Shown: positions 1 to 64,000 of the stretch, in pieces
How positions within the stretch are numbered: position 1 is the stretch's first letter
Layout of the letters: each line of letters opens with the position of its first letter
Notes under the pieces: model-generated
Seen by the model: only the letters and a program-made list of their open reading frames with translations
Databases searched by the model: none
What the model was told of the DNA's origin: nothing
Translations under genes and position numbers: made by a program
Assembly: GCA_026712905.1 (NCBI GenBank)
Contig: JAPOPM010000145.1
Span: 954-64,953, forward strand
Direction: 5' to 3'
Length of the DNA: 64,000 nt
Origin: Deltaproteobacteria bacterium
GTDB taxonomy: Bacteria > Desulfobacterota > Binatia > UBA9968 > JAJDTQ01

Positions 1-230
1 GGCAGCAGCAGGGCCTGCTGGAACACCACGGCCTTGTTGGGCGTGGGGCCGGCCACCTCGTCCCCGTCGAGAAGGATGCGGCCCCTGGTGGGGGGGAGCA
101 GTCCGTGGATCATGTGCAGCATGGTGGTCTTGCCGCATCCGCTGGGACCCACGAACGAATAGAACGTCCCGGGGCGGAGATCCATGTCGATGCCGCCCAC
201 GGCATGGACGGTCTCCCCGGTGGGTTTCAT
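1..230 (-). CDS. ABC transporter ATP-binding protein, N-terminal part (gene continues beyond window start)
   Basis: Reverse translation from ATG (228-230) reads MKPTGETVHAVGGIDMDLRPGTFYSFVGPSGCGKTTMLHMIHGLLPPTRGRILLDGDEV with Walker A GPSGCGKT. It is co-oriented and contiguous with the two permease genes. Confidence 0.8.
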   Translation of the reverse strand, partial: MKPTGETVHAVGGIDMDLRPGTFYSFVGPSGCGKTTMLHMIHGLLPPTRGRILLDGDEVAGPTPNKAVVFQQALLL

Positions 231-275
231 GAAAGTCTTGTGGACTTGTTCTACCTGAATCGATGATGACACGAA

Positions 276-1061
276 CTACTCCTGTAATGTGGAATCACGC
301 CACGGCGCCATCCTTCGCTCGATCACCAGGATGACCTGGTTGAGCACGACGCCGGTGCCGGCGAGCATGGCCGCGCACGACATCATGAGCGGCATGTTGA
401 AGGTATCCAGTCCCTTGAAAAGCTGATAGCCGAGTCCCGCATACGCGCCGAAATACTCTCCCACGACGACTCCCACGATCCCGCGGGAGATGCCGAGGCG
501 CAGCCCCGTAACGATGTAGGGGAGTGAACCCGGAATGAGGATCTTGTAAAGGACCTGCCTCTGGGGGATGCAGAACGAGTTGGCCAGGGTCTGGAACTCC
601 TTGCCGACGCTCATAACCCCGGTATAGGTGTTCAGGACGATGGGCACGACCGCGGTGATGAGGACGATGACGATCTTGGCCGTGAGGTCCACGCCGAACC
701 ATATGATGATGAGCGGCGCCAGGGCCACGGACGGTGTGGCATAGACCGCGCTGAGCCAGGGATCGAAGAATTCGCGGAATACCCGGCTGATCCCGAAGAT
801 CATCCCGAGACCGATGCCCACGACGGCGGCCACGCCGAATCCCCAGAAGAACTCGATGCCGCTGATGTACAGATCGTCAAGGATCTCGCCGCTGGCGAAC
901 AGGCCGTAGGTGTAGGTAACCACCCGCCACGGGCCCACGAAGAACAACTCGCTGTTGACCTGCCAGTCGGCGAATGACCAGAACAGCCCCACGACGGTGA
1001 GGCCGAAGATGGCGTTCAGCCATCTTCGCTGCTGCTGATAGATGCTTGACAAGGCTTCCAT
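276..1061 (-). CDS. ABC transporter permease (nitrate/sulfonate/taurine/bicarbonate NitT/TauT-type)
   Basis: 261-aa ORF with multiple hydrophobic helices and the BPD-transporter EAA-like loop (TYTGVMSVGKEFQTLANSF...IPGSLPYIVTGLRLG). It sits in an operon with the ATPase gene. Confidence 0.85.
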   Translation of the reverse strand: MEALSSIYQQQRRWLNAIFGLTVVGLFWSFADWQVNSELFFVGPWRVVTYTYGLFASGEILDDLYISGIEFFWGFGVAAVVGIGLGMIFGISRVFREFFDPWLSAVYATPSVALAPLIIIWFGVDLTAKIVIVLITAVVPIVLNTYTGVMSVGKEFQTLANSFCIPQRQVLYKILIPGSLPYIVTGLRLGISRGIVGVVVGEYFGAYAGLGYQLFKGLDTFNMPLMMSCAAMLAGTGVVLNQVILVIERRMAPWRDSTLQE

Positions 1062-1084
1062 GGCTCTGCTTCCGGCTCTCTTGC

Positions 1085-1915
1085 TTAGACCAAAGTCTTT
1101 CTGTAAGGCGTGGCCCAGCGCTCGACGCCCTTCAGGATCTCGTTGCCCGCGATGCCCATGATGGTCAGGAGCGAGATGCCCACCATCATCTCGGCCACGT
1201 GGAACGTCTGGGTCGCGTGGTCGATCATGTAGCCGATACCGGCCTCGGCCCCGAACAGCTCCGCCACCATGATGGTCACCACCGACCGGGAGTAGCCCAA
1301 CCTCAGCCCCGCGATCAGGAACGGCAGCGACCCCGGTATGATGATCTTGGTCAGCATGGCCCAGAACGAAATGTTGAAGGCCCGTCCCAGCATGCGATAC
1401 TCACCCTGGACGTTCTTGATGCCGGCCTGGGTGTTGATGATCACGGGGAACACCGAGGCGAGGGTGATGACGCCGACCTTGGAGGCGATGCCGAGGCCCA
1501 GCCATATGATGAACAGCGGTGCCGCCACCGAACGCGGTGTGGCGTAGAGGCCCACCAGGATGGGGGAGAACATTTCGTCCAGGGTCCTGCTGAAAGCCAC
1601 CGCCGCGCCGATGACGACTCCCAGGATCATGGCGAGACTGAAGCCGTAGATCAGCTCGGTGCCGCTGTAGTTGATGTTCTCCCAGAACCGCGGCTCATAC
1701 ACCAGCACGGTGAATTCGACGGCCACTGCCACCGGGCCGGTGAAGAAGTCGGGATCGTCGAAGATGTAGTCGATGAACTCCCACGTCAACAGGGCCAGGA
1801 TCACCGACAAGAAGAAGTTGATGCCGATGCGGTGGCGGTTGTAGACACCTTTCACCGACGCGACAAACGACGAATCCTGGGACTCTTCAAGGGGTATCTC
1901 TTGGCTCTTGCTCAT
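1085..1915 (-). CDS. ABC transporter permease (second subunit, same family)
   Basis: 276-aa paralogous permease (IINTQAGIKNVQGEYRMLGRAFNISFWAMLTKIIIPGSLPFLIAGLRLG) immediately downstream of the first permease. Confidence 0.85.
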   Translation of the reverse strand: MSKSQEIPLEESQDSSFVASVKGVYNRHRIGINFFLSVILALLTWEFIDYIFDDPDFFTGPVAVAVEFTVLVYEPRFWENINYSGTELIYGFSLAMILGVVIGAAVAFSRTLDEMFSPILVGLYATPRSVAAPLFIIWLGLGIASKVGVITLASVFPVIINTQAGIKNVQGEYRMLGRAFNISFWAMLTKIIIPGSLPFLIAGLRLGYSRSVVTIMVAELFGAEAGIGYMIDHATQTFHVAEMMVGISLLTIMGIAGNEILKGVERWATPYRKTLV

Positions 1916-2010
1916 GGAATCCAGATGGGTGTGGAGATAGGGCTCTTCCGGGGCTCCGCCCCAATCAAACCCTGCCTCATACGGGTATTGGTGTGGGTTG
2001 TCAAGTGGTT

Positions 2011-2553
2011 TTACGCTACTACGACTTCGTCCACCTCGTCCACCTCCGCCAGCCTCACGCGCACGTCTCCGTCCTTCCGCAGGTCCACCTCCTTGCCGAC
2101 GAACCGGGCCTCGATGGGCAGCTCGCGCCCGCCCCGGTCCACCAGCACCGCCAGGAAAATGGCCCGGGGCCGCCCCAAGGCCATGAGGTGATCCACCGCG
2201 GCGCGCGCCGTGCGTCCGGTATGGAGCACGTCGTCGAACAGGATCAGGGTCTTGTCGCTGACCTCGAAGGAAATATGGGTGCCGTCGATGCGCCCCTCCG
2301 GCAGGAGCGTGTTCAGGTCGTCGCGGTAGAGCGTGATGTCCAGTTCGCCCACCGCCACCGGCAGGTCGTGCTTCTCTTTGAGCACGTGCGCCACCCGCCG
2401 GGCCAGCGTCGGCCCGCGCGTGCGAACGCCGATGAACGCCAGCGAGGCGGCCGCGCCGTATTCGTCGGCGATGCGCTTGGCGAAACCCGCGACAATTCGC
2501 GCGATCTGCGCCGCGCTCAGCACCCGCGTGGTCTTCGGCTTAGATCTTCGCAT
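2011..2553 (-). CDS. pyrR: bifunctional pyrimidine operon regulator / uracil phosphoribosyltransferase PyrR
   Basis: 180 aa with the PRTase fold and PyrR hallmark segments (LILFDDVLHTGRTARAA, GRPRAIFLAVLVDRGGRELPI). Confidence 0.9.
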   Translation of the reverse strand: MRRSKPKTTRVLSAAQIARIVAGFAKRIADEYGAAASLAFIGVRTRGPTLARRVAHVLKEKHDLPVAVGELDITLYRDDLNTLLPEGRIDGTHISFEVSDKTLILFDDVLHTGRTARAAVDHLMALGRPRAIFLAVLVDRGGRELPIEARFVGKEVDLRKDGDVRVRLAEVDEVDEVVVA

Positions 2554-3799
2554 GGGCGGCTCGCAGCAACGTCTCCACCAGAAGCTGGGTCCCGAGACAG
2601 ATATCCTCGGGGTCGGTCCATTCCGTGGGATTGTGGCTCACGCCGTTGACGCTGGGGATGAAGATCATGCCCGTGGGGGTGATCTTGGCCATCTGCATGG
2701 CGTCGTGCCCCGCGCCCGACGGCATCACCTCGAAGGGCACGCCGCGTTCCTCGCACAGCGCGCGGATGAGCGCGATCACCCGCGGGTGCAGCGCCACCGG
2801 CTCCTCGTCCCGGATGGTGACGAGGTCCACCTTCACGGCGCGCTCCCGGGCGATGCGGCGCGCCCGCTTCTTGATCAGCCCGGCCACCTTGCGCTTGGAT
2901 GCGGCGGTGATGCTGCGCACGTCCACCTGCATCTCCGCCCGCCCCGGGATGGCGTTGATGACGCCGGGCTCCACCTTGACGGCGCCCACCGTCCCCACCA
3001 CCCGGCCCTTCTCGGCGGCGGCGTGCTCGCGGCATACCTCGTCGATGTAGGTGATCAGGTGCCCCGCCGCCACCAGCGCGTCCTTGCGCATTTCCATGGG
3101 CGTGGTGCCGCTGTGGTCGGCCTGGCCGCGGAACACCACCCGGAACCGGCTCGGGGCGGCGATGGCCGTCACCACGCCGATCTTCTTCTTCTTCGATTCG
3201 AGGATGGGACCCTGTTCGATGTGCAACTCGAGGTAGGCCTTGACGGTCTCGGGATCGCGTTTCAGCGAATCGAGGTTCTCCCGGTAGATGCCCAGGCTCG
3301 ACAGCACGTCCTCCAGCCGGTTGCCGCCCGCGTCCACCGCGTTGGCGAAGTCCTCCATGGTGACGTCTCCCGCCACCAGGCTGCTCCCCAGGGTGGAGAA
3401 CCCGAAACGGCTGGACTCCTCGCCCACGAAGCACACGCTCTCCAGCGGCGCCGGCACCGGAACGCCGCTCTCCTTGATGGTGCGCACCGCCTCCAGCGCG
3501 CCGATGACGCCCACCGGGCCGTCGTATCGCCCGCCCTGCACGACGGAATCCAGGTGCGACCCGGCCAGCACCGCCGGTCCTTCCCGCTCGCCGGCCAGCC
3601 GTCCGAAGATGTTCCCCGCCGCATCCACGCGCACGTCCAGCCCGGCCTGGTTCATCAGGTGCACCAGCAACTGCCGCGAGCGCAACTCGTGCACCGAGAA
3701 CACCAGCCGCGTGACCGAGCCGCCTTCGCCCAGGCCGATGCGCGAGACCGCGTTCAGGTCGCGCAACAGCCTGTCCTTGTTGATCTGTGGGATTTCCAT
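2540..3799 (-). CDS. Zn-dependent hydantoinase/carbamoylase-family amidase (M20; allantoate amidohydrolase / N-carbamoyl-amino-acid or beta-ureidopropionase-like)
   Basis: Shows the M20 amidase motifs LAGSHLDSVVQGGRYDGPVGV, HSG and GAGHDA. The track ORF (to 3892) is probably over-extended; the start is taken at internal MEIPQINKDRL. It overlaps the pyrR start by 14 nt, so the two form an operon. Confidence 0.8.
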   Translation of the reverse strand: MEIPQINKDRLLRDLNAVSRIGLGEGGSVTRLVFSVHELRSRQLLVHLMNQAGLDVRVDAAGNIFGRLAGEREGPAVLAGSHLDSVVQGGRYDGPVGVIGALEAVRTIKESGVPVPAPLESVCFVGEESSRFGFSTLGSSLVAGDVTMEDFANAVDAGGNRLEDVLSSLGIYRENLDSLKRDPETVKAYLELHIEQGPILESKKKKIGVVTAIAAPSRFRVVFRGQADHSGTTPMEMRKDALVAAGHLITYIDEVCREHAAAEKGRVVGTVGAVKVEPGVINAIPGRAEMQVDVRSITAASKRKVAGLIKKRARRIARERAVKVDLVTIRDEEPVALHPRVIALIRALCEERGVPFEVMPSGAGHDAMQMAKITPTGMIFIPSVNGVSHNPTEWTDPEDICLGTQLLVETLLRAAHAKI

Positions 3800-3937
3800 G
3801 AACCGGCTCGAGGGTTGGGAGAGGGGGAATCGTAACAGGAAAGGCCGCACGGAAACAACGACTGGCAAAGGCTTCCCCGCCGTGTTAAGCAACCCCCGTT
3901 AACGCCGCCGCATCATCGACCCAGAGGAATCGCATCC

Positions 3938-4606
3938 ATGTCAGAGACCGGAAAGAGAATCGCCGAGTTGCTGCTGAGCACGCAGTCCATCCAGGTGTAC
4001 AGCGACAGGCCGTTCGTGTTCGTGTCGGGCCGGGTATCCCCGGTGTACATCGACTGCCGCCGGCTGCTGTCCTTCCCGGAGGCGCGGGACGAGATCCTCG
4101 AAGCCCTGGCGCAGATCGCGCGCCGCGACATCGGCCTCGACAACATGGACGTGGTGGCCGGCGGCGAGACCGCGGGCATCCCCTACGCCGCCTTCGTCTC
4201 CCACTACCTGCGCAAGCCCATGATCTACATCCGCAAGAACCCCAAGGGCTACGGCCACACCAACCAGATCGAGGGGGTTCTCGACGAGGGCCAGCGGGTG
4301 ACCCTGGTGGAGGACCTCGTCACCGACGGCTTCAGCAAGCTCCGCTTCAACATCGGCGTGCGCGCCCAGAAGGCGCGCATCACCCACTGCCTGTGCGTCT
4401 TCGAGTACAGCTCCGACGCCCTCGACCTGCACGAGGGCAAGAAGAACCTCGCCGACCACGACATCAGCCTCCACACCCTCTCCAACTGGGACGACATCCT
4501 GAGCGCCGGCGCGGACACCGGGTTCTTCTCCGAAGACAGCCGCAACCAGATCCTCGACTTCCTCAAGGACCCGGGCAACTGGGGCCGGCGCATGGGCTTC
4601 GAGTAG
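3938..4606 (+). CDS. pyrE: orotate phosphoribosyltransferase
   Basis: 222 aa with PRPP-binding motif VTLVEDLVTDGFS and a type-I PRTase N-terminus. It is divergent from the amidase-pyrR operon. Confidence 0.9.
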   Translation: MSETGKRIAELLLSTQSIQVYSDRPFVFVSGRVSPVYIDCRRLLSFPEARDEILEALAQIARRDIGLDNMDVVAGGETAGIPYAAFVSHYLRKPMIYIRKNPKGYGHTNQIEGVLDEGQRVTLVEDLVTDGFSKLRFNIGVRAQKARITHCLCVFEYSSDALDLHEGKKNLADHDISLHTLSNWDDILSAGADTGFFSEDSRNQILDFLKDPGNWGRRMGFE

Positions 4607-4682
4607 CCAGCATCGCCCCGAGAACGTCGTCCCCAGGGAACAGTCCCCGTCAAGCCACCGCTCAAACAGGAAATAGAAAATG

Positions 4683-4800
4683 GCACGGCCGGTCTATACC
4701 GTCATTTTCGCGGAACAGGCTGTGTTAATACTGCACTTGACACAAAACGGCGCTGACACCCCTTAGCGTCATTCCCGCGAAAGCGGGAATCCAGGGGTGA
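4683..4800. repeat. intergenic palindromic repeat cluster (GTCATTCCCGCGAAAGCGGGAATCCAGG core plus an ...ACAGGCTGTGTTAA... half-unit)
   Basis: Same repeat family as at 20461-20790, 27060-27295 and 28270-28510. The core matches the ATTCCC-N8-GGGAAT palindrome type. Confidence 0.6.
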
Positions 4801-4807
4801 GGAGGGG

Positions 4808-5440
4808 TCAATCCTCCTCGTAAATTTCCACATCCACCGGCTTCCCCCCCACCGGCATGTCCGGGCACGCGCTGAACGCCGCCAGCAGATCCCGCTCCGC
4901 GCGCATGTCCACGTTGGTCGGCGCCGCCGGCCGAACCGTTGTGTGCTGCATCAGCCCCGTCTTCCCGTCGATGATCATGTGCTGGAACAGGTTGAACGGG
5001 CTCGGCACGTCCTCCGGCGCGATGTCGTAGGGCGCCAGCGCCCCGGACAAGTTCTCCCAGCAGCCGTGGTCCGGGATCTCGTCATCCCGGTAGTCCCGAT
5101 GGTAGTACTCCCGCAGCCGCCCCTCTTCCTTGGCCAACTGGAAGCGGTGGCCGCTGCACATGCCCTTCTGCAGGTCGTGGGTCCCCTCCTCGAAGGTATC
5201 CGCCACGATAGTCATGAAGTGCCGGTTGTCCCGGGACATCAGCTTGTCGCCGGTGCTCAGGAAAATCTTCCCGTTGTAAACCTTGGTGCGGGCCTGGTCG
5301 AACCGCTCCCGCAGGTTGTCCCGGTCCAGCACCAGGAAGTCCACCGTGGACATGGCGATGATGCGGATGGTCTGCCCCTTCTTGAGGTCCCCGGACCAGC
5401 CGGTGTTGGCGGGGACGTGCTCGCTGAGTACCTTTTTCAT
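4808..5440 (-). CDS. DUF1989 / urea-carboxylase-associated family protein
   Basis: 210-aa ORF (…MSTVDFLVLDRDNLRERFDQARTKVYNGKIFLSTGDKLMSRDNRHFMTIVADTFEEGTHDLQKGMCSGHRFQ…) with the DUF1989 signature; this is a family-level call. Confidence 0.75.
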   Translation of the reverse strand: MKKVLSEHVPANTGWSGDLKKGQTIRIIAMSTVDFLVLDRDNLRERFDQARTKVYNGKIFLSTGDKLMSRDNRHFMTIVADTFEEGTHDLQKGMCSGHRFQLAKEEGRLREYYHRDYRDDEIPDHGCWENLSGALAPYDIAPEDVPSPFNLFQHMIIDGKTGLMQHTTVRPAAPTNVDMRAERDLLAAFSACPDMPVGGKPVDVEIYEED

Positions 5441-5562
5441 ATCGGCCCTCCTTCAGAGCCGAACTGTGGCCCGCCGAGCGGGGATTTTCAACACCTCGGC
5501 AGAAACTTGCGTTATTCGTTTATCTCGACTAAGGTAAGTTAACTAAGTCCGTGGAGTGTCGT

Positions 5563-5808
5563 ATGCGTACCATCAACATGCATGAAGCCAAGACGCACCT
5601 CTCGCGTCTCGTGGAGGCCGCCGCCAACGGTGAACCGTTCATTATCGCACGCGCGGGCAAGCCATTGGTCAAAGTCGTTGCGGTGGAGGCACCGCGCCCC
5701 GGAGCCATGCGGCGGATTGGTTTTCTGGAGGGAAAGGTCTCGGTCCCCGAGGACTTCGACCGTATCGGCTCCGCCGAGATCGAAGCGCTGTTCGAGGGCA
5801 AGGAGTGA
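5563..5808 (+). CDS. type II antitoxin, Phd/YefM family
   Basis: MRTINMHEAKTHLSRLVEAAANGEPFIIARAGKPLVKVVAVE is a typical Phd/YefM N-terminus. GGAG lies 6 nt upstream of ATG 5563. The stop overlaps the toxin start (GTGA). Confidence 0.75.
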   Translation: MRTINMHEAKTHLSRLVEAAANGEPFIIARAGKPLVKVVAVEAPRPGAMRRIGFLEGKVSVPEDFDRIGSAEIEALFEGKE

Positions 5809-6191
5809 AGCTCCTTCTCGACACCCACGTGTTGCTGTGGGCAGCGGGAGCGGCGGAACGCCTACCGGACGAAGCCCGCATGCTCCTCGAAGACCCGGAG
5901 ACGCAGCCGGTGGTCAGTGTCGCATCGCTGTGGGAGGTCGCCATCAAGAGTTCGATCGGACGCCCGGATTTTCAATGTGATCCACACTTGCTGCGTCGAG
6001 GATTGTTGGAAAACGGCTATGCGGAACTGGCGGTGAACGGCGCCCATGCCGTGGCCGTGGCGTTGTTGCCGCAACTCCACAAAGATCCGTTCGACCGGCT
6101 TCTGGTCGCCCAGGCCCAGGTTGAAGGTATCACCTTGCTGACCGCCGACGAGGCCGTCGGGCGTTACCCGGGCCCGATCCGGCTGCTGTGA
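5805..6191 (+). CDS. vapC: PIN-domain toxin VapC
   Basis: The 128-aa product begins KLLLDTHVLLW and contains SLWEVAIKSS and DRLLVAQAQVEGITLLTAD (PIN acidic residues). It is coupled to the upstream antitoxin by a 4-bp overlap. Confidence 0.85.
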   Translation: MKLLLDTHVLLWAAGAAERLPDEARMLLEDPETQPVVSVASLWEVAIKSSIGRPDFQCDPHLLRRGLLENGYAELAVNGAHAVAVALLPQLHKDPFDRLLVAQAQVEGITLLTADEAVGRYPGPIRLL

Positions 6192-6368
6192 GATGGTCCG
6201 GGTTTCTTGGTCAGGATGGCGGCAAAGTCAAGGTGTATTCCGGGTAATGGATCATGCCGCCAGAGTCCTGTTTGACATGTCCTGCGGTTACGGTTGGCGC
6301 GGCAGGGAAGTGGGCAACGGCGGACGGTGCGAGTCGCCCGTCCGGATGCAACGTGTCACAATGCGCCC

Positions 6369-7949
6369 ATGCGCTTCTTCAACACCACCGGGCCGGTCCA
6401 GTCCGAGAAGCACTACAGCATCCCGCCGCTGAGCCGGCTCGACATCGAAGACGTGCTGACCCTCATTCGCGACGAGCGCTACTTCGTGCTGCGCGCGCCG
6501 CGGCAAACCGGCAAGACCTCCGCCCTGCTGGCGTTGCGGGACCTGCTGAACAGCGGCGCCGAGGGCGATTACCGTTGCGTCTACGCCAACGTCGAGGCGG
6601 CGCAGGCTGCGCGCGAAGACACCGAGAAGGCCATGCGTGCCATTCTGGGCGAGCTGGCATCCTGGGCGCGCTCGACGCTGGGCGACGAAACGCTGGCTGA
6701 TGTATGGCCCGGCATTCTTGCCGAGGCGGGCCCGGCCGGGGCGCTCCGCGAGGTGCTGAGCCGCTGGTCCGAGGCCGACCCGAGGCCGCTGGTGCTGCTC
6801 ATCGACGAGATCGACGCGCTAGTGGGCGATTCCCTGCTGTCGGTGTTGCGCCAGCTTCGGGCGGGATATGTGCGGCGCCCGAAGAGCTTTCCGCAGAGCG
6901 TCGTCCTGTGCGGCGTGCGCGACGTGCGCGACTACCGCATCCATTCCAGCGCCGAGAAGGAGATCATCGCCGGCGGGAGCGCGTTCAACATCAAGGCCGA
7001 GTCGTTGCGTATGGGGGATTTCTCCGAGACCCAGGTGCGCGGGCTGCTGGCCCAGCATACGGCAGAGACGGCCCAGGTGTTCACCGAGGATGCCCTGGCG
7101 GAGGTGTGGACGCTCACCCGCGGCCAGCCGTGGCTGGTCAACGCGCTCGCCTACGATGTCTGCTTCCGCAACAAGGCGGGCCGGGACCGCGGCCGGGCCA
7201 TCGACGCGGGCGAGGTCACCGAAGCCCGGGAACGCCTCATCGCGCGCCGGGAGACCCACCTGGACCAGTTGGCGGACAAGCTCCAGGAAGAACGGGTGCG
7301 CCGGGTGGTGGGACCGTTGCTGAGCGGCGGGGATGAGCGGGAGTTCTCGGCCCGCGACATTGAATACGTCCGGGACCTGGGCTTGATCGCCAGCGACGGT
7401 CTGCTGCGCATCGCCAATCCCATCTACGCCGAGGTAGTGCCGCGGGAGCTCACCTATGCCGCCCAGGCCGGGCTGGTGGAAGAGACCGCCTGGTACCTGG
7501 ACGCCGACGGAGGCCTGGAGGTGGGTAAGCTGCTCACGGCCTTTCAGGAGTTCTTCCGCGAGCATTCCGAGCACTGGGTGGCGCGGTTCGACTACCGGGA
7601 GGCCGAGCCGCAGCTTCTCTTGCAGGCGTTCCTGCAGCGGGTGGTGAACGGCGGAGGCCGCATCGAGCGGGAATACGGCTTGGGCCGGATGCGTACCGAC
7701 CTGCTCATCGTATGGCCCCAGGGCGCGCGGACGCGCAAGTTCGTGATCGAGTGCAAGGTGCTGCACAAGAGCCTGGAGCGCACCATCGGCGACGGCCTGG
7801 AGCAGACCGCCGCCTACATGGACCGTTGCGCCGCGGAATCCGGTCACCTGATCATCTTTGACCGCGACGAGAGCCGGAGCTGGGAGGACAAGCTTTTCCA
7901 CCGCCGCGAACTGGCCGGCGGCGTCGAGATCGAGGTGTGGGGCATGTGA
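6369..7949 (+). CDS. AAA-ATPase-like protein with C-terminal PD-(D/E)XK nuclease-like domain (COG1672-type 'predicted ATPase')
   Basis: N-terminus MRFFNTTGPVQSEKHYSIPPLSRLD...YFVLRAPRQTGKTSALLAL (Walker A) and Walker B LLIDEIDAL. The C-terminus has MRTDLLIVWP...FVIECKVLHK, a D...ExK motif. The start is trimmed from the track ORF to the internal Met. Confidence 0.7.
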   Translation: MRFFNTTGPVQSEKHYSIPPLSRLDIEDVLTLIRDERYFVLRAPRQTGKTSALLALRDLLNSGAEGDYRCVYANVEAAQAAREDTEKAMRAILGELASWARSTLGDETLADVWPGILAEAGPAGALREVLSRWSEADPRPLVLLIDEIDALVGDSLLSVLRQLRAGYVRRPKSFPQSVVLCGVRDVRDYRIHSSAEKEIIAGGSAFNIKAESLRMGDFSETQVRGLLAQHTAETAQVFTEDALAEVWTLTRGQPWLVNALAYDVCFRNKAGRDRGRAIDAGEVTEARERLIARRETHLDQLADKLQEERVRRVVGPLLSGGDEREFSARDIEYVRDLGLIASDGLLRIANPIYAEVVPRELTYAAQAGLVEETAWYLDADGGLEVGKLLTAFQEFFREHSEHWVARFDYREAEPQLLLQAFLQRVVNGGGRIEREYGLGRMRTDLLIVWPQGARTRKFVIECKVLHKSLERTIGDGLEQTAAYMDRCAAESGHLIIFDRDESRSWEDKLFHRRELAGGVEIEVWGM

Positions 7950-8062
7950 GCCGCGTTAAACAGGACCGTGGCTTGTGGTCTGGTGGGGATGGATCTGCTG
8001 GTATACCGGTGCGGCGCCGTTTCAATCAACAAGGCGTTCGAACCATGTAGACAGACTTCACC

Positions 8063-8623
8063 TCACCTCTTTTGGTTCGCATCGCATCTTTTTTTGGCGA
8101 TTTGGTGGAGGTCCCATTCCCTCTTCGAAACAGCGGTTTGCGTAACTCCATCCCAAAGTCCGGGAAGTTTTTTAGTTCCAATAGTTCCAAAGTAGATCTC
8201 GCACATTGTACGTAGAGTAGTGGGCATCGGCCATTCTCGTTTCTCGATTTGCGCGAGTTCACCGGTGATGATGACTTGGAGATCCGCAAACAGTGCGGCT
8301 TTGCCTCCGCTCCCCGTAAAGGCCGGGTTGGACACGAGAGAACGGAAGTCCTTCAAGATGTCTTCCAGCGTTCTTTTATAGCCTCGCTTGGCCTCGCGGT
8401 TTATATAAATCAGTTTTTCAGATTCGTTAGGATCCTTCATGATCACGTATTCGAGTGTCCTGAAGTAGCGGTATCCGACGTTATCGGCTAGGGCGTTTGT
8501 TTTGTGGATGGAGCGCGCCAACGATTGCTCCGTAGTGTTTATTGCAATTCTCCAAGATGCCACGGCAGAAAAGCCGGCCACTATGAGTGGAACTACGAGC
8601 CCCATAACCCATTTATTTTGCAT
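8063..8623 (-). CDS. hypothetical membrane-anchored protein (orphan, low GC)
   Basis: About 45% GC in a 65%+ GC genome. Strong SD (AAGGAGGGG, 5 nt) before ATG 8623. N-terminal hydrophobic anchor MQNKWVMGLVVPLIVAGFSAVASW. I recognise no conserved domain. Confidence 0.5.
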   Translation of the reverse strand: MQNKWVMGLVVPLIVAGFSAVASWRIAINTTEQSLARSIHKTNALADNVGYRYFRTLEYVIMKDPNESEKLIYINREAKRGYKRTLEDILKDFRSLVSNPAFTGSGGKAALFADLQVIITGELAQIEKREWPMPTTLRTMCEIYFGTIGTKKLPGLWDGVTQTAVSKREWDLHQIAKKRCDANQKR

Positions 8624-8769
8624 GATCCCCTCCTTGCAGCCCATTTGAAGTCGAGTGTTGCCGACAATGAAAAAGGAACTCGAATAGTGCAAGAAAAAGG
8701 AATATTGTCAAGTCATTTCTACGGGTATCGGATCGGCGCACCGTGTTCCGACACACGTGCCGGTCGCGT

Positions 8770-9185
8770 TAGTTAGGGCAGCGAGAGATGGCCGTGATGA
8801 GCAAGAATCCCGACACAATGACCGTCGCAACTGCCGCCGGCTGACGTGAGCTGCTCGCGAAGCAGGCGATGGCGATCAGCGACGAGAAGAACGGCGTGGT
8901 GGCCCGTAAGGTCGCGGTGACCGCCCACACCGCCCTTGGGTGGGCGAGGTAACGGGCGCTGCCGGGCTGGATCAGCCCTACCAAGACGGAGATAGCAGTC
9001 CGGACGGAGGATACGGTCCCAGGGGAGCACGATCACGGCGAGGCTCCAGGGAGGACAGGACGTCGATGGCCGGGGAGACGACGATGGCGGGAATGGCGTT
9101 GGCGCCATCCCCTTCTTCAGGAGGATCAGGTTGATGGGAATGAAAAGCCCGCAGGCGAGGGCGAACGCGCGTCGTCCACGTACAG
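8770..9185 (-). pseudogene. degraded paralog of the EamA/DMT transporter gene (internal deletion)
   Basis: Translation VGLIQPGSARYLAHPRAVWAVTATLRATTPFFSSLIAIA aligns to residues about 100-170 of the intact EamA gene at 9647-10513. Positions 9100-9185 encode AFALACGLFIPINLILLKKG, matching its N-terminus. The middle part is missing. Confidence 0.5.
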
Positions 9186-9646
9186 GCCGGCTTCACCGAG
9201 GACCTGCTGGCTGGTGTTTCTGTCGTGGTTTAGGGCCTGCGGAGGAGGTGTTAGAATGGCTCCTTGTCGAGAGCGCATTCGAGGCGAGTTGATCAAACTG
9301 CTGTACAAAGACGGTGCGCATGGACAGAATAGTTGTTGACCTACAGGGGTTCACTTCGGGAAGCCGTGTGTTGCGCGCACCCTCATTGCCGTACAGGATA
9401 TCGTGGAACTGGTCGACGAGGAGATCCCTTTCGGTCAGATCATTTGTGACTGCTATCCCCAATCGAAGGTCGCGGACATCCATGCATGCATTCGATATGC
9501 AATTGCCTTGGTCGTGGCAGAGGACATCCACCTAAGGCCGACGCCGGCCTGAATGAGATTCTTGCTTGGGCGGAGAGGTGCCGGTTTCATCAGCGCCAAC
9601 GCTCGACGGCCGTACAACGCCCCATCCCTTTGAATCCGCCCCCGCC

Positions 9647-10513
9647 TCACCTTATCGCTGTAATCATCACCACCCCCACCACGATCAACCCCGCCGCCAC
9701 GACCTTCCGCGTCGTGATCACCTCCACGTCCCGCAGGAATATCGCCGAGAGCACCAGGCTGTAGAGCGGGCTCAGGCTCGCCAGCGGGGCGACGATGACG
9801 ACGTCGGAGAGGTGCAGGGACATGAAGATGCTGGCGACACCCAGGGTCACGGAGCAGCCGGCCAGGATGAAGTAGCCCAGGGCGCGGCGGTGGAAGCGCA
9901 CCATGGACCAGTTGCGCGAGACGGTCAGGGACAGGGCGATGGCGACGAGGGAGGTGCCGGTGGTGGTGGCGGCGCCGAGGATGGGGAGGCTGATGCCGGC
10001 GAGGCCGATCTTGCGGATGACCTGGGTGGAGCCGGCGACGAAGGCGCTGAGGAGCGGCAGCGTCACCAGGATGTTCATCCATGCGCCGCTCTTTTCCTCG
10101 CTCAGGCTCAGCAGGGTGATGCCGCCGACCACGAGGGCGGTGCCCGCGCCCACGGCCGGGGTGAGCTGCTCGCCCAGCACGGCGATGGCCAGGAGCGACG
10201 AGAACAGCGGCGTGGTGGCGCGGATCGGGGCGGTGACGGCCACCCCCACCTTCTCCACGCTCAGATAGGCGAGGAAGCGCGTGCCGCCGGGCTGGATCAC
10301 GCCCACCAGCACGAAGATCAGCAGCTCGGGGCGGAGGATCTCGTCCCACGGCAGCACCGCCAGGACGAAGCTCCAGAAGCACAGCACGTTGATGGCGAGG
10401 GAGAGGAGGGTGGCGCTGATGGGATTGCCGTGGGCCAATCCCTTCTTGAGGAAGGTCAAGTTGACGGCGGTGAAGAAGCCGCAGGCGAGCGCGAAGGCTT
10501 CGGCCGGGATCAC
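9647..10513 (-). CDS. EamA/DMT-family transporter
   Basis: 288 aa, about 10 TM helices, two EamA repeats (…GVIQPGGTRFLAYLSVEKVGVAVTAPIRATTPLFSSLLAIAVLGE…). Confidence 0.8.
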   Translation of the reverse strand: MIPAEAFALACGFFTAVNLTFLKKGLAHGNPISATLLSLAINVLCFWSFVLAVLPWDEILRPELLIFVLVGVIQPGGTRFLAYLSVEKVGVAVTAPIRATTPLFSSLLAIAVLGEQLTPAVGAGTALVVGGITLLSLSEEKSGAWMNILVTLPLLSAFVAGSTQVIRKIGLAGISLPILGAATTTGTSLVAIALSLTVSRNWSMVRFHRRALGYFILAGCSVTLGVASIFMSLHLSDVVIVAPLASLSPLYSLVLSAIFLRDVEVITTRKVVAAGLIVVGVVMITAIR

Positions 10514-10550
10514 GTGAGAGAGGGTGGTCGGTCGGCCGGCGACCCGGACA

Positions 10551-11546
10551 TCAGAACCGGATCACGGAGGCGCCCCAGGCGAAACCGGCGCCGAAGGCGT
10601 TCAGCAGCACGATGTCGCCGTCGGCGATGCGCCCCGCGCGGCGGACCTCGTCCAGCGCCACCGGGACCGAGGCGGCGGAGGTGTTGCCGTACTTGTCCAG
10701 GTTGACGACGACCTTGTCCATGGGAATCTCGAGGCGCGCGGCCAGGGCGGCGATGATCCGGCGGTTGGCCTGATGCGGCACCACCAGGGAGACGTCCTCC
10801 ACGCCCAGGCCGGCCTCGGCGAGCACCCGCCGGCTGATGTCTTCCATGGACCGGACGGCGACCTTGAAGACTTCCTTGCCGTTCATGTAGATGGAGTGCT
10901 CGCGGTTTTCCACGGTCTCCCGCGTGGCCGGCTTCTTGGTGCCCCCGGCGCGGATGTAGAGCGTCTCGGCGTAGGAGCCGTCGGTCTGGAGCTGGGTGCT
11001 GAGGATGCCCCGGTCGCCGTTCTCGCCGGCACCCAACACCGCGGCGCCGGCGGCGTCGCCGAACAGGATGCAGGTGCTGCGGTCCTGCCAGTCGAGGTAG
11101 CGGCTGAGCACGTCGCTGCCCACCACCAAGGCGTTGTTGATGCGCCCGGAGCGGATGAACAGGTCCGCCACCGAGAGCGCGTTGAGAAAGCCCGAGCACG
11201 CGGCGTTCACGTCGAACGAGAACACCTCCTTGGCGCCGAGCTTGCCTTCGAGGACGCAGCCCAGGCTGGGGAACTGGTAGTCCGGCGTGCACGTGCCCGC
11301 GATGATGGCGTCCAGATCCGCGACGTCGAGGCCCGCGTTCTCCAGCGCCCGTTCCGAGGCCAGCAGCGCCAGGTCCGAGGTGGCCTTGCTGTCCTCCAGC
11401 CCCCGCCGTTCCCTGATGCCCGTGCGGGAGGTGATCCACTCGTCGCTGGTGTCCACTATCTTGGCCAGATCGTCGTTGGTGACGACCTTGGAGGGAAGGG
11501 CCGAACCCGTGCCCAGTATGACGCTTCGCGGTGCTGGCTGTGTCAT
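10551..11546 (-). CDS. fabH: 3-oxoacyl-ACP synthase III (KAS III)
   Basis: 331 aa from MTQPAPRSVILGTGSALPS. Catalytic triad context AACSGF (Cys), VPHQANRRI (His), YGNTSAASVP (Asn). The track ORF is over-extended upstream. Confidence 0.9.
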   Translation of the reverse strand: MTQPAPRSVILGTGSALPSKVVTNDDLAKIVDTSDEWITSRTGIRERRGLEDSKATSDLALLASERALENAGLDVADLDAIIAGTCTPDYQFPSLGCVLEGKLGAKEVFSFDVNAACSGFLNALSVADLFIRSGRINNALVVGSDVLSRYLDWQDRSTCILFGDAAGAAVLGAGENGDRGILSTQLQTDGSYAETLYIRAGGTKKPATRETVENREHSIYMNGKEVFKVAVRSMEDISRRVLAEAGLGVEDVSLVVPHQANRRIIAALAARLEIPMDKVVVNLDKYGNTSAASVPVALDEVRRAGRIADGDIVLLNAFGAGFAWGASVIRF

Positions 11547-12796
11547 GTCGCCTTCCTGAGCAGGATGCACGCGTTGGTGCCGCCGAATCCAAAGGAATTG
11601 GAAAGGGCGACCCGAATGTCCGCCTCCCGCGCCTGGTTGGATACGTAATCGAGATCGCAGTCGGGGTCGGGCGTCTCGTAGTTGATGGTGGGCGGCAACA
11701 TGCCGTGGTGCAGCGCGAGCACGCTGTAGATGGCTTCCACCGCGCCGGCGGCGCCGAGCAGGTGGCCGGTCATGGACTTGGTGGAGCTGACGGCGAGTGC
11801 GCGGGCGTGCGCGCCGAACACGCTCTTGATGGCGGCGGTCTCGTTGGCGTCGTTGTAGGGGGTCGAGGTGCCGTGGGCGTTGATGTAGTCCACCTCCGCC
11901 GTCTCGACGCCGGCGTCCGCCAGGGTCAGCGCCATGCAGCGGGCGGCGCCTTCGCCCTCGGGAGCCGGAGAGGTGATGTGGTAGGCGTCGCCGTTGGTGC
12001 CGTAGCCGATCATCTCGGCGTAGATCGGCGCGCCGCGCCGCAGCGCGCGTTCGCGCTCCTCCAGCACCAGCATGCCCGCGCCCTCGGACATGACGAAACC
12101 GTCCCGCTCCTTGTCGAACGGCCGGCTCGCCTTCTCCGGCTCGTCGTTGCGCGTGGACAGCGCCTTCATGGCGGCGAACCCGCCCAGCCCCAGGGGAGTC
12201 GTGGCCGCTTCCGTGCCGCCGGCGATGACCGCGTCCTGCCGGCCTTCGCGGATCAGGTGGAAGGCCTCGCCCACGGCGTTGTTGCCGGACGCGCACGCCG
12301 AGGTGGGGGTCCAGTTGACGCCCTTGAGCCCGTGGCGGATAGCGATCTGGCCCGGCGCCAGGTTGGAGATGACCTTGGGGATGAAGAAGGGCGATATCTT
12401 GCGCGGCCCCTGCTTCAGGTACACTTCATGATAGTGCTCGATGGTGGCGATGCCGCAGAAGCCCACGCCCACGATGGACCCGGCGCGGAACGCTTCGTCG
12501 CCGCTCACGGAGAACCCGCTGTCCTCCACCGCCATTTGCGCGGCGGCCATGCCGTACTGCATGAACAGGTCCATCTTCTTGACTTCCCTGGCGTCGATGT
12601 AGTCCAGCGGGTTGAAATCGTCCACCTCGCCGCCGATGCGGCTGGCGAACGACTCGATGTCCTCGATGCGGGTGATGGGGCCGATGCCGGAGCGCCCGGC
12701 CTGAACCGCCTCCCAGTTGGCGGCCACGCCGATGCCCAGGGGGGTCAACATCCCCATGCCGGTGATGACGACTCTGCGTCCGTTGGGATTTGCCAT
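11543..12796 (-). CDS. fabF: 3-oxoacyl-ACP synthase II (KAS II)
   Basis: 417 aa from MANPNGRRVVITGMG. Active site TSACASGNNAVG with His residues in HGTSTP and GHLLGAAG. The stop overlaps the fabH start (ATGA). Confidence 0.9.
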   Translation of the reverse strand: MANPNGRRVVITGMGMLTPLGIGVAANWEAVQAGRSGIGPITRIEDIESFASRIGGEVDDFNPLDYIDAREVKKMDLFMQYGMAAAQMAVEDSGFSVSGDEAFRAGSIVGVGFCGIATIEHYHEVYLKQGPRKISPFFIPKVISNLAPGQIAIRHGLKGVNWTPTSACASGNNAVGEAFHLIREGRQDAVIAGGTEAATTPLGLGGFAAMKALSTRNDEPEKASRPFDKERDGFVMSEGAGMLVLEERERALRRGAPIYAEMIGYGTNGDAYHITSPAPEGEGAARCMALTLADAGVETAEVDYINAHGTSTPYNDANETAAIKSVFGAHARALAVSSTKSMTGHLLGAAGAVEAIYSVLALHHGMLPPTINYETPDPDCDLDYVSNQAREADIRVALSNSFGFGGTNACILLRKAT

Positions 12797-12819
12797 GGTC
12801 TTTCTCAGGATGCCTTGCT

Positions 12820-13872
12820 CTACCAATACCGCTCGCGTATTTGAAGCACCTCCCGGATACGGGTCGCGATGCGCTCCCCGCCCGCCTCGAAGGAGGCGGC
12901 TTCCTCCGACTGCATGCACTCCAGCACGGTGGCCACGGAGTTGCGCAGCGCGGCGAGATCGTATCCGCCCTCCAACAGAAACGCGATCTTGCCGCCGGTG
13001 TGTTTCCGCGCCAGCTCCAGCAGCGCGTTGGCCATGACGCCGAAGCCGCGCTCGGTGACGCCCATGGCTGCCAGGGGGTCGTCGCGGTGCGAATCGAACC
13101 CGGCCGATACCAGCAGCCAGTCGGGCTCGTAGCGCTCGATGGCCGGGACGATGATGTCCCTGAAGACCGCCAGGTATTCCGCGTCGCCGCAGCCCGCCGG
13201 CAGCGGCACGTTCACCGTGTAGCCCTCTCCCCGGCCGCTGCCCACCTCGTCGGCGGCGCCGGTTCCCGGATAGTACGGGTACTGGTGCGTCGACAGGAAC
13301 AGCACGGAAGGATCGTCGTAGAACGCGTCCTGCGAGCCGTTGCCGTGATGCACGTCCCAGTCCATGATGGCGACCCGCCGCGCACCGTGCTTCTCCTGGA
13401 GATAGCGGGCGCCGATCGCCACCGTGTTGAACAGGCAGAACCCCATGCCGCGGTTGCGCAGCGCGTGATGTCCCGGCGGCCGCGCCATGGCGAAGCCGTT
13501 GCCGTAGTCCGACGCGGCCACCGCGTCCAGCAGTTGCAGGAACCCGCCCACCGCCATCAGCGCCACCCCGAAGGAGTCCCGGCACGTGATGGTGTCGCCG
13601 TCGAGCGCGAACCGGTCGTGTTCGGAAGTCGAGCGCACGAGATCGATGTAGTCCGAACCGTGGCCCAGCTCCAGCTCCGCCTGCACCGCGCTGCGCAAAG
13701 GGAGCAGCTCGAAGCGGTCGCCGCCGCCCGCGACCTCGCCGGCGAGGTCGAGAAGCGTCTTGATCCGTTGCGGGTTCTCGGGGTGGTACGGACCCGGCTC
13801 GTGCTTGAGGAACACCGGGTCCGTGACGATGGCGGAAGGGCGCATGTTGATGGGCAACATACCATTGCGCAA
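12820..13872 (-). CDS. histone deacetylase-family amidohydrolase (AcuC/acetylpolyamine aminohydrolase-like)
   Basis: HDAC motifs GFCLFN, DWDVHHGNG and SAGFDSH (zinc and charge-relay residues). It lies 24 nt upstream of fabF on the same strand. Confidence 0.8.
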   Translation of the reverse strand: MRNGMLPINMRPSAIVTDPVFLKHEPGPYHPENPQRIKTLLDLAGEVAGGGDRFELLPLRSAVQAELELGHGSDYIDLVRSTSEHDRFALDGDTITCRDSFGVALMAVGGFLQLLDAVAASDYGNGFAMARPPGHHALRNRGMGFCLFNTVAIGARYLQEKHGARRVAIMDWDVHHGNGSQDAFYDDPSVLFLSTHQYPYYPGTGAADEVGSGRGEGYTVNVPLPAGCGDAEYLAVFRDIIVPAIERYEPDWLLVSAGFDSHRDDPLAAMGVTERGFGVMANALLELARKHTGGKIAFLLEGGYDLAALRNSVATVLECMQSEEAASFEAGGERIATRIREVLQIRERYW

Positions 13873-13968
13873 CAGACGGAGTCAAAGCGCGGGCGGTGCC
13901 GCGGCGCGCTCCGCGTCCCTCTTTGACTCCCCCCCGCAAATGCCTTAGCCTACCCTCTGGGAGTCGAA

Positions 13969-14241
13969 ATGTTTGGTATCGGAATGCCCGAGTTGCTCTT
14001 GATCCTGGCCGTGGCCTTGATCGTCCTGGGGCCGAAGAAGCTGCCCGAGATGGCGCGCGCCCTGGGCCGGGGGCTGGCGGAGTTTCGCCGCACCACCGAC
14101 GATATGAAACGCGAGCTGCAAACCGCCACGGATGAGCTCGAGACGCCTCCGCCTACCGAGAGCACGCATTCCGAGCCGTCCGGAGAAGGCCCCCCCGCCA
14201 ATACCATATCTCCAGCGGGCGATCCCCCCACGAAAGAGTGA
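13969..14241 (+). CDS. tatA: twin-arginine translocase subunit TatA/E (TatA/B family)
   Basis: [41 protein letters not shown] is the canonical TatA TM plus amphipathic helix. Confidence 0.85.
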
Positions 14242-15059
14242 ACGCGGACGAAGGAGCGGGCGCGGAGGAGAGTGTCGGCGCGGACGAAGCGGAGCGGCTG
14301 TCGCACGACGCCAGCATGCCGCTCACCGCGCACCTCGAGGAACTGCGCTCCCGTCTCATCAAGTCCGCCGTGACCGTGTTACTGGCCTTCCTGGCCTGTT
14401 ACGCGGTGGCGGGCTGGCTCATCGCCTTCATGACCGCGCCCCTGCTCCGGCTCGAGGCCGCGGGTCTCACCGTCATCGGCACCGGCGTCGCCGAGGCCTT
14501 TTTCGCCAAGCTCAAGGTCGCGTTCGTGGCCGCGGTCTTCGTGGCGCTGCCGGTGCTCCTGTGGCACGCGTGGCAGTTCGTGGCGCCGGGCCTCTACAGC
14601 CGGGAAAAACGCTACGCCAGGGCGTTCGTGGTCTACGGCACGCTGTTTTTCCTGCTCGGGGCGGGCTTCTGCTACATCGTGATCTTCGACGTGGGCTACC
14701 GCTTCTTCCTGGAGCAGTATCAGCAACTGGACATCCGCCCGGCGATACGCGTGAGCGAGTATCTGGGGTTCTCGGCCAAGCTCATGCTGGCCTTCGGCGT
14801 CGTTTTCGAGTTGCCGGTGGTGGGGGTGTTCCTGGCGCGGGTGGGGCTCATCGACCACCGCATGATGATCCGGCATTTCCCTTACGCCCTGCTCGCCATC
14901 GTCGTGCTGGGCGCCCTGCTCACGCCGCCGGACGTGGTCTCGCAGATCCTGCTGGCACTGCCGCTGACGGTGCTCTACGGCTTCACCGTCGTGGTGGTCT
15001 ATTTCATGAGGCGGAAGGACACGGGGACGGACGAGGGGGACGAGGGGGACGAAGAATAG
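14238..15059 (+). CDS. tatC: twin-arginine translocase subunit TatC
   Basis: Six predicted TM helices and TatC-typical segments ([21 protein letters not shown]). The start GTG overlaps the tatA stop; an internal Met (14316) is an alternative start. Confidence 0.85.
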
Positions 15060-15092
15060 ACCGCTGGCCCTGAGCGTAGCGAAGTCGAAGGG

Positions 15093-15614
15093 TCACTCCA
15101 CGATCACCAGCACCTGCCCGGATTCCACCGCCTCGCCGGTCTTGACGCGGATCTCCTTGATCGTGCCGGGGCTGGGGGCGCGCACCTCGTTCTCCATCTT
15201 CATGGCTTCGACGATCACCAGCCCCTGTCCCTTGGTTACGGTGTCGCCCTCGTTCACGAGCACGGTGACGACCTTGCCGGGCATGGGAATCTTGACCTCC
15301 TGGCGGCCGGACACCTCGATGCCGGACTGGTTGCTGCCGACCCGCACCTGGCGCTCGTCGGACATGCTGATGTGGTAGGTGCGGCCGTCGAGGAGCACGC
15401 GGTACTCGTCCTCGGTGGCGTCCACGTCGACGTCCACGTCGACGTCCACCTCGAAAGAGCGGTTGTCGATCAGGAGGGAGTAGTTGTTGCGTCCGGTGCG
15501 CCGCCCGTCCACGGTGAACTCGTGCCCGTCCACCACCACCTTGTAGATGGACTTCTCGGTCTCCGTGATGCGCACGACCGAGGTCTGGCCGCCGAGCTTT
15601 GCGATGAACGCCAT
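15093..15614 (-). CDS. biotin carboxyl carrier (biotinyl-domain) subunit of acyl-CoA carboxylase
   Basis: C-terminal biotinyl domain with EAMKMENEV (biotinyl-Lys in AMKM). A (DV)n linker precedes it. It lies directly downstream of accC. Confidence 0.8.
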   Translation of the reverse strand: MAFIAKLGGQTSVVRITETEKSIYKVVVDGHEFTVDGRRTGRNNYSLLIDNRSFEVDVDVDVDVDATEDEYRVLLDGRTYHISMSDERQVRVGSNQSGIEVSGRQEVKIPMPGKVVTVLVNEGDTVTKGQGLVIVEAMKMENEVRAPSPGTIKEIRVKTGEAVESGQVLVIVE

Positions 15615-15618
15615 GGCC

Positions 15619-17157
15619 TCACCACCCGCGTCCCGGCGCGGCCGCGTCGGGACGGAGCCGGAGCGCCTCCCGGCGCCCGACGTCGCGCCATCCCGATTCC
15701 TCCGCCGCGCCCTTCTCCACCATCTGCAGCGCCCGTTCCTGCTCCCGGTGCAGCGCCACGATGGCAGCGGAGGCCAGCGCCACGTGGCGGTTCGGGTAGA
15801 CTTCCTCCCGCGCCATGTACCCGCGCTGCTCGTCCACGAACCCGGTGTAGAAGTCGCCCTCGATGAACCGCGGGTGGCGCAGCATCCACTGATGGAACGG
15901 TATGTTGGTCTTGACGCCGCGCACCTGGTACTCGCGCAGGGCGCGCTTGAGGCGCCGGATGGCCTCGGCGCGGTCCTCGCCCCAGACGATGAGCTTGGCG
16001 ATCATGGGGTCGTAGTAGATGGGGATCTCCGCGCCCTCGTACACGCCGCAGTCGTTGCGGATGCCGAAGCCCTCGGGCAGGCGCAGCCCCTCGATCTTGC
16101 CCGGACAGGGCATGAAGTCGGTCTCGGGGTCCTCGGCGTAGATGCGGCATTCGATGGCATGGCCCGCGCCCTTGATCTGGCGTTGGGACCAGGGCAGGGG
16201 GTTGCCATCGGCCACGTTGATCTGTGCCTTCACCAGGTCGATGCCCATGACCCGCTCGGTGATGGCGTGCTCCACCTGCAGCCGGGTGTTCATCTCCAGG
16301 AAGTAGAAGTTCTTCTGGCGGTCCACCAGGAACTCCATGGTGCCGACCCCGGTGTACTTGAGCGCCTTGGCGCCCTGGGCCGCGGTCTTGCCCATGGCCT
16401 TCTGCATGCGCACGTCGATGCTCGGCGCGGGACACTCCTCGATGATTTTCTGGTGACGCCGCTGGATGGAGCACTCGCGCGTGAAGAGGTGCAGCACCTT
16501 GCCGTAGATGTCGGCCAGGAGCTGGACCTCAATGTGGCGGCAGCGCTCCAGGTACTTCTCGACGTAGAGCCGGGAGTCGCCGAAGGACGACGCCGCCTCG
16601 GAGCGCACCGCGCGGAAGGCCGAGCGCACTTCGTCGCTCGACTCCACGAGCCGCAGCCCCTTGCCGCCGCCTCCGGCCACGGCCTTGAGCACGCACGGGT
16701 AGCCGATGGCCTCGGCGGTCTCCAGCACCTCCTCCTCGGAGCTGAGGATGTCGTCCGACCCCGGGATCACCGGCAGGCCGGCCTTCTTCATGAGGGCGCG
16801 CGCGTGGACCTTGTCGCCCATCTGCTTGATGACGTCCGGGGCCGGCCCCAGGAAGACGATGCCGGCGTCGCCGCAGGCGCGCGCGAACGCGGGGTTCTCG
16901 GCGAGAAAGCCGTAGCCCGGATGGATCGCCTCGGCGCGGCTCTTCCTGGCCGCGTCGATGATGCGGTCGATGCGCAGGTAGCTCTCGGCCGACGGCGCCG
17001 GCCCCACCGGATAGGAGTAGTCGGCGTACTTGACGTGGAGCGCGTCGCGGTCCGCCTCGGAGTAGACCGCCACGCTTTCGATATCCAGCTCGCGGCACGC
17101 CCGGATGATGCGGACGGCGATCTCGCCGCGGTTGGCCACCAGGATTCGTTTGAACAT
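15619..17157 (-). CDS. accC: biotin carboxylase
   Basis: 512 aa from MFKRILVANRGEIAVRIIRA. ATP-grasp and biotin-carboxylase motifs are present (GGGGKGLRLV, EMNTRLQVEH). The track ORF is over-extended upstream. Confidence 0.9.
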   Translation of the reverse strand: MFKRILVANRGEIAVRIIRACRELDIESVAVYSEADRDALHVKYADYSYPVGPAPSAESYLRIDRIIDAARKSRAEAIHPGYGFLAENPAFARACGDAGIVFLGPAPDVIKQMGDKVHARALMKKAGLPVIPGSDDILSSEEEVLETAEAIGYPCVLKAVAGGGGKGLRLVESSDEVRSAFRAVRSEAASSFGDSRLYVEKYLERCRHIEVQLLADIYGKVLHLFTRECSIQRRHQKIIEECPAPSIDVRMQKAMGKTAAQGAKALKYTGVGTMEFLVDRQKNFYFLEMNTRLQVEHAITERVMGIDLVKAQINVADGNPLPWSQRQIKGAGHAIECRIYAEDPETDFMPCPGKIEGLRLPEGFGIRNDCGVYEGAEIPIYYDPMIAKLIVWGEDRAEAIRRLKRALREYQVRGVKTNIPFHQWMLRHPRFIEGDFYTGFVDEQRGYMAREEVYPNRHVALASAAIVALHREQERALQMVEKGAAEESGWRDVGRREALRLRPDAAAPGRGW

Positions 17158-17189
17158 TCTCGAACGCTTCCGCTGTTCGCCCCCGGGCT

Positions 17190-18740
<1,551 letters not shown>

Positions 18741-18981
18741 CTATTTCCTTTACGTCCTTTACGCGACAAGCCCCGGTGGCGCGGCAACGCTCTCTGTCGG
18801 AGGGCCCTCGCGTGCTCCGGGCGCGGGCCGGGATGTCCACTTGCTTGACCCGGGAAGGTCGCCGCGGCTATCAATGTCGATGGATCCTGGGGTCCAAATG
18901 GATCCCGGAAAGCATAGGCGCCATTGACCGAAAATTCAAGGAACGCCCCGGATTCCATCACTGCCCCAAACTCCACCGAAA

Positions 18982-19800
18982 ATGACGGAACCTCATTCGC
19001 ACGCATTTTTCTCGGGGCCGGTGCCGCGCATCGCGGGGCACCGGGGCGCCGCCGGCACCATGCCGGAAAACACCCTGCCGTCGTTCCGTCGCGGCCTTGA
19101 GGAAGGCGCGACCTTTCTCGAAATGGACGTCCACGCGACCGCTGACGGTGAGATCGTGATCATCCACGATGCGACCGTCGAGCGCACCACCGATGCCGCT
19201 GGCCCGGTACGGGAAATGAGCGTGGAGGAGTTGCAGCGGCTCGACGCCGGGTACCGCTTCAGCGCCGATGGCGGCGCGACGTATCCCTTCCGCGGGCAGG
19301 GAATCCGAGTCCCCACCCTGCGGGAGTTCTTCGCGGAGTTTCCCCAGGCCGCGGCCACGGTGGAGATCAAGGAATTGTCGCCGCTCGCCATGAATACGTT
19401 GTTCGATGTGATCGAGGAGTTCGGCAAGGCGCGACAGGTCCTGGTGGCGGCAGAGGACGATGCCACGATGCGCTCCGCCCGGGCGGTCATCCACGAGCGC
19501 GGGCTACCCGTCGCCACGGGCTTCTCCACCGGCGAGATACGCGCCCTCATGACCGCGCTGTGGTCGGGTCAAGCGGCACCGTCCGAAGTCCCCGGCCGGG
19601 CGCTCCAGATACCGCGCCGCCACGAGGGCATCGATCTCGTCACGCCCGCGTCCTTGGCCGCCGCCCACGCCCTGGGCGTCGAGGTGCACGTCTGGACCGT
19701 CAACGACACCGACGAGATGACCGAGCTCCTGGCCCTCGGGGTCGACGGCATCATCACGGACTTCCCGGGCCGCCTGCGCCGCGTGATCGAATCCTCATAA
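18982..19800 (+). CDS. glycerophosphodiester phosphodiesterase (GDPD family)
   Basis: HRGAAGTMPENTLPSF...LEMDVHATADGEIVIIHD is the GDPD catalytic His/Glu/Asp motif. Confidence 0.85.
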   Translation: MTEPHSHAFFSGPVPRIAGHRGAAGTMPENTLPSFRRGLEEGATFLEMDVHATADGEIVIIHDATVERTTDAAGPVREMSVEELQRLDAGYRFSADGGATYPFRGQGIRVPTLREFFAEFPQAAATVEIKELSPLAMNTLFDVIEEFGKARQVLVAAEDDATMRSARAVIHERGLPVATGFSTGEIRALMTALWSGQAAPSEVPGRALQIPRRHEGIDLVTPASLAAAHALGVEVHVWTVNDTDEMTELLALGVDGIITDFPGRLRRVIESS

Positions 19801-19806
19801 CCCTGT

Positions 19807-20445
19807 ATGCCGGAACCGACACTGGACCCGCGCATGGCGCCCCTGCTCGCCGCGCTGGAGCAAACCGACAAGGGGGTGGTGCGCCGCGCCGTGGAGGAGT
19901 TGGTGGCCCTGGCGGCCGAGGAGCCGGGGGTTGCCGAGGCCCTCGACCGGCGCTTGAGCGCCGCTCCGCGTTGGCCCGTCGCCTACGCCCTGGGGCAGGT
20001 GGCGCGCCCCTCCACGCTCTGCCTCGACGTGCTCGCCCACGGTCTCGGAAGCGGCGATCAGGACCTGCGCTGGGCCACGCAACTCCTGCTCACCGACCTC
20101 GGCAAACGCTACCCGGAGGTGGAAGCGCGCCTTCAATCTCTTCTGCGCGACGGCTCGCCCACCCAGCGGCGCATGACCGTGTACTGCCTGCGGGACGTCC
20201 ACGAGGGCCGGGACGCCGGCGCGGCGGACATCGGTCTCGCGTCCGCCTTCCTGGAAGCCATGCGCGACCCCGAGCCCCTGGTCCGCGTGGCGGTGGTAAC
20301 CAGCCTCGCCAAGGCGACGGAGGTGAACGCGGAAACCCTGGATGCGCTCACCCGCGCCGCGAAGGACGATCCCGACGCCCGAGTGCGCAACGCCGCCGCC
20401 TTCGCCGTCAAGAAGCTCGCGGGCGTCCGGACAAAGACGCCATAA
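19807..20445 (+). CDS. HEAT-repeat protein
   Basis: Tandem helical repeats (…VRVAVVTSLAKAT…, …PDARVRNAAAFAVKKLA…) typical of PBS-lyase/HEAT repeats. Confidence 0.65.
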   Translation: MPEPTLDPRMAPLLAALEQTDKGVVRRAVEELVALAAEEPGVAEALDRRLSAAPRWPVAYALGQVARPSTLCLDVLAHGLGSGDQDLRWATQLLLTDLGKRYPEVEARLQSLLRDGSPTQRRMTVYCLRDVHEGRDAGAADIGLASAFLEAMRDPEPLVRVAVVTSLAKATEVNAETLDALTRAAKDDPDARVRNAAAFAVKKLAGVRTKTP

Positions 20446-20460
20446 GGCGTATCTCCAACC

Positions 20461-20790
20461 CCCCGAATCGTCATTCCCGCGCAACAGGCTGTGTCAAAAC
20501 GTCACCCGGACAAGGATTGGCGCCAACCCCCCGAATCGTCATTCCCGCGGAAGCGGCTGTGTCAGAGCGTCGTCCGGACAAGGATTGGCGCCAACCCCCC
20601 CGAATCGTCATTCCCGCGGAAGCGGGAATCCAGGCGGGGCGAGGCGGAGAAACGCCCCTATAGTGCCCCACCACCACCCATGGATTCCCGCTTCCGCGGG
20701 AATGACGAATCGGGGGGTTGGCGCCAATCCAGTCTTGGCACAGCCTGGGATAGCGGGAATCCAGGGGTAGGGTTTTCGCCCATGTTGCGG
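20461..20790. repeat. composite intergenic repeat cluster: about 63-bp unit in 2.5 tandem copies followed by a MITE-like element with 28-bp terminal inverted repeats
   Basis: The unit CCGAATCGTCATTCCCGCGnAAnnGGCTGTGTCAnAnCGTCnnCCGGACAAGGATTGGCGCCAACCCCCC is repeated. The palindromic core GTCATTCCCGCGGAAGCGGGAATCCAGG sits at about 20596-20623, and its reverse complement at about 20676-20703 flanks a 45-bp spacer. A near-identical element occurs at 27066-27175. Confidence 0.65.
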
Positions 20791-20797
20791 AAAATAT

Positions 20798-20826
20798 TTG
20801 ACAAACGCCGCCTGCTTCCCTAGGAT
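20798..20826 (+). promoter_or_regulatory. sigma70-like promoter (TTGACA-N17-TAGGAT)
   Basis: Consensus -35 hexamer, 17-nt spacer and a -10 matching 4/6 of TATAAT, in an AT-rich 160-bp patch. A strong SD and a 12-codon ORF follow. Confidence 0.4.
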
Positions 20827-20858
20827 GGCAGTCAGCAGAGAAAGGAGGTGGTCAAGAT

Positions 20859-20897
20859 ATGTATGAAATATGTAGCTGCGAGGTGACTGAGACCTAG
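20859..20897 (+). CDS. 12-codon small ORF (MYEICSCEVTET)
   Basis: GGAGG (20844-20848) lies 10 nt upstream of the ATG. A promoter sits upstream, and a hairpin plus an intrinsic terminator lie downstream. No homolog is known to me; it could equally be a small RNA. Confidence 0.3.
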   Translation: MYEICSCEVTET

Positions 20898-20952
20898 GCT
20901 CTCGAGCCATTTTCGGAATTGAGGGTCTTGGTCAATTCCGACAGTACGCCGA

Positions 20953-20992
20953 GCCCTGGCTGGCCATCGCGTCAGCCAGGGCTTTCTGTTTT
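20953..20992 (+). terminator. rho-independent terminator
   Basis: 10-bp GC stem GCCCTGGCTG / CAGCCAGGGC with a 10-nt loop, followed by TTTCTGTTTT. Confidence 0.5.
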
Positions 20993-21018
20993 CAGCGCGG
21001 TATCCTCAACGCGCATCT

Positions 21019-21810
21019 TCAACCCCCAGTCGACCATCCGATGAAGCCGGCCTGCCGCCCGGTAACCCCCGCGCCCCCCTTCGATTCCCGCCGGTGGGAG
21101 AAGAACTCCGCCGGGTTGCACGCGGTACAGGGGCCGCTCGAGTGGATGCGCTCCTCGGGGACGCCGCTCGCCGCCAGCAACGCGGCGTTCAGCCGTCTCA
21201 GGTCGAGGTAGGTGCCGCCGTCTCGGGACTGAAGCGCCGCCTCCGCCCGCTCCCCCCACTGCCGCACCAGCGGGTCGGCCACGTCCGCGCCGATCTCGTA
21301 GCAACACGGTCCGATGGCCGGTCCCAGGGCGCACGCCAGGTCGTGAGCCGGCGTGCCGTAGCGGCTCTCGATGTGCCGCACGGTCTTCGGCGCCACCCCG
21401 GCAAGGGTGCCGCGCCAGCCCGCGTGGATGACCGCCGCCAGCCGGCGCTCCGACGTGTGTGCCCAACAGACGATGGGAACGCAGTCGGCGGTGAGCACTC
21501 CCAGGAAAACGCCCGGCGCGTCCGTCACCATGGCGTCCCCCTCGCCAGCCTCCTTGCATGGCTCGGCGACGTCGAGGACCGTGTCGCCGTGCCGTTGCCG
21601 CATGGTGACCATCCGGGTCCCGACCATGCCCACGGCGCCCTTCATGGCGCAATAGTTGTCCTTCACCGCCCGGGGGTCGTCGCCGACGTTAAAGGAGACG
21701 TTGAGGCTGGCGTACGCGCCCGCGCTGTTGCCCCCGTTCCGGCCCGCGAAGCCGTGTCTCAGTCCGGGCTCGGCCGCCCACGCGGGGACGCGATAAACCG
21801 TCAAGTCCAC
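21019..21810 (-). CDS. pgeF: YfiH/PgeF laccase-domain protein (purine nucleoside phosphorylase / peptidoglycan editing factor)
   Basis: DUF152 motifs: HG at the N-terminus, LTADCVPIV, and HAGWRG. Confidence 0.85.
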   Translation of the reverse strand: MDLTVYRVPAWAAEPGLRHGFAGRNGGNSAGAYASLNVSFNVGDDPRAVKDNYCAMKGAVGMVGTRMVTMRQRHGDTVLDVAEPCKEAGEGDAMVTDAPGVFLGVLTADCVPIVCWAHTSERRLAAVIHAGWRGTLAGVAPKTVRHIESRYGTPAHDLACALGPAIGPCCYEIGADVADPLVRQWGERAEAALQSRDGGTYLDLRRLNAALLAASGVPEERIHSSGPCTACNPAEFFSHRRESKGGAGVTGRQAGFIGWSTGG

Positions 21811-21838
21811 GAGTTGTCCCCTTTCCGTCGGAGGATGC

Positions 21839-22585
21839 TCAAAACCGCGACAGCAGGCTGCCGAAGCCCTCGACCTTGTCCGACAGACCGTTCTGGCGCA
21901 TCGCGTACCAGTAGATGGCCGTGTTGATGGCGATGACCGGCTTGCCCAGCCGTTGTTCCGCCTCCGCCGCGATACGCGCCATGGCCAGGTTGGTGCCCAC
22001 CTGGACCACCGCGTCCACGTCGTCGCCGTCCACTTCCTGGATGGCCGCCTCCAGCGTGTCCGCCTGTACGTGGGCGATCAGCACCGGGCTCTCGCATTTG
22101 AGCCCCTTGAGGCGCGCCACCTCGTAGCCGCAGTCGGTGAAGAAGCGCACCACCTGGGAGTCGCCCACGGGCATGTAGGGCGTGATCACCCCCAGGCGGC
22201 GAATGCCGCCGTAGGCCTCCAACGCCGCCTCGCACGCGTAGGAGCCCATGGCCACGCGGACCCCCGACCGGTCCTCCACGTTCGCCAGCAGGCGCCGGCT
22301 GCCCTCGGCGCCGTCCCAGAACGTCTCGGACGACATACCCATGATCAGGTAGTCGGGCCGGCATGTCATGACGCGGTCGATGGCGTTGTCCACCTCCGCG
22401 CGGATGTTCCGCATCAACTGCTCGAAGTCCGCGTCGTCGTGGATGGGATCGTCGGGGATCCAGATGCGGGCGAAGTGGTTGGTCACACCCTCCGGTCGCA
22501 TGTCGTCGAACTCGGGCTGCACGGAAGTATTGGTGGAAGGGGCGATGACGGCGAACTTGCGCCGCCAACCCAGGGCGTCACTCAT
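21839..22585 (-). CDS. Asp/Glu/hydantoin racemase-superfamily protein (maleate cis-trans isomerase / arylmalonate decarboxylase-like)
   Basis: 248 aa with N-terminal FAVIAPSTNTSVQPEF and the two-domain racemase fold (conserved Cys in the C-terminal half). Confidence 0.75.
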   Translation of the reverse strand: MSDALGWRRKFAVIAPSTNTSVQPEFDDMRPEGVTNHFARIWIPDDPIHDDADFEQLMRNIRAEVDNAIDRVMTCRPDYLIMGMSSETFWDGAEGSRRLLANVEDRSGVRVAMGSYACEAALEAYGGIRRLGVITPYMPVGDSQVVRFFTDCGYEVARLKGLKCESPVLIAHVQADTLEAAIQEVDGDDVDAVVQVGTNLAMARIAAEAEQRLGKPVIAINTAIYWYAMRQNGLSDKVEGFGSLLSRF

Positions 22586-22708
22586 GGCGGGTCCTCCGTG
22601 GGACCGTGGGCGGGCGGCCCCGATCGAGTGTTGCTGGACGCGCGTTCATGGACCAAGTTATAACATCGCGGGGTCGCGGGGAGAACGCTCGCGACCGGAA
22701 AGGACGAC

Positions 22709-23197
22709 ATGGCCATACCGGAACGCTACAACACGGGCTACAATGTCGGCGTGGGTGGGGCGGTGGTGCGGGACGGACGCCTGCTCTTCGTGCGCCGCGC
22801 GTCGCGCCGCGGGCACGGCAACTGGCAGGTCCCCGGCGGTTTCATCGAGCCGGACGAGACCATCGAGGACGCGGTGGTGCGCGAGGTGGCCGAGGAGGCC
22901 GGGGTCGAGGCGGAGGTCGAGGGAGTGCTGGGTGTCCGCAGCCGCTACGACGCCGAGTCCGGCAACAGCCTCTACGTCGTGCTGCTGCTCCGGGGCCTGA
23001 CCGCCGAGCCCACGCCGGACGGGCGGGAAGTGGACCGGGCCGTCTACCTTTCGCTGGACGAGATCCGCGCGCTGGACCCGTTGCCGCAGACCAACTGGGA
23101 GGTGGCCCGGAGCGCGCTGGTGCCCGAGCCGCGGCTCCTGATGCCCAAGACGGTGGCGAACCAGCGGGGCGCGATCTTCCAGCTCTTCATCGGTTAG
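22709..23197 (+). CDS. NUDIX hydrolase
   Basis: Nudix box GGFIEPDETIEDAVVREVAEEAGV (GX5EX7REUXEEXGU). Confidence 0.85.
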   Translation: MAIPERYNTGYNVGVGGAVVRDGRLLFVRRASRRGHGNWQVPGGFIEPDETIEDAVVREVAEEAGVEAEVEGVLGVRSRYDAESGNSLYVVLLLRGLTAEPTPDGREVDRAVYLSLDEIRALDPLPQTNWEVARSALVPEPRLLMPKTVANQRGAIFQLFIG

Positions 23198-23243
23198 GCG
23201 CCTGGTGCGCGGGCGGCGGTTTGGTTGCGGAATCGCACCCCCC

Positions 23244-24284
23244 ATGTTACACGAAACCCCCATGAACAACGTGGAACCGAGGTACGCGGATCTCGCGGAA
23301 AAGTCGCTCGCCGGAGAACTTCTGTCCCCGGCTGAAATGAAGTCCGTCATTCACGGCGCCGACGAAAGGTTGCCGGAATTGCTCGACGCCGCCTTCCGCG
23401 TCCGCCACCACTACTACGGCAAACGGGTGCAGATCCACGTGCTCATGAACGCCAAGAGCGGTCTGTGCCCCGAGGATTGCGGCTACTGTTCGCAGTCGTC
23501 GGTTTCCGAGGCCGAGATCGACAAGTACCCGTTTCTCGCCAAGGAGGAATTGGTGGAAGCCGCGTTGCGGGCCAAGGAAGTGGGCGCCATGCGCTTCTGC
23601 CTGGTCAACAGCGGTCGCGGCCCCACGCTCAAGGAAACCGAGCGGATGGCCGACGCCGTGGCCGAGATCAAGAGCCGCGTCCCCATCAACATCTGCGCGT
23701 GCATGGGGCTGCTGACCGAGTCCAAGGCGCGCATCCTCAAGGACGCCGGGGTCGAGCGGGTCAACCACAACCTCAACACCAGCAGCCGCTACCACCCCGA
23801 GGTGGTCACGACGCATACCTACGAGGACCGGGTGGCGACGCTGGAAAGCGTCAAGGCCGCGGGGCTGTCCACTTGCTGCGGCGGCATCGTCGGACTCGGC
23901 GAGCAGGACGACGACGTCCTCGACCTGGCCGTGTCGCTACGGGAGCTGGATGTGGATTCCATCCCGGTCAACTTCCTGCACGCCATCCCCGGGACCCCCA
24001 TGGCCGGGCGTTCCAATCTGACGCCCCAGTACTGCCTCAAGGTCCTGTGCCTGTTCCGCTTCGTCAACCCGAGCAAGGAGATCCGCGTGGCCGGAGGGCG
24101 GGAAGTCAACCTGCGCTCGCTGCAGCCGCTGAGCCTGTACCCGGCCAACTCCATCTTCGTCAACGGCTACCTGACCACCTCGGGCCAGGACGCCTCCGAC
24201 GCCCATCGGATGATCGCGGACCTGGGTTTCGAGATCGACACGTCGGCGCGGGAAGAGGTTCCGGCCCAACAGAGCTTCGCGTAA
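23244..24284 (+). CDS. bioB: biotin synthase
   Basis: Radical-SAM CxxxCxxC ([12 protein letters not shown]) plus the BioB auxiliary-cluster cysteines. ATG 23262 is an alternative start. Confidence 0.9.
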
Positions 24285-24298
24285 CAGGAGACAATGCC

Positions 24299-24505
24299 GT
24301 GGCAAGAATTACCGTCGAAGACTGCCTCAACGAGGTTACCAACCGCTTCAAGCTCGTCATGCTCGGTTCCCAACGCACCAAGCAGCTCCTCAAGGGCGCC
24401 AAGCCCCTGGTGGACTCCGACAACCGCGAGATCGTCGTGGCCCTGCGCGAGATAGCCGCCGGCAAGGTGCGGCAAGCGCCGGTTGAATCGACGGAGCTCG
24501 AATAA
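24299..24505 (+). CDS. rpoZ: DNA-directed RNA polymerase subunit omega
   Basis: The 68-aa product begins [59 protein letters not shown] start with AGGAG 7 nt upstream. Confidence 0.8.
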
Positions 24506-24864
24506 ACCTCCACGCCAGCCCCCGCCTGTAGAGGCGTACCACAGGGCAATATTGCCTGCGGCTACCGTCGTCACGCTTCACCACTCTTGACAGCGTAACG
24601 ATACGGAGCGAGGACTTCCCTCGCTTATGTGTCGAAACGCGTTGCTGAGTTCCATCGCCGCCGATGAGCACACCGAAACGTCGACATTATGTCCCTCAGA
24701 TGACACTGCGTCAGTTTCCCGACGAAAGCGGATGGCTCTGCGGTTGTAGGCGGGGCGTAGGCCGACGGACAGGTTTGGCACGGTATTCGCTTCTACTGTG
24801 GTTTGAGTCAGAACTCGACTACTACCCGGTTCGGTTGTGCGATCCTTGAGTATCACATAGAGCA

Positions 24865-25269
24865 GTGGCCTTACCCTTCGAATTCGTCGTAGACGGTTCT
24901 CCCGTGTCTCAACAAGCCCGCAATGTTGAGCGCCGAAGGCAGTGGACCCGGAACGTCAGGAGCGGGGCGGCAACGCGTTGGGGTGTGGATTCACCGTTTG
25001 TAGGGCCGGTCATGGTGACCGTGACTCACTTCTTCGACCGAGGGGCTCCGGATGTCGACAATATCCCCAAGCTGATTCTGGACGCCTTGAAGGGACTGGT
25101 TTATTCTGATGACTCCCAGGTAACGGATATGCTCTGTCGTAAGAGAAACCTGAATGCCATTTTGCGAGTTCAAAGTTCATCACTTGTTTTGAATGAGGCG
25201 CTTGCCCAAGGCAGAGCATTCCTCCACGTCGTTGTGGACAATGCGCCGATTCAGGAGGTGATTTCCTGA
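24865..25269 (+). CDS. rusA: RusA-family Holliday-junction resolvase-like endonuclease
   Basis: 134 aa. …VMVTVTHFFDRGAPDVDNIPKLILDALKGLVYSDDSQVTDM aligns with the E. coli RusA catalytic core (…[39 protein letters not shown]). GTG start, about 50% GC. Confidence 0.7.
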   Translation: MALPFEFVVDGSPVSQQARNVERRRQWTRNVRSGAATRWGVDSPFVGPVMVTVTHFFDRGAPDVDNIPKLILDALKGLVYSDDSQVTDMLCRKRNLNAILRVQSSSLVLNEALAQGRAFLHVVVDNAPIQEVIS

Positions 25270-25919
25270 TGGAAGACGCAACCATTCTCGAATCAAGACT
25301 CGCCGACGTAACGGCAGAGGAATACCGCAGCAAGGGCTACGCCGTGTCCCGAGACGAGTCCCTGGATTTCTTGCCCGGTTTCCGCGCGGATTTGGTCGCC
25401 CGGAAAGGTGACGAAACAAAGGTGATCGAAGTGAAATGCCGGTCCACGCTGACCGCGACTCCCGAAGTGACAAAGCTGGCGCAACTGCTCAACTCAAAGC
25501 CTGGGTGGAGCTTCGAGTTGATTCTTGTGGGTGAACCCGAGGGCCTGGAGTCACCTGACGGCGCGAAGTCGTTCGAGGGAGAGAACATCCTTCAGCGGAT
25601 TGCGCAGGCTGAAAGAGTGCTTGAATCAGGTTTTGCCGAGGCGGCCTTTCTTCTTGCCTGGTCGGCATGCGAGGCCCTGTTGAGGATGATGATCGAGGAA
25701 GAGGGGGTCTCGATCAAACGTATAACGACATCGGGCTACGTCCTCAATCTTGCGGTCGTTCATGGCGTCATCTCAAGGGACGACTATCAGGGTCTCGCCG
25801 ACATGATGAAATGCAGGAACGCCATTGCCCACGGGTTCGGCATTAACAAGTTTGGTGATGAGCAGGTGACGGTACTGATCGAGACTACGAAGCGACTCGC
25901 CCGCATGCCTTCGCAGTAG
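25269..25919 (+). CDS. two-domain protein: N-terminal PD-(D/E)XK (YraN/Hjc-like) nuclease fold + C-terminal HEPN-like (Rx4HG) domain
   Basis: N-terminus GFRADLVARKGDETKVIEVKCRS (D…ExK). C-terminus MKCRNAIAHGFG (R-x4-H HEPN signature, DUF4145-like). ATG overlaps the rusA-like stop (TGATG), with AGGAGG upstream. This is a motif-level inference. Confidence 0.5.
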   Translation: MEDATILESRLADVTAEEYRSKGYAVSRDESLDFLPGFRADLVARKGDETKVIEVKCRSTLTATPEVTKLAQLLNSKPGWSFELILVGEPEGLESPDGAKSFEGENILQRIAQAERVLESGFAEAAFLLAWSACEALLRMMIEEEGVSIKRITTSGYVLNLAVVHGVISRDDYQGLADMMKCRNAIAHGFGINKFGDEQVTVLIETTKRLARMPSQ

Positions 25920-25988
25920 CGACCCAGCGGCTATTCGCGCGATGATCTGGACCATGCTGGCTCCCATGCGGAAGAATCGAGTCGGCAG

Positions 25989-27017
25989 TCAGGCTCGCTG
26001 CGGCTCGATGATGACCTTGAGCGAATCCTGTGCGTTGGCCACGAGCTGAAAGCCCCTCTCCGTCTCTGCAAGGGACAGGCGGTGGGTGACAAGCTCGTCC
26101 ACGCGCACCTTTCCACCCGCCAACAGATCCACGGCATCCTTCAAATCCTGCGGACTCGCGCCATAGGAAGTGACGAGGCCGACCTCGTCGCGCCACATCT
26201 CGTATAGCGGCATGGGCACTTCGTGCCCGGCTGGAGTGGAGGCGAAGAAGAGCAGCTTGCCGCCGCGCTCGACGCTCTGGAACGCTTGCCGGATCGCCGG
26301 GGCGGCGCCGGTGCAGACGATCACGAGATCCGCCAGCCGGCCGTCGCAGGCTTCGCGCACGCGCGCCGGCACGTCGTCGGTGGCGTGGAAGGTGTGGTGG
26401 GCGCCTAGGGAGCGGGCCAGGCGCAGGCGTTCCTCGTTGATGTCGGTGGCGGCCAGGGCCTTGACCCCGCGGCTCCGGGCCACCTGGACGTGCAGCAGCC
26501 CGGCGATGCCGGTGCCGATGACCAGCACGTTTTCCTGCAACGGCGCGCGGGCGTGGTCTTGGGCCCGCACGACGCAGCCCAGCGGCTCGACAAAGGAGCC
26601 CGCTTCGAAGGAAAGCGAGTCCGGAAGCAGGAAGGTTCCGCAATCCACGTTGACCTTGGGCAGCCGCAGGTACTCGGCGAAGCCGCCGGGATCGAAGTGG
26701 GTCTCGCGCATGAGCTGACACACTGAGGCGTGTCCGGAGCGGCAGTGGTGGCAGTCGTTGCAGGGAACGTGGTGGGTGGTGACGATGCGGTCGCCGGGTG
26801 CGAATCCGGTGACCCCGGCGCCCACCTCGGCCACCTCGCCGGTGACCTCGTGGCCGAGCACCCTGGGCGCCTGCTGGCGGCGGTACCACTCGAGCACGTC
26901 GGTGCCGCAGATGCCGCTGGCCTCCACCCGCATCAGCAACTCGCCCGGCCCGGCCTTGGGAACCGGCAGTTCCTCCAGCCGAACGTCATCGTTGCTGTAG
27001 TACATGGCGACGCGCAT
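25989..27017 (-). CDS. Zn-dependent alcohol/polyol dehydrogenase (MDR family; threonine/sorbitol dehydrogenase-like)
   Basis: GHEVTGEV with catalytic Zn ligands; structural Zn CNDCHHCRSGHASVC; Rossmann VIGTGIAGL. The start is trimmed to MRVAMYYSND because the track ORF runs into the repeat cluster. Confidence 0.85.
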   Translation of the reverse strand: MRVAMYYSNDDVRLEELPVPKAGPGELLMRVEASGICGTDVLEWYRRQQAPRVLGHEVTGEVAEVGAGVTGFAPGDRIVTTHHVPCNDCHHCRSGHASVCQLMRETHFDPGGFAEYLRLPKVNVDCGTFLLPDSLSFEAGSFVEPLGCVVRAQDHARAPLQENVLVIGTGIAGLLHVQVARSRGVKALAATDINEERLRLARSLGAHHTFHATDDVPARVREACDGRLADLVIVCTGAAPAIRQAFQSVERGGKLLFFASTPAGHEVPMPLYEMWRDEVGLVTSYGASPQDLKDAVDLLAGGKVRVDELVTHRLSLAETERGFQLVANAQDSLKVIIEPQRA

Positions 27018-27059
27018 GGCTCGTTCCCGAAGGCTGGCTGTTGTGTGATCGGCTCTAGG

Positions 27060-27295
27060 CTGAACACCCACCACCGTCATTCCCGCGAAAGCGGGAATCC
27101 AGGGGTGGCGAGGCGGGGAAACGCCGTTGTAGTGCCCCACCACCGCCCCTGGATTCCCGCTTCCGCGGGAATGACGTTCTGTTACGTGGTAGCTTGGTGA
27201 GTATTGACACAGCCTGTCTCGCGGGAATGACGTTCCGTAGGGTCCTTGCCTCACGGGTATTGACACAGCCGCTTCCGCGGGAATGACGGTAGTGA
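27060..27295. repeat. intergenic repeat cluster: MITE-like element (28-bp TIRs + 45-bp spacer) followed by two half-units
   Basis: GTCATTCCCGCGAAAGCGGGAATCCAGG…GGATTCCCGCTTCCGCGGGAATGAC is near-identical to the 20596-20703 element. TGACACAGCC…CGCGGGAATGAC half-units follow. Confidence 0.65.
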
Positions 27296-27342
27296 AGGGT
27301 CACCGTCACCCCCGCTCGTAACCGAAAGGTCCCTTATACCGC

Positions 27343-28119
27343 CTAGCCGGCCGCGCGTTCCGACGACGGCCGCGACGACTCGTAGATGCCGTAGGCTTCC
27401 TCGACCGAGGCGCCGCCGTGGACGATGGCCCGCACCGCCTGGATCATCCCCGCCGGGCTGTCGGACTGGAAGATGTTGCGGCCCATGTCGACGCCCACCG
27501 CGCCGTGGTCCACGGCGTTCTTGGTGAGCTCCAGGGCTTCCATCTCCGGGGTCTTCTTGCCGCCGGCCACGATCACCGGAATCGGGCAACTGTTGACCAG
27601 GTTCTCGAACCCCTCGCAGTAGTAGGTCTTGACGATGTGGGCGCCCAGCTCGGCGGCGATGCGGCACGAAAGACTCAGATAGCGCTCGTCCCGGGCCATG
27701 TTCGTGCCCACCGCGGTGACGGCGAGCACGGGGATGCCGTACCTCTCGCCCTCGTCCACCAGCTTGGCGAGGCTCACCAGTGTCTCCTTCTCGAACTCCG
27801 AGCCCACGAAGATCGACAGCGCCATGGCCGACACGTTGAGGCGGATGGCGTCCTCGATGGAAACGGTGATGTCCTCGTTGGACAGTTCCTTCAGGATGCT
27901 GGTGCCGCCGGACACCCGCAGCACCACCGGCCCCTGCATGTTGGCATCCACGGCGGTCCGCAGCACGCCGCGGGTGAGCATGATGGCGTCCGCGTGGGGC
28001 AGTAGCGGCTCGATGGTCTCGCGTGGCTGCTCCAGCCCGCTCGTCGGGCCGAGAAAGTAGCCGTGGTCCACGGCCAACATCACGCAACGTCCATCATTCG
28101 GCTGGATGATGCGCGCCAT
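27343..28119 (-). CDS. class I (DhnA-type) fructose-bisphosphate aldolase-family protein
   Basis: DhnA/ADH-synthase family motifs: Schiff-base Lys in HIVKTYY, VIVAGG. The start is taken at the Met with GGAG 8 nt upstream; 28143 is the alternative. Confidence 0.8.
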   Translation of the reverse strand: MARIIQPNDGRCVMLAVDHGYFLGPTSGLEQPRETIEPLLPHADAIMLTRGVLRTAVDANMQGPVVLRVSGGTSILKELSNEDITVSIEDAIRLNVSAMALSIFVGSEFEKETLVSLAKLVDEGERYGIPVLAVTAVGTNMARDERYLSLSCRIAAELGAHIVKTYYCEGFENLVNSCPIPVIVAGGKKTPEMEALELTKNAVDHGAVGVDMGRNIFQSDSPAGMIQAVRAIVHGGASVEEAYGIYESSRPSSERAAG

Positions 28120-28269
28120 TCTGTTCTCCATACCCCAGTGCATGTGATCCCCCCTGCGTTCTTGATGTTTCGGTGATGCGGGTCGGGATTGAATCCGACT
28201 TGAGGCACGACACTACCACATACCCGGTTCAGCCGCGAGTCTCGTTTCCCCCGGGCAGACGCGCCAAAC

Positions 28270-28510
28270 GCCCGGAATCGTCAGTCCCGCGGAACGGGCG
28301 GTGTCAACCTCATGGAGCAGAGCCCCCTCGACCCGCCATTCCCGCGAAACAGGCTGTGACAAACCCGTGAGGCAAAAACCCTACGGAACGTCATCCCCGC
28401 GAAAGCTTGCCCTCGCCCCCGATCGGGGGCGGGAATCCAGGGGGGGCGGGGCCCCTCCACCCTACGGAACGTCATTCCCGCGGAAGCGGGAATCCAGGGG
28501 GGGCGGGGCC
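28270..28510. repeat. intergenic repeat cluster (three to four degenerate-to-intact copies of the ATTCCC-N8-GGGAAT palindromic unit)
   Basis: …GTCAGTCCCGCGGAACGGGCGGTGTCAA…CCATTCCCGCGAAACAGGCTGTGACAA…GTCATCCCCGCGAAAGC…GGGAATCCAGGGGGGGCGGGGCCC…GTCATTCCCGCGGAAGCGGGAATCCAGGGGGGGCGGGGCCC. Confidence 0.6.
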
Positions 28511-28526
28511 CCCATATTGACAGGCT

Positions 28527-29426
28527 ATGGTGCCATCGGCTACGCAACCTTCCATGATCGACCTCCCCCCTGGCGTAAGCAGCCACTTCGTCGAAGTGGG
28601 CCAGATACGTACCCATTACCTCGAAGCGGGCGTCGGCCGCGGCCCCACCGTCGTGCTGATCCACAGCGGCGAGTTCGGCGGCCGGGCCGAGTTCAGTTGG
28701 CGTTACAACATCGCCCAGCTCGGCGAGCACTTCCACGTCTACGCCCCCGACCTGGCCGGCTTCGGCCGCACCGACCTGGTGTACAACTTCAGCGACGCCG
28801 TGGGTTTCCGACTCAAGCACGTCGACGGCTTCCTCCGGACCATGTGCCTCGGCCCCGTGCACCTCATGGGCAACTCCTTCGGCGGCGGGTTCTGCCTCCA
28901 GATGGCGACGGACCCGCGCTTCGACGTGGCCTCGGTGATCGCCGTGAGCGGCGGCGGCAAGGCCCCCGACAACGACGAACGCAAGATACTCACCGCTTAC
29001 ACCGGCGAGCGGGAGCAGATGCGCGACATCCTGCGCGTGTGCTTCTACAACGAGCGCTGGTGGGCCGACGAGGTGGTGGAGGAGCGCTGGCAGGCCAGTC
29101 TGGAACCGGGCGTGTGGGAGGCGTGCGCCGCCGCCCGCCTCGCGCCCTCGGGACAGCCTCGCGGCTTCCGTCCCGTGCGGCCCGACTACGGCAAGATCCG
29201 CTGTCCGGTGCTGATCGTGGCCGGCGACAAGGACCCGCTGCGTTTTCCCACCTACGCCACCGACCTGCAGGCCGAGATACCCGGTTCCGAAGTGAAGGTT
29301 TTCGAAAACTCGCGGCACTGCTCCCACGCGGAGCACCCCGAGGAGTTCAACGCATTGGCCATCGATTTCATCAAGCGGCACGCGGAAGAGGCGCAGGGTC
29401 ACGCGGAGGAGGCGCAGGGTTCATGA
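28527..29426 (+). CDS. alpha/beta-fold hydrolase (meta-cleavage-product hydrolase-like)
   Basis: Nucleophile elbow GNSFGG; HG oxyanion in VVLIHSGEFGG; C-terminal catalytic His in HCSHAEHPEEF. Confidence 0.8.
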   Translation: MVPSATQPSMIDLPPGVSSHFVEVGQIRTHYLEAGVGRGPTVVLIHSGEFGGRAEFSWRYNIAQLGEHFHVYAPDLAGFGRTDLVYNFSDAVGFRLKHVDGFLRTMCLGPVHLMGNSFGGGFCLQMATDPRFDVASVIAVSGGGKAPDNDERKILTAYTGEREQMRDILRVCFYNERWWADEVVEERWQASLEPGVWEACAAARLAPSGQPRGFRPVRPDYGKIRCPVLIVAGDKDPLRFPTYATDLQAEIPGSEVKVFENSRHCSHAEHPEEFNALAIDFIKRHAEEAQGHAEEAQGS

Positions 29427-30217
29427 CGTGGGTTTCCGAGACCATGGAGGTGGATGGCGTCAAGCTGGGCGTGCGCCGCCGCGGGGAGGGCGCCCCGGTG
29501 GTGATCCTCTACGGCGACCAGCCCGAAACGCCGGTCCCGCTCTTCGACGACGCGCTGGCCGGGCGTTTCCAGGCGGTGGTGCCGTCCCTGCCCGGGGTGA
29601 ACCGGTCGGAACTGCCCGACTGGGCGGACACCATGGAAGACCTGGCCTTCCTGGGGCTCGACCTGCTCGAAGGTCTGGACGCGGGGCCGGTGGACGTCAT
29701 CGCCCACGGCTTCGGCGGCTGGGTGGCGGCCGAGATGGCGGTGCGCGCGCACCAGCAGATCCGGCGTCTGGCGTTGGTCGATTCGGTCGGCATCAAGGTT
29801 TCGTCTCCCACCGTGCGCGACGTGCAGGACGTCTACGTCTACACGGTCCAGGAGGTCGCGGAGCTGGCGTGGCACGACCCGGCGGCCGCCAAGGCGCTCC
29901 GGTGGCCCGGCATGGAAGGCGTGGAGGGCGATGAGCTGCTCACCCTGCTGCGCAACCGCCAGTCGGTGCTGAAGTTTGCCTGGCGTCCCTTCATGTACAA
30001 CCCCAAGCTCATGCGGCGGCTGGCCCGGATACGGGTTCCCGCCCACCTGTTCTGGGGCGAGAGCGACCGGGTGGTAACCCCGGACTACGGCCGCGCGCTC
30101 CAGCAGGCCATTCCCGGCGCCGGCCTCACCGCGATACCCAAAGCCGGCCACTACCCGCAGTGGGAGCAGCCCAAGGCCCTGGCCCGGGCGGTTACGGAGT
30201 TTCTGGAGAGTGAGTAG
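29423..30217 (+). CDS. alpha/beta-fold hydrolase (second paralog)
   Basis: AHGFGGW nucleophile elbow and C-terminal GHYPQWEQP. ATG overlaps the upstream stop (ATGA). Confidence 0.8.
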   Translation: MTWVSETMEVDGVKLGVRRRGEGAPVVILYGDQPETPVPLFDDALAGRFQAVVPSLPGVNRSELPDWADTMEDLAFLGLDLLEGLDAGPVDVIAHGFGGWVAAEMAVRAHQQIRRLALVDSVGIKVSSPTVRDVQDVYVYTVQEVAELAWHDPAAAKALRWPGMEGVEGDELLTLLRNRQSVLKFAWRPFMYNPKLMRRLARIRVPAHLFWGESDRVVTPDYGRALQQAIPGAGLTAIPKAGHYPQWEQPKALARAVTEFLESE

Positions 30218-30264
30218 TTGGCGTCCTGCGACTTTGCTGCACCTGTCCTGAGCTTTGTCGAAGG

Positions 30265-31416
30265 ATGCCGTTTTCATTAAAGGAGGACCAGGAAATGCTG
30301 GCCTACCATTTCACCGAGATGCCTTATCCCTTCCTCCCCGATGATGCGGAGGAAACCTACGGGGCCATGCGCGTGACCCTGCCCAGCCGCTACTGCGATC
30401 CAAAGATCGCCCACGATCTCTACAACCGCTACCTCGACGAGTACGAGTACGCCGACGAGCTGGGCCTGGAGATCATGCTCAACGAGCATCACGCCACGGC
30501 CACTTGCATGGCGGCCAACGTCTCCATCACCGCCGGCACCCTGGTGCGCCGCACCAAGCGCGCCAAGATCCTGGTGCTGGGCTTCCCGCTGGCACACCGG
30601 AGCCCCATCCAGGTGGCCGAGGACGCCGCCATGATCGACGTCATTTCCGGCGGCCGGCTCATCGCCGGTTTCGTCCGCGGCGTGGGCACCGAGATCCATC
30701 CCGCCAACACCAACCCCTCCGACACCCGGGAACGCATGCAGGAGGCCCACGACCTCATCATCAAGGCATGGAAGACCCAGGACGTGTTCAACTGGGAGGG
30801 CAAGCACTACCACTACCGCTACGTCAACCCGTGGCCGCGCCCCTACCAGCAGCCCCATCCCCCCATCTGGATCACCGGCAGCCAGCCGGCGGCCGTGCCC
30901 TGGGTGGCCGACCACCACTACACCCTGGCCACCGTGCTCACCTCCTACGAGCAGACCGAAGCCCTCTTCACCGCCTACCGCAAGCGCTGCGAGGAGATGA
31001 ACTACCCTGAGCCCGGCACCGACAGGTTCGCCTATTGCGCCCTGACTTTCACCGGCGAGACCGACAAGAAAGCGGAAGAGGGCGGCCGCAAGCTCCTCTG
31101 GTACCTCAACAAGCGCCGCCCCGTGGGCTTCTTCGCTCCGCCCGGGTTCGTGCCCCCCCAGGGCCTCACCCGTTTCTTCGACCCCAAGGGCATGGCCCGC
31201 TACAACCGCACCTACGAAGACCTCATCGACCAGGGCGTCATCATCGCCGGCACCCCCAAGAAGGTCATCGAAAAGGTCAGGTACCTCTACGACCGCTGCG
31301 GCGTGGGGCACCTGCTCATGATGAACCAGGCCGGGTTCATGACCCACGAGGAGACGAAGCGGAGCATGGAGCTGTTCGCGACGGAGGTTTATCCGGAGTT
31401 GAAGACGTGGCAGTGA
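30265..31416 (+). CDS. LLM-class (luciferase-like) flavin-dependent oxidoreductase
   Basis: TIM-barrel LLM motifs (LGLEIMLNEHH, ISGGRLIAGFVRGVG). The 3' segment 31078-31254 is duplicated at 36714-36890. Confidence 0.85.
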   Translation: MPFSLKEDQEMLAYHFTEMPYPFLPDDAEETYGAMRVTLPSRYCDPKIAHDLYNRYLDEYEYADELGLEIMLNEHHATATCMAANVSITAGTLVRRTKRAKILVLGFPLAHRSPIQVAEDAAMIDVISGGRLIAGFVRGVGTEIHPANTNPSDTRERMQEAHDLIIKAWKTQDVFNWEGKHYHYRYVNPWPRPYQQPHPPIWITGSQPAAVPWVADHHYTLATVLTSYEQTEALFTAYRKRCEEMNYPEPGTDRFAYCALTFTGETDKKAEEGGRKLLWYLNKRRPVGFFAPPGFVPPQGLTRFFDPKGMARYNRTYEDLIDQGVIIAGTPKKVIEKVRYLYDRCGVGHLLMMNQAGFMTHEETKRSMELFATEVYPELKTWQ

Positions 31417-31559
31417 GGCGGCGCAAACGCTAGTAACGCACCCCTTCTTTCTTCCGGTTCGGGAGAGCGGAACCATGCCCCGCTTCCAGGGGGCGCGGCG
31501 CTCTCGTCGGCCCGTGTCCCACAGCGCTTACCGGATGGCCGTGTGACCTTGGGCGCGAT

Positions 31560-32171
31560 CTACAAAGGCTCGGAGCGATGTTCGGTTTCCGGCATCCACA
31601 CCAGCTGATTCTTCCAGACTTTCTCCTGTGCGATCTGGACGCACACTCCCCAGATCGCCAAGAGCGCCTCCGGGCTGTTCCTCGGCAGTGGCTTGTCTTC
31701 AATCAGCGTGTAACGCCACCGCTCATAGCCAGCCCCTTTCGGGCCGGAGATAAGAGTCAGGAAATGGTCCACTCTCCCAATAGCAAGGTAGGAGTGTAGC
31801 GATCGGAATCGCTCGTAGAACTCTGGCACGGTGTTTTGCGTCGGCTCTTCGATCTTCGAAAATAGCCAACCCAAGTTGTGCGTCCGGAACGGATACCGCC
31901 AAGCGTTACTCTCTCCCACGTCGGCGTTCTCCGGGACTGCAAGATCGATCAACTCTGCGATGGTCAGCCCTGTTTGCTCTGCAATCAGGTACTTTAGCGT
32001 TTGCTCAAGACCGCTATAGGCAGCAGTGATCACCGTCCAGTTCCTTGCGATGTCGGTGCCCGGATGTACTTCCTGCGTCAACGGCTCCTTTCCCAGCATT
32101 TCCTTAGTCTTCTTGTGCGCCGTCAGGAGCCGCTGCACCTTCTCGATCCTTGCCTCTCTCGGCATCGGCAT
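31560..32171 (-). CDS. hypothetical protein (orphan, about 50% GC) downstream of fic
   Basis: 203-aa ORF, 27 nt after the Fic stop. I recognise no family. It contains an R-x4-H-like element (RFRSLH). Low GC suggests horizontal origin. Confidence 0.45.
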   Translation of the reverse strand: MPMPREARIEKVQRLLTAHKKTKEMLGKEPLTQEVHPGTDIARNWTVITAAYSGLEQTLKYLIAEQTGLTIAELIDLAVPENADVGESNAWRYPFRTHNLGWLFSKIEEPTQNTVPEFYERFRSLHSYLAIGRVDHFLTLISGPKGAGYERWRYTLIEDKPLPRNSPEALLAIWGVCVQIAQEKVWKNQLVWMPETEHRSEPL

Positions 32172-32198
32172 GGGCGTTACTTCCTGCTTGGCTGAGTG

Positions 32199-33350
32199 TC
32201 ATCGCCGCTGGGGCTCAGTCTCAATGGCCACCGGGCAGACGAATTCGTAGCTAGTGCTCCGACCCCCAGTCTTGCTACGGACCAGGATTCCACGCTCTAT
32301 CAGATCGCGAATGTCTCGATTCGCCGTGTCCTGCGAGCAGCGGTTTATCGTTGCCCACTTCGACGAGGTGAGTTTCCCTTCGAAGCCGTCCAGAAGCCGG
32401 TTGAGGATCTTCACTTGGCGCTCGTTTAGGGGCTCGTGGGCATGGGCTTCCCAAAAGCGGGCCTTTGTCAGCACGGTGGCGAGCGTTTCCTGAGCGTTCT
32501 CGATGGCGCGTGCGAGACATTCGAGAAACCAGACCTGCCAATCGATGACATCCAGGCTACCTTTTTGGGTTGCCTCAAGGATGTCGTAGTAGGCGTTGCG
32601 CTCCAGGCGGATCTGGGCGGACATGCTGTAGAATCGCTCGGGGCTCTCTTCCGACCGGGCCAGCGCCATGTCGGCGATGGCCCGTGCGATACGTCCGTTG
32701 CCGTCGTCGAAAGGATGAATGGTGACGAACCAGAGATGAGCGATGCCGGCGGCGAGCACGGGCTCCATCGACTGTGTGCCTTCGAACCATTCCAGGAACC
32801 TGGATATCTCGTCCCCGAGGCGCTCGGCAGGCGGAGCGGTATAGTGAACGCGCTGGCGACCGACCGGGCCTGAGACCACCTCCATCGGCCCGTCCCCGTC
32901 GTCGCGCCATTGGCCGACGCGAATCCGGCGCATGCCGCTGCGCCCGGTCGGGAACAGGGCGGCGTGCCACGAGAACAGCCGTTCTTCGGTCAGGGGCTCG
33001 GCATAGTTCCGAGTAGCGTCGAGCGCCATTTCGACGGCGCCGTCGATGTTGCGATCAGCCGCCGGCAGGCCGCCGATATCAAGGCCGAGGCGGTTTGCAA
33101 TCGACGAGCGGACCTGGTCGGGGGCGAGCATCTCTCCCTCGATCTCGTTCGTCTTCACGACATCCTCGGTGAGCGTGCGCAACGTGGCTTGGCTGCGCAT
33201 CTCGAAACCCAGTGCCTCCATGCGGCCAAGCAGTCTTCCCTGGATGTGGCGTGTGTGCGCGAGGTGCTCGGCGAGCCGGGCCGTATCCTGCTGGAACCGC
33301 GGCCAATCCGGACGTTGCCAGATGTATGCAGGATATTCTCCGTGCAACAT
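32199..33350 (-). CDS. fic: Fic-family protein (class II, N-terminal inhibitory helix; C-terminal winged-helix)
   Basis: Fic motif HPFDDGNGRIARA (HPFx[D/E]GNGR). An N-terminal TNEIEG matches the [S/T]xxxE[G/N] auto-inhibition motif. Confidence 0.85.
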   Translation of the reverse strand: MLHGEYPAYIWQRPDWPRFQQDTARLAEHLAHTRHIQGRLLGRMEALGFEMRSQATLRTLTEDVVKTNEIEGEMLAPDQVRSSIANRLGLDIGGLPAADRNIDGAVEMALDATRNYAEPLTEERLFSWHAALFPTGRSGMRRIRVGQWRDDGDGPMEVVSGPVGRQRVHYTAPPAERLGDEISRFLEWFEGTQSMEPVLAAGIAHLWFVTIHPFDDGNGRIARAIADMALARSEESPERFYSMSAQIRLERNAYYDILEATQKGSLDVIDWQVWFLECLARAIENAQETLATVLTKARFWEAHAHEPLNERQVKILNRLLDGFEGKLTSSKWATINRCSQDTANRDIRDLIERGILVRSKTGGRSTSYEFVCPVAIETEPQRR

Positions 33351-33534
33351 GCGGAGAATATAGCACCCACTCTCTTCATTGACAAGTTAATCTCCGCCTA
33401 TATTGCGGAGGTAAGGAGCTTTATTCTCCGCGACCGTGCTGAAAGATCCTTCTAGTTTTCACCGATGGGAAGACGAAGTTGGTGAGAATCGGAACCGCGC
33501 CTACACTTCCTATTGAGCGTAGGAGCATTGCATT

Positions 33535-33564
33535 TTGTCAGTTTCATTGGTATTCTTCTGACAA
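33535..33564. promoter_or_regulatory. inverted repeat TTGTCAG-N16-CTGACAA immediately upstream of abiEi-like gene (candidate operator)
   Basis: 7-bp perfect arms about 20 nt before the start codon in an AT-rich divergent promoter region. AbiEi-type antitoxins are known autorepressors binding inverted repeats. Confidence 0.35.
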
Positions 33565-33585
33565 AATTGGTTGCGAGAAACCATC

Positions 33586-34182
33586 ATGCCCAGCCTGTCC
33601 AAACAAATCATGCAGCACACCGGCTCTCTTCGGGAGGGCACGCCGATCTGCGCCGGCCCGCTGCTTCATCTCGGCAGCCGAGCGGCGGTCGATCAGGCGC
33701 TCTCTCGCCTCGCGCGTTCCGAGAGGCTGATGCGGATCTGCCAAGGGATCTACATGAAGCCGGTCGAAACCCGGTTCGGGCAGTGCGCACCCAGCATCGA
33801 TAAGGGGATTGAGGCGCTCGCGGCCATGTGGGGCGAGACCATCGTCCCCTGCGGTGGTGCCGCGGCGCATGTTCTCGGCCTCACAACCCAGATTCCAGTG
33901 CGGTCGGTCTATCTCACATCCGGCCCCGATCGCTGCCTGCGGTTCGGTAGTCTGGAAGTCGAACTGCGTCATGCCCCGCGCTGGCAGCTCACGGCTCCCC
34001 GCCGCAGGGCCGGCGATGTCATCCGTGCCTTGGCCTGGCTTGGTCCGGCCGAGATCCGGGAGGGGCTGGAAGCTGTTGTGCCAAGCCTCTCTCGCGAGGA
34101 TGTGGAAGAGCTTGCCGAGGCGCGGGCGACCATGCCGCATTGGATGGCGGAGCCGGTGAGTGCCCTTGTCACGAATGGCTGA
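33586..34182 (+). CDS. AbiEi-like antitoxin / transcriptional regulator (DUF6088-like)
   Basis: About 200-aa protein immediately upstream of, and overlapping, an AbiEii nucleotidyltransferase gene. The size and pairing fit the type IV AbiE module. A TTG at 33571 is an alternative start. Confidence 0.6.
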   Translation: MPSLSKQIMQHTGSLREGTPICAGPLLHLGSRAAVDQALSRLARSERLMRICQGIYMKPVETRFGQCAPSIDKGIEALAAMWGETIVPCGGAAAHVLGLTTQIPVRSVYLTSGPDRCLRFGSLEVELRHAPRWQLTAPRRRAGDVIRALAWLGPAEIREGLEAVVPSLSREDVEELAEARATMPHWMAEPVSALVTNG

Positions 34183-35191
34183 GGTATCGTTCCAGTCTTT
34201 GGCGGCCCGCGACAGGCGGGAGGCACTGAGAGCAGCGCAGGAAGCGAGCGGGATGCGGGCCTTCCTCCTGGAGAAGGATATCTGGGTCGTTCAGACGTTG
34301 CGCGTCCTGTTCGACTTGCCGTTCGGCTCCGACATTGTGTTCAAGGGCGGCACGTCGCTGGCAAAGGCCTACCAGGTAATCCGCCGCTTCTCGGAGGATA
34401 TCGACGTTACCTACGACATCCGCGCCTTCGCACCGGACCTCGTGACCGGCGCGGGCGCCGAGGCGCTGCCACCGACGCGAAGCCAGGAGCAACGCTGGAG
34501 CAGCGCCATCCGCTCGCGTCTCGCCGCATGGGTCCGGGGCGAGTGCCTCCCGGCGGTTGGCGAGTGCCTCGCGCGTGAAGGTTTCTCAGCCGAGGTCCGC
34601 GCCTCAGGAGAACGGCTGCTCGTTCGTTATGAGTCGTTGTTCGACGACCCTGGATTCGTCAGGCCCGAAGTCATGGTTGAGTTTGGCGCGCGCGGGACGG
34701 GCGAACCGCACGAAAAGCGTCCGGTGGCGTGTGACGCGGCGCCTCATCTTCCTGGCATCGTTCTGCCAACAGCTTCTCCGTCGGTCATGCTGGCCGAACG
34801 TACATTCTGGGAAAAGGCCACGGCCATTCACGTGTTCTGCCGTCAGCAGCGCCACCGGGGCGAGCGACTGTCCCGCCACTGGCACGACGTCGCACGGTTG
34901 GACGCGGCCGGATACGCCGGCAACGCCCTCGCTGAGCGCGAGCTCGCGTTGACGGTAGCCCGGCACAAGGCGGCGTTTTTTCGCGAGAAGGACGTCGCGG
35001 GCAAGTGGATAGACTATGAGACCGCCGTTTCGGGCGGGCTTCAACTGGTCCCGGACGGCCTCGCTCGGGACGCGCTCGCTGAGGACTACGACAGGATGGT
35101 TTCCGACGGCATGCTGTTGGGCGATGCCGAACCGTTCGACGCGCTCCTCGAGCGTTGCCTTGATCTCGAGGCAAGAGCCAATTTGCGCTGA
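34175..35191 (+). CDS. nucleotidyltransferase AbiEii/AbiGii toxin-family protein
   Basis: Hallmark IVFKGGTSLAKAY…DIDV (NTase GS…D.D motif). The start overlaps the abiEi-like stop by 8 nt. Confidence 0.8.
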   Translation: MAEVSFQSLAARDRREALRAAQEASGMRAFLLEKDIWVVQTLRVLFDLPFGSDIVFKGGTSLAKAYQVIRRFSEDIDVTYDIRAFAPDLVTGAGAEALPPTRSQEQRWSSAIRSRLAAWVRGECLPAVGECLAREGFSAEVRASGERLLVRYESLFDDPGFVRPEVMVEFGARGTGEPHEKRPVACDAAPHLPGIVLPTASPSVMLAERTFWEKATAIHVFCRQQRHRGERLSRHWHDVARLDAAGYAGNALAERELALTVARHKAAFFREKDVAGKWIDYETAVSGGLQLVPDGLARDALAEDYDRMVSDGMLLGDAEPFDALLERCLDLEARANLR

Positions 35192-35216
35192 ACCGGATGC
35201 CGTAGCGACGTAACCT

Positions 35217-36257
35217 TCACCCCATCAACGCCCCGAACCCCACCCCTGTCAAGATCGCGCCCGCGACGCCGAATCCCACGTAGGCGGCGAACACCTGCCA
35301 GCGCACCAGCGACCACACGGCGACCATGGAGGGGACGCAGGTCACGGCGCCGGCGACCATGAAGGCCAGGGCGGCGCCGGCGCTCATGCCCTGTTCCATG
35401 AGGCCGGCGACGAGGGCGGGCGCGGCATAGCCGTTGAGGTAGGCGGGCGTACCCACCAGGGCGCCGATCACGATGGGGCCGGCCCCGGGTCCCCCGACCA
35501 GGCCCGCGATCAACGCGGCCGGCACGTAGGTGACGAGCAGGGCCTGGATCAGGTAGGCGAACGCCAGCCACTTGACCAGGAACCGCGCGTTCTCCAGCGA
35601 TTCGGACCGGAAGTTGGCCGCCCGCGCCGGCTCGCGCCAGAATCGCCAGACAATCTCGCCCGTCTCGAGGGTGCTGCCGCAGGCGCCGCAACCGCCCGCC
35701 GCGTCTTCCCGCAACGGGGCGGCGAACGCATGGCGCCGGACCAGGAGGCGCACACCGAAGCCGCCGAAGAGACCGATGGCGACGGCCGCCGCAGCCTTCC
35801 CCACGGCGAAGTCCCAGCCGAGGGCGGCGGCGGTAATGAGCGCGGCGGGAGGGTCGATGACGGGGGAGGACAGCCAGAAGGCCATGATGGCGGAGAGCGG
35901 CGCGCCGATCGCCAGCAGCGCCGCGATGAAGGGGATGACCTCACAGGCGCAGAAGGGAGCGAGGCCGCCGACAAGCGCCGCCAGGAAGATCATGCGCGTC
36001 TCGCGTCCTTCGAAGGCACGCGCCACGAGGGCCGTGGTTCCCGTCGCCCTGAGATACGCGATGAGCAGCACCGCCGCGGCGATGAAGGGCACCGTTCCCG
36101 CGAACGCCGCCAACGCGATCCACAGGATGTCCGGCAACTCGGTGGCGTCCAGCACCGCCACGGCGAGCGGGACGGCGAGCATGAGGCCCCAGACCGACAC
36201 CACGCCCCGGACCCCCGTGCGCAACCCGTTGACTCCGTTCAGAACCAGTTCCGTCAT
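35217..36257 (-). CDS. permease, UPF0718/YraQ (ArsP-like) family
   Basis: Two-repeat permease with the conserved PFCACE motif in TM (ArsP has TPFcSCS) and a Cys-rich cytoplasmic loop (GGCGACGS). It is adjacent to an ArsR regulator. Confidence 0.7.
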   Translation of the reverse strand: MTELVLNGVNGLRTGVRGVVSVWGLMLAVPLAVAVLDATELPDILWIALAAFAGTVPFIAAAVLLIAYLRATGTTALVARAFEGRETRMIFLAALVGGLAPFCACEVIPFIAALLAIGAPLSAIMAFWLSSPVIDPPAALITAAALGWDFAVGKAAAAVAIGLFGGFGVRLLVRRHAFAAPLREDAAGGCGACGSTLETGEIVWRFWREPARAANFRSESLENARFLVKWLAFAYLIQALLVTYVPAALIAGLVGGPGAGPIVIGALVGTPAYLNGYAAPALVAGLMEQGMSAGAALAFMVAGAVTCVPSMVAVWSLVRWQVFAAYVGFGVAGAILTGVGFGALMG

Positions 36258-36637
36258 GACGGTTCTTTCGTGAGTGCGGCCCGGGCGGCGCGGGCCTGGA
36301 GCGATGGGCAGGCATCAACGCAACACTCTTCGAGCAGAAACGCGGCAAGCGCTTCGAGACGGCGGTAGGCGGCACGGTTGATCACGATGCGGCCCCGGCG
36401 CTCCTGCTCGACCAGCCCGCCGGCGGCAAGGAAGCCGAGATGGTGGGCGAGCGTCGAGGCCGGCAAGCCCGAGCGCTCCTGGACCTCGCCTACCGTGAGC
36501 CCTTCGGCCCCGGCGCGCACGAGCAGGCGAAGCACCGTGAGCCTCGGCTCGGAGCCGCACGCGGCGAATCCCTGCGCCGCTTCCTCAAGCGCCAGCGTGG
36601 AGGTTGGCGAAGTCCTGGAATAAGAGGTTATATCCAC
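36254..36637 (-). CDS. arsR: ArsR/SmtB-family metalloregulator with C-terminal Cys cluster
   Basis: wHTH (LRLLVRAGAEGLTVGEVQERSGLPASTLAHHLGFL) and a C-terminal CCVDAC. The start is uncertain (GTG at 36637 abuts a palindrome). Confidence 0.65.
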   Translation of the reverse strand: MDITSYSRTSPTSTLALEEAAQGFAACGSEPRLTVLRLLVRAGAEGLTVGEVQERSGLPASTLAHHLGFLAAGGLVEQERRGRIVINRAAYRRLEALAAFLLEECCVDACPSLQARAARAALTKEPS

Positions 36638-36657
36638 ATAACTAATTATATAGTTAT
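36638..36657. promoter_or_regulatory. AT-rich palindrome ATAACTAATTATATAGTTAT (candidate ArsR operator)
   Basis: 7-bp inverted arms ATAACTA/TAGTTAT in a 20-bp fully AT-rich tract directly upstream of arsR. ArsR operators are typically imperfect 12-2-12 palindromes. Confidence 0.35.
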
Positions 36658-36713
36658 AATTGCCAATGTCAACCCTCACGCAAGGTCCGGCGCCCGAGCC
36701 GTCTCTACCGTGC

Positions 36714-36890
36714 GAGGGCGGCCGCAAGCTCCTCTGGTACCTCAACAAGCGCCGCCCCGTGGGCTTCTTCGCTCCGCCCGGGTTCGTGCCCCCCCAGGGC
36801 CTCACCCGGTTCTTCGACCCCAACGGCATGGCCCGCTACAACCGCACCTACGAAGACCTCATCGACCAGGGCGTCATCATCGCCGGCACC
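36714..36890 (+). pseudogene. 177-bp duplicated 3' fragment of the LLM oxidoreductase gene (direct repeat of 31078-31254)
   Basis: Encodes EGGRKLLWYLNKRRPVGFFAPPGFVPPQGLTRFFDPNGMARYNRTYEDLIDQGVIIAGTP. It differs from the intact gene at about 2 nucleotides and has no upstream coding context. Confidence 0.7.
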
Positions 36891-36926
36891 CCTCTGAACA
36901 CCTTACCGGGCGGCGGCGGACACCGC

Positions 36927-37880
36927 CTAGTCCGCCGCCGTCCGCCGGCTCCATTCTATCCAGGAGCCATCATAAAGGTGTAATCTCTCCACCGGGAACC
37001 CCATCAGGTAGAGCGCGAAGAACGGCGTGGCGGCGCGCACGCCGGAGTGGCAATAGAAGATGTGATCGTGCCCGGGTTCGAATCCAACCTGTTGTAGCAG
37101 CGCGTCGATCTCGGCGGCGGTCCGGAACTCCGACGGCCGGCCTTGGTCCACCTTTCGGAAAGCCCGCCATCCGATGAAGCGGGCCCAGCCGATGCGCCCG
37201 GCCGGCAGGCCGCCGAGCCGCACCGACCCATCCCATTCCCTCACACTGCGAGTGTCCCAGACGTGAGTTCCCGCGTCCGAGCGGCCTCGGTGGACATCCG
37301 CCATATCGGCGGTCCAGCCGGCGACGGCGGGTGCTGCAACGAAATCCCCGGTGCTGGGGGCCGAATGTCCGCGACCGCGATCGACGTCGTAACCTGCCGC
37401 TTTCCAGGCGGTCAGGCCGCCGTCGAGCACCCGGACATCGGATTTCCCGTACAGGCGAAAGAGCCACCAGAGGCGTGCGGCGTCGTAGGTTTGGTCATAG
37501 ACGACGACGGTGGACTCGTTGTTGATACCGAGCCCGCGCGCGAACTCCTGGAAGCGCTCGCGGCCCAGCGCCATGCCGTCCCGGCCGGTGTAGGCGCGGC
37601 GCGGGGCATGGAAGGAGCCGGGAATATGCCCAACCAGCCAGGAGACCCGCCGGACCGCGGCCAGCACGATCGGTTTCGAAGCGGATCCATCCAGCATCGC
37701 CTTGACTTCGGCCGCCGTAACCAGAGCATGCCCGCGCGGGAAGCCCTTGTACGGCTCGGCATGCACGGGGCCCCACAGCAGCAGGAGGACCAGTGGCACG
37801 AGAATGGTGCGAAACGGCCTGCTTTCCTTCGGCGACAGCCAGCTTGCCTCGAAGATGTCGATGAAGTGTCTCATGTCCAT
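36927..37880 (-). CDS. thiosulfate/3-mercaptopyruvate sulfurtransferase (two-domain rhodanese), secreted
   Basis: Signal peptide (ILVPLVLLLLWGPVHA) and the catalytic rhodanese loop CHSGVRA. Confidence 0.8.
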   Translation of the reverse strand: MDMRHFIDIFEASWLSPKESRPFRTILVPLVLLLLWGPVHAEPYKGFPRGHALVTAAEVKAMLDGSASKPIVLAAVRRVSWLVGHIPGSFHAPRRAYTGRDGMALGRERFQEFARGLGINNESTVVVYDQTYDAARLWWLFRLYGKSDVRVLDGGLTAWKAAGYDVDRGRGHSAPSTGDFVAAPAVAGWTADMADVHRGRSDAGTHVWDTRSVREWDGSVRLGGLPAGRIGWARFIGWRAFRKVDQGRPSEFRTAAEIDALLQQVGFEPGHDHIFYCHSGVRAATPFFALYLMGFPVERLHLYDGSWIEWSRRTAAD

Positions 37881-38188
37881 GATCTTATTCGAACCATTCC
37901 TTATACCAACCCTTATTTCAATCGCCGCCGTTGAAGTCGAGGCGAGCGCATGGCGCTGAAGCGCGGGTTCGACGGTCAGGCGGTTCCTGCCCGCCAGCCA
38001 CCCGTCGACGTAGACCCAGGCGACCAGCGTTCTGTCGCGTCACCTGCACGTCGGGGTTGGTGTTCTCGGCGCGCAGCGAGAACGTGGTGCACACCCCGGC
38101 ACCCGGCTGCCGCGCCTTTACAATTCTTTACCTCTCGGACAAACGGCGGCAACCGCATGGCGGGACAGTGCATGGAGGAGGTGCTGCC

Positions 38189-38674
38189 ATGCGGATCAAT
38201 CCCCCGACCCTTTTCTGGATCCTGATCGCCGGGATCTTCGCGGTCCATCGCTTCTACCCCGTAATCCGGTTCGAACAGCCGGAGATCCCGTGGCTCGGTG
38301 CGGCGATCTTTATCCTCGGGATCACAATTTCAGCGGCCGGCAAGAAGAAGTTCCTCAGGGTCGGCACCAACGTCTACACGTTCGAGGAGCCGGGCGAGCT
38401 GGTCACGGACGGGCTTTACGGCAAGAGTCGAAACCCGATGTACCTGGGGCTGGTCCTGGCCGGGTTTGGGGCCGCGCTTGTTTCGGGGACGCTGGCGGCT
38501 GTCACCTTCAGTGCGATCTTCGGTCTCATGGTACGCTATTGGTATGTAGCCTACGAGGAGCGGGCGATGCGGCGGAAGTTCGGCGATCAATACGAAGACT
38601 ATTGCCGTAGGGTCCGGCGCTGGTTCGGGCGCCGGCGTGTGCCGCCGCGGGTGCACGCGTCGCAAGCCTCGTAG
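38189..38674 (+). CDS. isoprenylcysteine carboxyl methyltransferase (ICMT)/phospholipid methyltransferase-family membrane protein
   Basis: 161 aa, 4 TM. ICMT C-terminal motif RNPMYLG…EE (SAM-binding). GGAGGAG lies 9 nt upstream of the ATG. Confidence 0.75.
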   Translation: MRINPPTLFWILIAGIFAVHRFYPVIRFEQPEIPWLGAAIFILGITISAAGKKKFLRVGTNVYTFEEPGELVTDGLYGKSRNPMYLGLVLAGFGAALVSGTLAAVTFSAIFGLMVRYWYVAYEERAMRRKFGDQYEDYCRRVRRWFGRRRVPPRVHASQAS

Positions 38675-38685
38675 CAGGGGAAGCC

Positions 38686-39381
38686 ATGCCGCGCCTCTTG
38701 ATGATCGAGGACGATCGCGCCCTTGCTGACATGGTGGCCACCTACCTCGCCCAGGCGGGCATGACCCTCGAACATCGCGGAAACGCCGAGGAAGGGCTGG
38801 CGGCCGCCCTCGAAGGCGGCTACGACGCGGTAGTCCTGGACCTGATGCTGCCCGACGGCGAGGGCCTGGAGGTCTGCCGGGCGATTCGCGCCGGCTCCGC
38901 CGTGCCGATCCTGATGCTCACGGCCCGTGGCGAGGAGGCGGACCGCATCGTAGGCCTCGAGCTCGGGGCCGACGACTACCTGCCCAAACCCTTCAACCCA
39001 CGCGAGCTGCTGGCCCGCCTGCGCGCGATCCTGCGGCGCTTTGCAGGCGGCGATGAGCATGCCGAGCAACTGCGCTTCGGCAGGCTCACCATCGACCGCG
39101 CTGCCCGGCGGGTGCTGGTGGACGGCGAGGAGCGGTCGCTCACCGGCCACCAGTTCGATCTGCTCTGTGCCCTCGCCGAAAGCCCCGGACGCGTTCTCAG
39201 CCGCGATCAGCTCATGGACCGGGTGCGCGGAGAGGAGCTGGAGGCCTTCGACCGCAGCATCGACGTGCATGTCTCGCGGATACGGGCGGTCATCGAGGAC
39301 GACCCCAAACATCCACGCCGCATCGTCACCCTGCGGGGAGCGGGCTACCTCTTCACCCGCCGCCAGGACGAGAAACCATGA
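38686..39381 (+). CDS. OmpR-family response regulator
   Basis: Receiver domain (phospho-acceptor Asp in AVVLDLMLPDG) plus a winged-helix output domain (…LRGAGYLF). Confidence 0.9.
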   Translation: MPRLLMIEDDRALADMVATYLAQAGMTLEHRGNAEEGLAAALEGGYDAVVLDLMLPDGEGLEVCRAIRAGSAVPILMLTARGEEADRIVGLELGADDYLPKPFNPRELLARLRAILRRFAGGDEHAEQLRFGRLTIDRAARRVLVDGEERSLTGHQFDLLCALAESPGRVLSRDQLMDRVRGEELEAFDRSIDVHVSRIRAVIEDDPKHPRRIVTLRGAGYLFTRRQDEKP

Positions 39382-40400
39382 GAAAACGCCTTTTCCTCCG
39401 GATCTATCTGGCCCTCCTGGGCACTGTCGTGCTGTTCGGGGTGCTCGTTTCGGTGGCTTGGTGGCTGGGACACCTCGACCGCCCGGCCCGGGTGCTGCCC
39501 CACACGCCGGAATTCGGCTTCGTTGCCGCCCTGGTCATCCTCGCGCTGGCCGTCGCCATCGCCGCCTACCCCGTGGCCCGTCGCCTGACGCGGCGCCTGG
39601 AGCGGCTACGGACACGGGTCGATGCGCTGGGAGCCGGCGACCTTGCCACCCGGGTCGAGGTCGAGGGCAACGACGAGGTGGCCGAGCTGGCGCGCAGTTT
39701 CAACAGGTCGTCGGAGCGCATGCAGGCGCTGGTCAACGCCCAGCGCGACACGCTCGCGGCCGCGTCGCACGAGCTTCGTTCGCCCTTGGCGCGCATTCGC
39801 ATGGCCGTCGAGTTGTTGCCGGCCAACGGGGATCCGTCGCTGCGCGTCCGTGTGGAGCGGGACATCCGGGAGCTGGACGACCTGATCGAGGAGATCCTCC
39901 TGGCCGGACGCCTGAGGACCCTGGAGCGTCCCGCGCATCTGGAGGGCGTCGATCTCCAGGCGCTGGCCGCCGAGGAGGCGGCCCGAGCCGGAGCCGTGTT
40001 CGTGGGCGGACCGATGACGGTGGAGGGCGAATGCCGCCTGCTCGCCCGCCTGATACGCAATCTCCTCGAAAATGCCACGCGCCATGCGCCGGGAACCTCC
40101 ACCCTTGTGGATCTGGAGGCCGCCGAAGGACGCGCGGTCCTGCGCGTCTTGGACCGCGGCCCGGGCGTGGCGGAGACGGAGCGGGAGCGTATCTTCGAGC
40201 CCTTCTATCGCCGCCCAGGAGGTTTCGCGAGTGGGGAAGGAGATGATCGGAAGGGCAGCGGCCTGGGCCTCAGCCTGGTGCGCCAGATCGCGCGGCGCCA
40301 CGGCGGCGAGGCGAGCTGCCGGCCGCGCGACGGCGGCGGAAGCTGCTTCGAAGTGAGTCTGCCGCTCCGGCAGCAGCAGTGGCAGCCCGCGCCGCGGTGA
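39378..40400 (+). CDS. sensor histidine kinase (HAMP-HisKA-HATPase)
   Basis: Two TM helices; H-box AASHELRSPLARI; N, G1 and G2 boxes (NLLENATRHA, DRGPGV, GSGLGLSLV). It overlaps the RR stop. Confidence 0.85.
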   Translation: MRKRLFLRIYLALLGTVVLFGVLVSVAWWLGHLDRPARVLPHTPEFGFVAALVILALAVAIAAYPVARRLTRRLERLRTRVDALGAGDLATRVEVEGNDEVAELARSFNRSSERMQALVNAQRDTLAAASHELRSPLARIRMAVELLPANGDPSLRVRVERDIRELDDLIEEILLAGRLRTLERPAHLEGVDLQALAAEEAARAGAVFVGGPMTVEGECRLLARLIRNLLENATRHAPGTSTLVDLEAAEGRAVLRVLDRGPGVAETERERIFEPFYRRPGGFASGEGDDRKGSGLGLSLVRQIARRHGGEASCRPRDGGGSCFEVSLPLRQQQWQPAPR

Positions 40401-40422
40401 TCGCGGTCGTGCGCGAAAACGA

Positions 40423-40746
40423 TTGTCCCGCCACTGGCACGACGTCGCGCGGTTGGACGTGGCGGGATACGCCGGCAAGGCCCTCACCGACCGCGCGCTC
40501 GCGTTGTCGGTGGCCCGGCACAAGGGGACGTTCTTTCGCGAGAAGGACGTTGCGGGCCGGTGGATAGATTATGAGACCGCCGTTTCGGGCGGGCTGCAAC
40601 TGGTCCCGGACGGCTTCGCTCTGGACGCGCTCGGTGAGGACTACGGCAGAATGGTCTCAGACGGCATGCTGTTGGGCGATGCCGAACCGTTCGATGCGCT
40701 CATCGAGCGTTGCCGTGACCTTGAGGCGAGGGCCAATCTGGGCTGA
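40423..40746 (+). pseudogene. degraded duplicate of the abiEii 3' end (continues to about 40855 with the permease 3' end on the opposite strand)
   Basis: Translation SRHWHDVARLDVAGYAGKALTDRALALSVARHKGTFFREKDVAGRWIDYETAVSGGLQLVPDG… is about 85-90% identical to the C-terminus of the 34175-35191 gene. The following about 100 bp matches 35217-35300. Confidence 0.7.
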
Positions 40747-40874
40747 ACCTGAAAATGCCGTAGCGTTCACCCGACCAACGCCCCGAACCCCACCCCTGTC
40801 AAAATCGCGCCCGCGACCCCGAATCCCATGTAGGCGGCGAACTTCGGTCAGACTCGCGACGGCATGTTAGGCTA

Positions 40875-41912
40875 CTACAAGTCCGGCACCAGCACCGGCT
40901 TGAGCGCCTCCCCGTCCCGGATCAGCTCGAACCCGCGTGGCGCTTCGGAAAGCGGCAGGACGTGGCTTCGGACCGGGGCGAGATCGACGGCGCCGGCCGA
41001 GAGCAGTTCGGTAGCGCGCTGCCAGGTCTGCCAGATCAGGCGCCCGTGGATGTTGTGCATGACCGGGCATTTGAGCAGCCAGTAGGTGAAGTCCACGGGG
41101 ATGGCCGACGGCGGCGCGCCCACCAGCCGGAAGTCGCCGCCCTTGGCGAGGGAGGCGAAGACCGCGTTGAAGCCGGCTTCGGTGCCCGAGAATTCGATGC
41201 CGGCATCGGCGCCCGCACCGCCGGTCATGTCGCCCACCACGCTCGCCAACTCCTCGTTGCCGGCATCCACCGCGCGGTCGGCGCCCATGGTCTCGGCCGC
41301 GCGGAGACGGAGCGGGTTGATGTCGCAGGCGATGACCTTGACGGCGCCCAGGGCACGCGCGGCCGCCACCGCCATGAGCCCGATGGGGCCGCACCCGTTC
41401 ACCAGCACGGACAGCCCCGAGACGCCGGCGCCCGCGAGGCAGGCGTGGACGGCGATGCCGAAGGGTTCGAGCATGGCCGCGGTTTCGTGGGGAAGGCCGG
41501 GCGGATTCGCCCACGCGATGGACGCGGGCACGGTCAGGTACTCGGCGAACGCGCCGTCGATGTCGATGCCGGGGTAGCGGGTGTTCTCGCACAGATGGGC
41601 GCGCCCGAGCCGGCAGGACCGGCAACGGCCGCAGAAGATGTGGCTTTCGAGGCTCACCCGGTCGCCGGCCGCGAGACCTTCGACCCCAGGGCCGGCGGAC
41701 TCGACGGTGCCCGACGCTTCATGCCCCAGGACCCGCGGCAGCACCATGCGGCGCGCCATGCGCGGTGCCCAGTTGTAGATCTGCAGGTCGGTGCCGCAGA
41801 TCCCGGCGGCGCCCACCCGGATCAATATCTCGCCGGGGCCGGGTTCGCGCGGCTCCGTCTCGCGGACCGCGATGCCGCCCACCTCCGGCGCGATCTTCTG
41901 AAGGCTCAGCAA
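40875..41912 (-). CDS. Zn-dependent alcohol dehydrogenase (L-threonine 3-dehydrogenase-like MDR)
   Basis: GICGTD, GHEASG and structural Zn CGRCRSCRLGRAHLC. A TTG start is proposed (GGGAG SD) at LSLQKIAPEVGG. The track ORF is over-extended. Confidence 0.75.
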   Translation of the reverse strand: MLSLQKIAPEVGGIAVRETEPREPGPGEILIRVGAAGICGTDLQIYNWAPRMARRMVLPRVLGHEASGTVESAGPGVEGLAAGDRVSLESHIFCGRCRSCRLGRAHLCENTRYPGIDIDGAFAEYLTVPASIAWANPPGLPHETAAMLEPFGIAVHACLAGAGVSGLSVLVNGCGPIGLMAVAAARALGAVKVIACDINPLRLRAAETMGADRAVDAGNEELASVVGDMTGGAGADAGIEFSGTEAGFNAVFASLAKGGDFRLVGAPPSAIPVDFTYWLLKCPVMHNIHGRLIWQTWQRATELLSAGAVDLAPVRSHVLPLSEAPRGFELIRDGEALKPVLVPDL

Positions 41913-41920
41913 CGGGCTCC

Positions 41921-42427
41921 CTACAGGTGATAGATGTCCACCGGCCCTTCGAGCCGGTCGTCGATGAAGATGATCTTCTTGCGCGCGATCTTGAGCGCGC
42001 CGTCGATACGCAGGAACGTGTAGTCGTAGCGGCTGCCGCGGGTCTGTGCCCCCTTCTTGCCGTAGACGTGCACGATGCAGTTGGCGGTGGCCTCGACCGC
42101 GTCGCCCTCCGCGCGTTCCACCAGCACGTTGCCGATGACGTGCACCGTGCGGTCGAGTGGCAGCGAGGCCCAGGACTGGCGCGACTCGATGCGGAACACC
42201 CGGTCTTCGAGCCGGCCGCGGTCCTTGAGGTAGAGCAGGTTGAGCTGGGTCTCGGGATCGGTGGTGGTCTCCTCCTCGCTGGCCCAGGCCGGAGCCCAAT
42301 ACACGGCGTCCTCGGCGTAGAGTTCCAGCCACTCCTGCCAGCGGCGCCGGTCCAGCAGCATGGCCTCGCGGCTGATCAGCGCCGCCACCTCGCGCTCCAG
42401 CGCGGCGTCGATGCCGTTCGTGCTCAT
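41921..42427 (-). CDS. aromatic-ring-hydroxylating dioxygenase beta subunit (NTF2/SnoaL-like)
   Basis: 168 aa starting MSTNGIDAALEREVAALISREAMLLDRRRWQEWLELYAEDAVYWAP. Coupled to the alpha subunit by a 4-bp overlap. Confidence 0.8.
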   Translation of the reverse strand: MSTNGIDAALEREVAALISREAMLLDRRRWQEWLELYAEDAVYWAPAWASEEETTTDPETQLNLLYLKDRGRLEDRVFRIESRQSWASLPLDRTVHVIGNVLVERAEGDAVEATANCIVHVYGKKGAQTRGSRYDYTFLRIDGALKIARKKIIFIDDRLEGPVDIYHL

Positions 42428-43782
42428 CGGGCGTCCTGTCCGGCCAATGCGCCGCCCGCTCCGTTCTCGATCCGCTCCAGCCACGCCCGGTAGAAGCCGT
42501 GGAACATTCCCTCGTGCTCCCAGTCCGGGCAGGACGCCGCCGCCTCGAAGCCCAGTTCCCGGGCGTCCCGGTCGGGGCCGGCGACCATGACGTCCATGCC
42601 GCGGGTCATGTCGTTCCACTGGCTCGGCGGTCCCAGCGAGCCGTGCTGGATCGCTTCGAGCGCGGCGGCATCGTCCGACGTCGCCATCCCGGCCGTCAGG
42701 TAGAAATCCTCGAACTTCCTGAGGCGCGCGGCCCGCGCCGTGTCGCTCTCTCCCTTGGGCGCGATGCAGTAGACCGTGACCTCCGTCAATCGGGGCGACA
42801 CCGGCTTCACGAACCGGATCTGCGTCGACGGGTTGTCCATCAGCATCACGTTGGGAAACAGGTATAGGTTGCGGCCGCGGTTGAGGATCCAGTCCACTTC
42901 CGCCGGCTTGAGATTCTCTTCGAGCCACGCCCGCGCTTCGTAGATCGGGCGGACGTGCGGCGTGGTGTGCAGCGCCCACAGCCCCATGTGCCCGTTGCCC
43001 AGGTCGTAGGTGCCGCTGGGCACCTTGCCCTTGATGCGCCCGGACTCGGTCCGGCGCATGCCGCCCGTGGCGTCACGGGCGTCGCGCTGGGCCACGGTGG
43101 AGGCGAACACGCTGTGGAGGGTGGTCACGTGGTAGCCGTCGACGCTGTTCTCGGCCTGCAGCTTCCAGTTGCCGTGGACCGCGTAGGTGGAACAGCCGGG
43201 CACCACCTCCATCCCGTCCCGTCCCTGATCGGCCAGCAGGTCGATCCAGCGCGCCGCGGCCCCCAGATGGTCCCGGAGCGCGGGCACATCGCTTCTCAGG
43301 CTCCCGAACACGAACCCCTTGTAGGAGTCGAGGGCGCCGATCCGCTGGAGGTTGAAGCGTTCGCGCGCCCCTTCCGTGACCGGATAGCCGAGCTCCTCGT
43401 TCTTGATCTTGATGCAGTGTCCGGCGCGGTCGTACACCCAGCCGTGGAAACGGCAGGTGAGCACGTTGGCGTTCCCCCGCTTGAGCGGTGTCAGCACCGC
43501 GCCCCGATGGGAGCAGACATTGAGGAAGCAGCTCAGCGATCCATCCCGCTGGCGCATCACGAAGACCGGCTGGCGGCCGATTTCCGTCGACCAATAGTCG
43601 CCCGGCCTCTCCACCTGGCTTTCGTGGCAGAGAAAGACCCAGCCGCCCTCGAAGATGCGCTCGATCTCCGCCTCGAAGACCGCCTCGTCGGTGTAGACTG
43701 CCCGGTCGACGCGGAAGACTCCCTCGTCGACCCGGTCGTCCACCAAGTGGCGAAATCCGTTTCTGTCCGCGCCACGGTTCAT
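42424..43782 (-). CDS. Rieske non-heme iron oxygenase alpha subunit
   Basis: Rieske CSHRG…CRFHGW and the mononuclear iron site DGYHVTTLH. The start is chosen at the Met preceded by GAGGGA. Confidence 0.85.
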   Translation of the reverse strand: MNRGADRNGFRHLVDDRVDEGVFRVDRAVYTDEAVFEAEIERIFEGGWVFLCHESQVERPGDYWSTEIGRQPVFVMRQRDGSLSCFLNVCSHRGAVLTPLKRGNANVLTCRFHGWVYDRAGHCIKIKNEELGYPVTEGARERFNLQRIGALDSYKGFVFGSLRSDVPALRDHLGAAARWIDLLADQGRDGMEVVPGCSTYAVHGNWKLQAENSVDGYHVTTLHSVFASTVAQRDARDATGGMRRTESGRIKGKVPSGTYDLGNGHMGLWALHTTPHVRPIYEARAWLEENLKPAEVDWILNRGRNLYLFPNVMLMDNPSTQIRFVKPVSPRLTEVTVYCIAPKGESDTARAARLRKFEDFYLTAGMATSDDAAALEAIQHGSLGPPSQWNDMTRGMDVMVAGPDRDARELGFEAAASCPDWEHEGMFHGFYRAWLERIENGAGGALAGQDAR

Positions 43783-44013
43783 CTCGTCCCTCGTCCGTTC
43801 ATTCGGCGGCATCGCCGTGCGTTGCCCCGTGACTGTAGTCCGGGTACACAATTGCATGTTAAACGCTACGAGTCCACTTTTGACACGGACGACTCGGATA
43901 CCTTTGTTTTCAATACGAAATATTACCGTAGGTTGCATAAAATATTGTCAGAATGAATAATGAGCCGAGGAACAAACGCCGAAACTGCCAAGGAATTGAC
44001 AAGGTTGGATTGA

Positions 44014-45354
44014 ATGACGGAAAGCGTTTCCATTCTCGCCATTGGTGACGTGCATTTGGGCACGGTCTGTTCGGGCGTGCCCGAAGGGATCGCGGCCCGC
44101 GGCGTCGACCCGAATGCGTTGACGCCGGCCGCCGCCCTTGGGCGTTGCGTCGACCTGGCGATCGCCGAGCAGATCGACGCCGTGCTGTTCGCCGGCGACG
44201 TGGTGGAGAGCACCAATGCCCGGTTCGAGGCCATGGCGCCCCTTGAGGAATGCGTCCGGCGTCTGGTGGATGCCGGAATCGATGTGATCGCGGTTGCCGG
44301 CAACCACGACGTCGAGGCCTTGCCGCGCCTCGCGGCCCTGATCGACGGCTTCACGCTGTTGGGCGCAGGCGGACGGTGGCAAACGCAGACGTTGCTGAAG
44401 GACGACGCTCCGGTGGCGCAGGTAGTGGGCTGGTCCTTCGGTCAATCTCGTGTGCACCACAGCCCGGTGGCGGAGCTTCTGAAGCAGCGGCCTTCCGAGC
44501 CGTCACCGATTCCCAGGATCGGTCTGCTGCACGCGGATCTGAACGCAACCGGCGGACCCTACGCGCCCATCCGGCAGTCCGAGCTGGACGATACCGGGTA
44601 CGGGGCCTGGCTTCTGGGTCACATCCACAAGCCCTCGCTCCAGAATCTCTCCGGGTCGCCAGCGACCCGGCCGTGCGGCTATCTGGGTTCCCTCGTCGGG
44701 CTCGACGCCTCGGAAACGGGTCCTCACGGCCCTTGGCTCCTGCGGGTGTCCAACGACGGCAACATCGAATGCAGGCAGATCCCGCTGGCGCCCCTGCGAT
44801 GGGAAGAGCTGGTCGTGCGCGTGGACGGGCTGGAGCATGTCGACGATGTCCAGGACCACTTGATGAGCGAGGCGGAGCGACTCGTAGGCCGGCTCGGGGA
44901 AGACGCCACTCTTCCCCGAGCCCTCGGTCTCCGCGTGCAACTGGCGGGGACCAGCGCATGCCATGAGGAGATCCGGCAGTGGGCCGCCGCCGGCGAGTGG
45001 AGTTCGATGGGGCGGGTCGTCGAGGGCACGGCCGTCTTCGTCAACAGGGTCATCGACGCCATGGAGTCGCGGTTGGACCTTGCCGAGATCGCGTCGGGAG
45101 ACGATCCCGCCGCCCTGTTGGCGCAACGCCTCCTGACGCTGGGGCGCCACGATGACCGATCGCGGATACTGCTCGACGAGGCGCGCGCGGATCTGGACCC
45201 ACTCGCGCGGGAACTCGTGTGGCAGCCCGTCGAGGAACACCGCCATGCCGTGGACCCCCTGTCGGACGAGCCCTTGCGCGAGGTCCTCCTGAGGGCGGGA
45301 ACGGCGGTGCTCAGCGCCATGGTCGCCGGCCGCGAGCAAGGCGGTTCCACGTGA
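44014..45354 (+). CDS. sbcD: Mre11/SbcD-family metallophosphoesterase nuclease with about 170-aa C-terminal extension
   Basis: Phosphoesterase motifs I-V: ILAIGDVHLG, FAGDVVE, VAGNHD, LGHIHKP. Coupled by GTGA to the downstream ATPase. Confidence 0.75.
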   Translation: MTESVSILAIGDVHLGTVCSGVPEGIAARGVDPNALTPAAALGRCVDLAIAEQIDAVLFAGDVVESTNARFEAMAPLEECVRRLVDAGIDVIAVAGNHDVEALPRLAALIDGFTLLGAGGRWQTQTLLKDDAPVAQVVGWSFGQSRVHHSPVAELLKQRPSEPSPIPRIGLLHADLNATGGPYAPIRQSELDDTGYGAWLLGHIHKPSLQNLSGSPATRPCGYLGSLVGLDASETGPHGPWLLRVSNDGNIECRQIPLAPLRWEELVVRVDGLEHVDDVQDHLMSEAERLVGRLGEDATLPRALGLRVQLAGTSACHEEIRQWAAAGEWSSMGRVVEGTAVFVNRVIDAMESRLDLAEIASGDDPAALLAQRLLTLGRHDDRSRILLDEARADLDPLARELVWQPVEEHRHAVDPLSDEPLREVLLRAGTAVLSAMVAGREQGGST

Positions 45355-48300
45355 AACTGAAACGGCTGGCCATCAACCGGCTTCCCGGCATCAGCCAACC
45401 CTATGAGATGGAAGCGCTCGGCGCGGGTTTCCACGTCGTGTTCGGGCCCAACGGCATCGGCAAGTCGAGCATCTGTCGCGCCGTCGAGGCGCTTTACTGG
45501 GAAGACCGGCATCCTTCCCCGCTGACGTCCGTAAGCGGGGAGTTCGACTGGGACGGCGAATCGTGGTGGGCGCAACGCGATGGCATGCGCGTCACCTGGC
45601 AGCGGAACGGCACGCCGGACGTTTCCCCGACCCTTCCCGCGTCCCATCATGACCGCTGCTTCTTCCTGCGCCTCCGGGAACTCATCGAGCCGTCGCGGGA
45701 CGGCGCCGCCGACGTCGCCGCGGAGATCCGGCGTCAGATGTCCGGCGGATTCGATCTGGACCGGATCGCCGCCGACCTCTTCACGGGCGTGACCCGCGCC
45801 CTCGGCCGGCGCGAACGCAACAGCTTCAACAAGGCGGCGGACGACGTGCAGCAGGAGGTCGCGCGGCAGAACGGTCTCCAGGGGCGCGCGGATGAACTCG
45901 GAAGGTTGCGCAGCCTCCTCGAAGAGACGGAAGCGGCGGTCCGCCGGCGGGCTTTCGTGGAGCGCGCCATCGGGCTTGCGCGCCGGCGGAACGAACTCGC
46001 CCGCGTCCTGGAGCAGATCGCGGCCTTGCCCGCGCCGCTGGCGCGGCTGACCGGAAAAGAGGCCGAGGAGGTCAGGCGCCACCAGCATCAGGCGGACACG
46101 TTCGTCGAACGGGTGCGTTCCCTGGAACAGGACTTGCGCCGGGCGCGCGAGACCCGGCAGGAAACCGCGCTCGACCGCCCCGTCGAACAGGCCGACCTTG
46201 CGGCGTGGCGCCAGAAGGCGGACGACCTGCGCCGTATCGAGCTGGACCTCGACACGGCACGAAGCGAACGCAGGGCCACCCGGAGGGAGCTTGCCTCGGC
46301 GTTGCTGGCCATCGGCGGCACGGACATCGACAAGATCTCGCTCACGCTGTCCGAACATGGGGAGCTGTTCGACTTCCTGCGTTCCAGCCAGGTCCACGGC
46401 GCCCGCGTGGGCGCCATCGAGGAACGGCTGCGGTTGATCGAGCGCGCCGGCGAACCCGAGGACGCCGCGCAACGACTCGAGTCTTGTCGAGACGCAACGG
46501 AAGCCTTGCGGTCGTGGCTGCGCATACCCGAGCCGGACGGTTTCCTGCGCCGGCTTCGCACCCGGTGGCCGTGGTTGCTGTTGGCCCTGGCATCGCTGTT
46601 GGCCGGCCTCGGACTGGCTTCCCTGGACGATCCCACGGCGAATTTCCTCGGACCGATCATGAGCGAGCTTGCCGCACAAATAGAGGTGCCGCCCGGGCTC
46701 GTCGGGTATTCGGGATGGCTGGGAGGCTTGGGCGGCGCACTCGCCCTGGCCGTGCTCCTGTTCGGCCAGGGGCGGGGCTCCAATGCCGCCAGGAAGGCCG
46801 CGCGGGCCGAATACGAACGGCTGGCTCTCGAAGGACCCGGCAAGTGGGACCCTCCGTCCGTGGAGGTGCGGCTGCGCCAACTGGAACGCGACGCCGCGGC
46901 CGTCGAGTCGTCTCTGCAGCGGGCGCGTGACCGCGACGTGGAACGGCAGACACTCGAGAACGAGTTGGAGGTGTTGTCCGAACAGGAGGCCGCCATTGAG
47001 GCCCGCCGGGAGGAAATCCAGGGCAGGCTGGGCGTGGATTCGCTGCCGCGCGACGCGGAGCTCGTGGACTTCGCGCGCGCTCTGGACCAACTCCGCCAGG
47101 CCCGTGCCGGCGACGAAGCCGCGGCGGGCAAGGTGGAAGGGCTCGATCAGAAGTACAAGGCTCTGCTGGAGGAGTTGGCAGCCGGCCTGGAGAAGCACGG
47201 CGAGCTCGCGCCCGGTGACGCCGCCACGGCGGCCGCGCGGCTCCATAACCTCGTGGACCGGAACGCGCGGCTGGAGAAGGCGCTCTCGGACGAACGCAAC
47301 ATGGCCGTCCAGATCGAGGAGAGCACGGCCGACCGCGAGGCAACCCTCGGCGCCATTCGGCGGATCTACTCCGAGTCCTCGCTGAACGACGGGGACATGG
47401 ACGGCCTCCTGTCGCTGCTCAGCTCGTTGGAGCGTTATCGCGCTCTGGTCAGCGAGCAGACCAGCCTTGAAGGCCAGATCGGACTGGACCGCGCGGAGCT
47501 CGACAAGGCGGGGGAGTCGGACCTGGCCGGATGCGATGAGCCGGCCCTCGATCGGATCAGGGACGAATTGTCGGGGCAGGACACGAAGGCCGAGGAGTTG
47601 AGGAACGAGATCGCCGCGATCACCGCCGAGTTGAACGCGGCCAGGAGCGGCAAGGGCATGCAGGATCTCCTCGCCGCTCGCGAAGCCGCCCGCGCCAGGT
47701 TGCGGGACCTCCGCGACCAGGCGCTGTACGCGAAGGCGGGGAGATGCCTCATCCACGCGGTGGAAGAGGAGTATGAGCACAAACGGTTGCCGCACGTGTT
47801 CGAACGCGCCCGCAACCACTTCTCCGGGTTCACCCATCACCACTACCAACTGGAGCTGGACAAGGGCAGCGAGACTCCCCTGCTGTTCGCGCGCGAGTCG
47901 CGCAGCGGGGAAGCGCGGAGACTCGATGAGCTGTCGGACGGCACCCGCGCCCAGTTGCTGTTGGCCGCGCGCATCGCCTACGCCGAGGAAGTGGAACAGG
48001 GCAGGGTCCTGCCGCTGTTTCTCGACGAAGCGCTCGACCAGAGCGACCCCCAGCGGTTCGAGGCCATCGTGCGCAGCCTCGGGCGCGTGGCCAGGGAACA
48101 GGACCGCCAGATCTTCTATCTCACCAGCGATCCTGTGGACGTCGACCGCATCGAGGACGCGCTCGGCAAGGAGGATTGCCGCATCGCCGCCGCCATCGAC
48201 CTGGGCCGGATCCGAACGAAGGCGGCAAGCGTCAGCGGACCGCAGGTTCTCCGCGTCGATCCGGGCCCGACGGTGCCGGCGCCGGACCATCTTTCGCTGG

Positions 48301-48923
48301 AGGAGTACGGAGCCGCGCTCGGCGTGCCGGAGTTCCGTCCGGACCAAGGCTACACCGAGCAGCATTTCTACTATTTGCTGTGGGAAGACCTGCACCTGCT
48401 GCGCGACTTCCTGTTGAACGGCATCGAGCGCGCCGGGCAGTGGCAGACGGTTTCAGGCACGCCGCTCGCCGAAACCCTCGGGTCCCGTTCGATCACGTCC
48501 GCGGAGATCACGTCGCGCCTGGAGCTGCTCGAGGCCTATTGCGACTTGTGGATGCAGGGAAGGAACCGGCCCGTGGACCGCGCCGCGCTGGAAGCCTGCG
48601 GCGTGCTCACCGAACGCTACCTGGAGGACGTCGTTTCCATCGCAAGGGAGCTGGACGGCGACCCGAAGAAGCTCCTCGCCGCCCTCGACGAGGACAGGGA
48701 CCCGCGGCTGCGCGGCTTCCGCCAGGCGAGCGTCGAGGGATTGCAACGCTATCTCGCCGAGGCCGGCTACCTCGACGAACGCCCCATTCTCACCGAAGCC
48801 GAACTCGCGCTGCGCGCACGCACCACCCCCGCCGCCGCCCGACTCCCCGACGGCGTCGCCAACGACTGCCTCCAACGTTGGTGGGGCTGGGCACAGAAAT
48901 CATCCGAACCCGGTTCGCGATGA
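45351..48923 (+). CDS. sbcC: Rad50/SbcC-like SMC-family ATPase (1190 aa) with internal transmembrane hairpin and C-terminal extension
   Basis: Walker A FGPNGIGKSS; signature LSDGTRAQLL; Walker B/D-loop LPLFLDEALDQSD; long coiled coil. Two hydrophobic helices (WPWLLLALASLLAGLGLASL, GYSGWLGGLGGALALAVLLFG) sit where a CxxC zinc hook would be. Confidence 0.75.
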   Translation: MKLKRLAINRLPGISQPYEMEALGAGFHVVFGPNGIGKSSICRAVEALYWEDRHPSPLTSVSGEFDWDGESWWAQRDGMRVTWQRNGTPDVSPTLPASHHDRCFFLRLRELIEPSRDGAADVAAEIRRQMSGGFDLDRIAADLFTGVTRALGRRERNSFNKAADDVQQEVARQNGLQGRADELGRLRSLLEETEAAVRRRAFVERAIGLARRRNELARVLEQIAALPAPLARLTGKEAEEVRRHQHQADTFVERVRSLEQDLRRARETRQETALDRPVEQADLAAWRQKADDLRRIELDLDTARSERRATRRELASALLAIGGTDIDKISLTLSEHGELFDFLRSSQVHGARVGAIEERLRLIERAGEPEDAAQRLESCRDATEALRSWLRIPEPDGFLRRLRTRWPWLLLALASLLAGLGLASLDDPTANFLGPIMSELAAQIEVPPGLVGYSGWLGGLGGALALAVLLFGQGRGSNAARKAARAEYERLALEGPGKWDPPSVEVRLRQLERDAAAVESSLQRARDRDVERQTLENELEVLSEQEAAIEARREEIQGRLGVDSLPRDAELVDFARALDQLRQARAGDEAAAGKVEGLDQKYKALLEELAAGLEKHGELAPGDAATAAARLHNLVDRNARLEKALSDERNMAVQIEESTADREATLGAIRRIYSESSLNDGDMDGLLSLLSSLERYRALVSEQTSLEGQIGLDRAELDKAGESDLAGCDEPALDRIRDELSGQDTKAEELRNEIAAITAELNAARSGKGMQDLLAAREAARARLRDLRDQALYAKAGRCLIHAVEEEYEHKRLPHVFERARNHFSGFTHHHYQLELDKGSETPLLFARESRSGEARRLDELSDGTRAQLLLAARIAYAEEVEQGRVLPLFLDEALDQSDPQRFEAIVRSLGRVAREQDRQIFYLTSDPVDVDRIEDALGKEDCRIAAAIDLGRIRTKAASVSGPQVLRVDPGPTVPAPDHLSLEEYGAALGVPEFRPDQGYTEQHFYYLLWEDLHLLRDFLLNGIERAGQWQTVSGTPLAETLGSRSITSAEITSRLELLEAYCDLWMQGRNRPVDRAALEACGVLTERYLEDVVSIARELDGDPKKLLAALDEDRDPRLRGFRQASVEGLQRYLAEAGYLDERPILTEAELALRARTTPAAARLPDGVANDCLQRWWGWAQKSSEPGSR

Positions 48924-49118
48924 CGGCGTCGCGGCGGAGCTGCTCAACACCTCGCCCCGTTGCGGGCGTGTCGGCTATGGCCCTCGAATATGGCTAGCTG
49001 CATGTGTTCGAGGACGGTAACGGTAGGATCCGCCGTTACGTTGAACACCATGTCGTGGCCGGGCGCAGGCTCAACCCGCCGGCGGAGACGGACCCGATGA
49101 AGGCGGTAGACGACCTAC

Positions 49119-49958
49119 TCAGTGGACGCGGCACGCACGCTCTATCGACACTATAAAGTCGTCGATGTCGTTCTCGTCGACTACTCTGGTTGCAAACGGT
49201 GCATGTTCGAGGATCGTCTTGGCGATTTCGTAGGCACCGGAGAGTGAGCTGTCCTGAGGGCGGCCCAGCAGAAAGTACAGTTCGATTTCCTCGCTCGTGC
49301 CCTCGGCGACGGCCGCCAGATGGCCGCGCCACCGGCGTGCCTTGTCCTTGATGCCGTCTGCATCGGCCATGTCCAGCGACACTGGTTCGTAGGCATGCCA
49401 CCGTCCGTTCTGCCAAGCCTTCTCGAACTCGATCTGGTCTTGGGTACCCACCACAGCCTTGGGCTTGAACGGGACGTTGACGCCGCGCTCCAGGAGCTTG
49501 TCACGGACAAGTCGCCAGACATCGTCGTCGGATCGGCGCCTGACTGGCCTGGAGTCGTACCGGGTGACGTAACGTTCATAGAGGCGGTCCAATGTCCTGG
49601 CGGGGTCAGTCGTCATCCCTGTGCCTGTTGGCGACCATTGCAAGGCGCTGTCGTCGTCGGGCAGTACCTTCAACGCGTGAGCCCGGGCGTCGGTGTGGAC
49701 GTCGAACAAAGGCAAGTAGTCGGCCTGCTTTGCGACGGTAGAGAATCCGCGGCGGACCGCCTGCATGGCACTGGTGAAGGCTTCGCGGTCGAGATCGGGG
49801 AAGGTCTGTTTCAGGCGACCCACCGTCCTGCGAGTCCGAACCCTCAGGAAACTGGCCGCGGGTGCATGCATCACGACACCGACATTGAGCGCCTCCCCGG
49901 AAACCACGTCGTGGACGTAGCGGAGCACGGTATAACTGTAGGCTTGCTTCTCGGTCAT
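49119..49958 (-). CDS. DUF3037-domain protein
   Basis: N-terminal YSYTVLRYVHDVVSGEALNVGVVMH matches the DUF3037 signature. Confidence 0.7.
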   Translation of the reverse strand: MTEKQAYSYTVLRYVHDVVSGEALNVGVVMHAPAASFLRVRTRRTVGRLKQTFPDLDREAFTSAMQAVRRGFSTVAKQADYLPLFDVHTDARAHALKVLPDDDSALQWSPTGTGMTTDPARTLDRLYERYVTRYDSRPVRRRSDDDVWRLVRDKLLERGVNVPFKPKAVVGTQDQIEFEKAWQNGRWHAYEPVSLDMADADGIKDKARRWRGHLAAVAEGTSEEIELYFLLGRPQDSSLSGAYEIAKTILEHAPFATRVVDENDIDDFIVSIERACRVH

Positions 49959-49992
49959 TGCAGTATCCGCCTTGTCTCAGCGATTATGCTAT

Positions 49993-50238
49993 CTAAATTG
50001 TCTCTCGCATTCCGAACCCGGTCAAAGGTGTCGGCACAGGTAGCTTCAGATCGGTCGCCAGGCAGGTCGCCACAACCTCCCGGGCCAAGCTGGTCACCCC
50101 TTCGAAACAACCCGCGGAGAGTTTGCAAAACACCTCGATGGCTCCATCAGTATCTGCCCCGCAGAGCATCAGAACGGGTTTCGTGCGTCCCGATGTTGCT
50201 TGGCGTAGGATCTCGTCGGCGGTTACGCGACCGAGCAT
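49993..50238 (-). CDS. small ORF (81 aa), possibly a truncated remnant of a partner gene of DUF3037
   Basis: Sits 34 nt upstream of the DUF3037 gene and 62 nt downstream of the aminotransferase gene on the same strand. No recognisable full domain. Confidence 0.3.
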   Translation of the reverse strand: MLGRVTADEILRQATSGRTKPVLMLCGADTDGAIEVFCKLSAGCFEGVTSLAREVVATCLATDLKLPVPTPLTGFGMRETI

Positions 50239-50300
50239 CCGGTCTCCCCACCGAACACTTCGTGCAGCATGGCCGGGATGAGCGTGTCTAATCCCGGTCC

Positions 50301-51473
50301 TTACTCTCCGGCATACACCCGTTCAATCGCCCCCAGCGCCTCCTCCACCGCCACATCCGCTCCCTCTTCCCGCAGGATCTGTCCCAGCGCCTCGATCAGT
50401 GCCACGACGTTCTCTTTCCGGCTCGACTCGCCCATGAGGCCGATGCGCCAGGTCTTGCCGGCGAGGGCGCCGAGGCCGCCGCCGATTTCGATGTTGAAGT
50501 CGAGGAGCAGGCGCTTGCGGATGGCGCCGTCGTTGGCGCCTTCGGGGATCTTGACGCTGTTGAGCATCCACAGGCGGTGGCCTTCCTGGGAGGCGAGGGG
50601 GATGCCGAGGGCCTCCAGGCCGGCGACGAGGGCGCGGTGGTTCAGCTCGTGGCGCGCGAAGCGCGCTTCCAGGCCTTCGCGCTCGATCTCGCTGAGGGCG
50701 GCGTGGAGACCGTAGTTCATGGAGATGGGGGCGGTGTGGTGGTAGGCGCGCTCCTCGCCCCAGTAGCGCGCGATCATGGTGAAGTCGAGGTACCAGCTCT
50801 TGACCTTGCTCTTGCGCCGCGCCAGCTTGTCGCGCGCCGCCGGGCCGAAGGACACGGGCGACAGCCCCGGCGGGCAGCTCAGGCATTTCTGGGTGCCGCT
50901 GTAGGCGGCGTCGACGTTCCAGGCGTCGAGGGTCACGGGGCATCCCCCCAGCGAGGTCACGGTGTCCAGCACCAGCAGGGCGCCGGCGTCGTGGGCGAGC
51001 CGTGAAATCTCTTCCACCGGCTGCAACACGCCGGTGGAAGTCTCGGCGTGCACCAGGGTGACGATGTCGACCTTGTGCTCCTTGAGGGCCTGCTCCACCT
51101 GCTCGGGCCGGATGATCTCGCCCCACGGAGCCTCCACCTTGACGAGGTTCCCGCCCAGGCGCTCGACGATGTCGGCCATGCGCGTGCCGAAGACGCCGTT
51201 GATGCACACGAGCACGGTGTCGCCCTCCTCGACGAGGTTCACGAGGCAGGCCTCCATGCCCGCGCTGCCGGTGCCCGACACCGGGAAGGTCAGCTCGTTC
51301 TCGGTGTGGAACAGCCGGCGCAGCATGGCCTTGTTCTCTTCCATGATCTTGAAGAATTCCGGGTCCAGGTGGCCGACCACCGGGGCCGACAGTGCTTCCA
51401 GCACCGTCGGGTGGGGGTTGCTGGGGCCGGGTCCGAGGAGGATTCTCTTGGGCGGATTGAGCGGTGAAGCCAT
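50301..51473 (-). CDS. class V aminotransferase (alanine-glyoxylate / serine-pyruvate aminotransferase-like)
   Basis: PLP-fold motifs: GPGPSNP N-terminus, FPVSGTGSAGMEA, and the PLP Lys in SGTQKCLSCPPG. Confidence 0.85.
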   Translation of the reverse strand: MASPLNPPKRILLGPGPSNPHPTVLEALSAPVVGHLDPEFFKIMEENKAMLRRLFHTENELTFPVSGTGSAGMEACLVNLVEEGDTVLVCINGVFGTRMADIVERLGGNLVKVEAPWGEIIRPEQVEQALKEHKVDIVTLVHAETSTGVLQPVEEISRLAHDAGALLVLDTVTSLGGCPVTLDAWNVDAAYSGTQKCLSCPPGLSPVSFGPAARDKLARRKSKVKSWYLDFTMIARYWGEERAYHHTAPISMNYGLHAALSEIEREGLEARFARHELNHRALVAGLEALGIPLASQEGHRLWMLNSVKIPEGANDGAIRKRLLLDFNIEIGGGLGALAGKTWRIGLMGESSRKENVVALIEALGQILREEGADVAVEEALGAIERVYAGE

Positions 51474-51638
51474 GCGCGTGCTCCTGTGGGTTGTTGGGGA
51501 CGGCTCGGTTGTGAGCAGTGCCGGGCGCGGTGTATTCTGCCAAGCGGTTTATCACGGTACGCTATAACAACCGTGTACTGTACCATCAACACACCTGGGA
51601 GCCACGGTGCGCCTCCCGCACGCTCCCGCCCGGCTTGA

Positions 51639-53177
51639 ATGGAACTCCACCAGAAACTCGCGGAGACCCTGCTCAGGGATGAACTTCTGGTTCCCGGTGA
51701 CGCCGTGCTCGTCGGCGTCTCCGGCGGACCGGATTCGGTGGCGCTGCTTCACCTTCTGACGGAGGTCGCGCCGGCCCTCTCGCTGTCGTTGGAAGTGGCC
51801 CACGTGGAACACGGAATTCGCGGAGCCCGGAGCCGGGAGGACGCGGAGTTCGTCCGGCGCATGGCGGCCGGGCTGTCGCTGCCGTTCCATGTGGCTCGAC
51901 TGGACCTGCACGGTGCCGAATACCGCGAAGCGGCAAGTCGGGATGCTCCTGATGCGCGTGCCGAACACCTGGAAGCCCGCGCCGGGGACCGGGAAAGCAC
52001 GGGAAACCTGGAAGCCCGGGCGCGTACGGAACGCTACCGCTTCTTCGCACGGGTGGCGGCGGAGCGTTGTCTCGCCAAGGTCGCGGTGGGGCACAACCGC
52101 GGCGACCAGGTGGAGACCATGCTGATGTGGCTGCTCCGCGGCTGCGGTCCCGAGGGACTGGCGGGCATGCCGGCGGCGCGGCCGCTGGACCGGGCCCCGG
52201 CCGGCTCCGAGGGTCCGTGGCTCATCCGTCCGTTGCTGGACGTCCCCCGCGACGAGATCCTCGGGTATCTGGAAAGCCGCGGGCTGGAGCACCGGGAGGA
52301 CGACACCAACCGCGACACCCGTTATCTGCGGAACTGGATCCGCCGGACCCTGTTGCCGCAACTGCGGGAACAGACGGACGGCGGGCTGGAGCACCGCGTT
52401 GCCCGGCTGGGCGGCATGCTGCGGTCCGACAACGTGCTGCTGGAGCGGCGGGTGGCCGAGGGCTACCCGCGGGTCAGCCGCGACGACGTGCTGGACCGGG
52501 CCGCCTTTCTCGGGGTCGAGCCCGAGCTGCGGCCCCGAATGGTGCGATTCTGGCTGAGGCGGGTCACGGGCACGCTCCGGCGCGTCGGTCACGCCCACGT
52601 GGATGCCGTCCTCGATCTCATCGCCGGAAGCCGTCCTCACGCCCGTGTATCGCTCACCGGCGCATGGACGGTGGCGCGGCAGTACGAGTCGGTCCGGTTG
52701 GTCTTCGCCACGGACGAAGAACGCGAAGGCGCGAAGGGCGACGGGGAGGAATATTCCTACCCGCTCCCACTCGAAGGCGAGCTCCTCCTGCCCGAGGCCG
52801 GGTTGAAGCTCACGGCGTGGCGCTCGGACAGCCTGGACCTTCCGGCGAACCCCTTCGAGGCCGCCTTCGACCTCCGCGCCGTGGAGCGGGTCGAGGGTAC
52901 CCTCCTGGTGCGGAACTTCCGCCCGGGTGACCGCTTCCGGCCGCTGGGCATGGCCGGGCACAAGAAGCTCAAGGACCTGTTCATGGAGATGAAGCTGCCG
53001 CGCCCCCGTCGCCGCACCTTGCCGCTGGTCCTTACGGGGGAGGAGATCGTGTGGATTCCCGGGTGCGCGCGCGGTGACTTCGCCAGGTTGGAGCCGGCGA
53101 GCCGCGCGGCGTGGCGGGTCAAAATCCGTCCCTCCTCGGCGGGCGTGGCACACGACCGGTCCGCGAGGCGTGGTTGA
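51639..53177 (+). CDS. tilS: tRNA(Ile)-lysidine synthetase
   Basis: PP-loop VGVSGGPDSVAL and the TilS substrate-binding C-terminal domain. Confidence 0.85.
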   Translation: MELHQKLAETLLRDELLVPGDAVLVGVSGGPDSVALLHLLTEVAPALSLSLEVAHVEHGIRGARSREDAEFVRRMAAGLSLPFHVARLDLHGAEYREAASRDAPDARAEHLEARAGDRESTGNLEARARTERYRFFARVAAERCLAKVAVGHNRGDQVETMLMWLLRGCGPEGLAGMPAARPLDRAPAGSEGPWLIRPLLDVPRDEILGYLESRGLEHREDDTNRDTRYLRNWIRRTLLPQLREQTDGGLEHRVARLGGMLRSDNVLLERRVAEGYPRVSRDDVLDRAAFLGVEPELRPRMVRFWLRRVTGTLRRVGHAHVDAVLDLIAGSRPHARVSLTGAWTVARQYESVRLVFATDEEREGAKGDGEEYSYPLPLEGELLLPEAGLKLTAWRSDSLDLPANPFEAAFDLRAVERVEGTLLVRNFRPGDRFRPLGMAGHKKLKDLFMEMKLPRPRRRTLPLVLTGEEIVWIPGCARGDFARLEPASRAAWRVKIRPSSAGVAHDRSARRG

Positions 53178-53270
53178 CTTGGCCGCTCCCCGTTCTTATT
53201 GAAGAAGATGTACCCGTATGTTAACGTTTTCCAGGCAGGATAGGGGTGCGAAAGGCTGGAGAGGCCCTCT

Positions 53271-55109
53271 TTGAACCAAGCGACAAAAAACCTTGCTCTG
53301 TGGCTCGTGCTCGGGCTGATGTTTCTGCTGCTCTTCAACGTCTTTACGCGGCAGCAGGGCCGGGACCCCGAGATCATCTACAGCGACTTCTGGTCGGCGG
53401 TGGAGCGTGGAGATGTTCAGGAAGTCACCATTCAAGGGCGGTACGTCCACGGCAAGTACCAGAGCGGCGAGCGATTCCGGACCTTCTCGCCGAATGATCC
53501 AGGCTTGGTGACGACGCTGCGGGAAAAGAACATCCGCATCGCCGCCAAGCCGGAGGATGATTCCCCTTGGTACTTCGTGCTGCTGGTGAACTGGTTCCCG
53601 ATGCTGCTGCTGGTGGGGGTGTGGATTTTCTTCATGCGGCAGATGCAGGTCGGGGGCGGCAAGGCCATGTCCTTCGGCAAGAGCCGCGCGCGCCTGTTGA
53701 ACGAAAACCAGGTGCGGGTGACGTTCAGCGACGTGGCCGGGGTGGACGAGGCCAAGGAGGAGCTGCAGGAAGTCATCGCCTTTCTGAAGGACCCGAAGAA
53801 GTTCACGCGCCTGGGCGGGCGCATCCCCAAGGGCTGCCTGCTGGTGGGGCCTCCGGGCACGGGCAAGACGCTTCTGGCGCGCGCCATCGCCGGTGAAGCG
53901 GGCGTGCCCTTCTTCAGCATCAGCGGATCGGACTTCGTCGAGATGTTCGTGGGCGTGGGCGCGTCGCGGGTGCGCGACCTGTTCGTCCAGGCCAAGAAGC
54001 AGGCGCCGTGCATCGTTTTCGTGGATGAGATCGACGCGGTCGGACGCCAGCGCGGCGCCGGCCTCGGCGGCGGGCACGACGAGCGCGAGCAGACCCTCAA
54101 CCAGTTGCTGGTGGAGATGGACGGTTTCGAGGCCAACGACGGCGTCATCCTCATCGCCGCCACCAACCGCCCGGACGTGCTCGATCCCGCGCTGCTGCGG
54201 CCCGGACGGTTCGACCGCCGGGTAGTGGTGCCGCCGCCCGACATCAAGGGACGCGAGGGCATCCTCGCGGTGCACGCCGGCCGGGTGCCGCTGGAAAACG
54301 ACGTGGACATCCGGGTGCTGGCGCGCGGGACCCCCGGCTTCGCCGGCGCGGATCTCGAGAACCTTGTCAACGAGGCGGCGCTGCTGGCGGCGCGGCACGA
54401 CAAGGAAAAGGTCAACATGAGTGACTTTGAGCTGGCCAAGGACAAAGTCATGATGGGGACCGAGCGCAAGAGCATGATCATCAGCGACGAGGAGAAGCGC
54501 AACACGGCCTACCACGAGTCCGGCCACGCGCTGGTGGCGAAGCTCCTGCCGGACGCCGACCCGGTGCACAAGGTGACCATCATCCCGCGCGGCATGGCCC
54601 TGGGCCTGACCCAGCAGCTCCCCACGGACGAGCGCCACAGCCAGGACAGGGAGCACCTCCTCGGCACCATGACCATCCTTTTCGGCGGACGCGTGGCCGA
54701 GGAGCTGGTGCTCGATCACATGACCACCGGGGCCGGCAACGACATCGAGCGCGCCACCGAGCTGGCCCACCGCATGGTGTGCGAGTGGGGCATGAGCGAC
54801 AAGCTGGGACCCATGACCTTCGGCAAGAAGGAAGAGCAGATCTTTCTCGGGCGCGACTTCACCCAGCAGCAGGACTACTCCGAAAGCACGGCGGTGGAGA
54901 TCGACATGGAGGTCCGGCGCATCATCCAGGACTGCTACGCCCGGGCCAAGGAACTCCTGACCAGTCACATGGACCTGCTGCACGGGGTCGCCAAGGAGTT
55001 GCTGGAGAAGGAAGTGCTGGACGGCGCGGAGATCGACGCCATCGTCAACGAATACATGGGAGACAGCGGTCCCGACCTGCCCCCGACATCCGTTCCCGCC
55101 GGCGACTGA
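53271..55109 (+). CDS. ftsH: ATP-dependent zinc metalloprotease FtsH
   Basis: Two N-terminal TM helices; AAA Walker A GPPGTGKT, Walker B DEIDA, SRH; Zn-protease HESGHA. Confidence 0.95.
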
Positions 55110-55146
55110 CCGGACCGGCATCCCCGCTTCTTTACGTTCGCGGTCA

Positions 55147-56034
55147 TTGTTGGACGCCAACCGCAACCCGAACCCAGACCCGGTACTGGAAACGCGCCAC
55201 GGCGTGGTGGACATGCGCCGGCGCACGGCGGTGATGGGGATCCTGAACGTGACCCCGGACTCCTTTTCCGACGGCGGCCGCTACGTGGACGTCGACGCCG
55301 CGCTGGCCCATGGCGTCGAGATGGCGCGCCAGGGCGCGAGCATCGTGGACGTGGGCGGGGAATCGACACGGCCGGGCGCGGATGCGGTGTCGCTGGAGGA
55401 AGAGCTGGGGCGGGTGATCCCGGTCATACGCGGGTTGCGAGCGCGGGTCGCCGTGCCCATCAGCATCGATACGTACAAGGAAGCGGTGGCCCGGCGGGCG
55501 CTGGCGGCCGGCGCGGACATGGTCAACGATATCAGCGCCCTTCGGTTCGATCCCGCCATGGCGGGCTTGGTGGCGGCCGAGGATGTTCCGGTGGTACTCA
55601 TGCACATGCAGGGCCAGCCCCGCACCATGCAGCGCGCGCCGCACTATGTCGACGTCGTGCGGGAGGTGGCCGCCTTCCTCCGGGAACGCGTGGCCTTTGC
55701 CCTGGAGCGCGGCGTGGGCGCGCACCGCGTCGTGGTGGACCCCGGTATCGGCTTCGGCAAGGACATGGGCCACAACCTGGAGTTGCTGCGGCGCCTGGAC
55801 ACCTTGGTGTCGCTGGGACGGCCCGTGCTCGTGGGGCTTTCCCGCAAGGCGTTCCTCGGACGCCTGCTGGATGAGGGGACGCCGGACGCGCGCCTCGAAG
55901 GGAGCCTGGCGGGGGCGGCCGCGGCGGTGCTCGCCGGCGTCCACATGATCCGCGCCCACGACGTGGCGGAAACATGCCGGGCCGTTCGCGTGGCGGGGGC
56001 CATCCGCGCGGGCGCACCGGAAGGGAGCCCATGA
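55147..56034 (+). CDS. folP: dihydropteroate synthase
   Basis: GILNVTPDSFSDGG and the pterin-binding barrel motifs. An internal Met at 55213 is an alternative start. Confidence 0.85.
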   Translation: MLDANRNPNPDPVLETRHGVVDMRRRTAVMGILNVTPDSFSDGGRYVDVDAALAHGVEMARQGASIVDVGGESTRPGADAVSLEEELGRVIPVIRGLRARVAVPISIDTYKEAVARRALAAGADMVNDISALRFDPAMAGLVAAEDVPVVLMHMQGQPRTMQRAPHYVDVVREVAAFLRERVAFALERGVGAHRVVVDPGIGFGKDMGHNLELLRRLDTLVSLGRPVLVGLSRKAFLGRLLDEGTPDARLEGSLAGAAAAVLAGVHMIRAHDVAETCRAVRVAGAIRAGAPEGSP

Positions 56035-57464
56035 CCTCGGACAGACCACCAGGAGCGCCGGGCCGGCGCCGCCTGTTCGGCACGGACGGCATCCGCGGCA
56101 TCGCCAACCAGGAGCCCATGACCGCGGAGACGGCCTTGAGGCTCGGCCGGGCCATCGCGCACGTGGTCGGCGGTCACGGCGGCGGCACGGAGGCGCGCGG
56201 CGCCCTGGGGCGGAAACGCACGCGCCGGCGCCGGATCCTCATCGGCAAGGACACGCGCCTGTCGGGCTACATGTTCGAGACCGCCCTGGCGTCCGGCATC
56301 TGTTCCATGGGCGCGGACGTTCTTCTGGTGGGTCCGCTGCCGACGCCGGCCGTTGCCTTCCTTACCCGGAGCATGCGCGCCGACGCCGGGGTGGTGATCT
56401 CGGCGTCGCACAACCCTTACCAGGACAACGGCATCAAGTTCTTTTCCCGGGACGGCTTCAAGCTGCCGGACGCCTGGGAGCAGCGCATGGAGGCGCTGGT
56501 CCGGGAGGGTGAGTACGGGGCAAACCGTCCCGCGGCCACGGACATCGGCAAGGCGTTTCGCGTCGCCGACGCCCTCGGCAGGACCGTGGACTTCCTCAAG
56601 AGCGCGTTCCCCAGCCGCCTGACCCTGGAGGGCCTCAAGATCGTCGTGGACTGCGCCAACGGCGCCGCCTACCGGGTGGCGCCGGAGGTGCTGACGGAAC
56701 TGGGCGCCGAGGTGATTCCGGTGGCGGTGGACCCCGACGGCACCAACATCAACCGGGAGTGCGGTTCGGTGTCCCCGGCGACGGCCCGGGCGGCGCTGCT
56801 GGAGCACGGCGCGGACCTGGCCGTGTGCCTCGACGGCGACGCGGACCGGGCGCTGTTCATCGACGACAAGGGCGAATTGGTGGACGGCGACGAGGTGCTG
56901 GCCATGTGCGCCATCGCGCTGAAGGAGGCCGGACGGCTGCCCACGGGCACGGTGGTGGCCACGGTGATGAGCAACATGGGGCTCGACGTCGCCCTGCGCG
57001 GGCACGGCATCGCGGTCCTGCGCACCGCCATCGGTGATCGCTACGTGGTGGAGGAAATGCGCCGCGGCGGCCACAACCTGGGCGGCGAGCAGTCGGGGCA
57101 CATGGTGTTCCTGGACCACAACACCACCGGCGACGGCTGCCTGACCGCGCTCCAGGTGCTGGCCCTCATGGTCGAGCAGGAGAAGCCTCTGAGCGAGCTG
57201 CGCCGGATCATGGGCAAGCTGCCGCAGGTGATCGTCAACGTGCCGGTGCGCGAGAAGCGCCCGCTCTCCGAGATGGACCAGGTGCAGGCGCGCATCAGCG
57301 AGAGCGAGAGCCTGCTCGACGGCCGCGGCCGCGTGCTGGTGCGCTACTCCGGCACCGAGCCGCTGGCGCGGGTCATGATCGAGGGCGAGTCGGAGGACGA
57401 GATCAGGCGGCTGGCGCAGGGCATCGCCGACGCGATCCACTCCACCAACGGCTCCGAAGGATAG
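56031..57464 (+). CDS. glmM: phosphoglucosamine mutase
   Basis: The N-terminal FGTDGIRG precedes the active-site Ser in [11 protein letters not shown]; GEQSGH sugar-binding loop. ATG overlaps the folP stop. Confidence 0.9.
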
Positions 57465-57474
57465 GGGGTCCGGC

Positions 57475-58206
57475 ATGATTCGTCTCGGAGTCAACGTCGA
57501 TCACGTGGCCACCGTGCGCCAGGCGCGGAGGATCGACATCCCGGACCCGGTGGAGGCGGCGCTGCTGGCCGAGCGGGGCGGCGCCGATCTGATCACCGTG
57601 CACCTGCGCGAGGACCGCCGGCACATCCAGGAGCACGACGTGGTCCGGCTGCGGGAGCGCTCGAGCGCGGGCCTCAACCTGGAGATGGCCGGCACCGGGG
57701 AGATGGTCCGGCACGCGCTCGCGTTGCGGCCCGACGACGCCTGCCTGGTGCCGGAACGGCGCGAGGAGCTGACCACCGAGGGTGGTCTCGACGTAGCCGC
57801 CCAGGCGGGCCAGTTGCGCGAGGTGGTGGCGCGCCTGCGCGGCGCCGGCATTCGAGTAAGTCTCTTCGTGGACCCCGATCCGCGGCAGCTCGAGGCCAGC
57901 CGGGACCTGGGCGCCGACGCCGTGGAACTGCACACGGGCACTTACTGCGACGCCGCTGCGGACCGGGTGGCGCGCGAGCTGGAGGCCCTGCGCCGCGCCG
58001 CGACGCTGGCCGCGGGTCTGGGCCTGGAGGTCCACGGCGGGCACGGCCTCAATACGGAGAACGTGGCGCCCATCGCCGCCATCGCGGGGATCGTGGAGCT
58101 CAACATCGGACACAGCATCGTCGCCCGGGCCATCATGGTGGGGATGGTCGAGGCGGTACGGGAGATGAAGGCCCTCATCGCGGGGGCGGAAACGGCGGGG
58201 GACTGA
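57475..58206 (+). CDS. pdxJ: pyridoxine 5'-phosphate synthase
   Basis: [18 protein letters not shown]…[12 protein letters not shown] is the canonical PdxJ N-terminus. Confidence 0.9.
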
Positions 58207-58209
58207 CTC

Positions 58210-59778
58210 ATGCACGTGGTGACCGCGGCGGAGATGCGCCGCATGGACGAGCTCACCATTCAGGCCCACGGCGTCCCCAGCCTGCGGCTCATGGAGCGTG
58301 CCGGGCAGGGCGTGGTGGACGTGATCCTCCAGCGCTGGTCGCAACTGGCCAAGCGCGGCGCGCTGGTGGTGGCGGGCAAGGGCAACAACGGCGGTGACGG
58401 GCTCGTGGTGGCGCGGCTGCTGCACGAGCGGGAGTTCCCGTGCGAGGTGGCATGCCTGGCGCGGGCCGACGAGCTGTCGCCGGACGCGGCCACCAATCTC
58501 CAGCGCTACCGCACCGCGGGCGGCCGGTTCACGGAGATTCCCGGCGGCGATCCGGACGCCCTGCGCGGGCGTATCGAGGACAAGGGGCTCTTGGTGGACG
58601 CGCTCCTGGGCACCGGCCTGCGCGCGCCGGTGGAGGGGTTCCTGGCCGACGTGGTGGAGCTCATGAACGCTTCCGGTCTGCCCATCGTCGCGGTGGACAC
58701 CCCGTCGGGGCTGGATGCCGACAAGGGCGGCCCGCTGGGTGCGACGATACAGGCGGACATCACGGTGACCTTCGGCTATCCCAAGACCGGACAGGTGGTC
58801 TACCCCGGAGTCACCTACTGCGGCGATCTCGTGGTGGCCGACATCGGCCTGTGGGACAAGGCCGTGGCCGAGGTGGCCCCCTCGGCGGAGCTGCTGGACT
58901 CCGCGGACCTCGTGTGGCTGCTGCCGCGCCGGCTGGAAGACTCGCACAAGGGCAGCTACGGTCACCTGCTGGTGATGGCCGGCTCCCGCGGCAAGACCGG
59001 GGCGGCGGTGCTTTGCTGCCGCGGCGCCATGCGCGTGGGCACCGGGCTGGTGACGCTGGCGGCGCCCCGGGGCCTTAACGACATCCTGGCGGGCGCCCTG
59101 GTAGAGCCCATGACCGAGGCCCTGGGCGAGCCGGGCGCGGAACAGTGGCCGGCGCTGGGGGCGGCCGATTGGGACGGGCTGGCGGAGCGTGGGAACGCGG
59201 TCCTCTTCGGCCCGGGCGTGGGCGTCCACGACGGCGCGCGACGGACGCTGGAAACGCTGCTGGAGCATTGCACCCTGCCGTGGCTCATCGACGCCGACGG
59301 GCTCAACAACCTGGCGGCGGACATCGGCCGCCTGAAGGAGGCGCGCGTCCCCCCGGTGCTGACGCCGCATCCCGGCGAGATGGGCCGGCTCACCGGCATG
59401 GATGCATCGGCGGTCAACGCCGACCGCATCGGCATCGCCCGCGCCTTTGCCGCGGAGCACCGCTGCTACCTGGTGCTCAAGGGGGCGCGCACGGTCATGG
59501 CCACCCCCGAGGGCCGGGTCTCCATCAACCCCACGGGCAATGCCGGCATGGCCACCGGGGGCATGGGCGACGTCCTGGCGGGGATCATCGCCGGCTTTCT
59601 GGCGCAGGGACTGGCCCCTCGCGACGCGATGCGCTTGGGGGTGTATCTCCACGGACACGCCGGGGACCGGGTCGCGGATGATCGCGGCGGCGTGGGACTG
59701 ATCGCTTCGGACCTCGTCGACGAGTTGCCGCGCACCATCAAGGAACTGATGCAGATCCGGGAACTGGTACAGGGATGA
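58210..59778 (+). CDS. nnr: bifunctional NAD(P)H-hydrate epimerase / ADP-dependent dehydratase
   Basis: N-terminal YjeF_N ([14 protein letters not shown]) and C-terminal carbohydrate-kinase-like dehydratase (GPGVG…, GMGDVLAG). Confidence 0.85.
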
Positions 59779-60305
59779 CGGCCAACGCATATCGAATCAC
59801 GACGGGCTCGCAAGAGGCCACCCGGGCCCTGGGGCGGACCCTCGGCGGCCTGCTCGGCGGCGGCGAGATCCTGGGGCTCACGGGCGATCTCGGCAGTGGC
59901 AAGACCTGCTTCGTCCACGGTCTTGCCGAGGGGCTCGCGGTGGGCCGGAACAGTTGGGTGCGGAGCCCCACCTTCACGCTCATCAACGAGTACGAGGGAC
60001 GGGTGCCGCTGGTCCACGTGGACCTCTTCCGCGTGGCCCCAGGCGCGGAGATGGAAGACCTGCACCTGGAAGAATACTTCGCGTCCGGCAGCGTGTGCGT
60101 CATCGAGTGGTTCGAGCGCCTGGACGCCGTCGGCGTGGAGGAGTTCCTCGCCGTGGCCTTCCGCTACGTGGACGAGGACCGGCGGGAGCTGCGCTTCGCC
60201 GCGCACGGCACGCGGTACGAGGAATTGGTGGCCGCGCTGCGGCGAGGCGATCCCATCGGTCCCGGGCCCTTCGACAAGGCTCGGGACGGGCGTGGCGAGG
60301 CGTAG
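59775..60305 (+). CDS. tsaE: tRNA t6A37 biosynthesis ATPase TsaE
   Basis: P-loop GDLGSGKT and the TsaE motif [10 protein letters not shown]. Start overlaps the nnr stop. Confidence 0.85.
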
Positions 60306-60322
60306 GCAAGCGGAGTCGAGTG

Positions 60323-61546
60323 ATGGGATTGATCGTACAGAAATACGGCGGCACCTCCGTCGGCATGGTGGAACGCATCCGCAACGTCGCCAGGCGCGTG
60401 GCCGCCGCGCGCGCGGCGGGGAACGACGTGGTGGTGGTGGTGTCGGCCATGTCCGGCGAGACCAACCGTCTGCTGAACCTGGCCAACCAGGTTTCGGCGC
60501 ACGTGGACGACCGGGAGATCGACGTGCTCCTGGCGTCGGGAGAGCAGGTGTCGTGCGCGCTCCTGGCGCTGGCGCTCAAGGACTTGGGACAACCGGCGCG
60601 CTCGTTTCTCGGGCACCAGGTGCGCATCGCCACCGACAACGTGTACGGCCGGGCGCGCATCAAGAGCATCGACGCCACCCGTGTGCTGGAGTCGCTTGAG
60701 CGCCGGGAGGTGGTGGTGGTGGCGGGCTTTCAGGGTGTGGACGAGGACGACAACATCACCACTCTGGGGCGCGGCGGCTCGGACACGAGCGCCGTGGCCA
60801 TGGCCGCCGCCCTGAACGCCGCGGTGTGCGAGATCTACACGGACGTGGACGGCATCTACACGGCGGATCCCTTCGTGTGCGCGCGCGCACGGAAGCTGGA
60901 TCGCATTACGTATGACGAAATGCTGGAAATGGCCAGCATGGGCGCCCGGGTGCTGCAGATCCGCTCGGTGGAGCTGGCGAAGAAGTTCGGCGTCCCGGTG
61001 CACCTGCGCTCGAGTTTCAACGACGTGGAGGGCACCTGGCTGGTCGAGGAGGAAGAACAGATGGATTCGGTTCTGGTTTCGGCAGTGACCTGCGACAACG
61101 ACGAAGCCAAGATCACTATCCGCGGGGTGCCGGATCGCGCCGGCCTTGCGGCGCAGATCTTCGGCCCCATCGCGGACGCCAACATCGTCGTGGACATGAT
61201 CATCCAGAACGCGAGCGAGGACGGCACCACCGACGTGACCTTCACGGTGCCCAGGAAGGACCATACCAAGGCCATGGAATTGATTGAAAAAACCGCGTCC
61301 TTGATCCAAGCTAAGGGGGTGGCCTCCGATACCCGCGTAGCCAAGGTGTCGGTGGTGGGCGTGGGGGTGAGAACGAACGCGGGCGTAGCCGCGAGGATGT
61401 TCAAGGCGCTGGCCGACCAGTCCATCAACATCGAGATGATCTCGACCTCCGAGATCAAGGTGTCGGTGGTGGTGAACGAGGAGGACAGCCACAGGGCCGT
61501 GGATACGCTGCACGCTTCGCTGATCGAAGGGCAGGTGAGGGCATGA
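60323..61546 (+). CDS. lysC: aspartate kinase
   Basis: [26 protein letters not shown], and two C-terminal ACT domains. Confidence 0.9.
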
Positions 61547-61549
61547 GTA

Positions 61550-63181
61550 ATGAGTAATTTGTTGCTGTACGATACCACCCTGCGCGACGGGTGCCAGAGC
61601 GAGGATGTCTCCTTCAGCCTGAAGGACAAGCTGCGCATCGCCGAGAGCCTGGTGGAGCTGGGCATCCACTACATCGAGGGCGGCTATCCCGGTTCCAACC
61701 CGCGCGACGCCGAGTTCTTCAAGGAGGTGTCGAAGCTGGACCTCAGGAAGACCCGGATCGCGTCCTTCGGCACCACCCGCCGGCCGTCGGTGAAACCCTC
61801 CCAGGACGCCAGCCTGAAGCTCTTGCTGGCGGCCAAGACCCCGGTGGTGACGCTGGTGGGCAAGACCTGGGACCTGCACGTGCGCGACGACCTGCGCATC
61901 AGCCAGAAGGCCAATCTGGAGGTGATCGCCGATTCCATCGCCTACATGAAGAAGCACGTCGACGAGGTGATGTTCGACGCCGAGCACTTCTTCGACGGCT
62001 ACCGCAACAATCCGAAGTTCGCGCTGGAGTGCCTCAAGGCGGCCGAGGAGGGCGGCGCCGACTGGATCGTGCTGTGCGACACCAACGGCGGCGGCCTGCC
62101 CGCCGACATCGGCGCGGCGGTGGCGCGGGCCAAGGAGGAGTTGAAGACGCCGCTGGGGGTCCATTGCCACAACGACGGCGAGCTGGCGGTGGCCAACACC
62201 ATGACGGCGGTGGAGAACGGCGTGCGCCAGATCCAGGGCACCATCAACGGCTTCGGCGAGCGCTGCGGCAACCTGAACCTGTGCTCGGTGCTGCCCAACC
62301 TCCAGTTGAAACAGGGCCACAAGATCGTGCGGACGTCGCAGTTGCGGCGGCTGCGGGAGATCTCGCACCTGCTGTACGAACTGGCCAACGTGGTGCCCAA
62401 CAAGCGCCAGCCCTACGTGGGCGACAGCGCGTTCGCGCACAAGGGCGGCCTCCACGTCTCGGGCATCATCAAGAACCGCGAGACCTACGAGCACATCGAG
62501 CCGGAGTTGGTGGGGAGCCGCCAGCGTGTCCTGGTGTCCGACCTGTCGGGCCGGAGCAACATCGTCTACAAGGCGCGGGAATACGACATCGACCTGAACG
62601 GCCAGGACACGGCCGTGCACCAGATCCTCAACCGCATCAAGGAGCTGGAGAGCCAGGGCTACGAGTTCGAGGCCGCGGAGGCTTCCTTCGAGCTGTTGAT
62701 CCAGGAGGCCTTGGGCAAGAAGAAGCGCAACTTCCGCCTCGACGGATTCCGGGTCATCGACGAAAAGCGGGTGGAAAACGAGGCACCGCTGTCCGAGGCC
62801 ACGGTCAAGGTGGAGGTGAACGGCGTGATGGAGCACGCCGCCGCCCTGGGCAGCGGTCCGGTGCACGCGCTGGACCAGGCCCTGCGCAAGGCCCTCACCG
62901 GCTTCTATCCGTCCCTGGAGGAAGTGGAGCTGCTGGACTACAAAGTCCGGGTGCTGTCGTCGGGGGAGGGCACCAGCGCCGCCGTCCGGGTGCTCATCGA
63001 GTCGGGTGACGGCCACGGCCAGTGGGGCACGGTGGGCGTTTCCCACAACGTCATCGAGGCGAGCTGGCAGGCGCTGGTCGACAGCATCGACTACAAGCTC
63101 TACAAGGACCGAAAGAAGAGGGGCCCCGCGGGCAAGGGCCGCGCCGGGAAGGCCCATTCCGCGGCATCGCCCGCGTCCTGA
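61550..63181 (+). CDS. cimA: citramalate synthase / 2-isopropylmalate synthase-family (LeuA type 2)
   Basis: [19 protein letters not shown] metallolyase N-terminus, HxH in [12 protein letters not shown], and a C-terminal LeuA-dimer regulatory domain. Confidence 0.8.
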
Positions 63182-63230
63182 ACGGAAGGATCCGCGGCCG
63201 TTCCGCCCGGATCTTCCACGGGAGCCGCCG

Positions 63231-63944
63231 ATGTGGAGTCTTCTGAAAGAGGACGTGCGCGTCGCCTTCGAGCGCGACCCCGCGGCGCGGAACCTGGGCG
63301 AGGTTCTGCTCAGCTATCCCGGCGTGCACGCGCTGCTTTGCCATCGCGTCGCCCACCGGCTGTGGCACGGCGGCTGGAGGAATCTCGGGCGCTTCCTGAG
63401 CCACCTGAGCCGTTTCTTCACCGGCATCGAGATCCATCCGGGCGCCACCGTCGGGCATCGGTTCTTCATCGATCACGGCATGGGAGTGGTCATCGGCGAG
63501 ACCGCCGAGATCGGCGACGATGTGACGTTGTACCAGGGCGTGACCTTGGGCGGCATCAGCCTGCGCAAGGAGAAGCGCCACCCCACGGTACGGGACTGCG
63601 TCATCATCGGCGCCGGCGCCACCGTGCTGGGCCCGGTGGTGGTGGGGCGGAACAGCAAGATCGGTTCGGGCTCGGTGGTGGTGAAGGACGTGCCGCCCAA
63701 CTCCACGGTGGTGGGCGTGCCCGGGAAGGTGGTGGAAGGCGACGGCGTGCACCGGGATCCGGTCGAACACCAGATCGCCCTGGACCACGACCGCTTGCCC
63801 GACCCTACGGCCAAGTCCTTGGGCCAGTTGGCCGACCACATCCACAAGCTGGAGGCGCGGGTGAACGAGCTGGATGCCAAGCAGGGTGGGCTGGAGGAGC
63901 GGCAGCGGGAAGAGGACAAAGAGGTCCGCCGATACAAGAACTGA
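63231..63944 (+). CDS. cysE: serine O-acetyltransferase with atypical C-terminal coiled-coil tail
   Basis: SATase N-terminus (…[20 protein letters not shown]) and hexapeptide LbH repeats ([31 protein letters not shown]). Confidence 0.85.
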
Positions 63945-63952
63945 GAGAGCAA

Positions 63953-64000
63953 TGTGACGGCAGCAACGGACAAGAAGGTGGCGGTGGCCATGAGCGGGGG
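63953..64000 (+). CDS. start of a PP-loop ATPase gene (truncated by window end)
   Basis: GTG…VTAATDKKVAVAMSG resembles the KVxVxMSGGxDS PP-loop N-terminus (MnmA-like). Only 16 codons are visible. Confidence 0.3.

Follow-up and report, generated by a model that had tools for sequence, protein, structure and literature searches.

The window, by which we mean the whole stretch of 64,000 nucleotides that was analysed, holds an islet of 1.48 kb between the stop codon of rpoZ (at 24505) and a convergent gene for a zinc alcohol dehydrogenase (ADH; 25989-27017, minus strand), which is the placement that a preliminary description of this DNA had given. The islet carries two genes, one for a RusA-like protein and one for a protein that joins a restriction-endonuclease (REase) domain to a HEPN domain (Table 1). 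The stop codon of the RusA-like gene, TGA (25267-25269), shares one base with the ATG of the fusion gene; this 1-nt overlap, TGATG, is read directly in the sequence, and the 216-aa open reading frame described earlier begins at that ATG.

Table 1 Features of the islet in the coordinates of the window
Feature	Position	Strand	Basis
Whole accessory islet	24506-25988	.	Composition; flank synteny with variable cargo
Leader, from the rpoZ stop to the start of the RusA-like gene, 359 bp	24506-24864	+	Left part of the low-GC islet
RusA-family junction endonuclease gene, 134 aa, GTG start, dedicated subfamily	24865-25269	+	Pfam, PHROG, fold, conservation
RusA catalytic core, D63-V-D65-N66...K69...D82-D83	25051-25113	+	1q8r alignment, conservation counts, codons
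Two-domain protein, 216 aa, ATG start: AHJR-like (Hjc-type) REase, linker and HepT-like HEPN	25269-25919	+	Profiles, model
N-terminal PD-(D/E)xK domain, residues 1-88	25269-25532	+	AHJR-like profile, Hjc matches
REase motif: E8, D41 (25389-25391), E54-V-K56 (25428-25436)	within 25269-25532	+	
Inter-domain linker, residues 89-103, 'EPEGLESPDGAKSFE'	25533-25577	+	Predicted disordered; conserved in closer relatives
C-terminal HEPN domain, residues 104-211, five helices	25578-25901	+	Motif, fold, Pfam clan
HEPN motif, R183-N-A-I-A-H188-G-F190	25815-25838	+	

The composition of the islet sets it apart from the rest of the window. Its GC content is 56.4%, about 3 sd below that of the window (66.2%, with an sd of 3.3% for windows of the same size), and the window has two other low-GC patches. 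GC is 54.6% in the RusA-like gene and 56.5% in the fusion gene, and GC at third codon positions is 60-69% in the islet versus 87% in bioB and the dehydrogenase gene. The low GC noted in the preliminary description therefore stands, but its figure of about 50% does not: the lowest 300-nt window in the islet is at 51%. For about 7 kb to either side there is no integrase, as had been stated, and no transposase; nothing defence-like is found within 5 kb, and a search for direct or inverted repeats or att-like sites flanking the islet returned short matches at chance level only.

The leader, put at about 360 bp in the preliminary description and called non-coding, is without coding homology. Its sole open reading frame (24664-24849, 61 aa) has no Pfam match and no relative in any fetched locus, and a suspected origin as a DUF4238 remnant, suggested by the string 'RRHYVPQ', was discarded on these grounds. 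The idea that the leader holds an RNA element or an antitoxin RNA was likewise rejected, as the Rfam search of the whole window, leader included, matched no family, the folding of the leader RNA is unremarkable (z-score -1.45), and the leader sequence is not conserved among related loci. Promoter and terminator scans of the plus strand gave nothing useful, with no sigma-70-like site in the leader; the promoter is presumably located in these 359 bp.

Relatives within the Binatia (L001, L003, L004, L005 and L008) have syntenic flanks and variable cargo at the rpoZ-ADH site. A NERD protein and a Ser/Thr kinase with Sel1 repeats are added in L003; L004 has an SLFN-AlbA_2/HATPase_c_4 protein and PRiA4_ORF3, without RusA; and in L005 RusA is lost and the fusion gene is frameshifted. 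The flanking housekeeping proteins of the sister genomes are 87-97% identical, the fusion 74-82% and RusA 64-76%. The interval between rpoZ and the dehydrogenase gene in Binatia is a variable site for accessory genes, with defence-type cargo in sister genomes.

The first gene encodes a true RusA-family protein, as judged from Pfam, the modelled fold and the intact catalytic residues. The Pfam model for RusA (PF05866) matches residues 22-95 with 48.6 bits (cut-off 22.8), and a PHROG search retrieved phrog_140, 'RusA-like resolvase', with E = 5.9e-13. When the AF2 model (pLDDT 80.5) was compared with the PDB by Foldseek, the top seven matches were all E. coli RusA (E from 1e-5 to 3e-4; target-normalised TM 0.64-0.75). 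The agreement of the catalytic core with that of E. coli RusA, which had been proposed from the letters, is borne out by the alignment to 1q8r, in which D63, D65, K69 and D82/D83 fall on the catalytic positions D70, D72, K76 and D91. Across the pair-associated RusA-like proteins, D63, D65, N66, D73 and D83 are kept in 66/66, K69 in 65/66 and D82 in 64/66. The public gene calls contain a RusA of only 85 aa that starts from an internal ATG; the GTG start of the preliminary description, and with it the length of 134 aa, is supported by homologues of about 134 aa with a conserved N-terminus. Compared with the RusA resolvase of lambdoid prophages (E. coli DLP12; PDB codes 1q8r and 2h8c), the islet protein has the same fold and the same constellation of catalytic aspartates and lysine, but it belongs to a separate subfamily with a helical insertion of about 20 residues (96-118) and invariant residues of its own (S15, W27, R92 and K93), and this subfamily is always paired with a REase-HEPN gene, outside a phage replication or recombination module.

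The N-terminal domain of the second protein has the restriction-endonuclease fold of YraN/Hjc type that had been suggested for it. The AHJR-like profile (PF18743) is matched with 68.3 bits, well above the cut-off of 26.1 (E = 5.6e-19), and weaker profile matches of the fusion protein are to Hjc, Mrr_cat, HepT-like and HEPN_RiboL-PSP. A profile of the domain searched against the PDB finds Hjc ST1444 (2eo0) at E = 3e-4, with other Hjc chains at about 0.06, and Foldseek retrieves Hjc structures (4tkd, 2wiw and 1ob8) together with EndoMS, Bax1 and McrC; the Hjc matches have probabilities of 0.9-1.0 and a modest TM (target-normalised, about 0.4). The spacing of the E-D-E-K residues and the fold are thus common to this domain and to archaeal Hjc and bacterial YraN-type junction nucleases, from which it differs by its fusion to HEPN and by the absence of the ExK glutamate in about 15% of members. 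Of the 66 pairs, 60 keep E8, 63 keep D41, 56 keep E54 and 62 keep K56. As E54 is lost in about 10 of the 66, DNA cleavage by this domain may not be universal, and the domain may be a DNA-binding sensor, not a resolvase. In the linker that follows, pLDDT is below 50 for residues 89-101; E89, P90, E91, L93, S95, P96 and G98 are nearly invariant (alignment A1), and position 91 is E or D in 62/66 pairs.

The C-terminal domain carries the HEPN motif Rx4H that the preliminary description had read, here RNAIAH, in a bundle of five helices. Foldseek places the domain with 2hsb (target-normalised TM 0.69), 1wol, 1o3u and 4nqf, and with the HepT structures 5yep, 6m6w and 7bxo. The residues are kept almost without exception among the 66 pairs (R183 in 65, N184 in 64, H188 and G189 in 66, E135 in 65 and R139 in 66). 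Profile matches of 27 diverse C-terminal domains are nearly all with Pfam families of the HEPN clan, with 15 domains matching Pfam HepT-like and 10 matching HEPN_RiboL-PSP. The fusion protein of the window itself scores 16.8 bits with HepT-like (PF01934), below the cut-off of 23.5, and 15.6 bits with the NCBIfam model HepT_toxin (cut-off 60); the PF01934 cut-off is passed by the alphaproteobacterial members on pTi_CFBP2177 (25.8 bits) and in Azospirillum (24.0 bits). A sequence-only search of the PDB with the HEPN-domain profile found no HEPN chain, so the assignment rests on the motif, the fold and the Pfam clan matches.

Proteins of this kind form a large family: after clustering at 50% identity, 1789 cluster representatives are matched at E<=1e-3 and 904 at E<=1e-10, and most of them are about 215-230 aa long, with matches that span the entire protein. 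The REase-HEPN fusion was already noted under HEPN-M/DUF86 by Anantharaman et al. 2013 (PMC3710099), and the 216-aa protein has the identical architecture and belongs to the same family as their AHJR-like REase-HEPN proteins (PF18743). That work treats the domain fusion alone, and RusA is absent from its text and supplement.

The two genes belong together well beyond the window. A RusA-like gene lies directly upstream of the fusion gene and on the same strand in 6/8 genome loci and in 71 of the 76 non-redundant loci that were informative; this extends to fusion proteins with an identity to the query of only about 30%. Conversely, all five of the RusA-subfamily proteins that were looked up (5/5) are followed by an AHJR-like gene. 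The thought, raised in the preliminary description, that homologues of the two genes might never co-occur elsewhere is refuted by these counts. The genes of a pair overlap by 1-7 nt or abut in 10/11 gene-called or annotated cases. Pairwise identities of the two proteins correlate over 66 pairs (r = 0.90, Mantel p = 0.001), with RusA-like the better conserved partner (median identity 43% versus 34% for the fusion), and the residues of all three catalytic sites are kept in 56-66/66 pairs, at pairwise identities down to 20-24%. At a few loci the fusion gene is found without RusA, alone or with another upstream partner (L004, L015 and L019); at one further locus (L034) a RusA remnant is still detectable. 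The pairing is not due to chance, and the adjacency is near-obligate.

All-against-all clustering of 183 neighbouring ORFs, examined for a third component or a small antitoxin, gave no recurrent neighbour. A HATPase_c_3 gene beside the pair was considered as a conserved component and dropped, as it is common only to the related plasmids pTi_CFBP2177 and pT136b. Chimeras of RusA with REase-HEPN (P0304, P0244 and P0370) were considered as Rosetta-stone evidence; each lacks part of one domain, and they were not counted because they look like deletion products.

The family reaches at least Binatia, Chloroflexota and Alphaproteobacteria, with one member from Actinomycetota among the RusA homologues, and copies are found on plasmids of Agrobacterium, Rhizobium and Azospirillum. 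Conflict-type genes are frequent among the neighbours. In L107 the pair lies within a type I restriction-modification (R-M) operon, between hsdM and hsdS and beside a PLD-SNF2 protein; in L016 it follows hsdM directly, on an element that carries a D5/PriCT primase; and in L015 a copy lies inside or directly after a type I hsd operon. DarT and Macro genes are 1.4 kb from the pair in L002, and on the Rhizobium plasmid pT136b the pair adjoins DUF6088-AbiEii, IS5 and a restriction endonuclease. Other copies have GmrSD_N with HEPN, or an MmeI-like type IIG enzyme, nearby. Toxin-antitoxin (TA) pairs close to copies include DarTG, AbiE, PIN and DUF433, and mobile-type genes include a serine recombinase, IS110, DDE transposases and Replic_Relax. 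Genes for DNA repair are also seen: ligD, imuA, imuB and dnaE2 beside the pair on pTi_CFBP2177, an HhH-GPD glycosylase within 4 kb of the copy in L108 and an AP endonuclease 2 within 5 kb of that in L113. The 150 neighbouring ORFs of 26 metagenome loci are mostly of housekeeping type (RuBisCO, NifH, aconitase and TrmD, for example). The enrichment in defence islands for which the preliminary description had proposed a survey is only moderate, with many copies among housekeeping genes.

Comparison with named systems leaves the pair without a counterpart. In PADLOC-DB v2.0.0 the RusA-like protein has no match and the fusion protein matches only RTasHEPN (E = 0.017 over 20 residues), and the searchable literature holds no description of the pair or of a RusA partner. 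The earlier claim that the arrangement could not be assigned to any named system holds insofar as no PADLOC model or paper names the pair, but not for the REase-HEPN fusion, which was known. What is new is the dedicated, near-obligate RusA partner and its co-divergence with the fusion protein.

A close parallel is with type VII TA systems of the HepT-MntA type (Shewanella SO_3166/SO_3165; 5yep, 6m6w and 7bxo). The HepT-like fold and the R-x4-H motif are common to HepT and the C-terminal domain of the fusion protein, and both systems are compact two-gene operons with overlapping frames, the HEPN gene in second place and a mobile, patchy distribution. Unlike HepT-MntA, the islet pair is without an MNT nucleotidyltransferase, its partner being a RusA-family DNase; no MNT gene lies beside the pair in the window or at any annotated locus, and the HEPN domain of the islet carries an N-terminal Hjc-like REase domain. 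The tyrosine of the RX4HXY motif, two residues after the histidine, we take from the literature on 6m6w and 7bxo to be the site of AMPylation by MntA; it is replaced by phenylalanine (Phe190) in the islet protein, and in 64/66 members. With Phe in place of Tyr and no MNT gene, the control of the HEPN domain must differ from AMPylation by MntA. The co-translated upstream RusA-like partner is the simplest candidate for its regulator.

A second comparison is with the anticodon nucleases PrrC and RloC of type I R-M loci. All are HEPN RNases, and the copies of the pair within or after hsd operons (L107, L016 and L015) suggest, by analogy, that such copies may be a back-up layer tied to restriction. 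The fusion protein differs from PrrC and RloC in having no ABC-ATPase N-domain and in the two DNases as extra components, and R-M linkage is found in a minority of pair loci only.

HEPN RNases are central to CRISPR type III/VI accessory nucleases, to abortive infection and to TA systems. We favour, with a probability of roughly 0.55, the reading of the islet as a self-contained, horizontally mobile two-gene conflict module with three nuclease active sites, in the class of TA, abortive-infection or anti-mobile-element systems. From the domains, their conservation and their context we infer a defence or abortive-infection function; in prokaryotes, HEPN domains belong overwhelmingly to conflict systems (PMC3710099). 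In such a module the first gene would provide a dedicated RusA-family endonuclease selective for DNA junctions, and the second, translationally coupled to it, an Hjc-like PD-(D/E)xK domain tethered to a HepT-like HEPN RNase. The two proteins would work jointly, probably in a complex of dimers, with RusA and the Hjc-like domain recognizing or cutting branched DNA, such as four-way junctions and the forks of replicating or recombining phage or plasmid DNA, and the HEPN domain cleaving RNA, so that the cell or the invader is arrested. The modest enrichment in defence islands and the position of the window copy between rpoZ and a dehydrogenase gene count against a conflict function.

The pair could also be a classical addiction module that stabilizes a mobile element, not an anti-phage system, with the REase-HEPN protein as toxin and the RusA-like protein as an antitoxin that neutralizes it either through direct binding or enzymatically, in the manner of type VII systems. 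We regard this as unlikely, though much of the organization of the pair resembles that of TA loci: the gene order, the sizes and the overlaps of 1-7 nt are TA-like, HepT-like HEPN proteins are proven TA toxins (the fold matches to 5yep, 6m6w and 7bxo), copies, like TA loci, occur scattered between housekeeping genes and on large plasmids, and other TA pairs lie nearby. The loci with a fusion gene and no RusA cut both ways. Survival of the fusion alone or with a different upstream partner is in keeping with a TA module, but in these loci the fusion genes are intact, so the HEPN protein can be tolerated alone or another partner substitutes. Against an antitoxin role, the searchable literature contains no RusA-family antitoxin, and the RusA-like protein keeps its catalytic residues in 64-66/66 pairs and is conserved more than the presumed toxin, which argues that it is an enzyme in its own right. 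Retained catalytic residues and the stronger conservation of the RusA-like protein are atypical of a simple antitoxin.

Still more doubtful is an accessory module for DNA repair or recombination, in which two junction or fork DNases and an RNase would process stalled forks, R-loops and recombination intermediates, the pair being a fitness factor borne on plasmids or islands and not a conflict system. RusA and Hjc are genuine families of Holliday-junction resolvases, the catalytic residues are under strong purifying selection, and the glycosylase and the AP endonuclease near two of the copies point the same way, as does the position of the pTi_CFBP2177 pair beside ligD and an imuA-imuB-dnaE2 mutasome. 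The repair-gene neighbours on this plasmid fit a repair role equally well. Clear repair-gene neighbours are however seen only once, no role in bacterial DNA repair is established for HEPN RNases (PMC3710099), and insertion inside R-M operons would be unexpected for a repair function. The patchy distribution, the foreign composition and the loss, replacement or pseudogenization of the pair in sister genomes also speak against it.

The origin of the pair as a decayed or domesticated prophage remnant, in which a phage RusA gene and a neighbouring phage nuclease are adjacent by descent and have no joint function, had been one option of the preliminary description and could appeal to the classical occurrence of RusA in lambdoid prophages, to best PHROG matches that are phage RusA families and to the low GC of the islet, but it is effectively refuted and very improbable because the pair is not found in viral contigs or phage genomes (2.9 million viral contigs and 50,697 phage genomes yielded no relative of the fusion; nearest viral RusA at 26-53 bits on the subfamily model versus 90-218 bits for full-length pair-associated RusA), about 100 loci are without flanking phage genes, and the pair is an isolated unit conserved across phyla with co-divergence.

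We tentatively put forward a further possibility, that the pair is a hitherto unrecognized immune sensor-effector that reads the shape of DNA, not its sequence. A RusA dimer and the Hjc-like domain would detect the four-way or forked DNA that arises in the recombination-based replication of phages and plasmids. Detection would license the tethered HEPN domain, perhaps through the conserved disordered linker, and lead to a shutdown of translation, while the junction DNases would cripple the concatemers of the invader. If this is true, the RusA fold would have its first role in defence.

Any HEPN system poses one main question, namely how it is kept silent and then switched on. Here a large family (about 900-1800 clusters at 50% identity) has a Holliday-junction nuclease in place of the usual MNT antitoxin, and the HEPN domain of its members is joined to another nuclease of junction type. 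Copies in culturable strains of Agrobacterium, Rhizobium and Azospirillum make the question directly testable. Should branched DNA prove to be what the module senses or attacks, bacterial immunity would gain a trigger based on structure, and RusA would have a role beyond recombination in phages.

The preliminary description of two genes after rpoZ is confirmed, with its GC value corrected. The composition of the 1483-bp islet is anomalous, at 56.4% GC versus 66.2% for the window (sd 3.3% in equal-sized windows), but the figure of about 50% was too low. GC3 is 60–69% in the islet and 87% in the flanking genes. The TGA of ORF1 and the ATG of ORF2 have one base in common.

Features of the window, of the fusion protein and of related loci (L handles, loci with relatives of either gene; P handles, representative proteins)
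Feature	Sequence	Position	Strand	Remark
AAA-ATPase ORF (AAA_35 / AAA_22)	window	6294-7949	plus	in lowest-GC stretch
ORF of 209 aa	window	8063-8692	minus	without Pfam match
bioB and NUDIX gene	window	upstream of region
rpoZ	window	stop at 24505
Leader	window	359 bp after rpoZ stop		without recognisable coding capacity
ORF1 (RusA-like)	window	24865-25269	plus	134 aa, GTG start
ORF2 (REase-HEPN fusion)	window	25269-25919	plus	216 aa, ATG start
Zinc alcohol dehydrogenase	window	start 25989	convergent to pair
DeoC-like gene	window	27343-28143
ORF of 203 aa	window	31560-32171	minus	no assigned family
DUF4172-Fic protein	window	32199-33350	minus
DUF6088 and AbiEii type IV TA/Abi pair	window	33571-34182 and 34160-35191	plus
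REase-type domain	ORF2	residues 1-86		alpha-beta3-alpha2-beta (AF2 model)
Linker	ORF2	residues 89-101		disordered (AF2 model)
C-terminal domain	ORF2	residues 104-211		five helices (AF2 model)
Cargo, rpoZ-dehydrogenase site	window			pair only
Cargo	L003	2700-6660		NERD, Ser/Thr kinase with Sel1 repeats, pair
Cargo	L008	4600-6650		kinase fragment, pair
Cargo	L004	4100-6660		SLFN-AlbA_2/HATPase_c_4, PRiA4_ORF3, fusion without RusA
Cargo	L005	5724-6650		frameshifted fusion pseudogene only
HSDR_N-like PD-(D/E)xK gene replacing RusA-like gene	L015; L019; L027	4907-5905; 531-1529; 35-319
Fusion architectural variants	L016 (P0242); L107	5506-6654; 8409-9410		also P0245, P0253, P0255, P0261

ORF1 matches Pfam RusA (48.6 bits, above threshold) and phage RusA PHROGs, and the seven best PDB fold matches of its AF2 model (pLDDT 80.5) are all E. 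coli RusA (E = 1e-5; target-normalised TM 0.64–0.75). The alignment places D63, D65, K69 and D82/D83 on RusA D70, D72, K76 and D91. Since the homologues are about 134 aa long and conserved from residue 2 on, the GTG start is favoured over the public call of 85 aa. Public calls begin at an internal ATG (regions concerned: window 24865-25011 and 7744-8001 in locus L009) and other records give 99–121 aa; internal-ATG calls drop the conserved N-terminal 48 residues, so that database entries of the subfamily are often truncated.

The PD-(D/E)xK and HEPN domains proposed for ORF2 were both verified. Residues 7–113 match Pfam AHJR-like (PF18743, E = 5.6e-19), and weak profile matches are to Hjc, Mrr_cat, HepT-like and HEPN_RiboL-PSP. 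In Foldseek searches with the AF2 model (pLDDT 79.8) the N-domain matched Hjc, EndoMS, Bax1 and McrC, while the C-domain matched HEPN proteins (2hsb, 1wol, 1o3u, 4nqf) and HepT toxins (5yep, 6m6w, 7bxo); the E-values are weak (0.003–0.3) because each match spans half the model. The N-domain profile finds Hjc ST1444 (E = 3e-4). Among 27 diverse fusion C-domains, 15 match HepT-like and 10 HEPN_RiboL-PSP, nearly all other matches being to HEPN-clan families, and members from Alphaproteobacteria score above the HepT-like gathering threshold. The linker (window 25533-25577, residues 89–103; pLDDT <50, predicted disordered) carries the sequence GEPExLxSPxGA, almost invariant in relatives of at least 47% identity, and could be a docking motif.

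At E<=1e-3 the fusion family has 1789 cluster representatives (50% identity), and at E<=1e-10 it has 904; most are about 220 aa long, with matches spanning the full length. In one variant (382 aa) the N-terminus is extended by about 165 aa resembling transmembrane segments; in another (333–354 aa) about 120 conserved residues without a Pfam match are added at the C-terminus. P0304, P0244 and P0370 join a RusA-like N-terminal part to a fusion C-terminal part, P0304 lacking the REase catalytic core; these chimeras probably arose by deletion or through misassembly.

The two genes form a conserved unit elsewhere. A RusA-like gene lies immediately upstream of the fusion in 6/8 species-representative genomes with a fusion homologue, two of them Dehalococcoidia (fusion 49–56%, RusA 45–50% identical to the window proteins). 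With the sample extended by 80 metagenome loci, down to 29% fusion identity, 71 of 83 non-redundant loci have the RusA-like gene directly upstream and in the same orientation, and five lack it; the contig ends too early in the other seven, leaving 71/76 informative loci. Among the exceptions, L034 keeps a RusA remnant, the L005 fusion is frameshifted, L004 has a PRiA4_ORF3 gene in the RusA position, and a 332-aa HSDR_N-like protein stands there in L015 and L019. Upstream-truncated L027 retains the tail of the same protein; this single sponge-metagenome lineage (L015, L019, L027), in which the fusion gene is intact directly downstream, appears to have exchanged its RusA-like partner for a different nuclease. 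Conversely, an AHJR-like gene follows 5/5 RusA-subfamily proteins chosen by RusA similarity. The genes overlap by 1–7 nt or abut in 10/11 gene-called or annotated cases, and no third recurrent gene was found beside them.

Between loci, the identity values of one protein follow those of the other (r = 0.90, Mantel p = 0.001; 66 non-redundant pairs). All three catalytic constellations persist over the 66 pairs despite identities down to 20–24%. In the RusA site D63, D65, N66, D73 and D83 are kept in all 66, K69 in 65 and D82 in 64; in the REase site E8 is kept in 60, D41 in 63, E54 in 56 and K56 in 62; and in the HEPN site R183 is kept in 65, N184 in 64, and H188 and G189 in 66. The RusA-like protein is the more conserved partner, which speaks for an effector or sensor role and against that of a passive antitoxin.

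An identical protein (100%) is on record from a 'Deltaproteobacteria bacterium' MAG. Syntenic relatives of the window region are Candidatus Binatia MAGs, in which the rpoZ-dehydrogenase site holds variable cargo between flanking proteins 87–97% identical. The pair also occurs on plasmids of cultured Alphaproteobacteria, including Azospirillum lipoferum 4B p4, and on replicons of R. phaseoli, R. gallicum and Methylobacterium bullatum. On Rhizobium sp. T136 pT136b (L121) it adjoins IS5, a restriction endonuclease and directly the same DUF6088-AbiEii pair as in the window. In L107 it is embedded in a type I R-M operon, flanked by hsdM and hsdS and beside a PLD-SNF2 protein; in L016 it lies directly 3' of hsdM, in an element with a D5/PriCT primase. 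DarT and Macro lie 1.4 kb away in L002, GmrSD_N with HEPN and an MmeI-like type IIG enzyme near one copy each, and other neighbours are a serine recombinase, IS110, DDE transposases and Replic_Relax. The 150 neighbouring ORFs of 26 metagenome loci are mostly housekeeping, with few integrases, TnpB, PIN, DUF433, AbiE and R-M genes. This is the pattern of a small autonomous cassette landing anywhere, with some preference for defence and mobile-element neighbourhoods. No fusion relative was found in 2.9 million viral contigs or 50,697 phage genomes, and viral RusA proteins are distant relatives only (26–53 bits on the subfamily model versus 90–218 for full-length pair-associated proteins). A DNA-repair role is a less likely alternative, prompted by A. 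tumefaciens pTi_CFBP2177 (L120), where the pair, annotated 'RusA family...' and 'HepT-like ribonuclease domain-containing protein', adjoins ligD, imuA, imuB and dnaE2. Such a role is hard to reconcile with the presence of a HEPN domain, the foreign composition, the turnover seen in sister genomes and the copies inserted in R-M operons.

Several side observations accompany these loci. The L107 fusion is of the C-terminally extended type. In L120 (5661-7595) and L121 (7208-9187) the pair has a HATPase_c_3 (MORC/GHKL-type) 'ATP-binding protein' as its neighbour, with 86% identity between the copies and 64% for the pair; the L113 HATPase_c_3 gene, 3.4 kb from the pair, is unrelated to these. In the window, a second accessory patch (31560-35191, GC about 59%) lies 6–9 kb downstream of the pair, and the lowest-GC stretch (7200-9900; 55% at about 8000–9480) may be another accessory islet. 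Clusters of REP-like palindromic repeats (core CGTCATTCCCGCGAAAGCGGGAATCC, arms 86–100% complementary) fill both intergenic regions flanking the DeoC-like gene (27064-27294 and 28279-28509) and produce false ORFs, among whose motifs are FPRKRESRGGG and IPAFAGMT.

RusA and Hjc are dimeric, DNA-junction-selective nucleases, and HEPN RNases have a composite R-x4-H site formed at the dimer interface. Beside the anatomy, conservation and distribution of the pair, which are observed, we infer a working mechanism. In the simplest model the co-translated proteins would form a complex coupling branched-DNA recognition or cleavage to RNA cleavage, with the conserved disordered linker and a RusA-specific helical insertion as candidate contact elements. 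The predicted complex could serve in abortive infection or against plasmids, or could act in addiction after the manner of a TA system.

The pair shares layout and toxin fold with HepT-MntA but departs from two of its defining features: the MNT gene is absent, and Phe190 occupies the position of the HepT tyrosine AMPylated by MntA. The HEPN domain must therefore be controlled in another way than in type VII TA systems. PrrC and RloC share with the pair only occasional R-M embedding. PADLOC v2 systems matched neither protein, and the full text of papers accessible without subscription held nothing relevant on RusA with HEPN, defence or antitoxin, or on PF18743. The module interpretation is supported, with defence as a putative role, but the fusion is not new: the REase-HEPN architecture has been published as a domain fusion (PMC3710099) and is covered by Pfam, NCBI annotation treating each gene separately. 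The pair belongs with HEPN-based conflict modules, its apparently new part being the dedicated RusA-fold partner. It is widely distributed, has clear boundaries and no name, and can be approached by experiment, but its domains are familiar ones.

Follow-up and report, generated by a model that had tools for sequence, protein, structure and literature searches.

How a block of accessory genes comes to lie between two nearly identical pieces of one housekeeping gene is the question raised by the locus described here, which is part of a 64,000-nucleotide stretch (the window) of contig JAPOPM010000145.1 from a member of Candidatus Binatia. A sequence-only reading had treated the two pieces as attL and attR, the products of a site-specific integration that regenerates the 3′ end of its target gene. 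Comparison with relatives points to another origin.

The left-hand gene, encoding a luciferase-like monooxygenase (LLM; 30265..31416, plus strand; Pfam Bac_luciferase, 4.6e-36), is intact. Its products are 86–99% identical in about 25 Binatia relatives, in which the gene is syntenic with two alpha/beta-hydrolase genes. Repeat copy 1 (31078..31256, plus strand) lies within LLM. Copy 2 (36714..36892, plus strand), referred to as LLM′, is an LLM fragment out of context, as had been recognised, with unrelated sequence on either side. The direct repeat is real and carries the two mismatches anticipated, at 31173 (T/G) and 31188 (G/C), but extends 2 nt beyond the 177 nt originally reported, to 179 nt. 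Its blastn E value in the 64-kb window (5e-87) excludes a chance origin. The repeat is not the 3′ end of LLM, as had been thought, but an internal portion covering codons 272–331 of 383, and it ends 160 nt short of the stop codon. The native LLM 3′ end continues after copy 1, and 34 unrelated nucleotides continue after copy 2.

The named genes between the repeats were correctly identified from the letters, as confirmed by Pfam and, for Fic and AbiE, also by PADLOC. A DUF4172-Fic protein of the SoFic-like class II (32199..33350, minus strand; Pfam DUF4172 1.6e-31 and Fic 2.1e-16; PADLOC SoFic 9.4e-41) features in its translation the Fic motif HPFDDGNGRIAR and the N-terminal inhibitory motif TNEIEG. 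The overlapping AbiEi (33571-34182, plus strand; Pfam DUF6088 1.3e-20; PADLOC 1.2e-56) and AbiEii (34160-35191, plus strand; Pfam 1.4e-36; PADLOC 1.2e-94) reading frames form a type IV toxin-antitoxin or abortive-infection pair. They are followed by an ArsP_1-family permease (35217-36257, minus strand; Pfam 1.6e-35) and an ArsR-like HTH regulator (36254 to ~36637, minus strand; Pfam HTH_20 8.8e-8), which corresponds to a called 127-aa ArsR gene in L101. An AT-rich, partly palindromic stretch by the latter gene (~36630-36665) probably contains the ArsP/ArsR promoter or operator.

The 203-aa gene regarded as an orphan (31560..32171, minus strand) is in fact truncated. Its full-length counterpart is a 440-aa protein encoded by an intact reading frame in L005 (11781-13103), of which only the N-terminal 197 aa are retained here (94% identity); neither Pfam nor PADLOC returned a match for the truncated gene. 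A deletion scar is found between 31539 and 31588, where L005 and L011 are longer by 1.26-2 kb. Since the truncated gene is located 27 nt downstream of Fic on the same strand, the two are probably co-transcribed. The segment just past the LLM stop (31417..31539) is shared with L005, L010 and L011 only, the alignments of which reach 31539, whereas those of other relatives diverge 4-10 nt past the stop. The inter-repeat segment is indeed lower in GC than the window (64.1% against 66.2%), as had been noted, but the difference is marginal and LLM itself is at 64.2%. Low values are limited to the truncated gene (56%), Fic (63%) and one intergenic stretch (46%), while ArsP and ArsR reach 69-71%.

We compared the region downstream of LLM in about 25 related Candidatus Binatia genomes. 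The variable region extends from the LLM stop (~31420) to ~40845 and is thus wider than the island originally delimited; it is flanked by LLM and an alcohol dehydrogenase (ADH) gene, whose 3′ ends converge on it, and its modules are mostly anti-phage. In the empty allele (L017), LLM is joined to ADH over a 94-nt spacer with a hairpin. Six relatives (L010, L029, L005, L004, L013 and L003) carry Fic/AbiE/ArsP/ArsR cargo in the same place and have no second LLM copy. In L010 and L029, the right edge of the cassette (36690-36713) meets the ADH flank at 40845. The cargo likewise borders on the ADH flank in L004 and L013, and L005 and L003 feature further hotspot sequence between the two. Across the clade, synteny of the cargo at this locus is widespread, which tells in part against the sequence-only reading, although the cargo is not core. 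It varies between relatives and is accessory, as that reading had proposed. Taken together, the alleles indicate that the region downstream of LLM is an integrase-free, fast-turnover gene hotspot in Candidatus Binatia. Hotspot reading frames of relatives encode Fic, AbiE, OLD/GajA-like, DUF6414, HD, M78, PLD-helicase and pyrimidine-dimer glycosylase proteins, and some have no Pfam match.

In a different set of alleles, an intact LLM is directly followed by the rhodanese gene (L080, L085, L089 and L090), the empty arrangement that had been predicted. In L080, L085 and L089, the full LLM gene is separated from rhodanese by a 68-nt spacer. Because the rhodanese genes of L080 and L085 (93-95% identical to that of the window) and their LLM genes (92-93%) are similarly diverged, the LLM–rhodanese adjacency looks old. 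In L089 and L090 the complete order is LLM, 68-nt spacer, rhodanese-PEMT-RR-HK-AbiEii′-ADH, with 0 differences from the window over 37111-49381. As these are short-read metagenome assemblies of mixed strains, sequence beyond 37155 may in part be chimeric in both; that the haplotype switches within 62 nt nevertheless argues for real reads.

The same module occurs in the window. Directly after copy 2 lie the rhodanese gene (36927-37880, minus strand), a PEMT/ICMT-family membrane methyltransferase (~38189-38674), an OmpR-type response regulator (RR, 38686-39381) and a HAMP/HisKA histidine kinase (HK, 39378-40400), all assigned with Pfam. The module as a whole spans 36927..40400; it was not found in the 10 kb downstream of LLM in relatives from the genome collection, and follows LLM directly in L089 and L090. 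At its left, the seam 36713..36714 joins the sequence upstream of ArsR to LLM position 31078, with no visible microhomology. Matches with relatives end here: L005 matches the window as far as 36713 and then carries different sequence, and L029 and L010 match to 36704 and 36690, respectively, and then join the ADH flank.

At the right of the module lies an older relic (40420..40842, plus strand), absent from the sequence-only reading, which comprises the last 327 nt of AbiEii, the intergenic spacer and ~75 nt of the ArsP 3′ end. It forms a second direct repeat with 34865-35292 (88% identity over 431 aligned columns) and shares 81-91% identity with AbiEii/ArsP genes in relatives. The two repeats belong to layers of different age, as evidenced by this 88% identity between relic and intact copy. 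The offsets of the repeats are nearly equal, 5636 nt for LLM and 5555 nt for AbiEii/ArsP, which we treat as a coincidence. The right flank of the hotspot in this allele (40845..43938, minus strand) consists of the genes for the Zn-dependent ADH and for the beta and alpha subunits of a ring-hydroxylating dioxygenase, and begins at 40844-40846 in L005, L007, L010 and L029. The window therefore holds two alternative alleles of the hotspot, stacked one behind the other, and relic fragments mark the seams.

Copy 2 is a leftover of the former direct adjacency of LLM and rhodanese. Compared with L080, L085 and L089, the final 160 nt of LLM and ~30 nt of the LLM–rhodanese spacer are missing from it. 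It differs at 2 sites from copy 1, at 5 from the nearest other genomes and at 12-13 from the empty-site haplotypes; by these counts it belongs to this strain's own LLM type, and the view that the duplication is recent holds. At site 31188, C is found in copy 2 only, and G in all 27 other sequences compared. Neither of the proposed parent alleles was found with this strain's LLM type, and all contigs with an identical LLM protein carry the cassette.

Recombination tracts near the locus are mosaic. For instance, the L089 haplotype switches between 37093 and 37155, and L091 carries a foreign patch at 37155-37281. Relative to L011, LLM is 91.7, 91.6 and 92.4% identical in three segments (~91.8% overall), whereas the segment spanning the truncated gene and Fic is 97.3% identical. 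The horizontally moved tract is thus bounded by the LLM stop codon, beginning past it and not at 31257.

We favour, with a probability of about 0.7, entry of the cassette downstream of LLM by inter-strain recombination, with a crossover in LLM homology and one illegitimate joint at 36713/36714, followed by a deletion of ~190 nt, and no integrase. The ancestor would have carried LLM directly followed by rhodanese-PEMT-RR-HK, a decayed AbiEii′/ArsP′ remnant of an earlier cassette, and ADH. A conspecific donor allele (LLM, 440-aa gene, Fic, AbiEi/AbiEii, ArsP and ArsR) would then have recombined in through LLM homology, either by a single, Campbell-like crossover with a fragment (31078 to 36713) that had closed into a circle or by an equivalent homology-facilitated illegitimate recombination; 36713/36714 would be the sole non-homologous joint. 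The product would be a complete LLM, a 5.3-kb cassette and a duplicated LLM tail ahead of rhodanese. This history requires a second event, in which a later ~190-nt deletion would have taken away the end of the duplicate together with some of the spacer, so that only the 179-nt fragment remained; an apparent CCCC(C) microhomology is seen at the deletion junction when a divergent sequence is used as proxy. A separate 1.26-kb deletion would have reduced the 440-aa gene to 203 aa. The comparison shows the anatomy, the two relic repeats, the empty and alternative alleles, the lack of an integrase and the mosaic tracts nearby; which allele was resident, whether the intermediate was circular or one-sided, and in what order the deletions came about are what we infer. 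As copy 2 lacks the last 53 codons of LLM, repeat-to-repeat recombination removing the cassette would truncate LLM, and the cassette would be effectively locked in.

Site-specific integration into LLM, with 179-bp copies as attL and attR of an element immobilised by integrase loss, would account for accessory cargo bracketed by direct repeats of high identity and for empty alleles with a single LLM copy followed by rhodanese. We consider it improbable. The repeat is gene-internal, and copy 2 is not followed by the displaced 3′ end that such an integration would predict; at least six relatives carry the same cargo without any LLM′; the moved tract starts past the stop codon; the variable region is wider and contains the second, older relic; and an att core of 179 bp would be very long. 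No integrase or transposase was found among the called genes at ~7-49 kb or the large ORFs at 50-63 kb of the window, so that the statement that no integrase remains stands. None of 20 hotspot ORFs tested from relatives encodes an integrase either, and no related island was found as a unit in plasmid, phage or viral-contig collections. Mobility hints do occur at the locus in relatives, namely an IS3-like OrfA (L002), a tRNA-like gene (L006) and a tRNA 3′ fragment (L015), and because of these, a role for recombinases in the turnover of the hotspot in general is possible.

An equally doubtful alternative reverses the direction. A resident LLM-Fic-AbiE-ArsP-ArsR-ADH allele would have received a conspecific fragment running from 31078 in LLM with rhodanese-PEMT-RR-HK-AbiEii′, anchored in the ADH flank and illegitimately joined at 36713, LLM′ being the hitch-hiking left flank of the donor. 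The product is identical to that of cassette entry, the distance from the joint to the ADH anchor would be only 0-200 nt, a typical feature of homology-facilitated illegitimate recombination (PMC5361080), and the right-hand 12 kb are 100% identical to a strain with a different left flank. However, the excess similarity to a divergent lineage resides in the Fic module (97.3% vs 91.8% for L011) and not in the rhodanese module, the LLM–rhodanese adjacency looks vertically inherited, and the ~190-nt deletion is still required. A tandem duplication of the ~5.6-kb unit 31078-36713, with most of the second copy then replaced by the rhodanese-kinase genes, fits two direct repeats in the same order at near-equal offsets, but is very unlikely: the repeats diverge by 1.1% and 12%, and so were not made by one event, LLM is adjacent to rhodanese in ~7% diverged lineages without the cassette, and L089, an empty-site haplotype, has the AbiEii′/ArsP′ relic as well. 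Hardly more credible is a chimeric contig joining alleles of two co-occurring strains, even though several closely related strains inhabit the samples and contigs break or switch haplotype within the rhodanese gene. The seam joins sequences that share no k-mer, a joint which a graph assembler cannot create, and copy 2 is set apart by a derived substitution and a deletion junction of its own. Moreover, six contigs from at least five metagenome data sets (independent assemblies L087/L167, L168, L088, L100, L101 and L169) show the arrangement in full, both seams included, and it is therefore not an assembly artefact.

Splicing events of the kind favoured here are already known and ordinary. Integrase-mediated islands in gene or tRNA 3′ ends resemble the locus in the target-gene direct repeats around accessory cargo and in the empty site of relatives, but differ from it in having a recombinase; in the Binatia locus the 179-bp repeat is gene-internal and missing from other carriers of the cargo, and the cargo boundary is at the stop codon. 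Campbell-type insertion by a single crossover with circular DNA, as in suicide-plasmid integration, predicts an intact gene, an insert and a partial direct duplicate. The Binatia insert, in contrast, has no evident replicon or vector, its circle would need to have formed from chromosomal DNA by self-ligation, and the duplicate is shorter than predicted, hence the later deletion. Sequential displacement by homology-facilitated illegitimate recombination (de Vries & Wackernagel 2002 and Prudhomme et al. 2002, as cited in PMC5361080), known from Vibrio cholerae T6SS effector-immunity arrays (PMC5361080) and Rhs C-terminal displacement, is similar in the one-sided, homology-based entry of a new module. 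In such systems, as here, the old module is shifted downstream rather than replaced, no integrase is involved, and truncated relics of former residents (LLM′ and AbiEii′/ArsP′ in our case) pile up. The Binatia anchor, however, is a housekeeping gene, whereas in those systems it is the conserved 5′ portion of a toxin gene; no obvious benefit comparable to that of an immunity gene comes with the module that was kept, and the mechanism is deduced from anatomy alone.

Integrase-free transfer and defence hotspots between core genes (Oliveira et al. 2017, PMC5635113; Pseudomonas aeruginosa, PMC10250203) share with the locus fixed core flanks, wholly different cargo in close relatives, an empty allele, recombination tracts in hotspot-edge genes and mostly defensive cargo, represented here by SoFic, two AbiE types, OLD/GajA-like and PLD-helicase proteins. 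Unlike these hotspots, the Binatia locus belongs to an uncultured lineage and also carries non-defence cargo (ArsR/ArsP-like permease, rhodanese, PEMT and the two-component system), and its right flank is itself unstable. Both the ADH-dioxygenase block and a metallophosphoesterase/ATPase pair move or diverge between relatives.

The intact luciferase-like monooxygenase (LLM) gene (30265-31416, 383 codons) houses one copy of the direct repeat reported in the sequence-only reading. The repeat itself was confirmed, as 31078-31256 recurs at 36714-36892 in a 179-nt match in which only positions 31173 and 31188 differ (blastn E = 5e-87). It does not correspond to the LLM 3' end, contrary to what had been thought. 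Copy 1 spans LLM codons 272-331, which leaves 160 nt between the end of the repeat and the stop codon. Copy 2, referred to as LLM', is surrounded by unrelated sequence on both sides. On the left, the ArsR-upstream region, which features an AT-rich, partly palindromic stretch, joins LLM' at seam 36713/36714 (GTCTCTACCGTGCGAGGGCGGCCGC). On the right, 34 unrelated nt separate seam 36892/36893 (GCCGGCACCCCTCTGAACACC) from the stop codon of a rhodanese gene in convergent orientation. No microhomology was seen at seam 36713/36714, where comparison with the parental proxies (the related locus L005 and LLM) leaves 0-1 nt of common sequence; the LLM side is homologous.

LLM protein orthologues showing 86-99% identity are encoded by approximately 25 metagenome-assembled genomes of Candidatus Binatia, including several complete chromosomes. 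Two alpha/beta-hydrolase genes and the LLM gene (abh1-abh2-LLM) are syntenic in every close relative whose locus covers them, and the sequences of relatives part 4-10 nt past the LLM stop codon. Across 26 hotspot loci, 72 ORF clusters were counted. The L017 genome carries an empty allele, in which 94 nt with a hairpin separate LLM from a convergent Zn-ADH gene. Fic, AbiE, ArsP and ArsR genes are found in varied combinations in six relatives (L010, L029, L005, L004, L013 and L003). In L010 and L029, the right edge of the cargo (36690-36704) abuts the flank that starts at 40845 and contains Zn-dependent alcohol dehydrogenase (ADH) and dioxygenase genes (40845-43938). In L005, the match to the window extends to 36713, and approximately 200 nt of different sequence lie between this point and the flank. 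The cargo of other relatives includes a second AbiE type (~37% amino acid identity), a 434-aa Fic, an OLD/GajA-like ATPase, a DUF6414 protein, an HD protein, an M78 peptidase and a PLD-helicase. The variable region of the window therefore extends from ~31420 to 40845, well past the right edge proposed for the island.

The L005 stretch that takes the place of LLM' (17597-17793, ~200 nt) apparently encodes a small Cys-rich protein on the same strand as ArsR, with the motif ...FCNPGCRDKF.... Hints of mobility were noted directly after LLM in three other loci: an IS3-like transposase OrfA gene in L002 (~11250-11422), where the contig ends; a 94-nt tRNA-Ile(GAT)-like gene after the stop codon in L006 (11259-11352); and, also after the stop codon, an apparent tRNA 3' half ending in CCA in L015 (~11180-11230).

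The genes listed by the sequence-only reading between the two copies were all recovered: DUF4172-Fic, AbiEi and AbiEii, an ArsP_1 permease and an ArsR-like regulator. Class II Fic proteins are defined by the Fic motif HxFx(D/E)GNGRxxR and by an N-terminal inhibitory (S/T)xxxE(G/N) motif. The translated DUF4172-Fic gene features both the Fic motif HPFDDGNGRIAR and TNEIEG at residues 66-71, and matches SoFic in PADLOC (9.4e-41); it is thus predicted to encode a SoFic, class II protein. AbiEi and AbiEii were identified by PADLOC (1.2e-56 and 1.2e-94) and Pfam (DUF6088 and AbiEii). The two genes are adjacent, overlapping by 23 nt, and are a predicted AbiE type IV toxin-antitoxin or abortive infection pair. 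The 203-aa "orphan" is a truncated gene: 197 of its residues correspond to the N-terminus of a 440-aa protein encoded in L005 (94% identity) and are 96% identical to the match in L011, and the window lacks ~1.26 kb between 31539 and 31588 relative to these loci. The 440-aa protein (L005 11781-13103; truncated in the window, at 31560-32171) has no Pfam or PADLOC match. Its gene is located directly downstream of the SoFic-like gene in both L005 and L011, and may encode a conserved Fic partner. The lower GC content of the island proved a weak argument. The segment between the repeats averages 64.1%, compared to 66.2% in the window and 64.2% in LLM; since the island average is that of LLM itself, low GC was rejected as evidence of foreign origin.

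An empty site, in which LLM is followed directly by the rhodanese gene, had been predicted and was found in L080, L085, L089 and L090, each with one LLM copy. L080 and L085 were obtained by scanning metagenomes with the rhodanese protein, and the L087-L090 contigs by exact look-up of the response regulator. In L080 and L085, a 68-nt spacer separates a complete LLM gene from the rhodanese gene, which is convergent. Their rhodanese (93-95%) and LLM (92-93%) identities to the window are alike, which indicates that the adjacency is old and was probably inherited vertically. In L089 and L090, LLM and the 68-nt spacer are followed by rhodanese, PEMT, response regulator (RR) and histidine kinase (HK) genes, an AbiEii fragment (AbiEii') and ADH. 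L087 and L088 have the same arrangement as the window (100% and 99.96% identity). A search of more distant genomes for linkage of rhodanese to PEMT-RR-HK yielded L081-L083, which carry rhodanese alone. LLM' differs at two sites from copy 1, at five from L002 and L010, and at 12-13 from L080, L085 and L089; C at 31188 is private to LLM' among 28 sequences compared. Because LLM' is closest to copy 1 and farther from L080, L085 and L089, we regard it as a relic of the lineage's own LLM-rhodanese junction. Compared to the junction in those three contigs, LLM' lacks the last 160 nt of LLM and ~30 nt of the spacer.

Self-comparison of the window revealed a second direct repeat, in which 34865-35292 recurs at 40420-40842 (88% identity over 431 aligned columns). 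The repeated sequence includes the last 327 nt of AbiEii, a spacer and ~75 nt of the ArsP 3' end. This AbiEii'/ArsP' relic is located between the histidine kinase gene and the ADH flank, and still reads as an ORF of 107 aa (40423-40746). AbiEii'/ArsP' diverges by 12% and LLM' by 1.1%, which, as judged from these comparisons, means that insertion at the locus took place at least twice, in separate rounds. Three kinds of decay products are therefore present, namely LLM', AbiEii'/ArsP' and the truncated 440-aa gene. In annotation, the "orphan", the 105-aa ORF over LLM' and the 95-aa ORF over AbiEii' are best labelled gene fragments.

These data are best explained by LLM-anchored recombination that stacked two hotspot alleles. 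The window consists of one allele, with LLM, the truncated 440-aa gene, Fic, AbiE, ArsP and ArsR and extending to 36713, joined to a second allele starting at LLM position 31078, the latter having the order LLM', rhodanese, PEMT, RR, HK, AbiEii'/ArsP' and ADH. One crossover within LLM homology and one non-homologous joint at 36713/36714 would generate the stacked structure. A circularised 31078-36713 fragment may have served as the intermediate, entering by Campbell-style insertion; alternatively, the event may have been homology-facilitated illegitimate recombination. A later deletion of ~190 nt would have trimmed the duplicated LLM tail. The incoming piece was probably the Fic-AbiE-ArsP-ArsR cassette, both because the LLM-rhodanese adjacency looks ancestral, and because the Fic module of L011 is 97.3% identical to that of the window whereas LLM is only 91.8% identical, the jump in identity falling after the LLM stop codon and not at 31257. 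The same event may have run in the reverse direction, with the rhodanese module incoming; the product would be the same, and these two considerations favour the cassette. Neither parent allele was found in the background of this strain.

The sequence-only reading had interpreted the repeats as attL and attR of an island inserted by site-specific integration. It rightly placed an insertion between LLM and rhodanese, predicted the empty site and noted the lack of an integrase, but the att mechanism is not supported. The single repeat copy at the four empty sites agrees with integration, and is equally expected from homologous insertion. However, the repeat is internal to LLM and the displaced 3' end is missing after copy 2. 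The horizontally moved tract begins at the LLM stop codon. Moreover, the six relatives carrying Fic, AbiE, ArsP or ArsR cargo lack the repeat, each having a single LLM match within 10 kb, and no second LLM copy was found in any cargo-carrying relative of the genome collection. No recombinase was found among the window genes examined: integrase, resolvase and transposase Pfam families are missing from the genes called in the ~7-49 kb interval and from the large ORFs at 50-63 kb, and none of the 20 ORFs tested from the hotspots of relatives belongs to them. As a unit, the island is missing from mobile-element collections, as no plasmid match covers at least 80% of it, no phage match was obtained, and viral contigs contain only single-gene homologues (Fic, 50-70%, and AbiEii, 29-60% amino acid identity). 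A tRNA-targeting element was ruled out here, since no tRNA genes were found in the window.

Tandem duplication might account for the similar offsets of the two repeats (5636 and 5555 nt), and was ruled out by their unequal divergence (1.1% and 12%). An assembly chimera was ruled out as well: the sequences joined at the two seams share no k-mer, copy 2 has private changes, and the same seams recur independently in six contigs from at least five data sets (L087/L167, L168, L088, L100, L101 and L169). It is doubtful, and in our opinion quite improbable, that the cassette and its LLM-derived arm make up a recurrent integrase-less mobile unit, in which a chromosomal fragment forms a circle at a preferred joint and is taken up again by related genomes through the LLM arm, via host RecA. 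Trimming of the arm would then act as a lock; loss of the cassette would destroy a needed housekeeping gene, amounting to addiction by gene-fragment architecture. Under the stacking of two alleles favoured here, recombination between the 179-bp copies would delete the cassette along with the last 53 LLM codons, so that selection should act against cassette loss if the cell depends on LLM.

Homologous exchange at the locus may be reflected in mosaic SNP tracts in the rhodanese gene and in the discordant cassette and flank identities of L011, both seen in short-read metagenome contigs. Between L089 and the window, 13 sites differ in 36936-37110 and none in 37111-49381, which implies a very recent exchange of at least 12 kb between lineages. 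In LLM and the region upstream of it, L089 is 99% identical to L011 but only 86-92% identical to the window. L091 is of the window type outside 37155-37281, where it carries a patch of L080-type variants. Although the data derive from short-read metagenomes, we read these haplotype switches as homologous-recombination tracts, because switches within ~60 nt are beyond large-k graph assembly in the absence of supporting reads. In the co-occurring strains L089, L090 and L091, the 3' half of the rhodanese gene (36936-37281) is mosaic and is followed by more than 12 kb of identical sequence. A length polymorphism was also noted in this gene at 37184-37204, where L088 has 36 additional nt (329 aa instead of 317); contigs L085, L100 and L101 end within ~30 nt of it.

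Half of the hotspots surveyed by Oliveira et al. (PMC5635113) contain no recognisable mobile element, and core genes beside hotspots show elevated homologous recombination. The locus resembles these integrase-free hotspots in that its flanking genes are conserved, its cargo differs among close relatives and one allele is empty. It also resembles the "sequential displacement" model of PMC5361080, put forward for T6SS arrays of V. cholerae and for Rhs loci, in which homology on one side lets new modules stack up while orphaned relics stay behind. The locus is thus a new example, in a little-studied lineage, of a kind of system already known. It offers a clean natural case, in an uncultured phylum-level lineage, of a defence-gene hotspot rebuilt without mobile-element enzymes. 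Its alleles are available for comparison in empty, single-cassette and stacked form, and the sequence of events can be read from three relics that differ in age. Repeats of target-gene sequence in direct orientation on either side of accessory cargo are not, alone, a sign of integrase activity.

Sequence also varies beyond the hotspot. The ADH-dioxygenase block (40845-43938) is followed by a metallophosphoesterase gene and a gene for a 1190-aa coiled-coil ATPase (44014-48923; SbcCD-like, with weak PADLOC matches to LmuB and mad3), beyond which a DUF3037 gene is seen in L087. This pair shows 61-76% amino acid identity in relatives in which LLM is 92-97% identical, and may be another defence-like variable module. 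In L009, L011, L012 and L014-L016, the ADH-dioxygenase block is either absent or moved after the pair, suggesting that the right flank of the hotspot is itself unstable. Adjacent RusA and AHJR-like (Holliday-junction-resolvase-like) genes are found at ~25012-25919. The surrounding segment (24508-25988), set among housekeeping genes, has no alignment in many relatives; it may represent a prophage remnant or a separate small indel.

No record was obtained by exact look-up for the 383-aa LLM, the 343-aa AbiEii or the ORF at 57403-59790, while a 373-aa LLM call did match; the misses probably result from different start codons chosen by gene callers. A REP-like palindromic element of 21 nt, TTCCCGCG(A/G)AAGCGGGAATCC, often followed by CAGGGGGGGCGGGGCCCC, occurs at 4772, 20611, 20682, 27080, 27151 and 28475 (6 copies observed, 0.02 expected by chance). 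The copies are intergenic and sometimes form inverted pairs; the element is also found just after LLM in L022 and L023.
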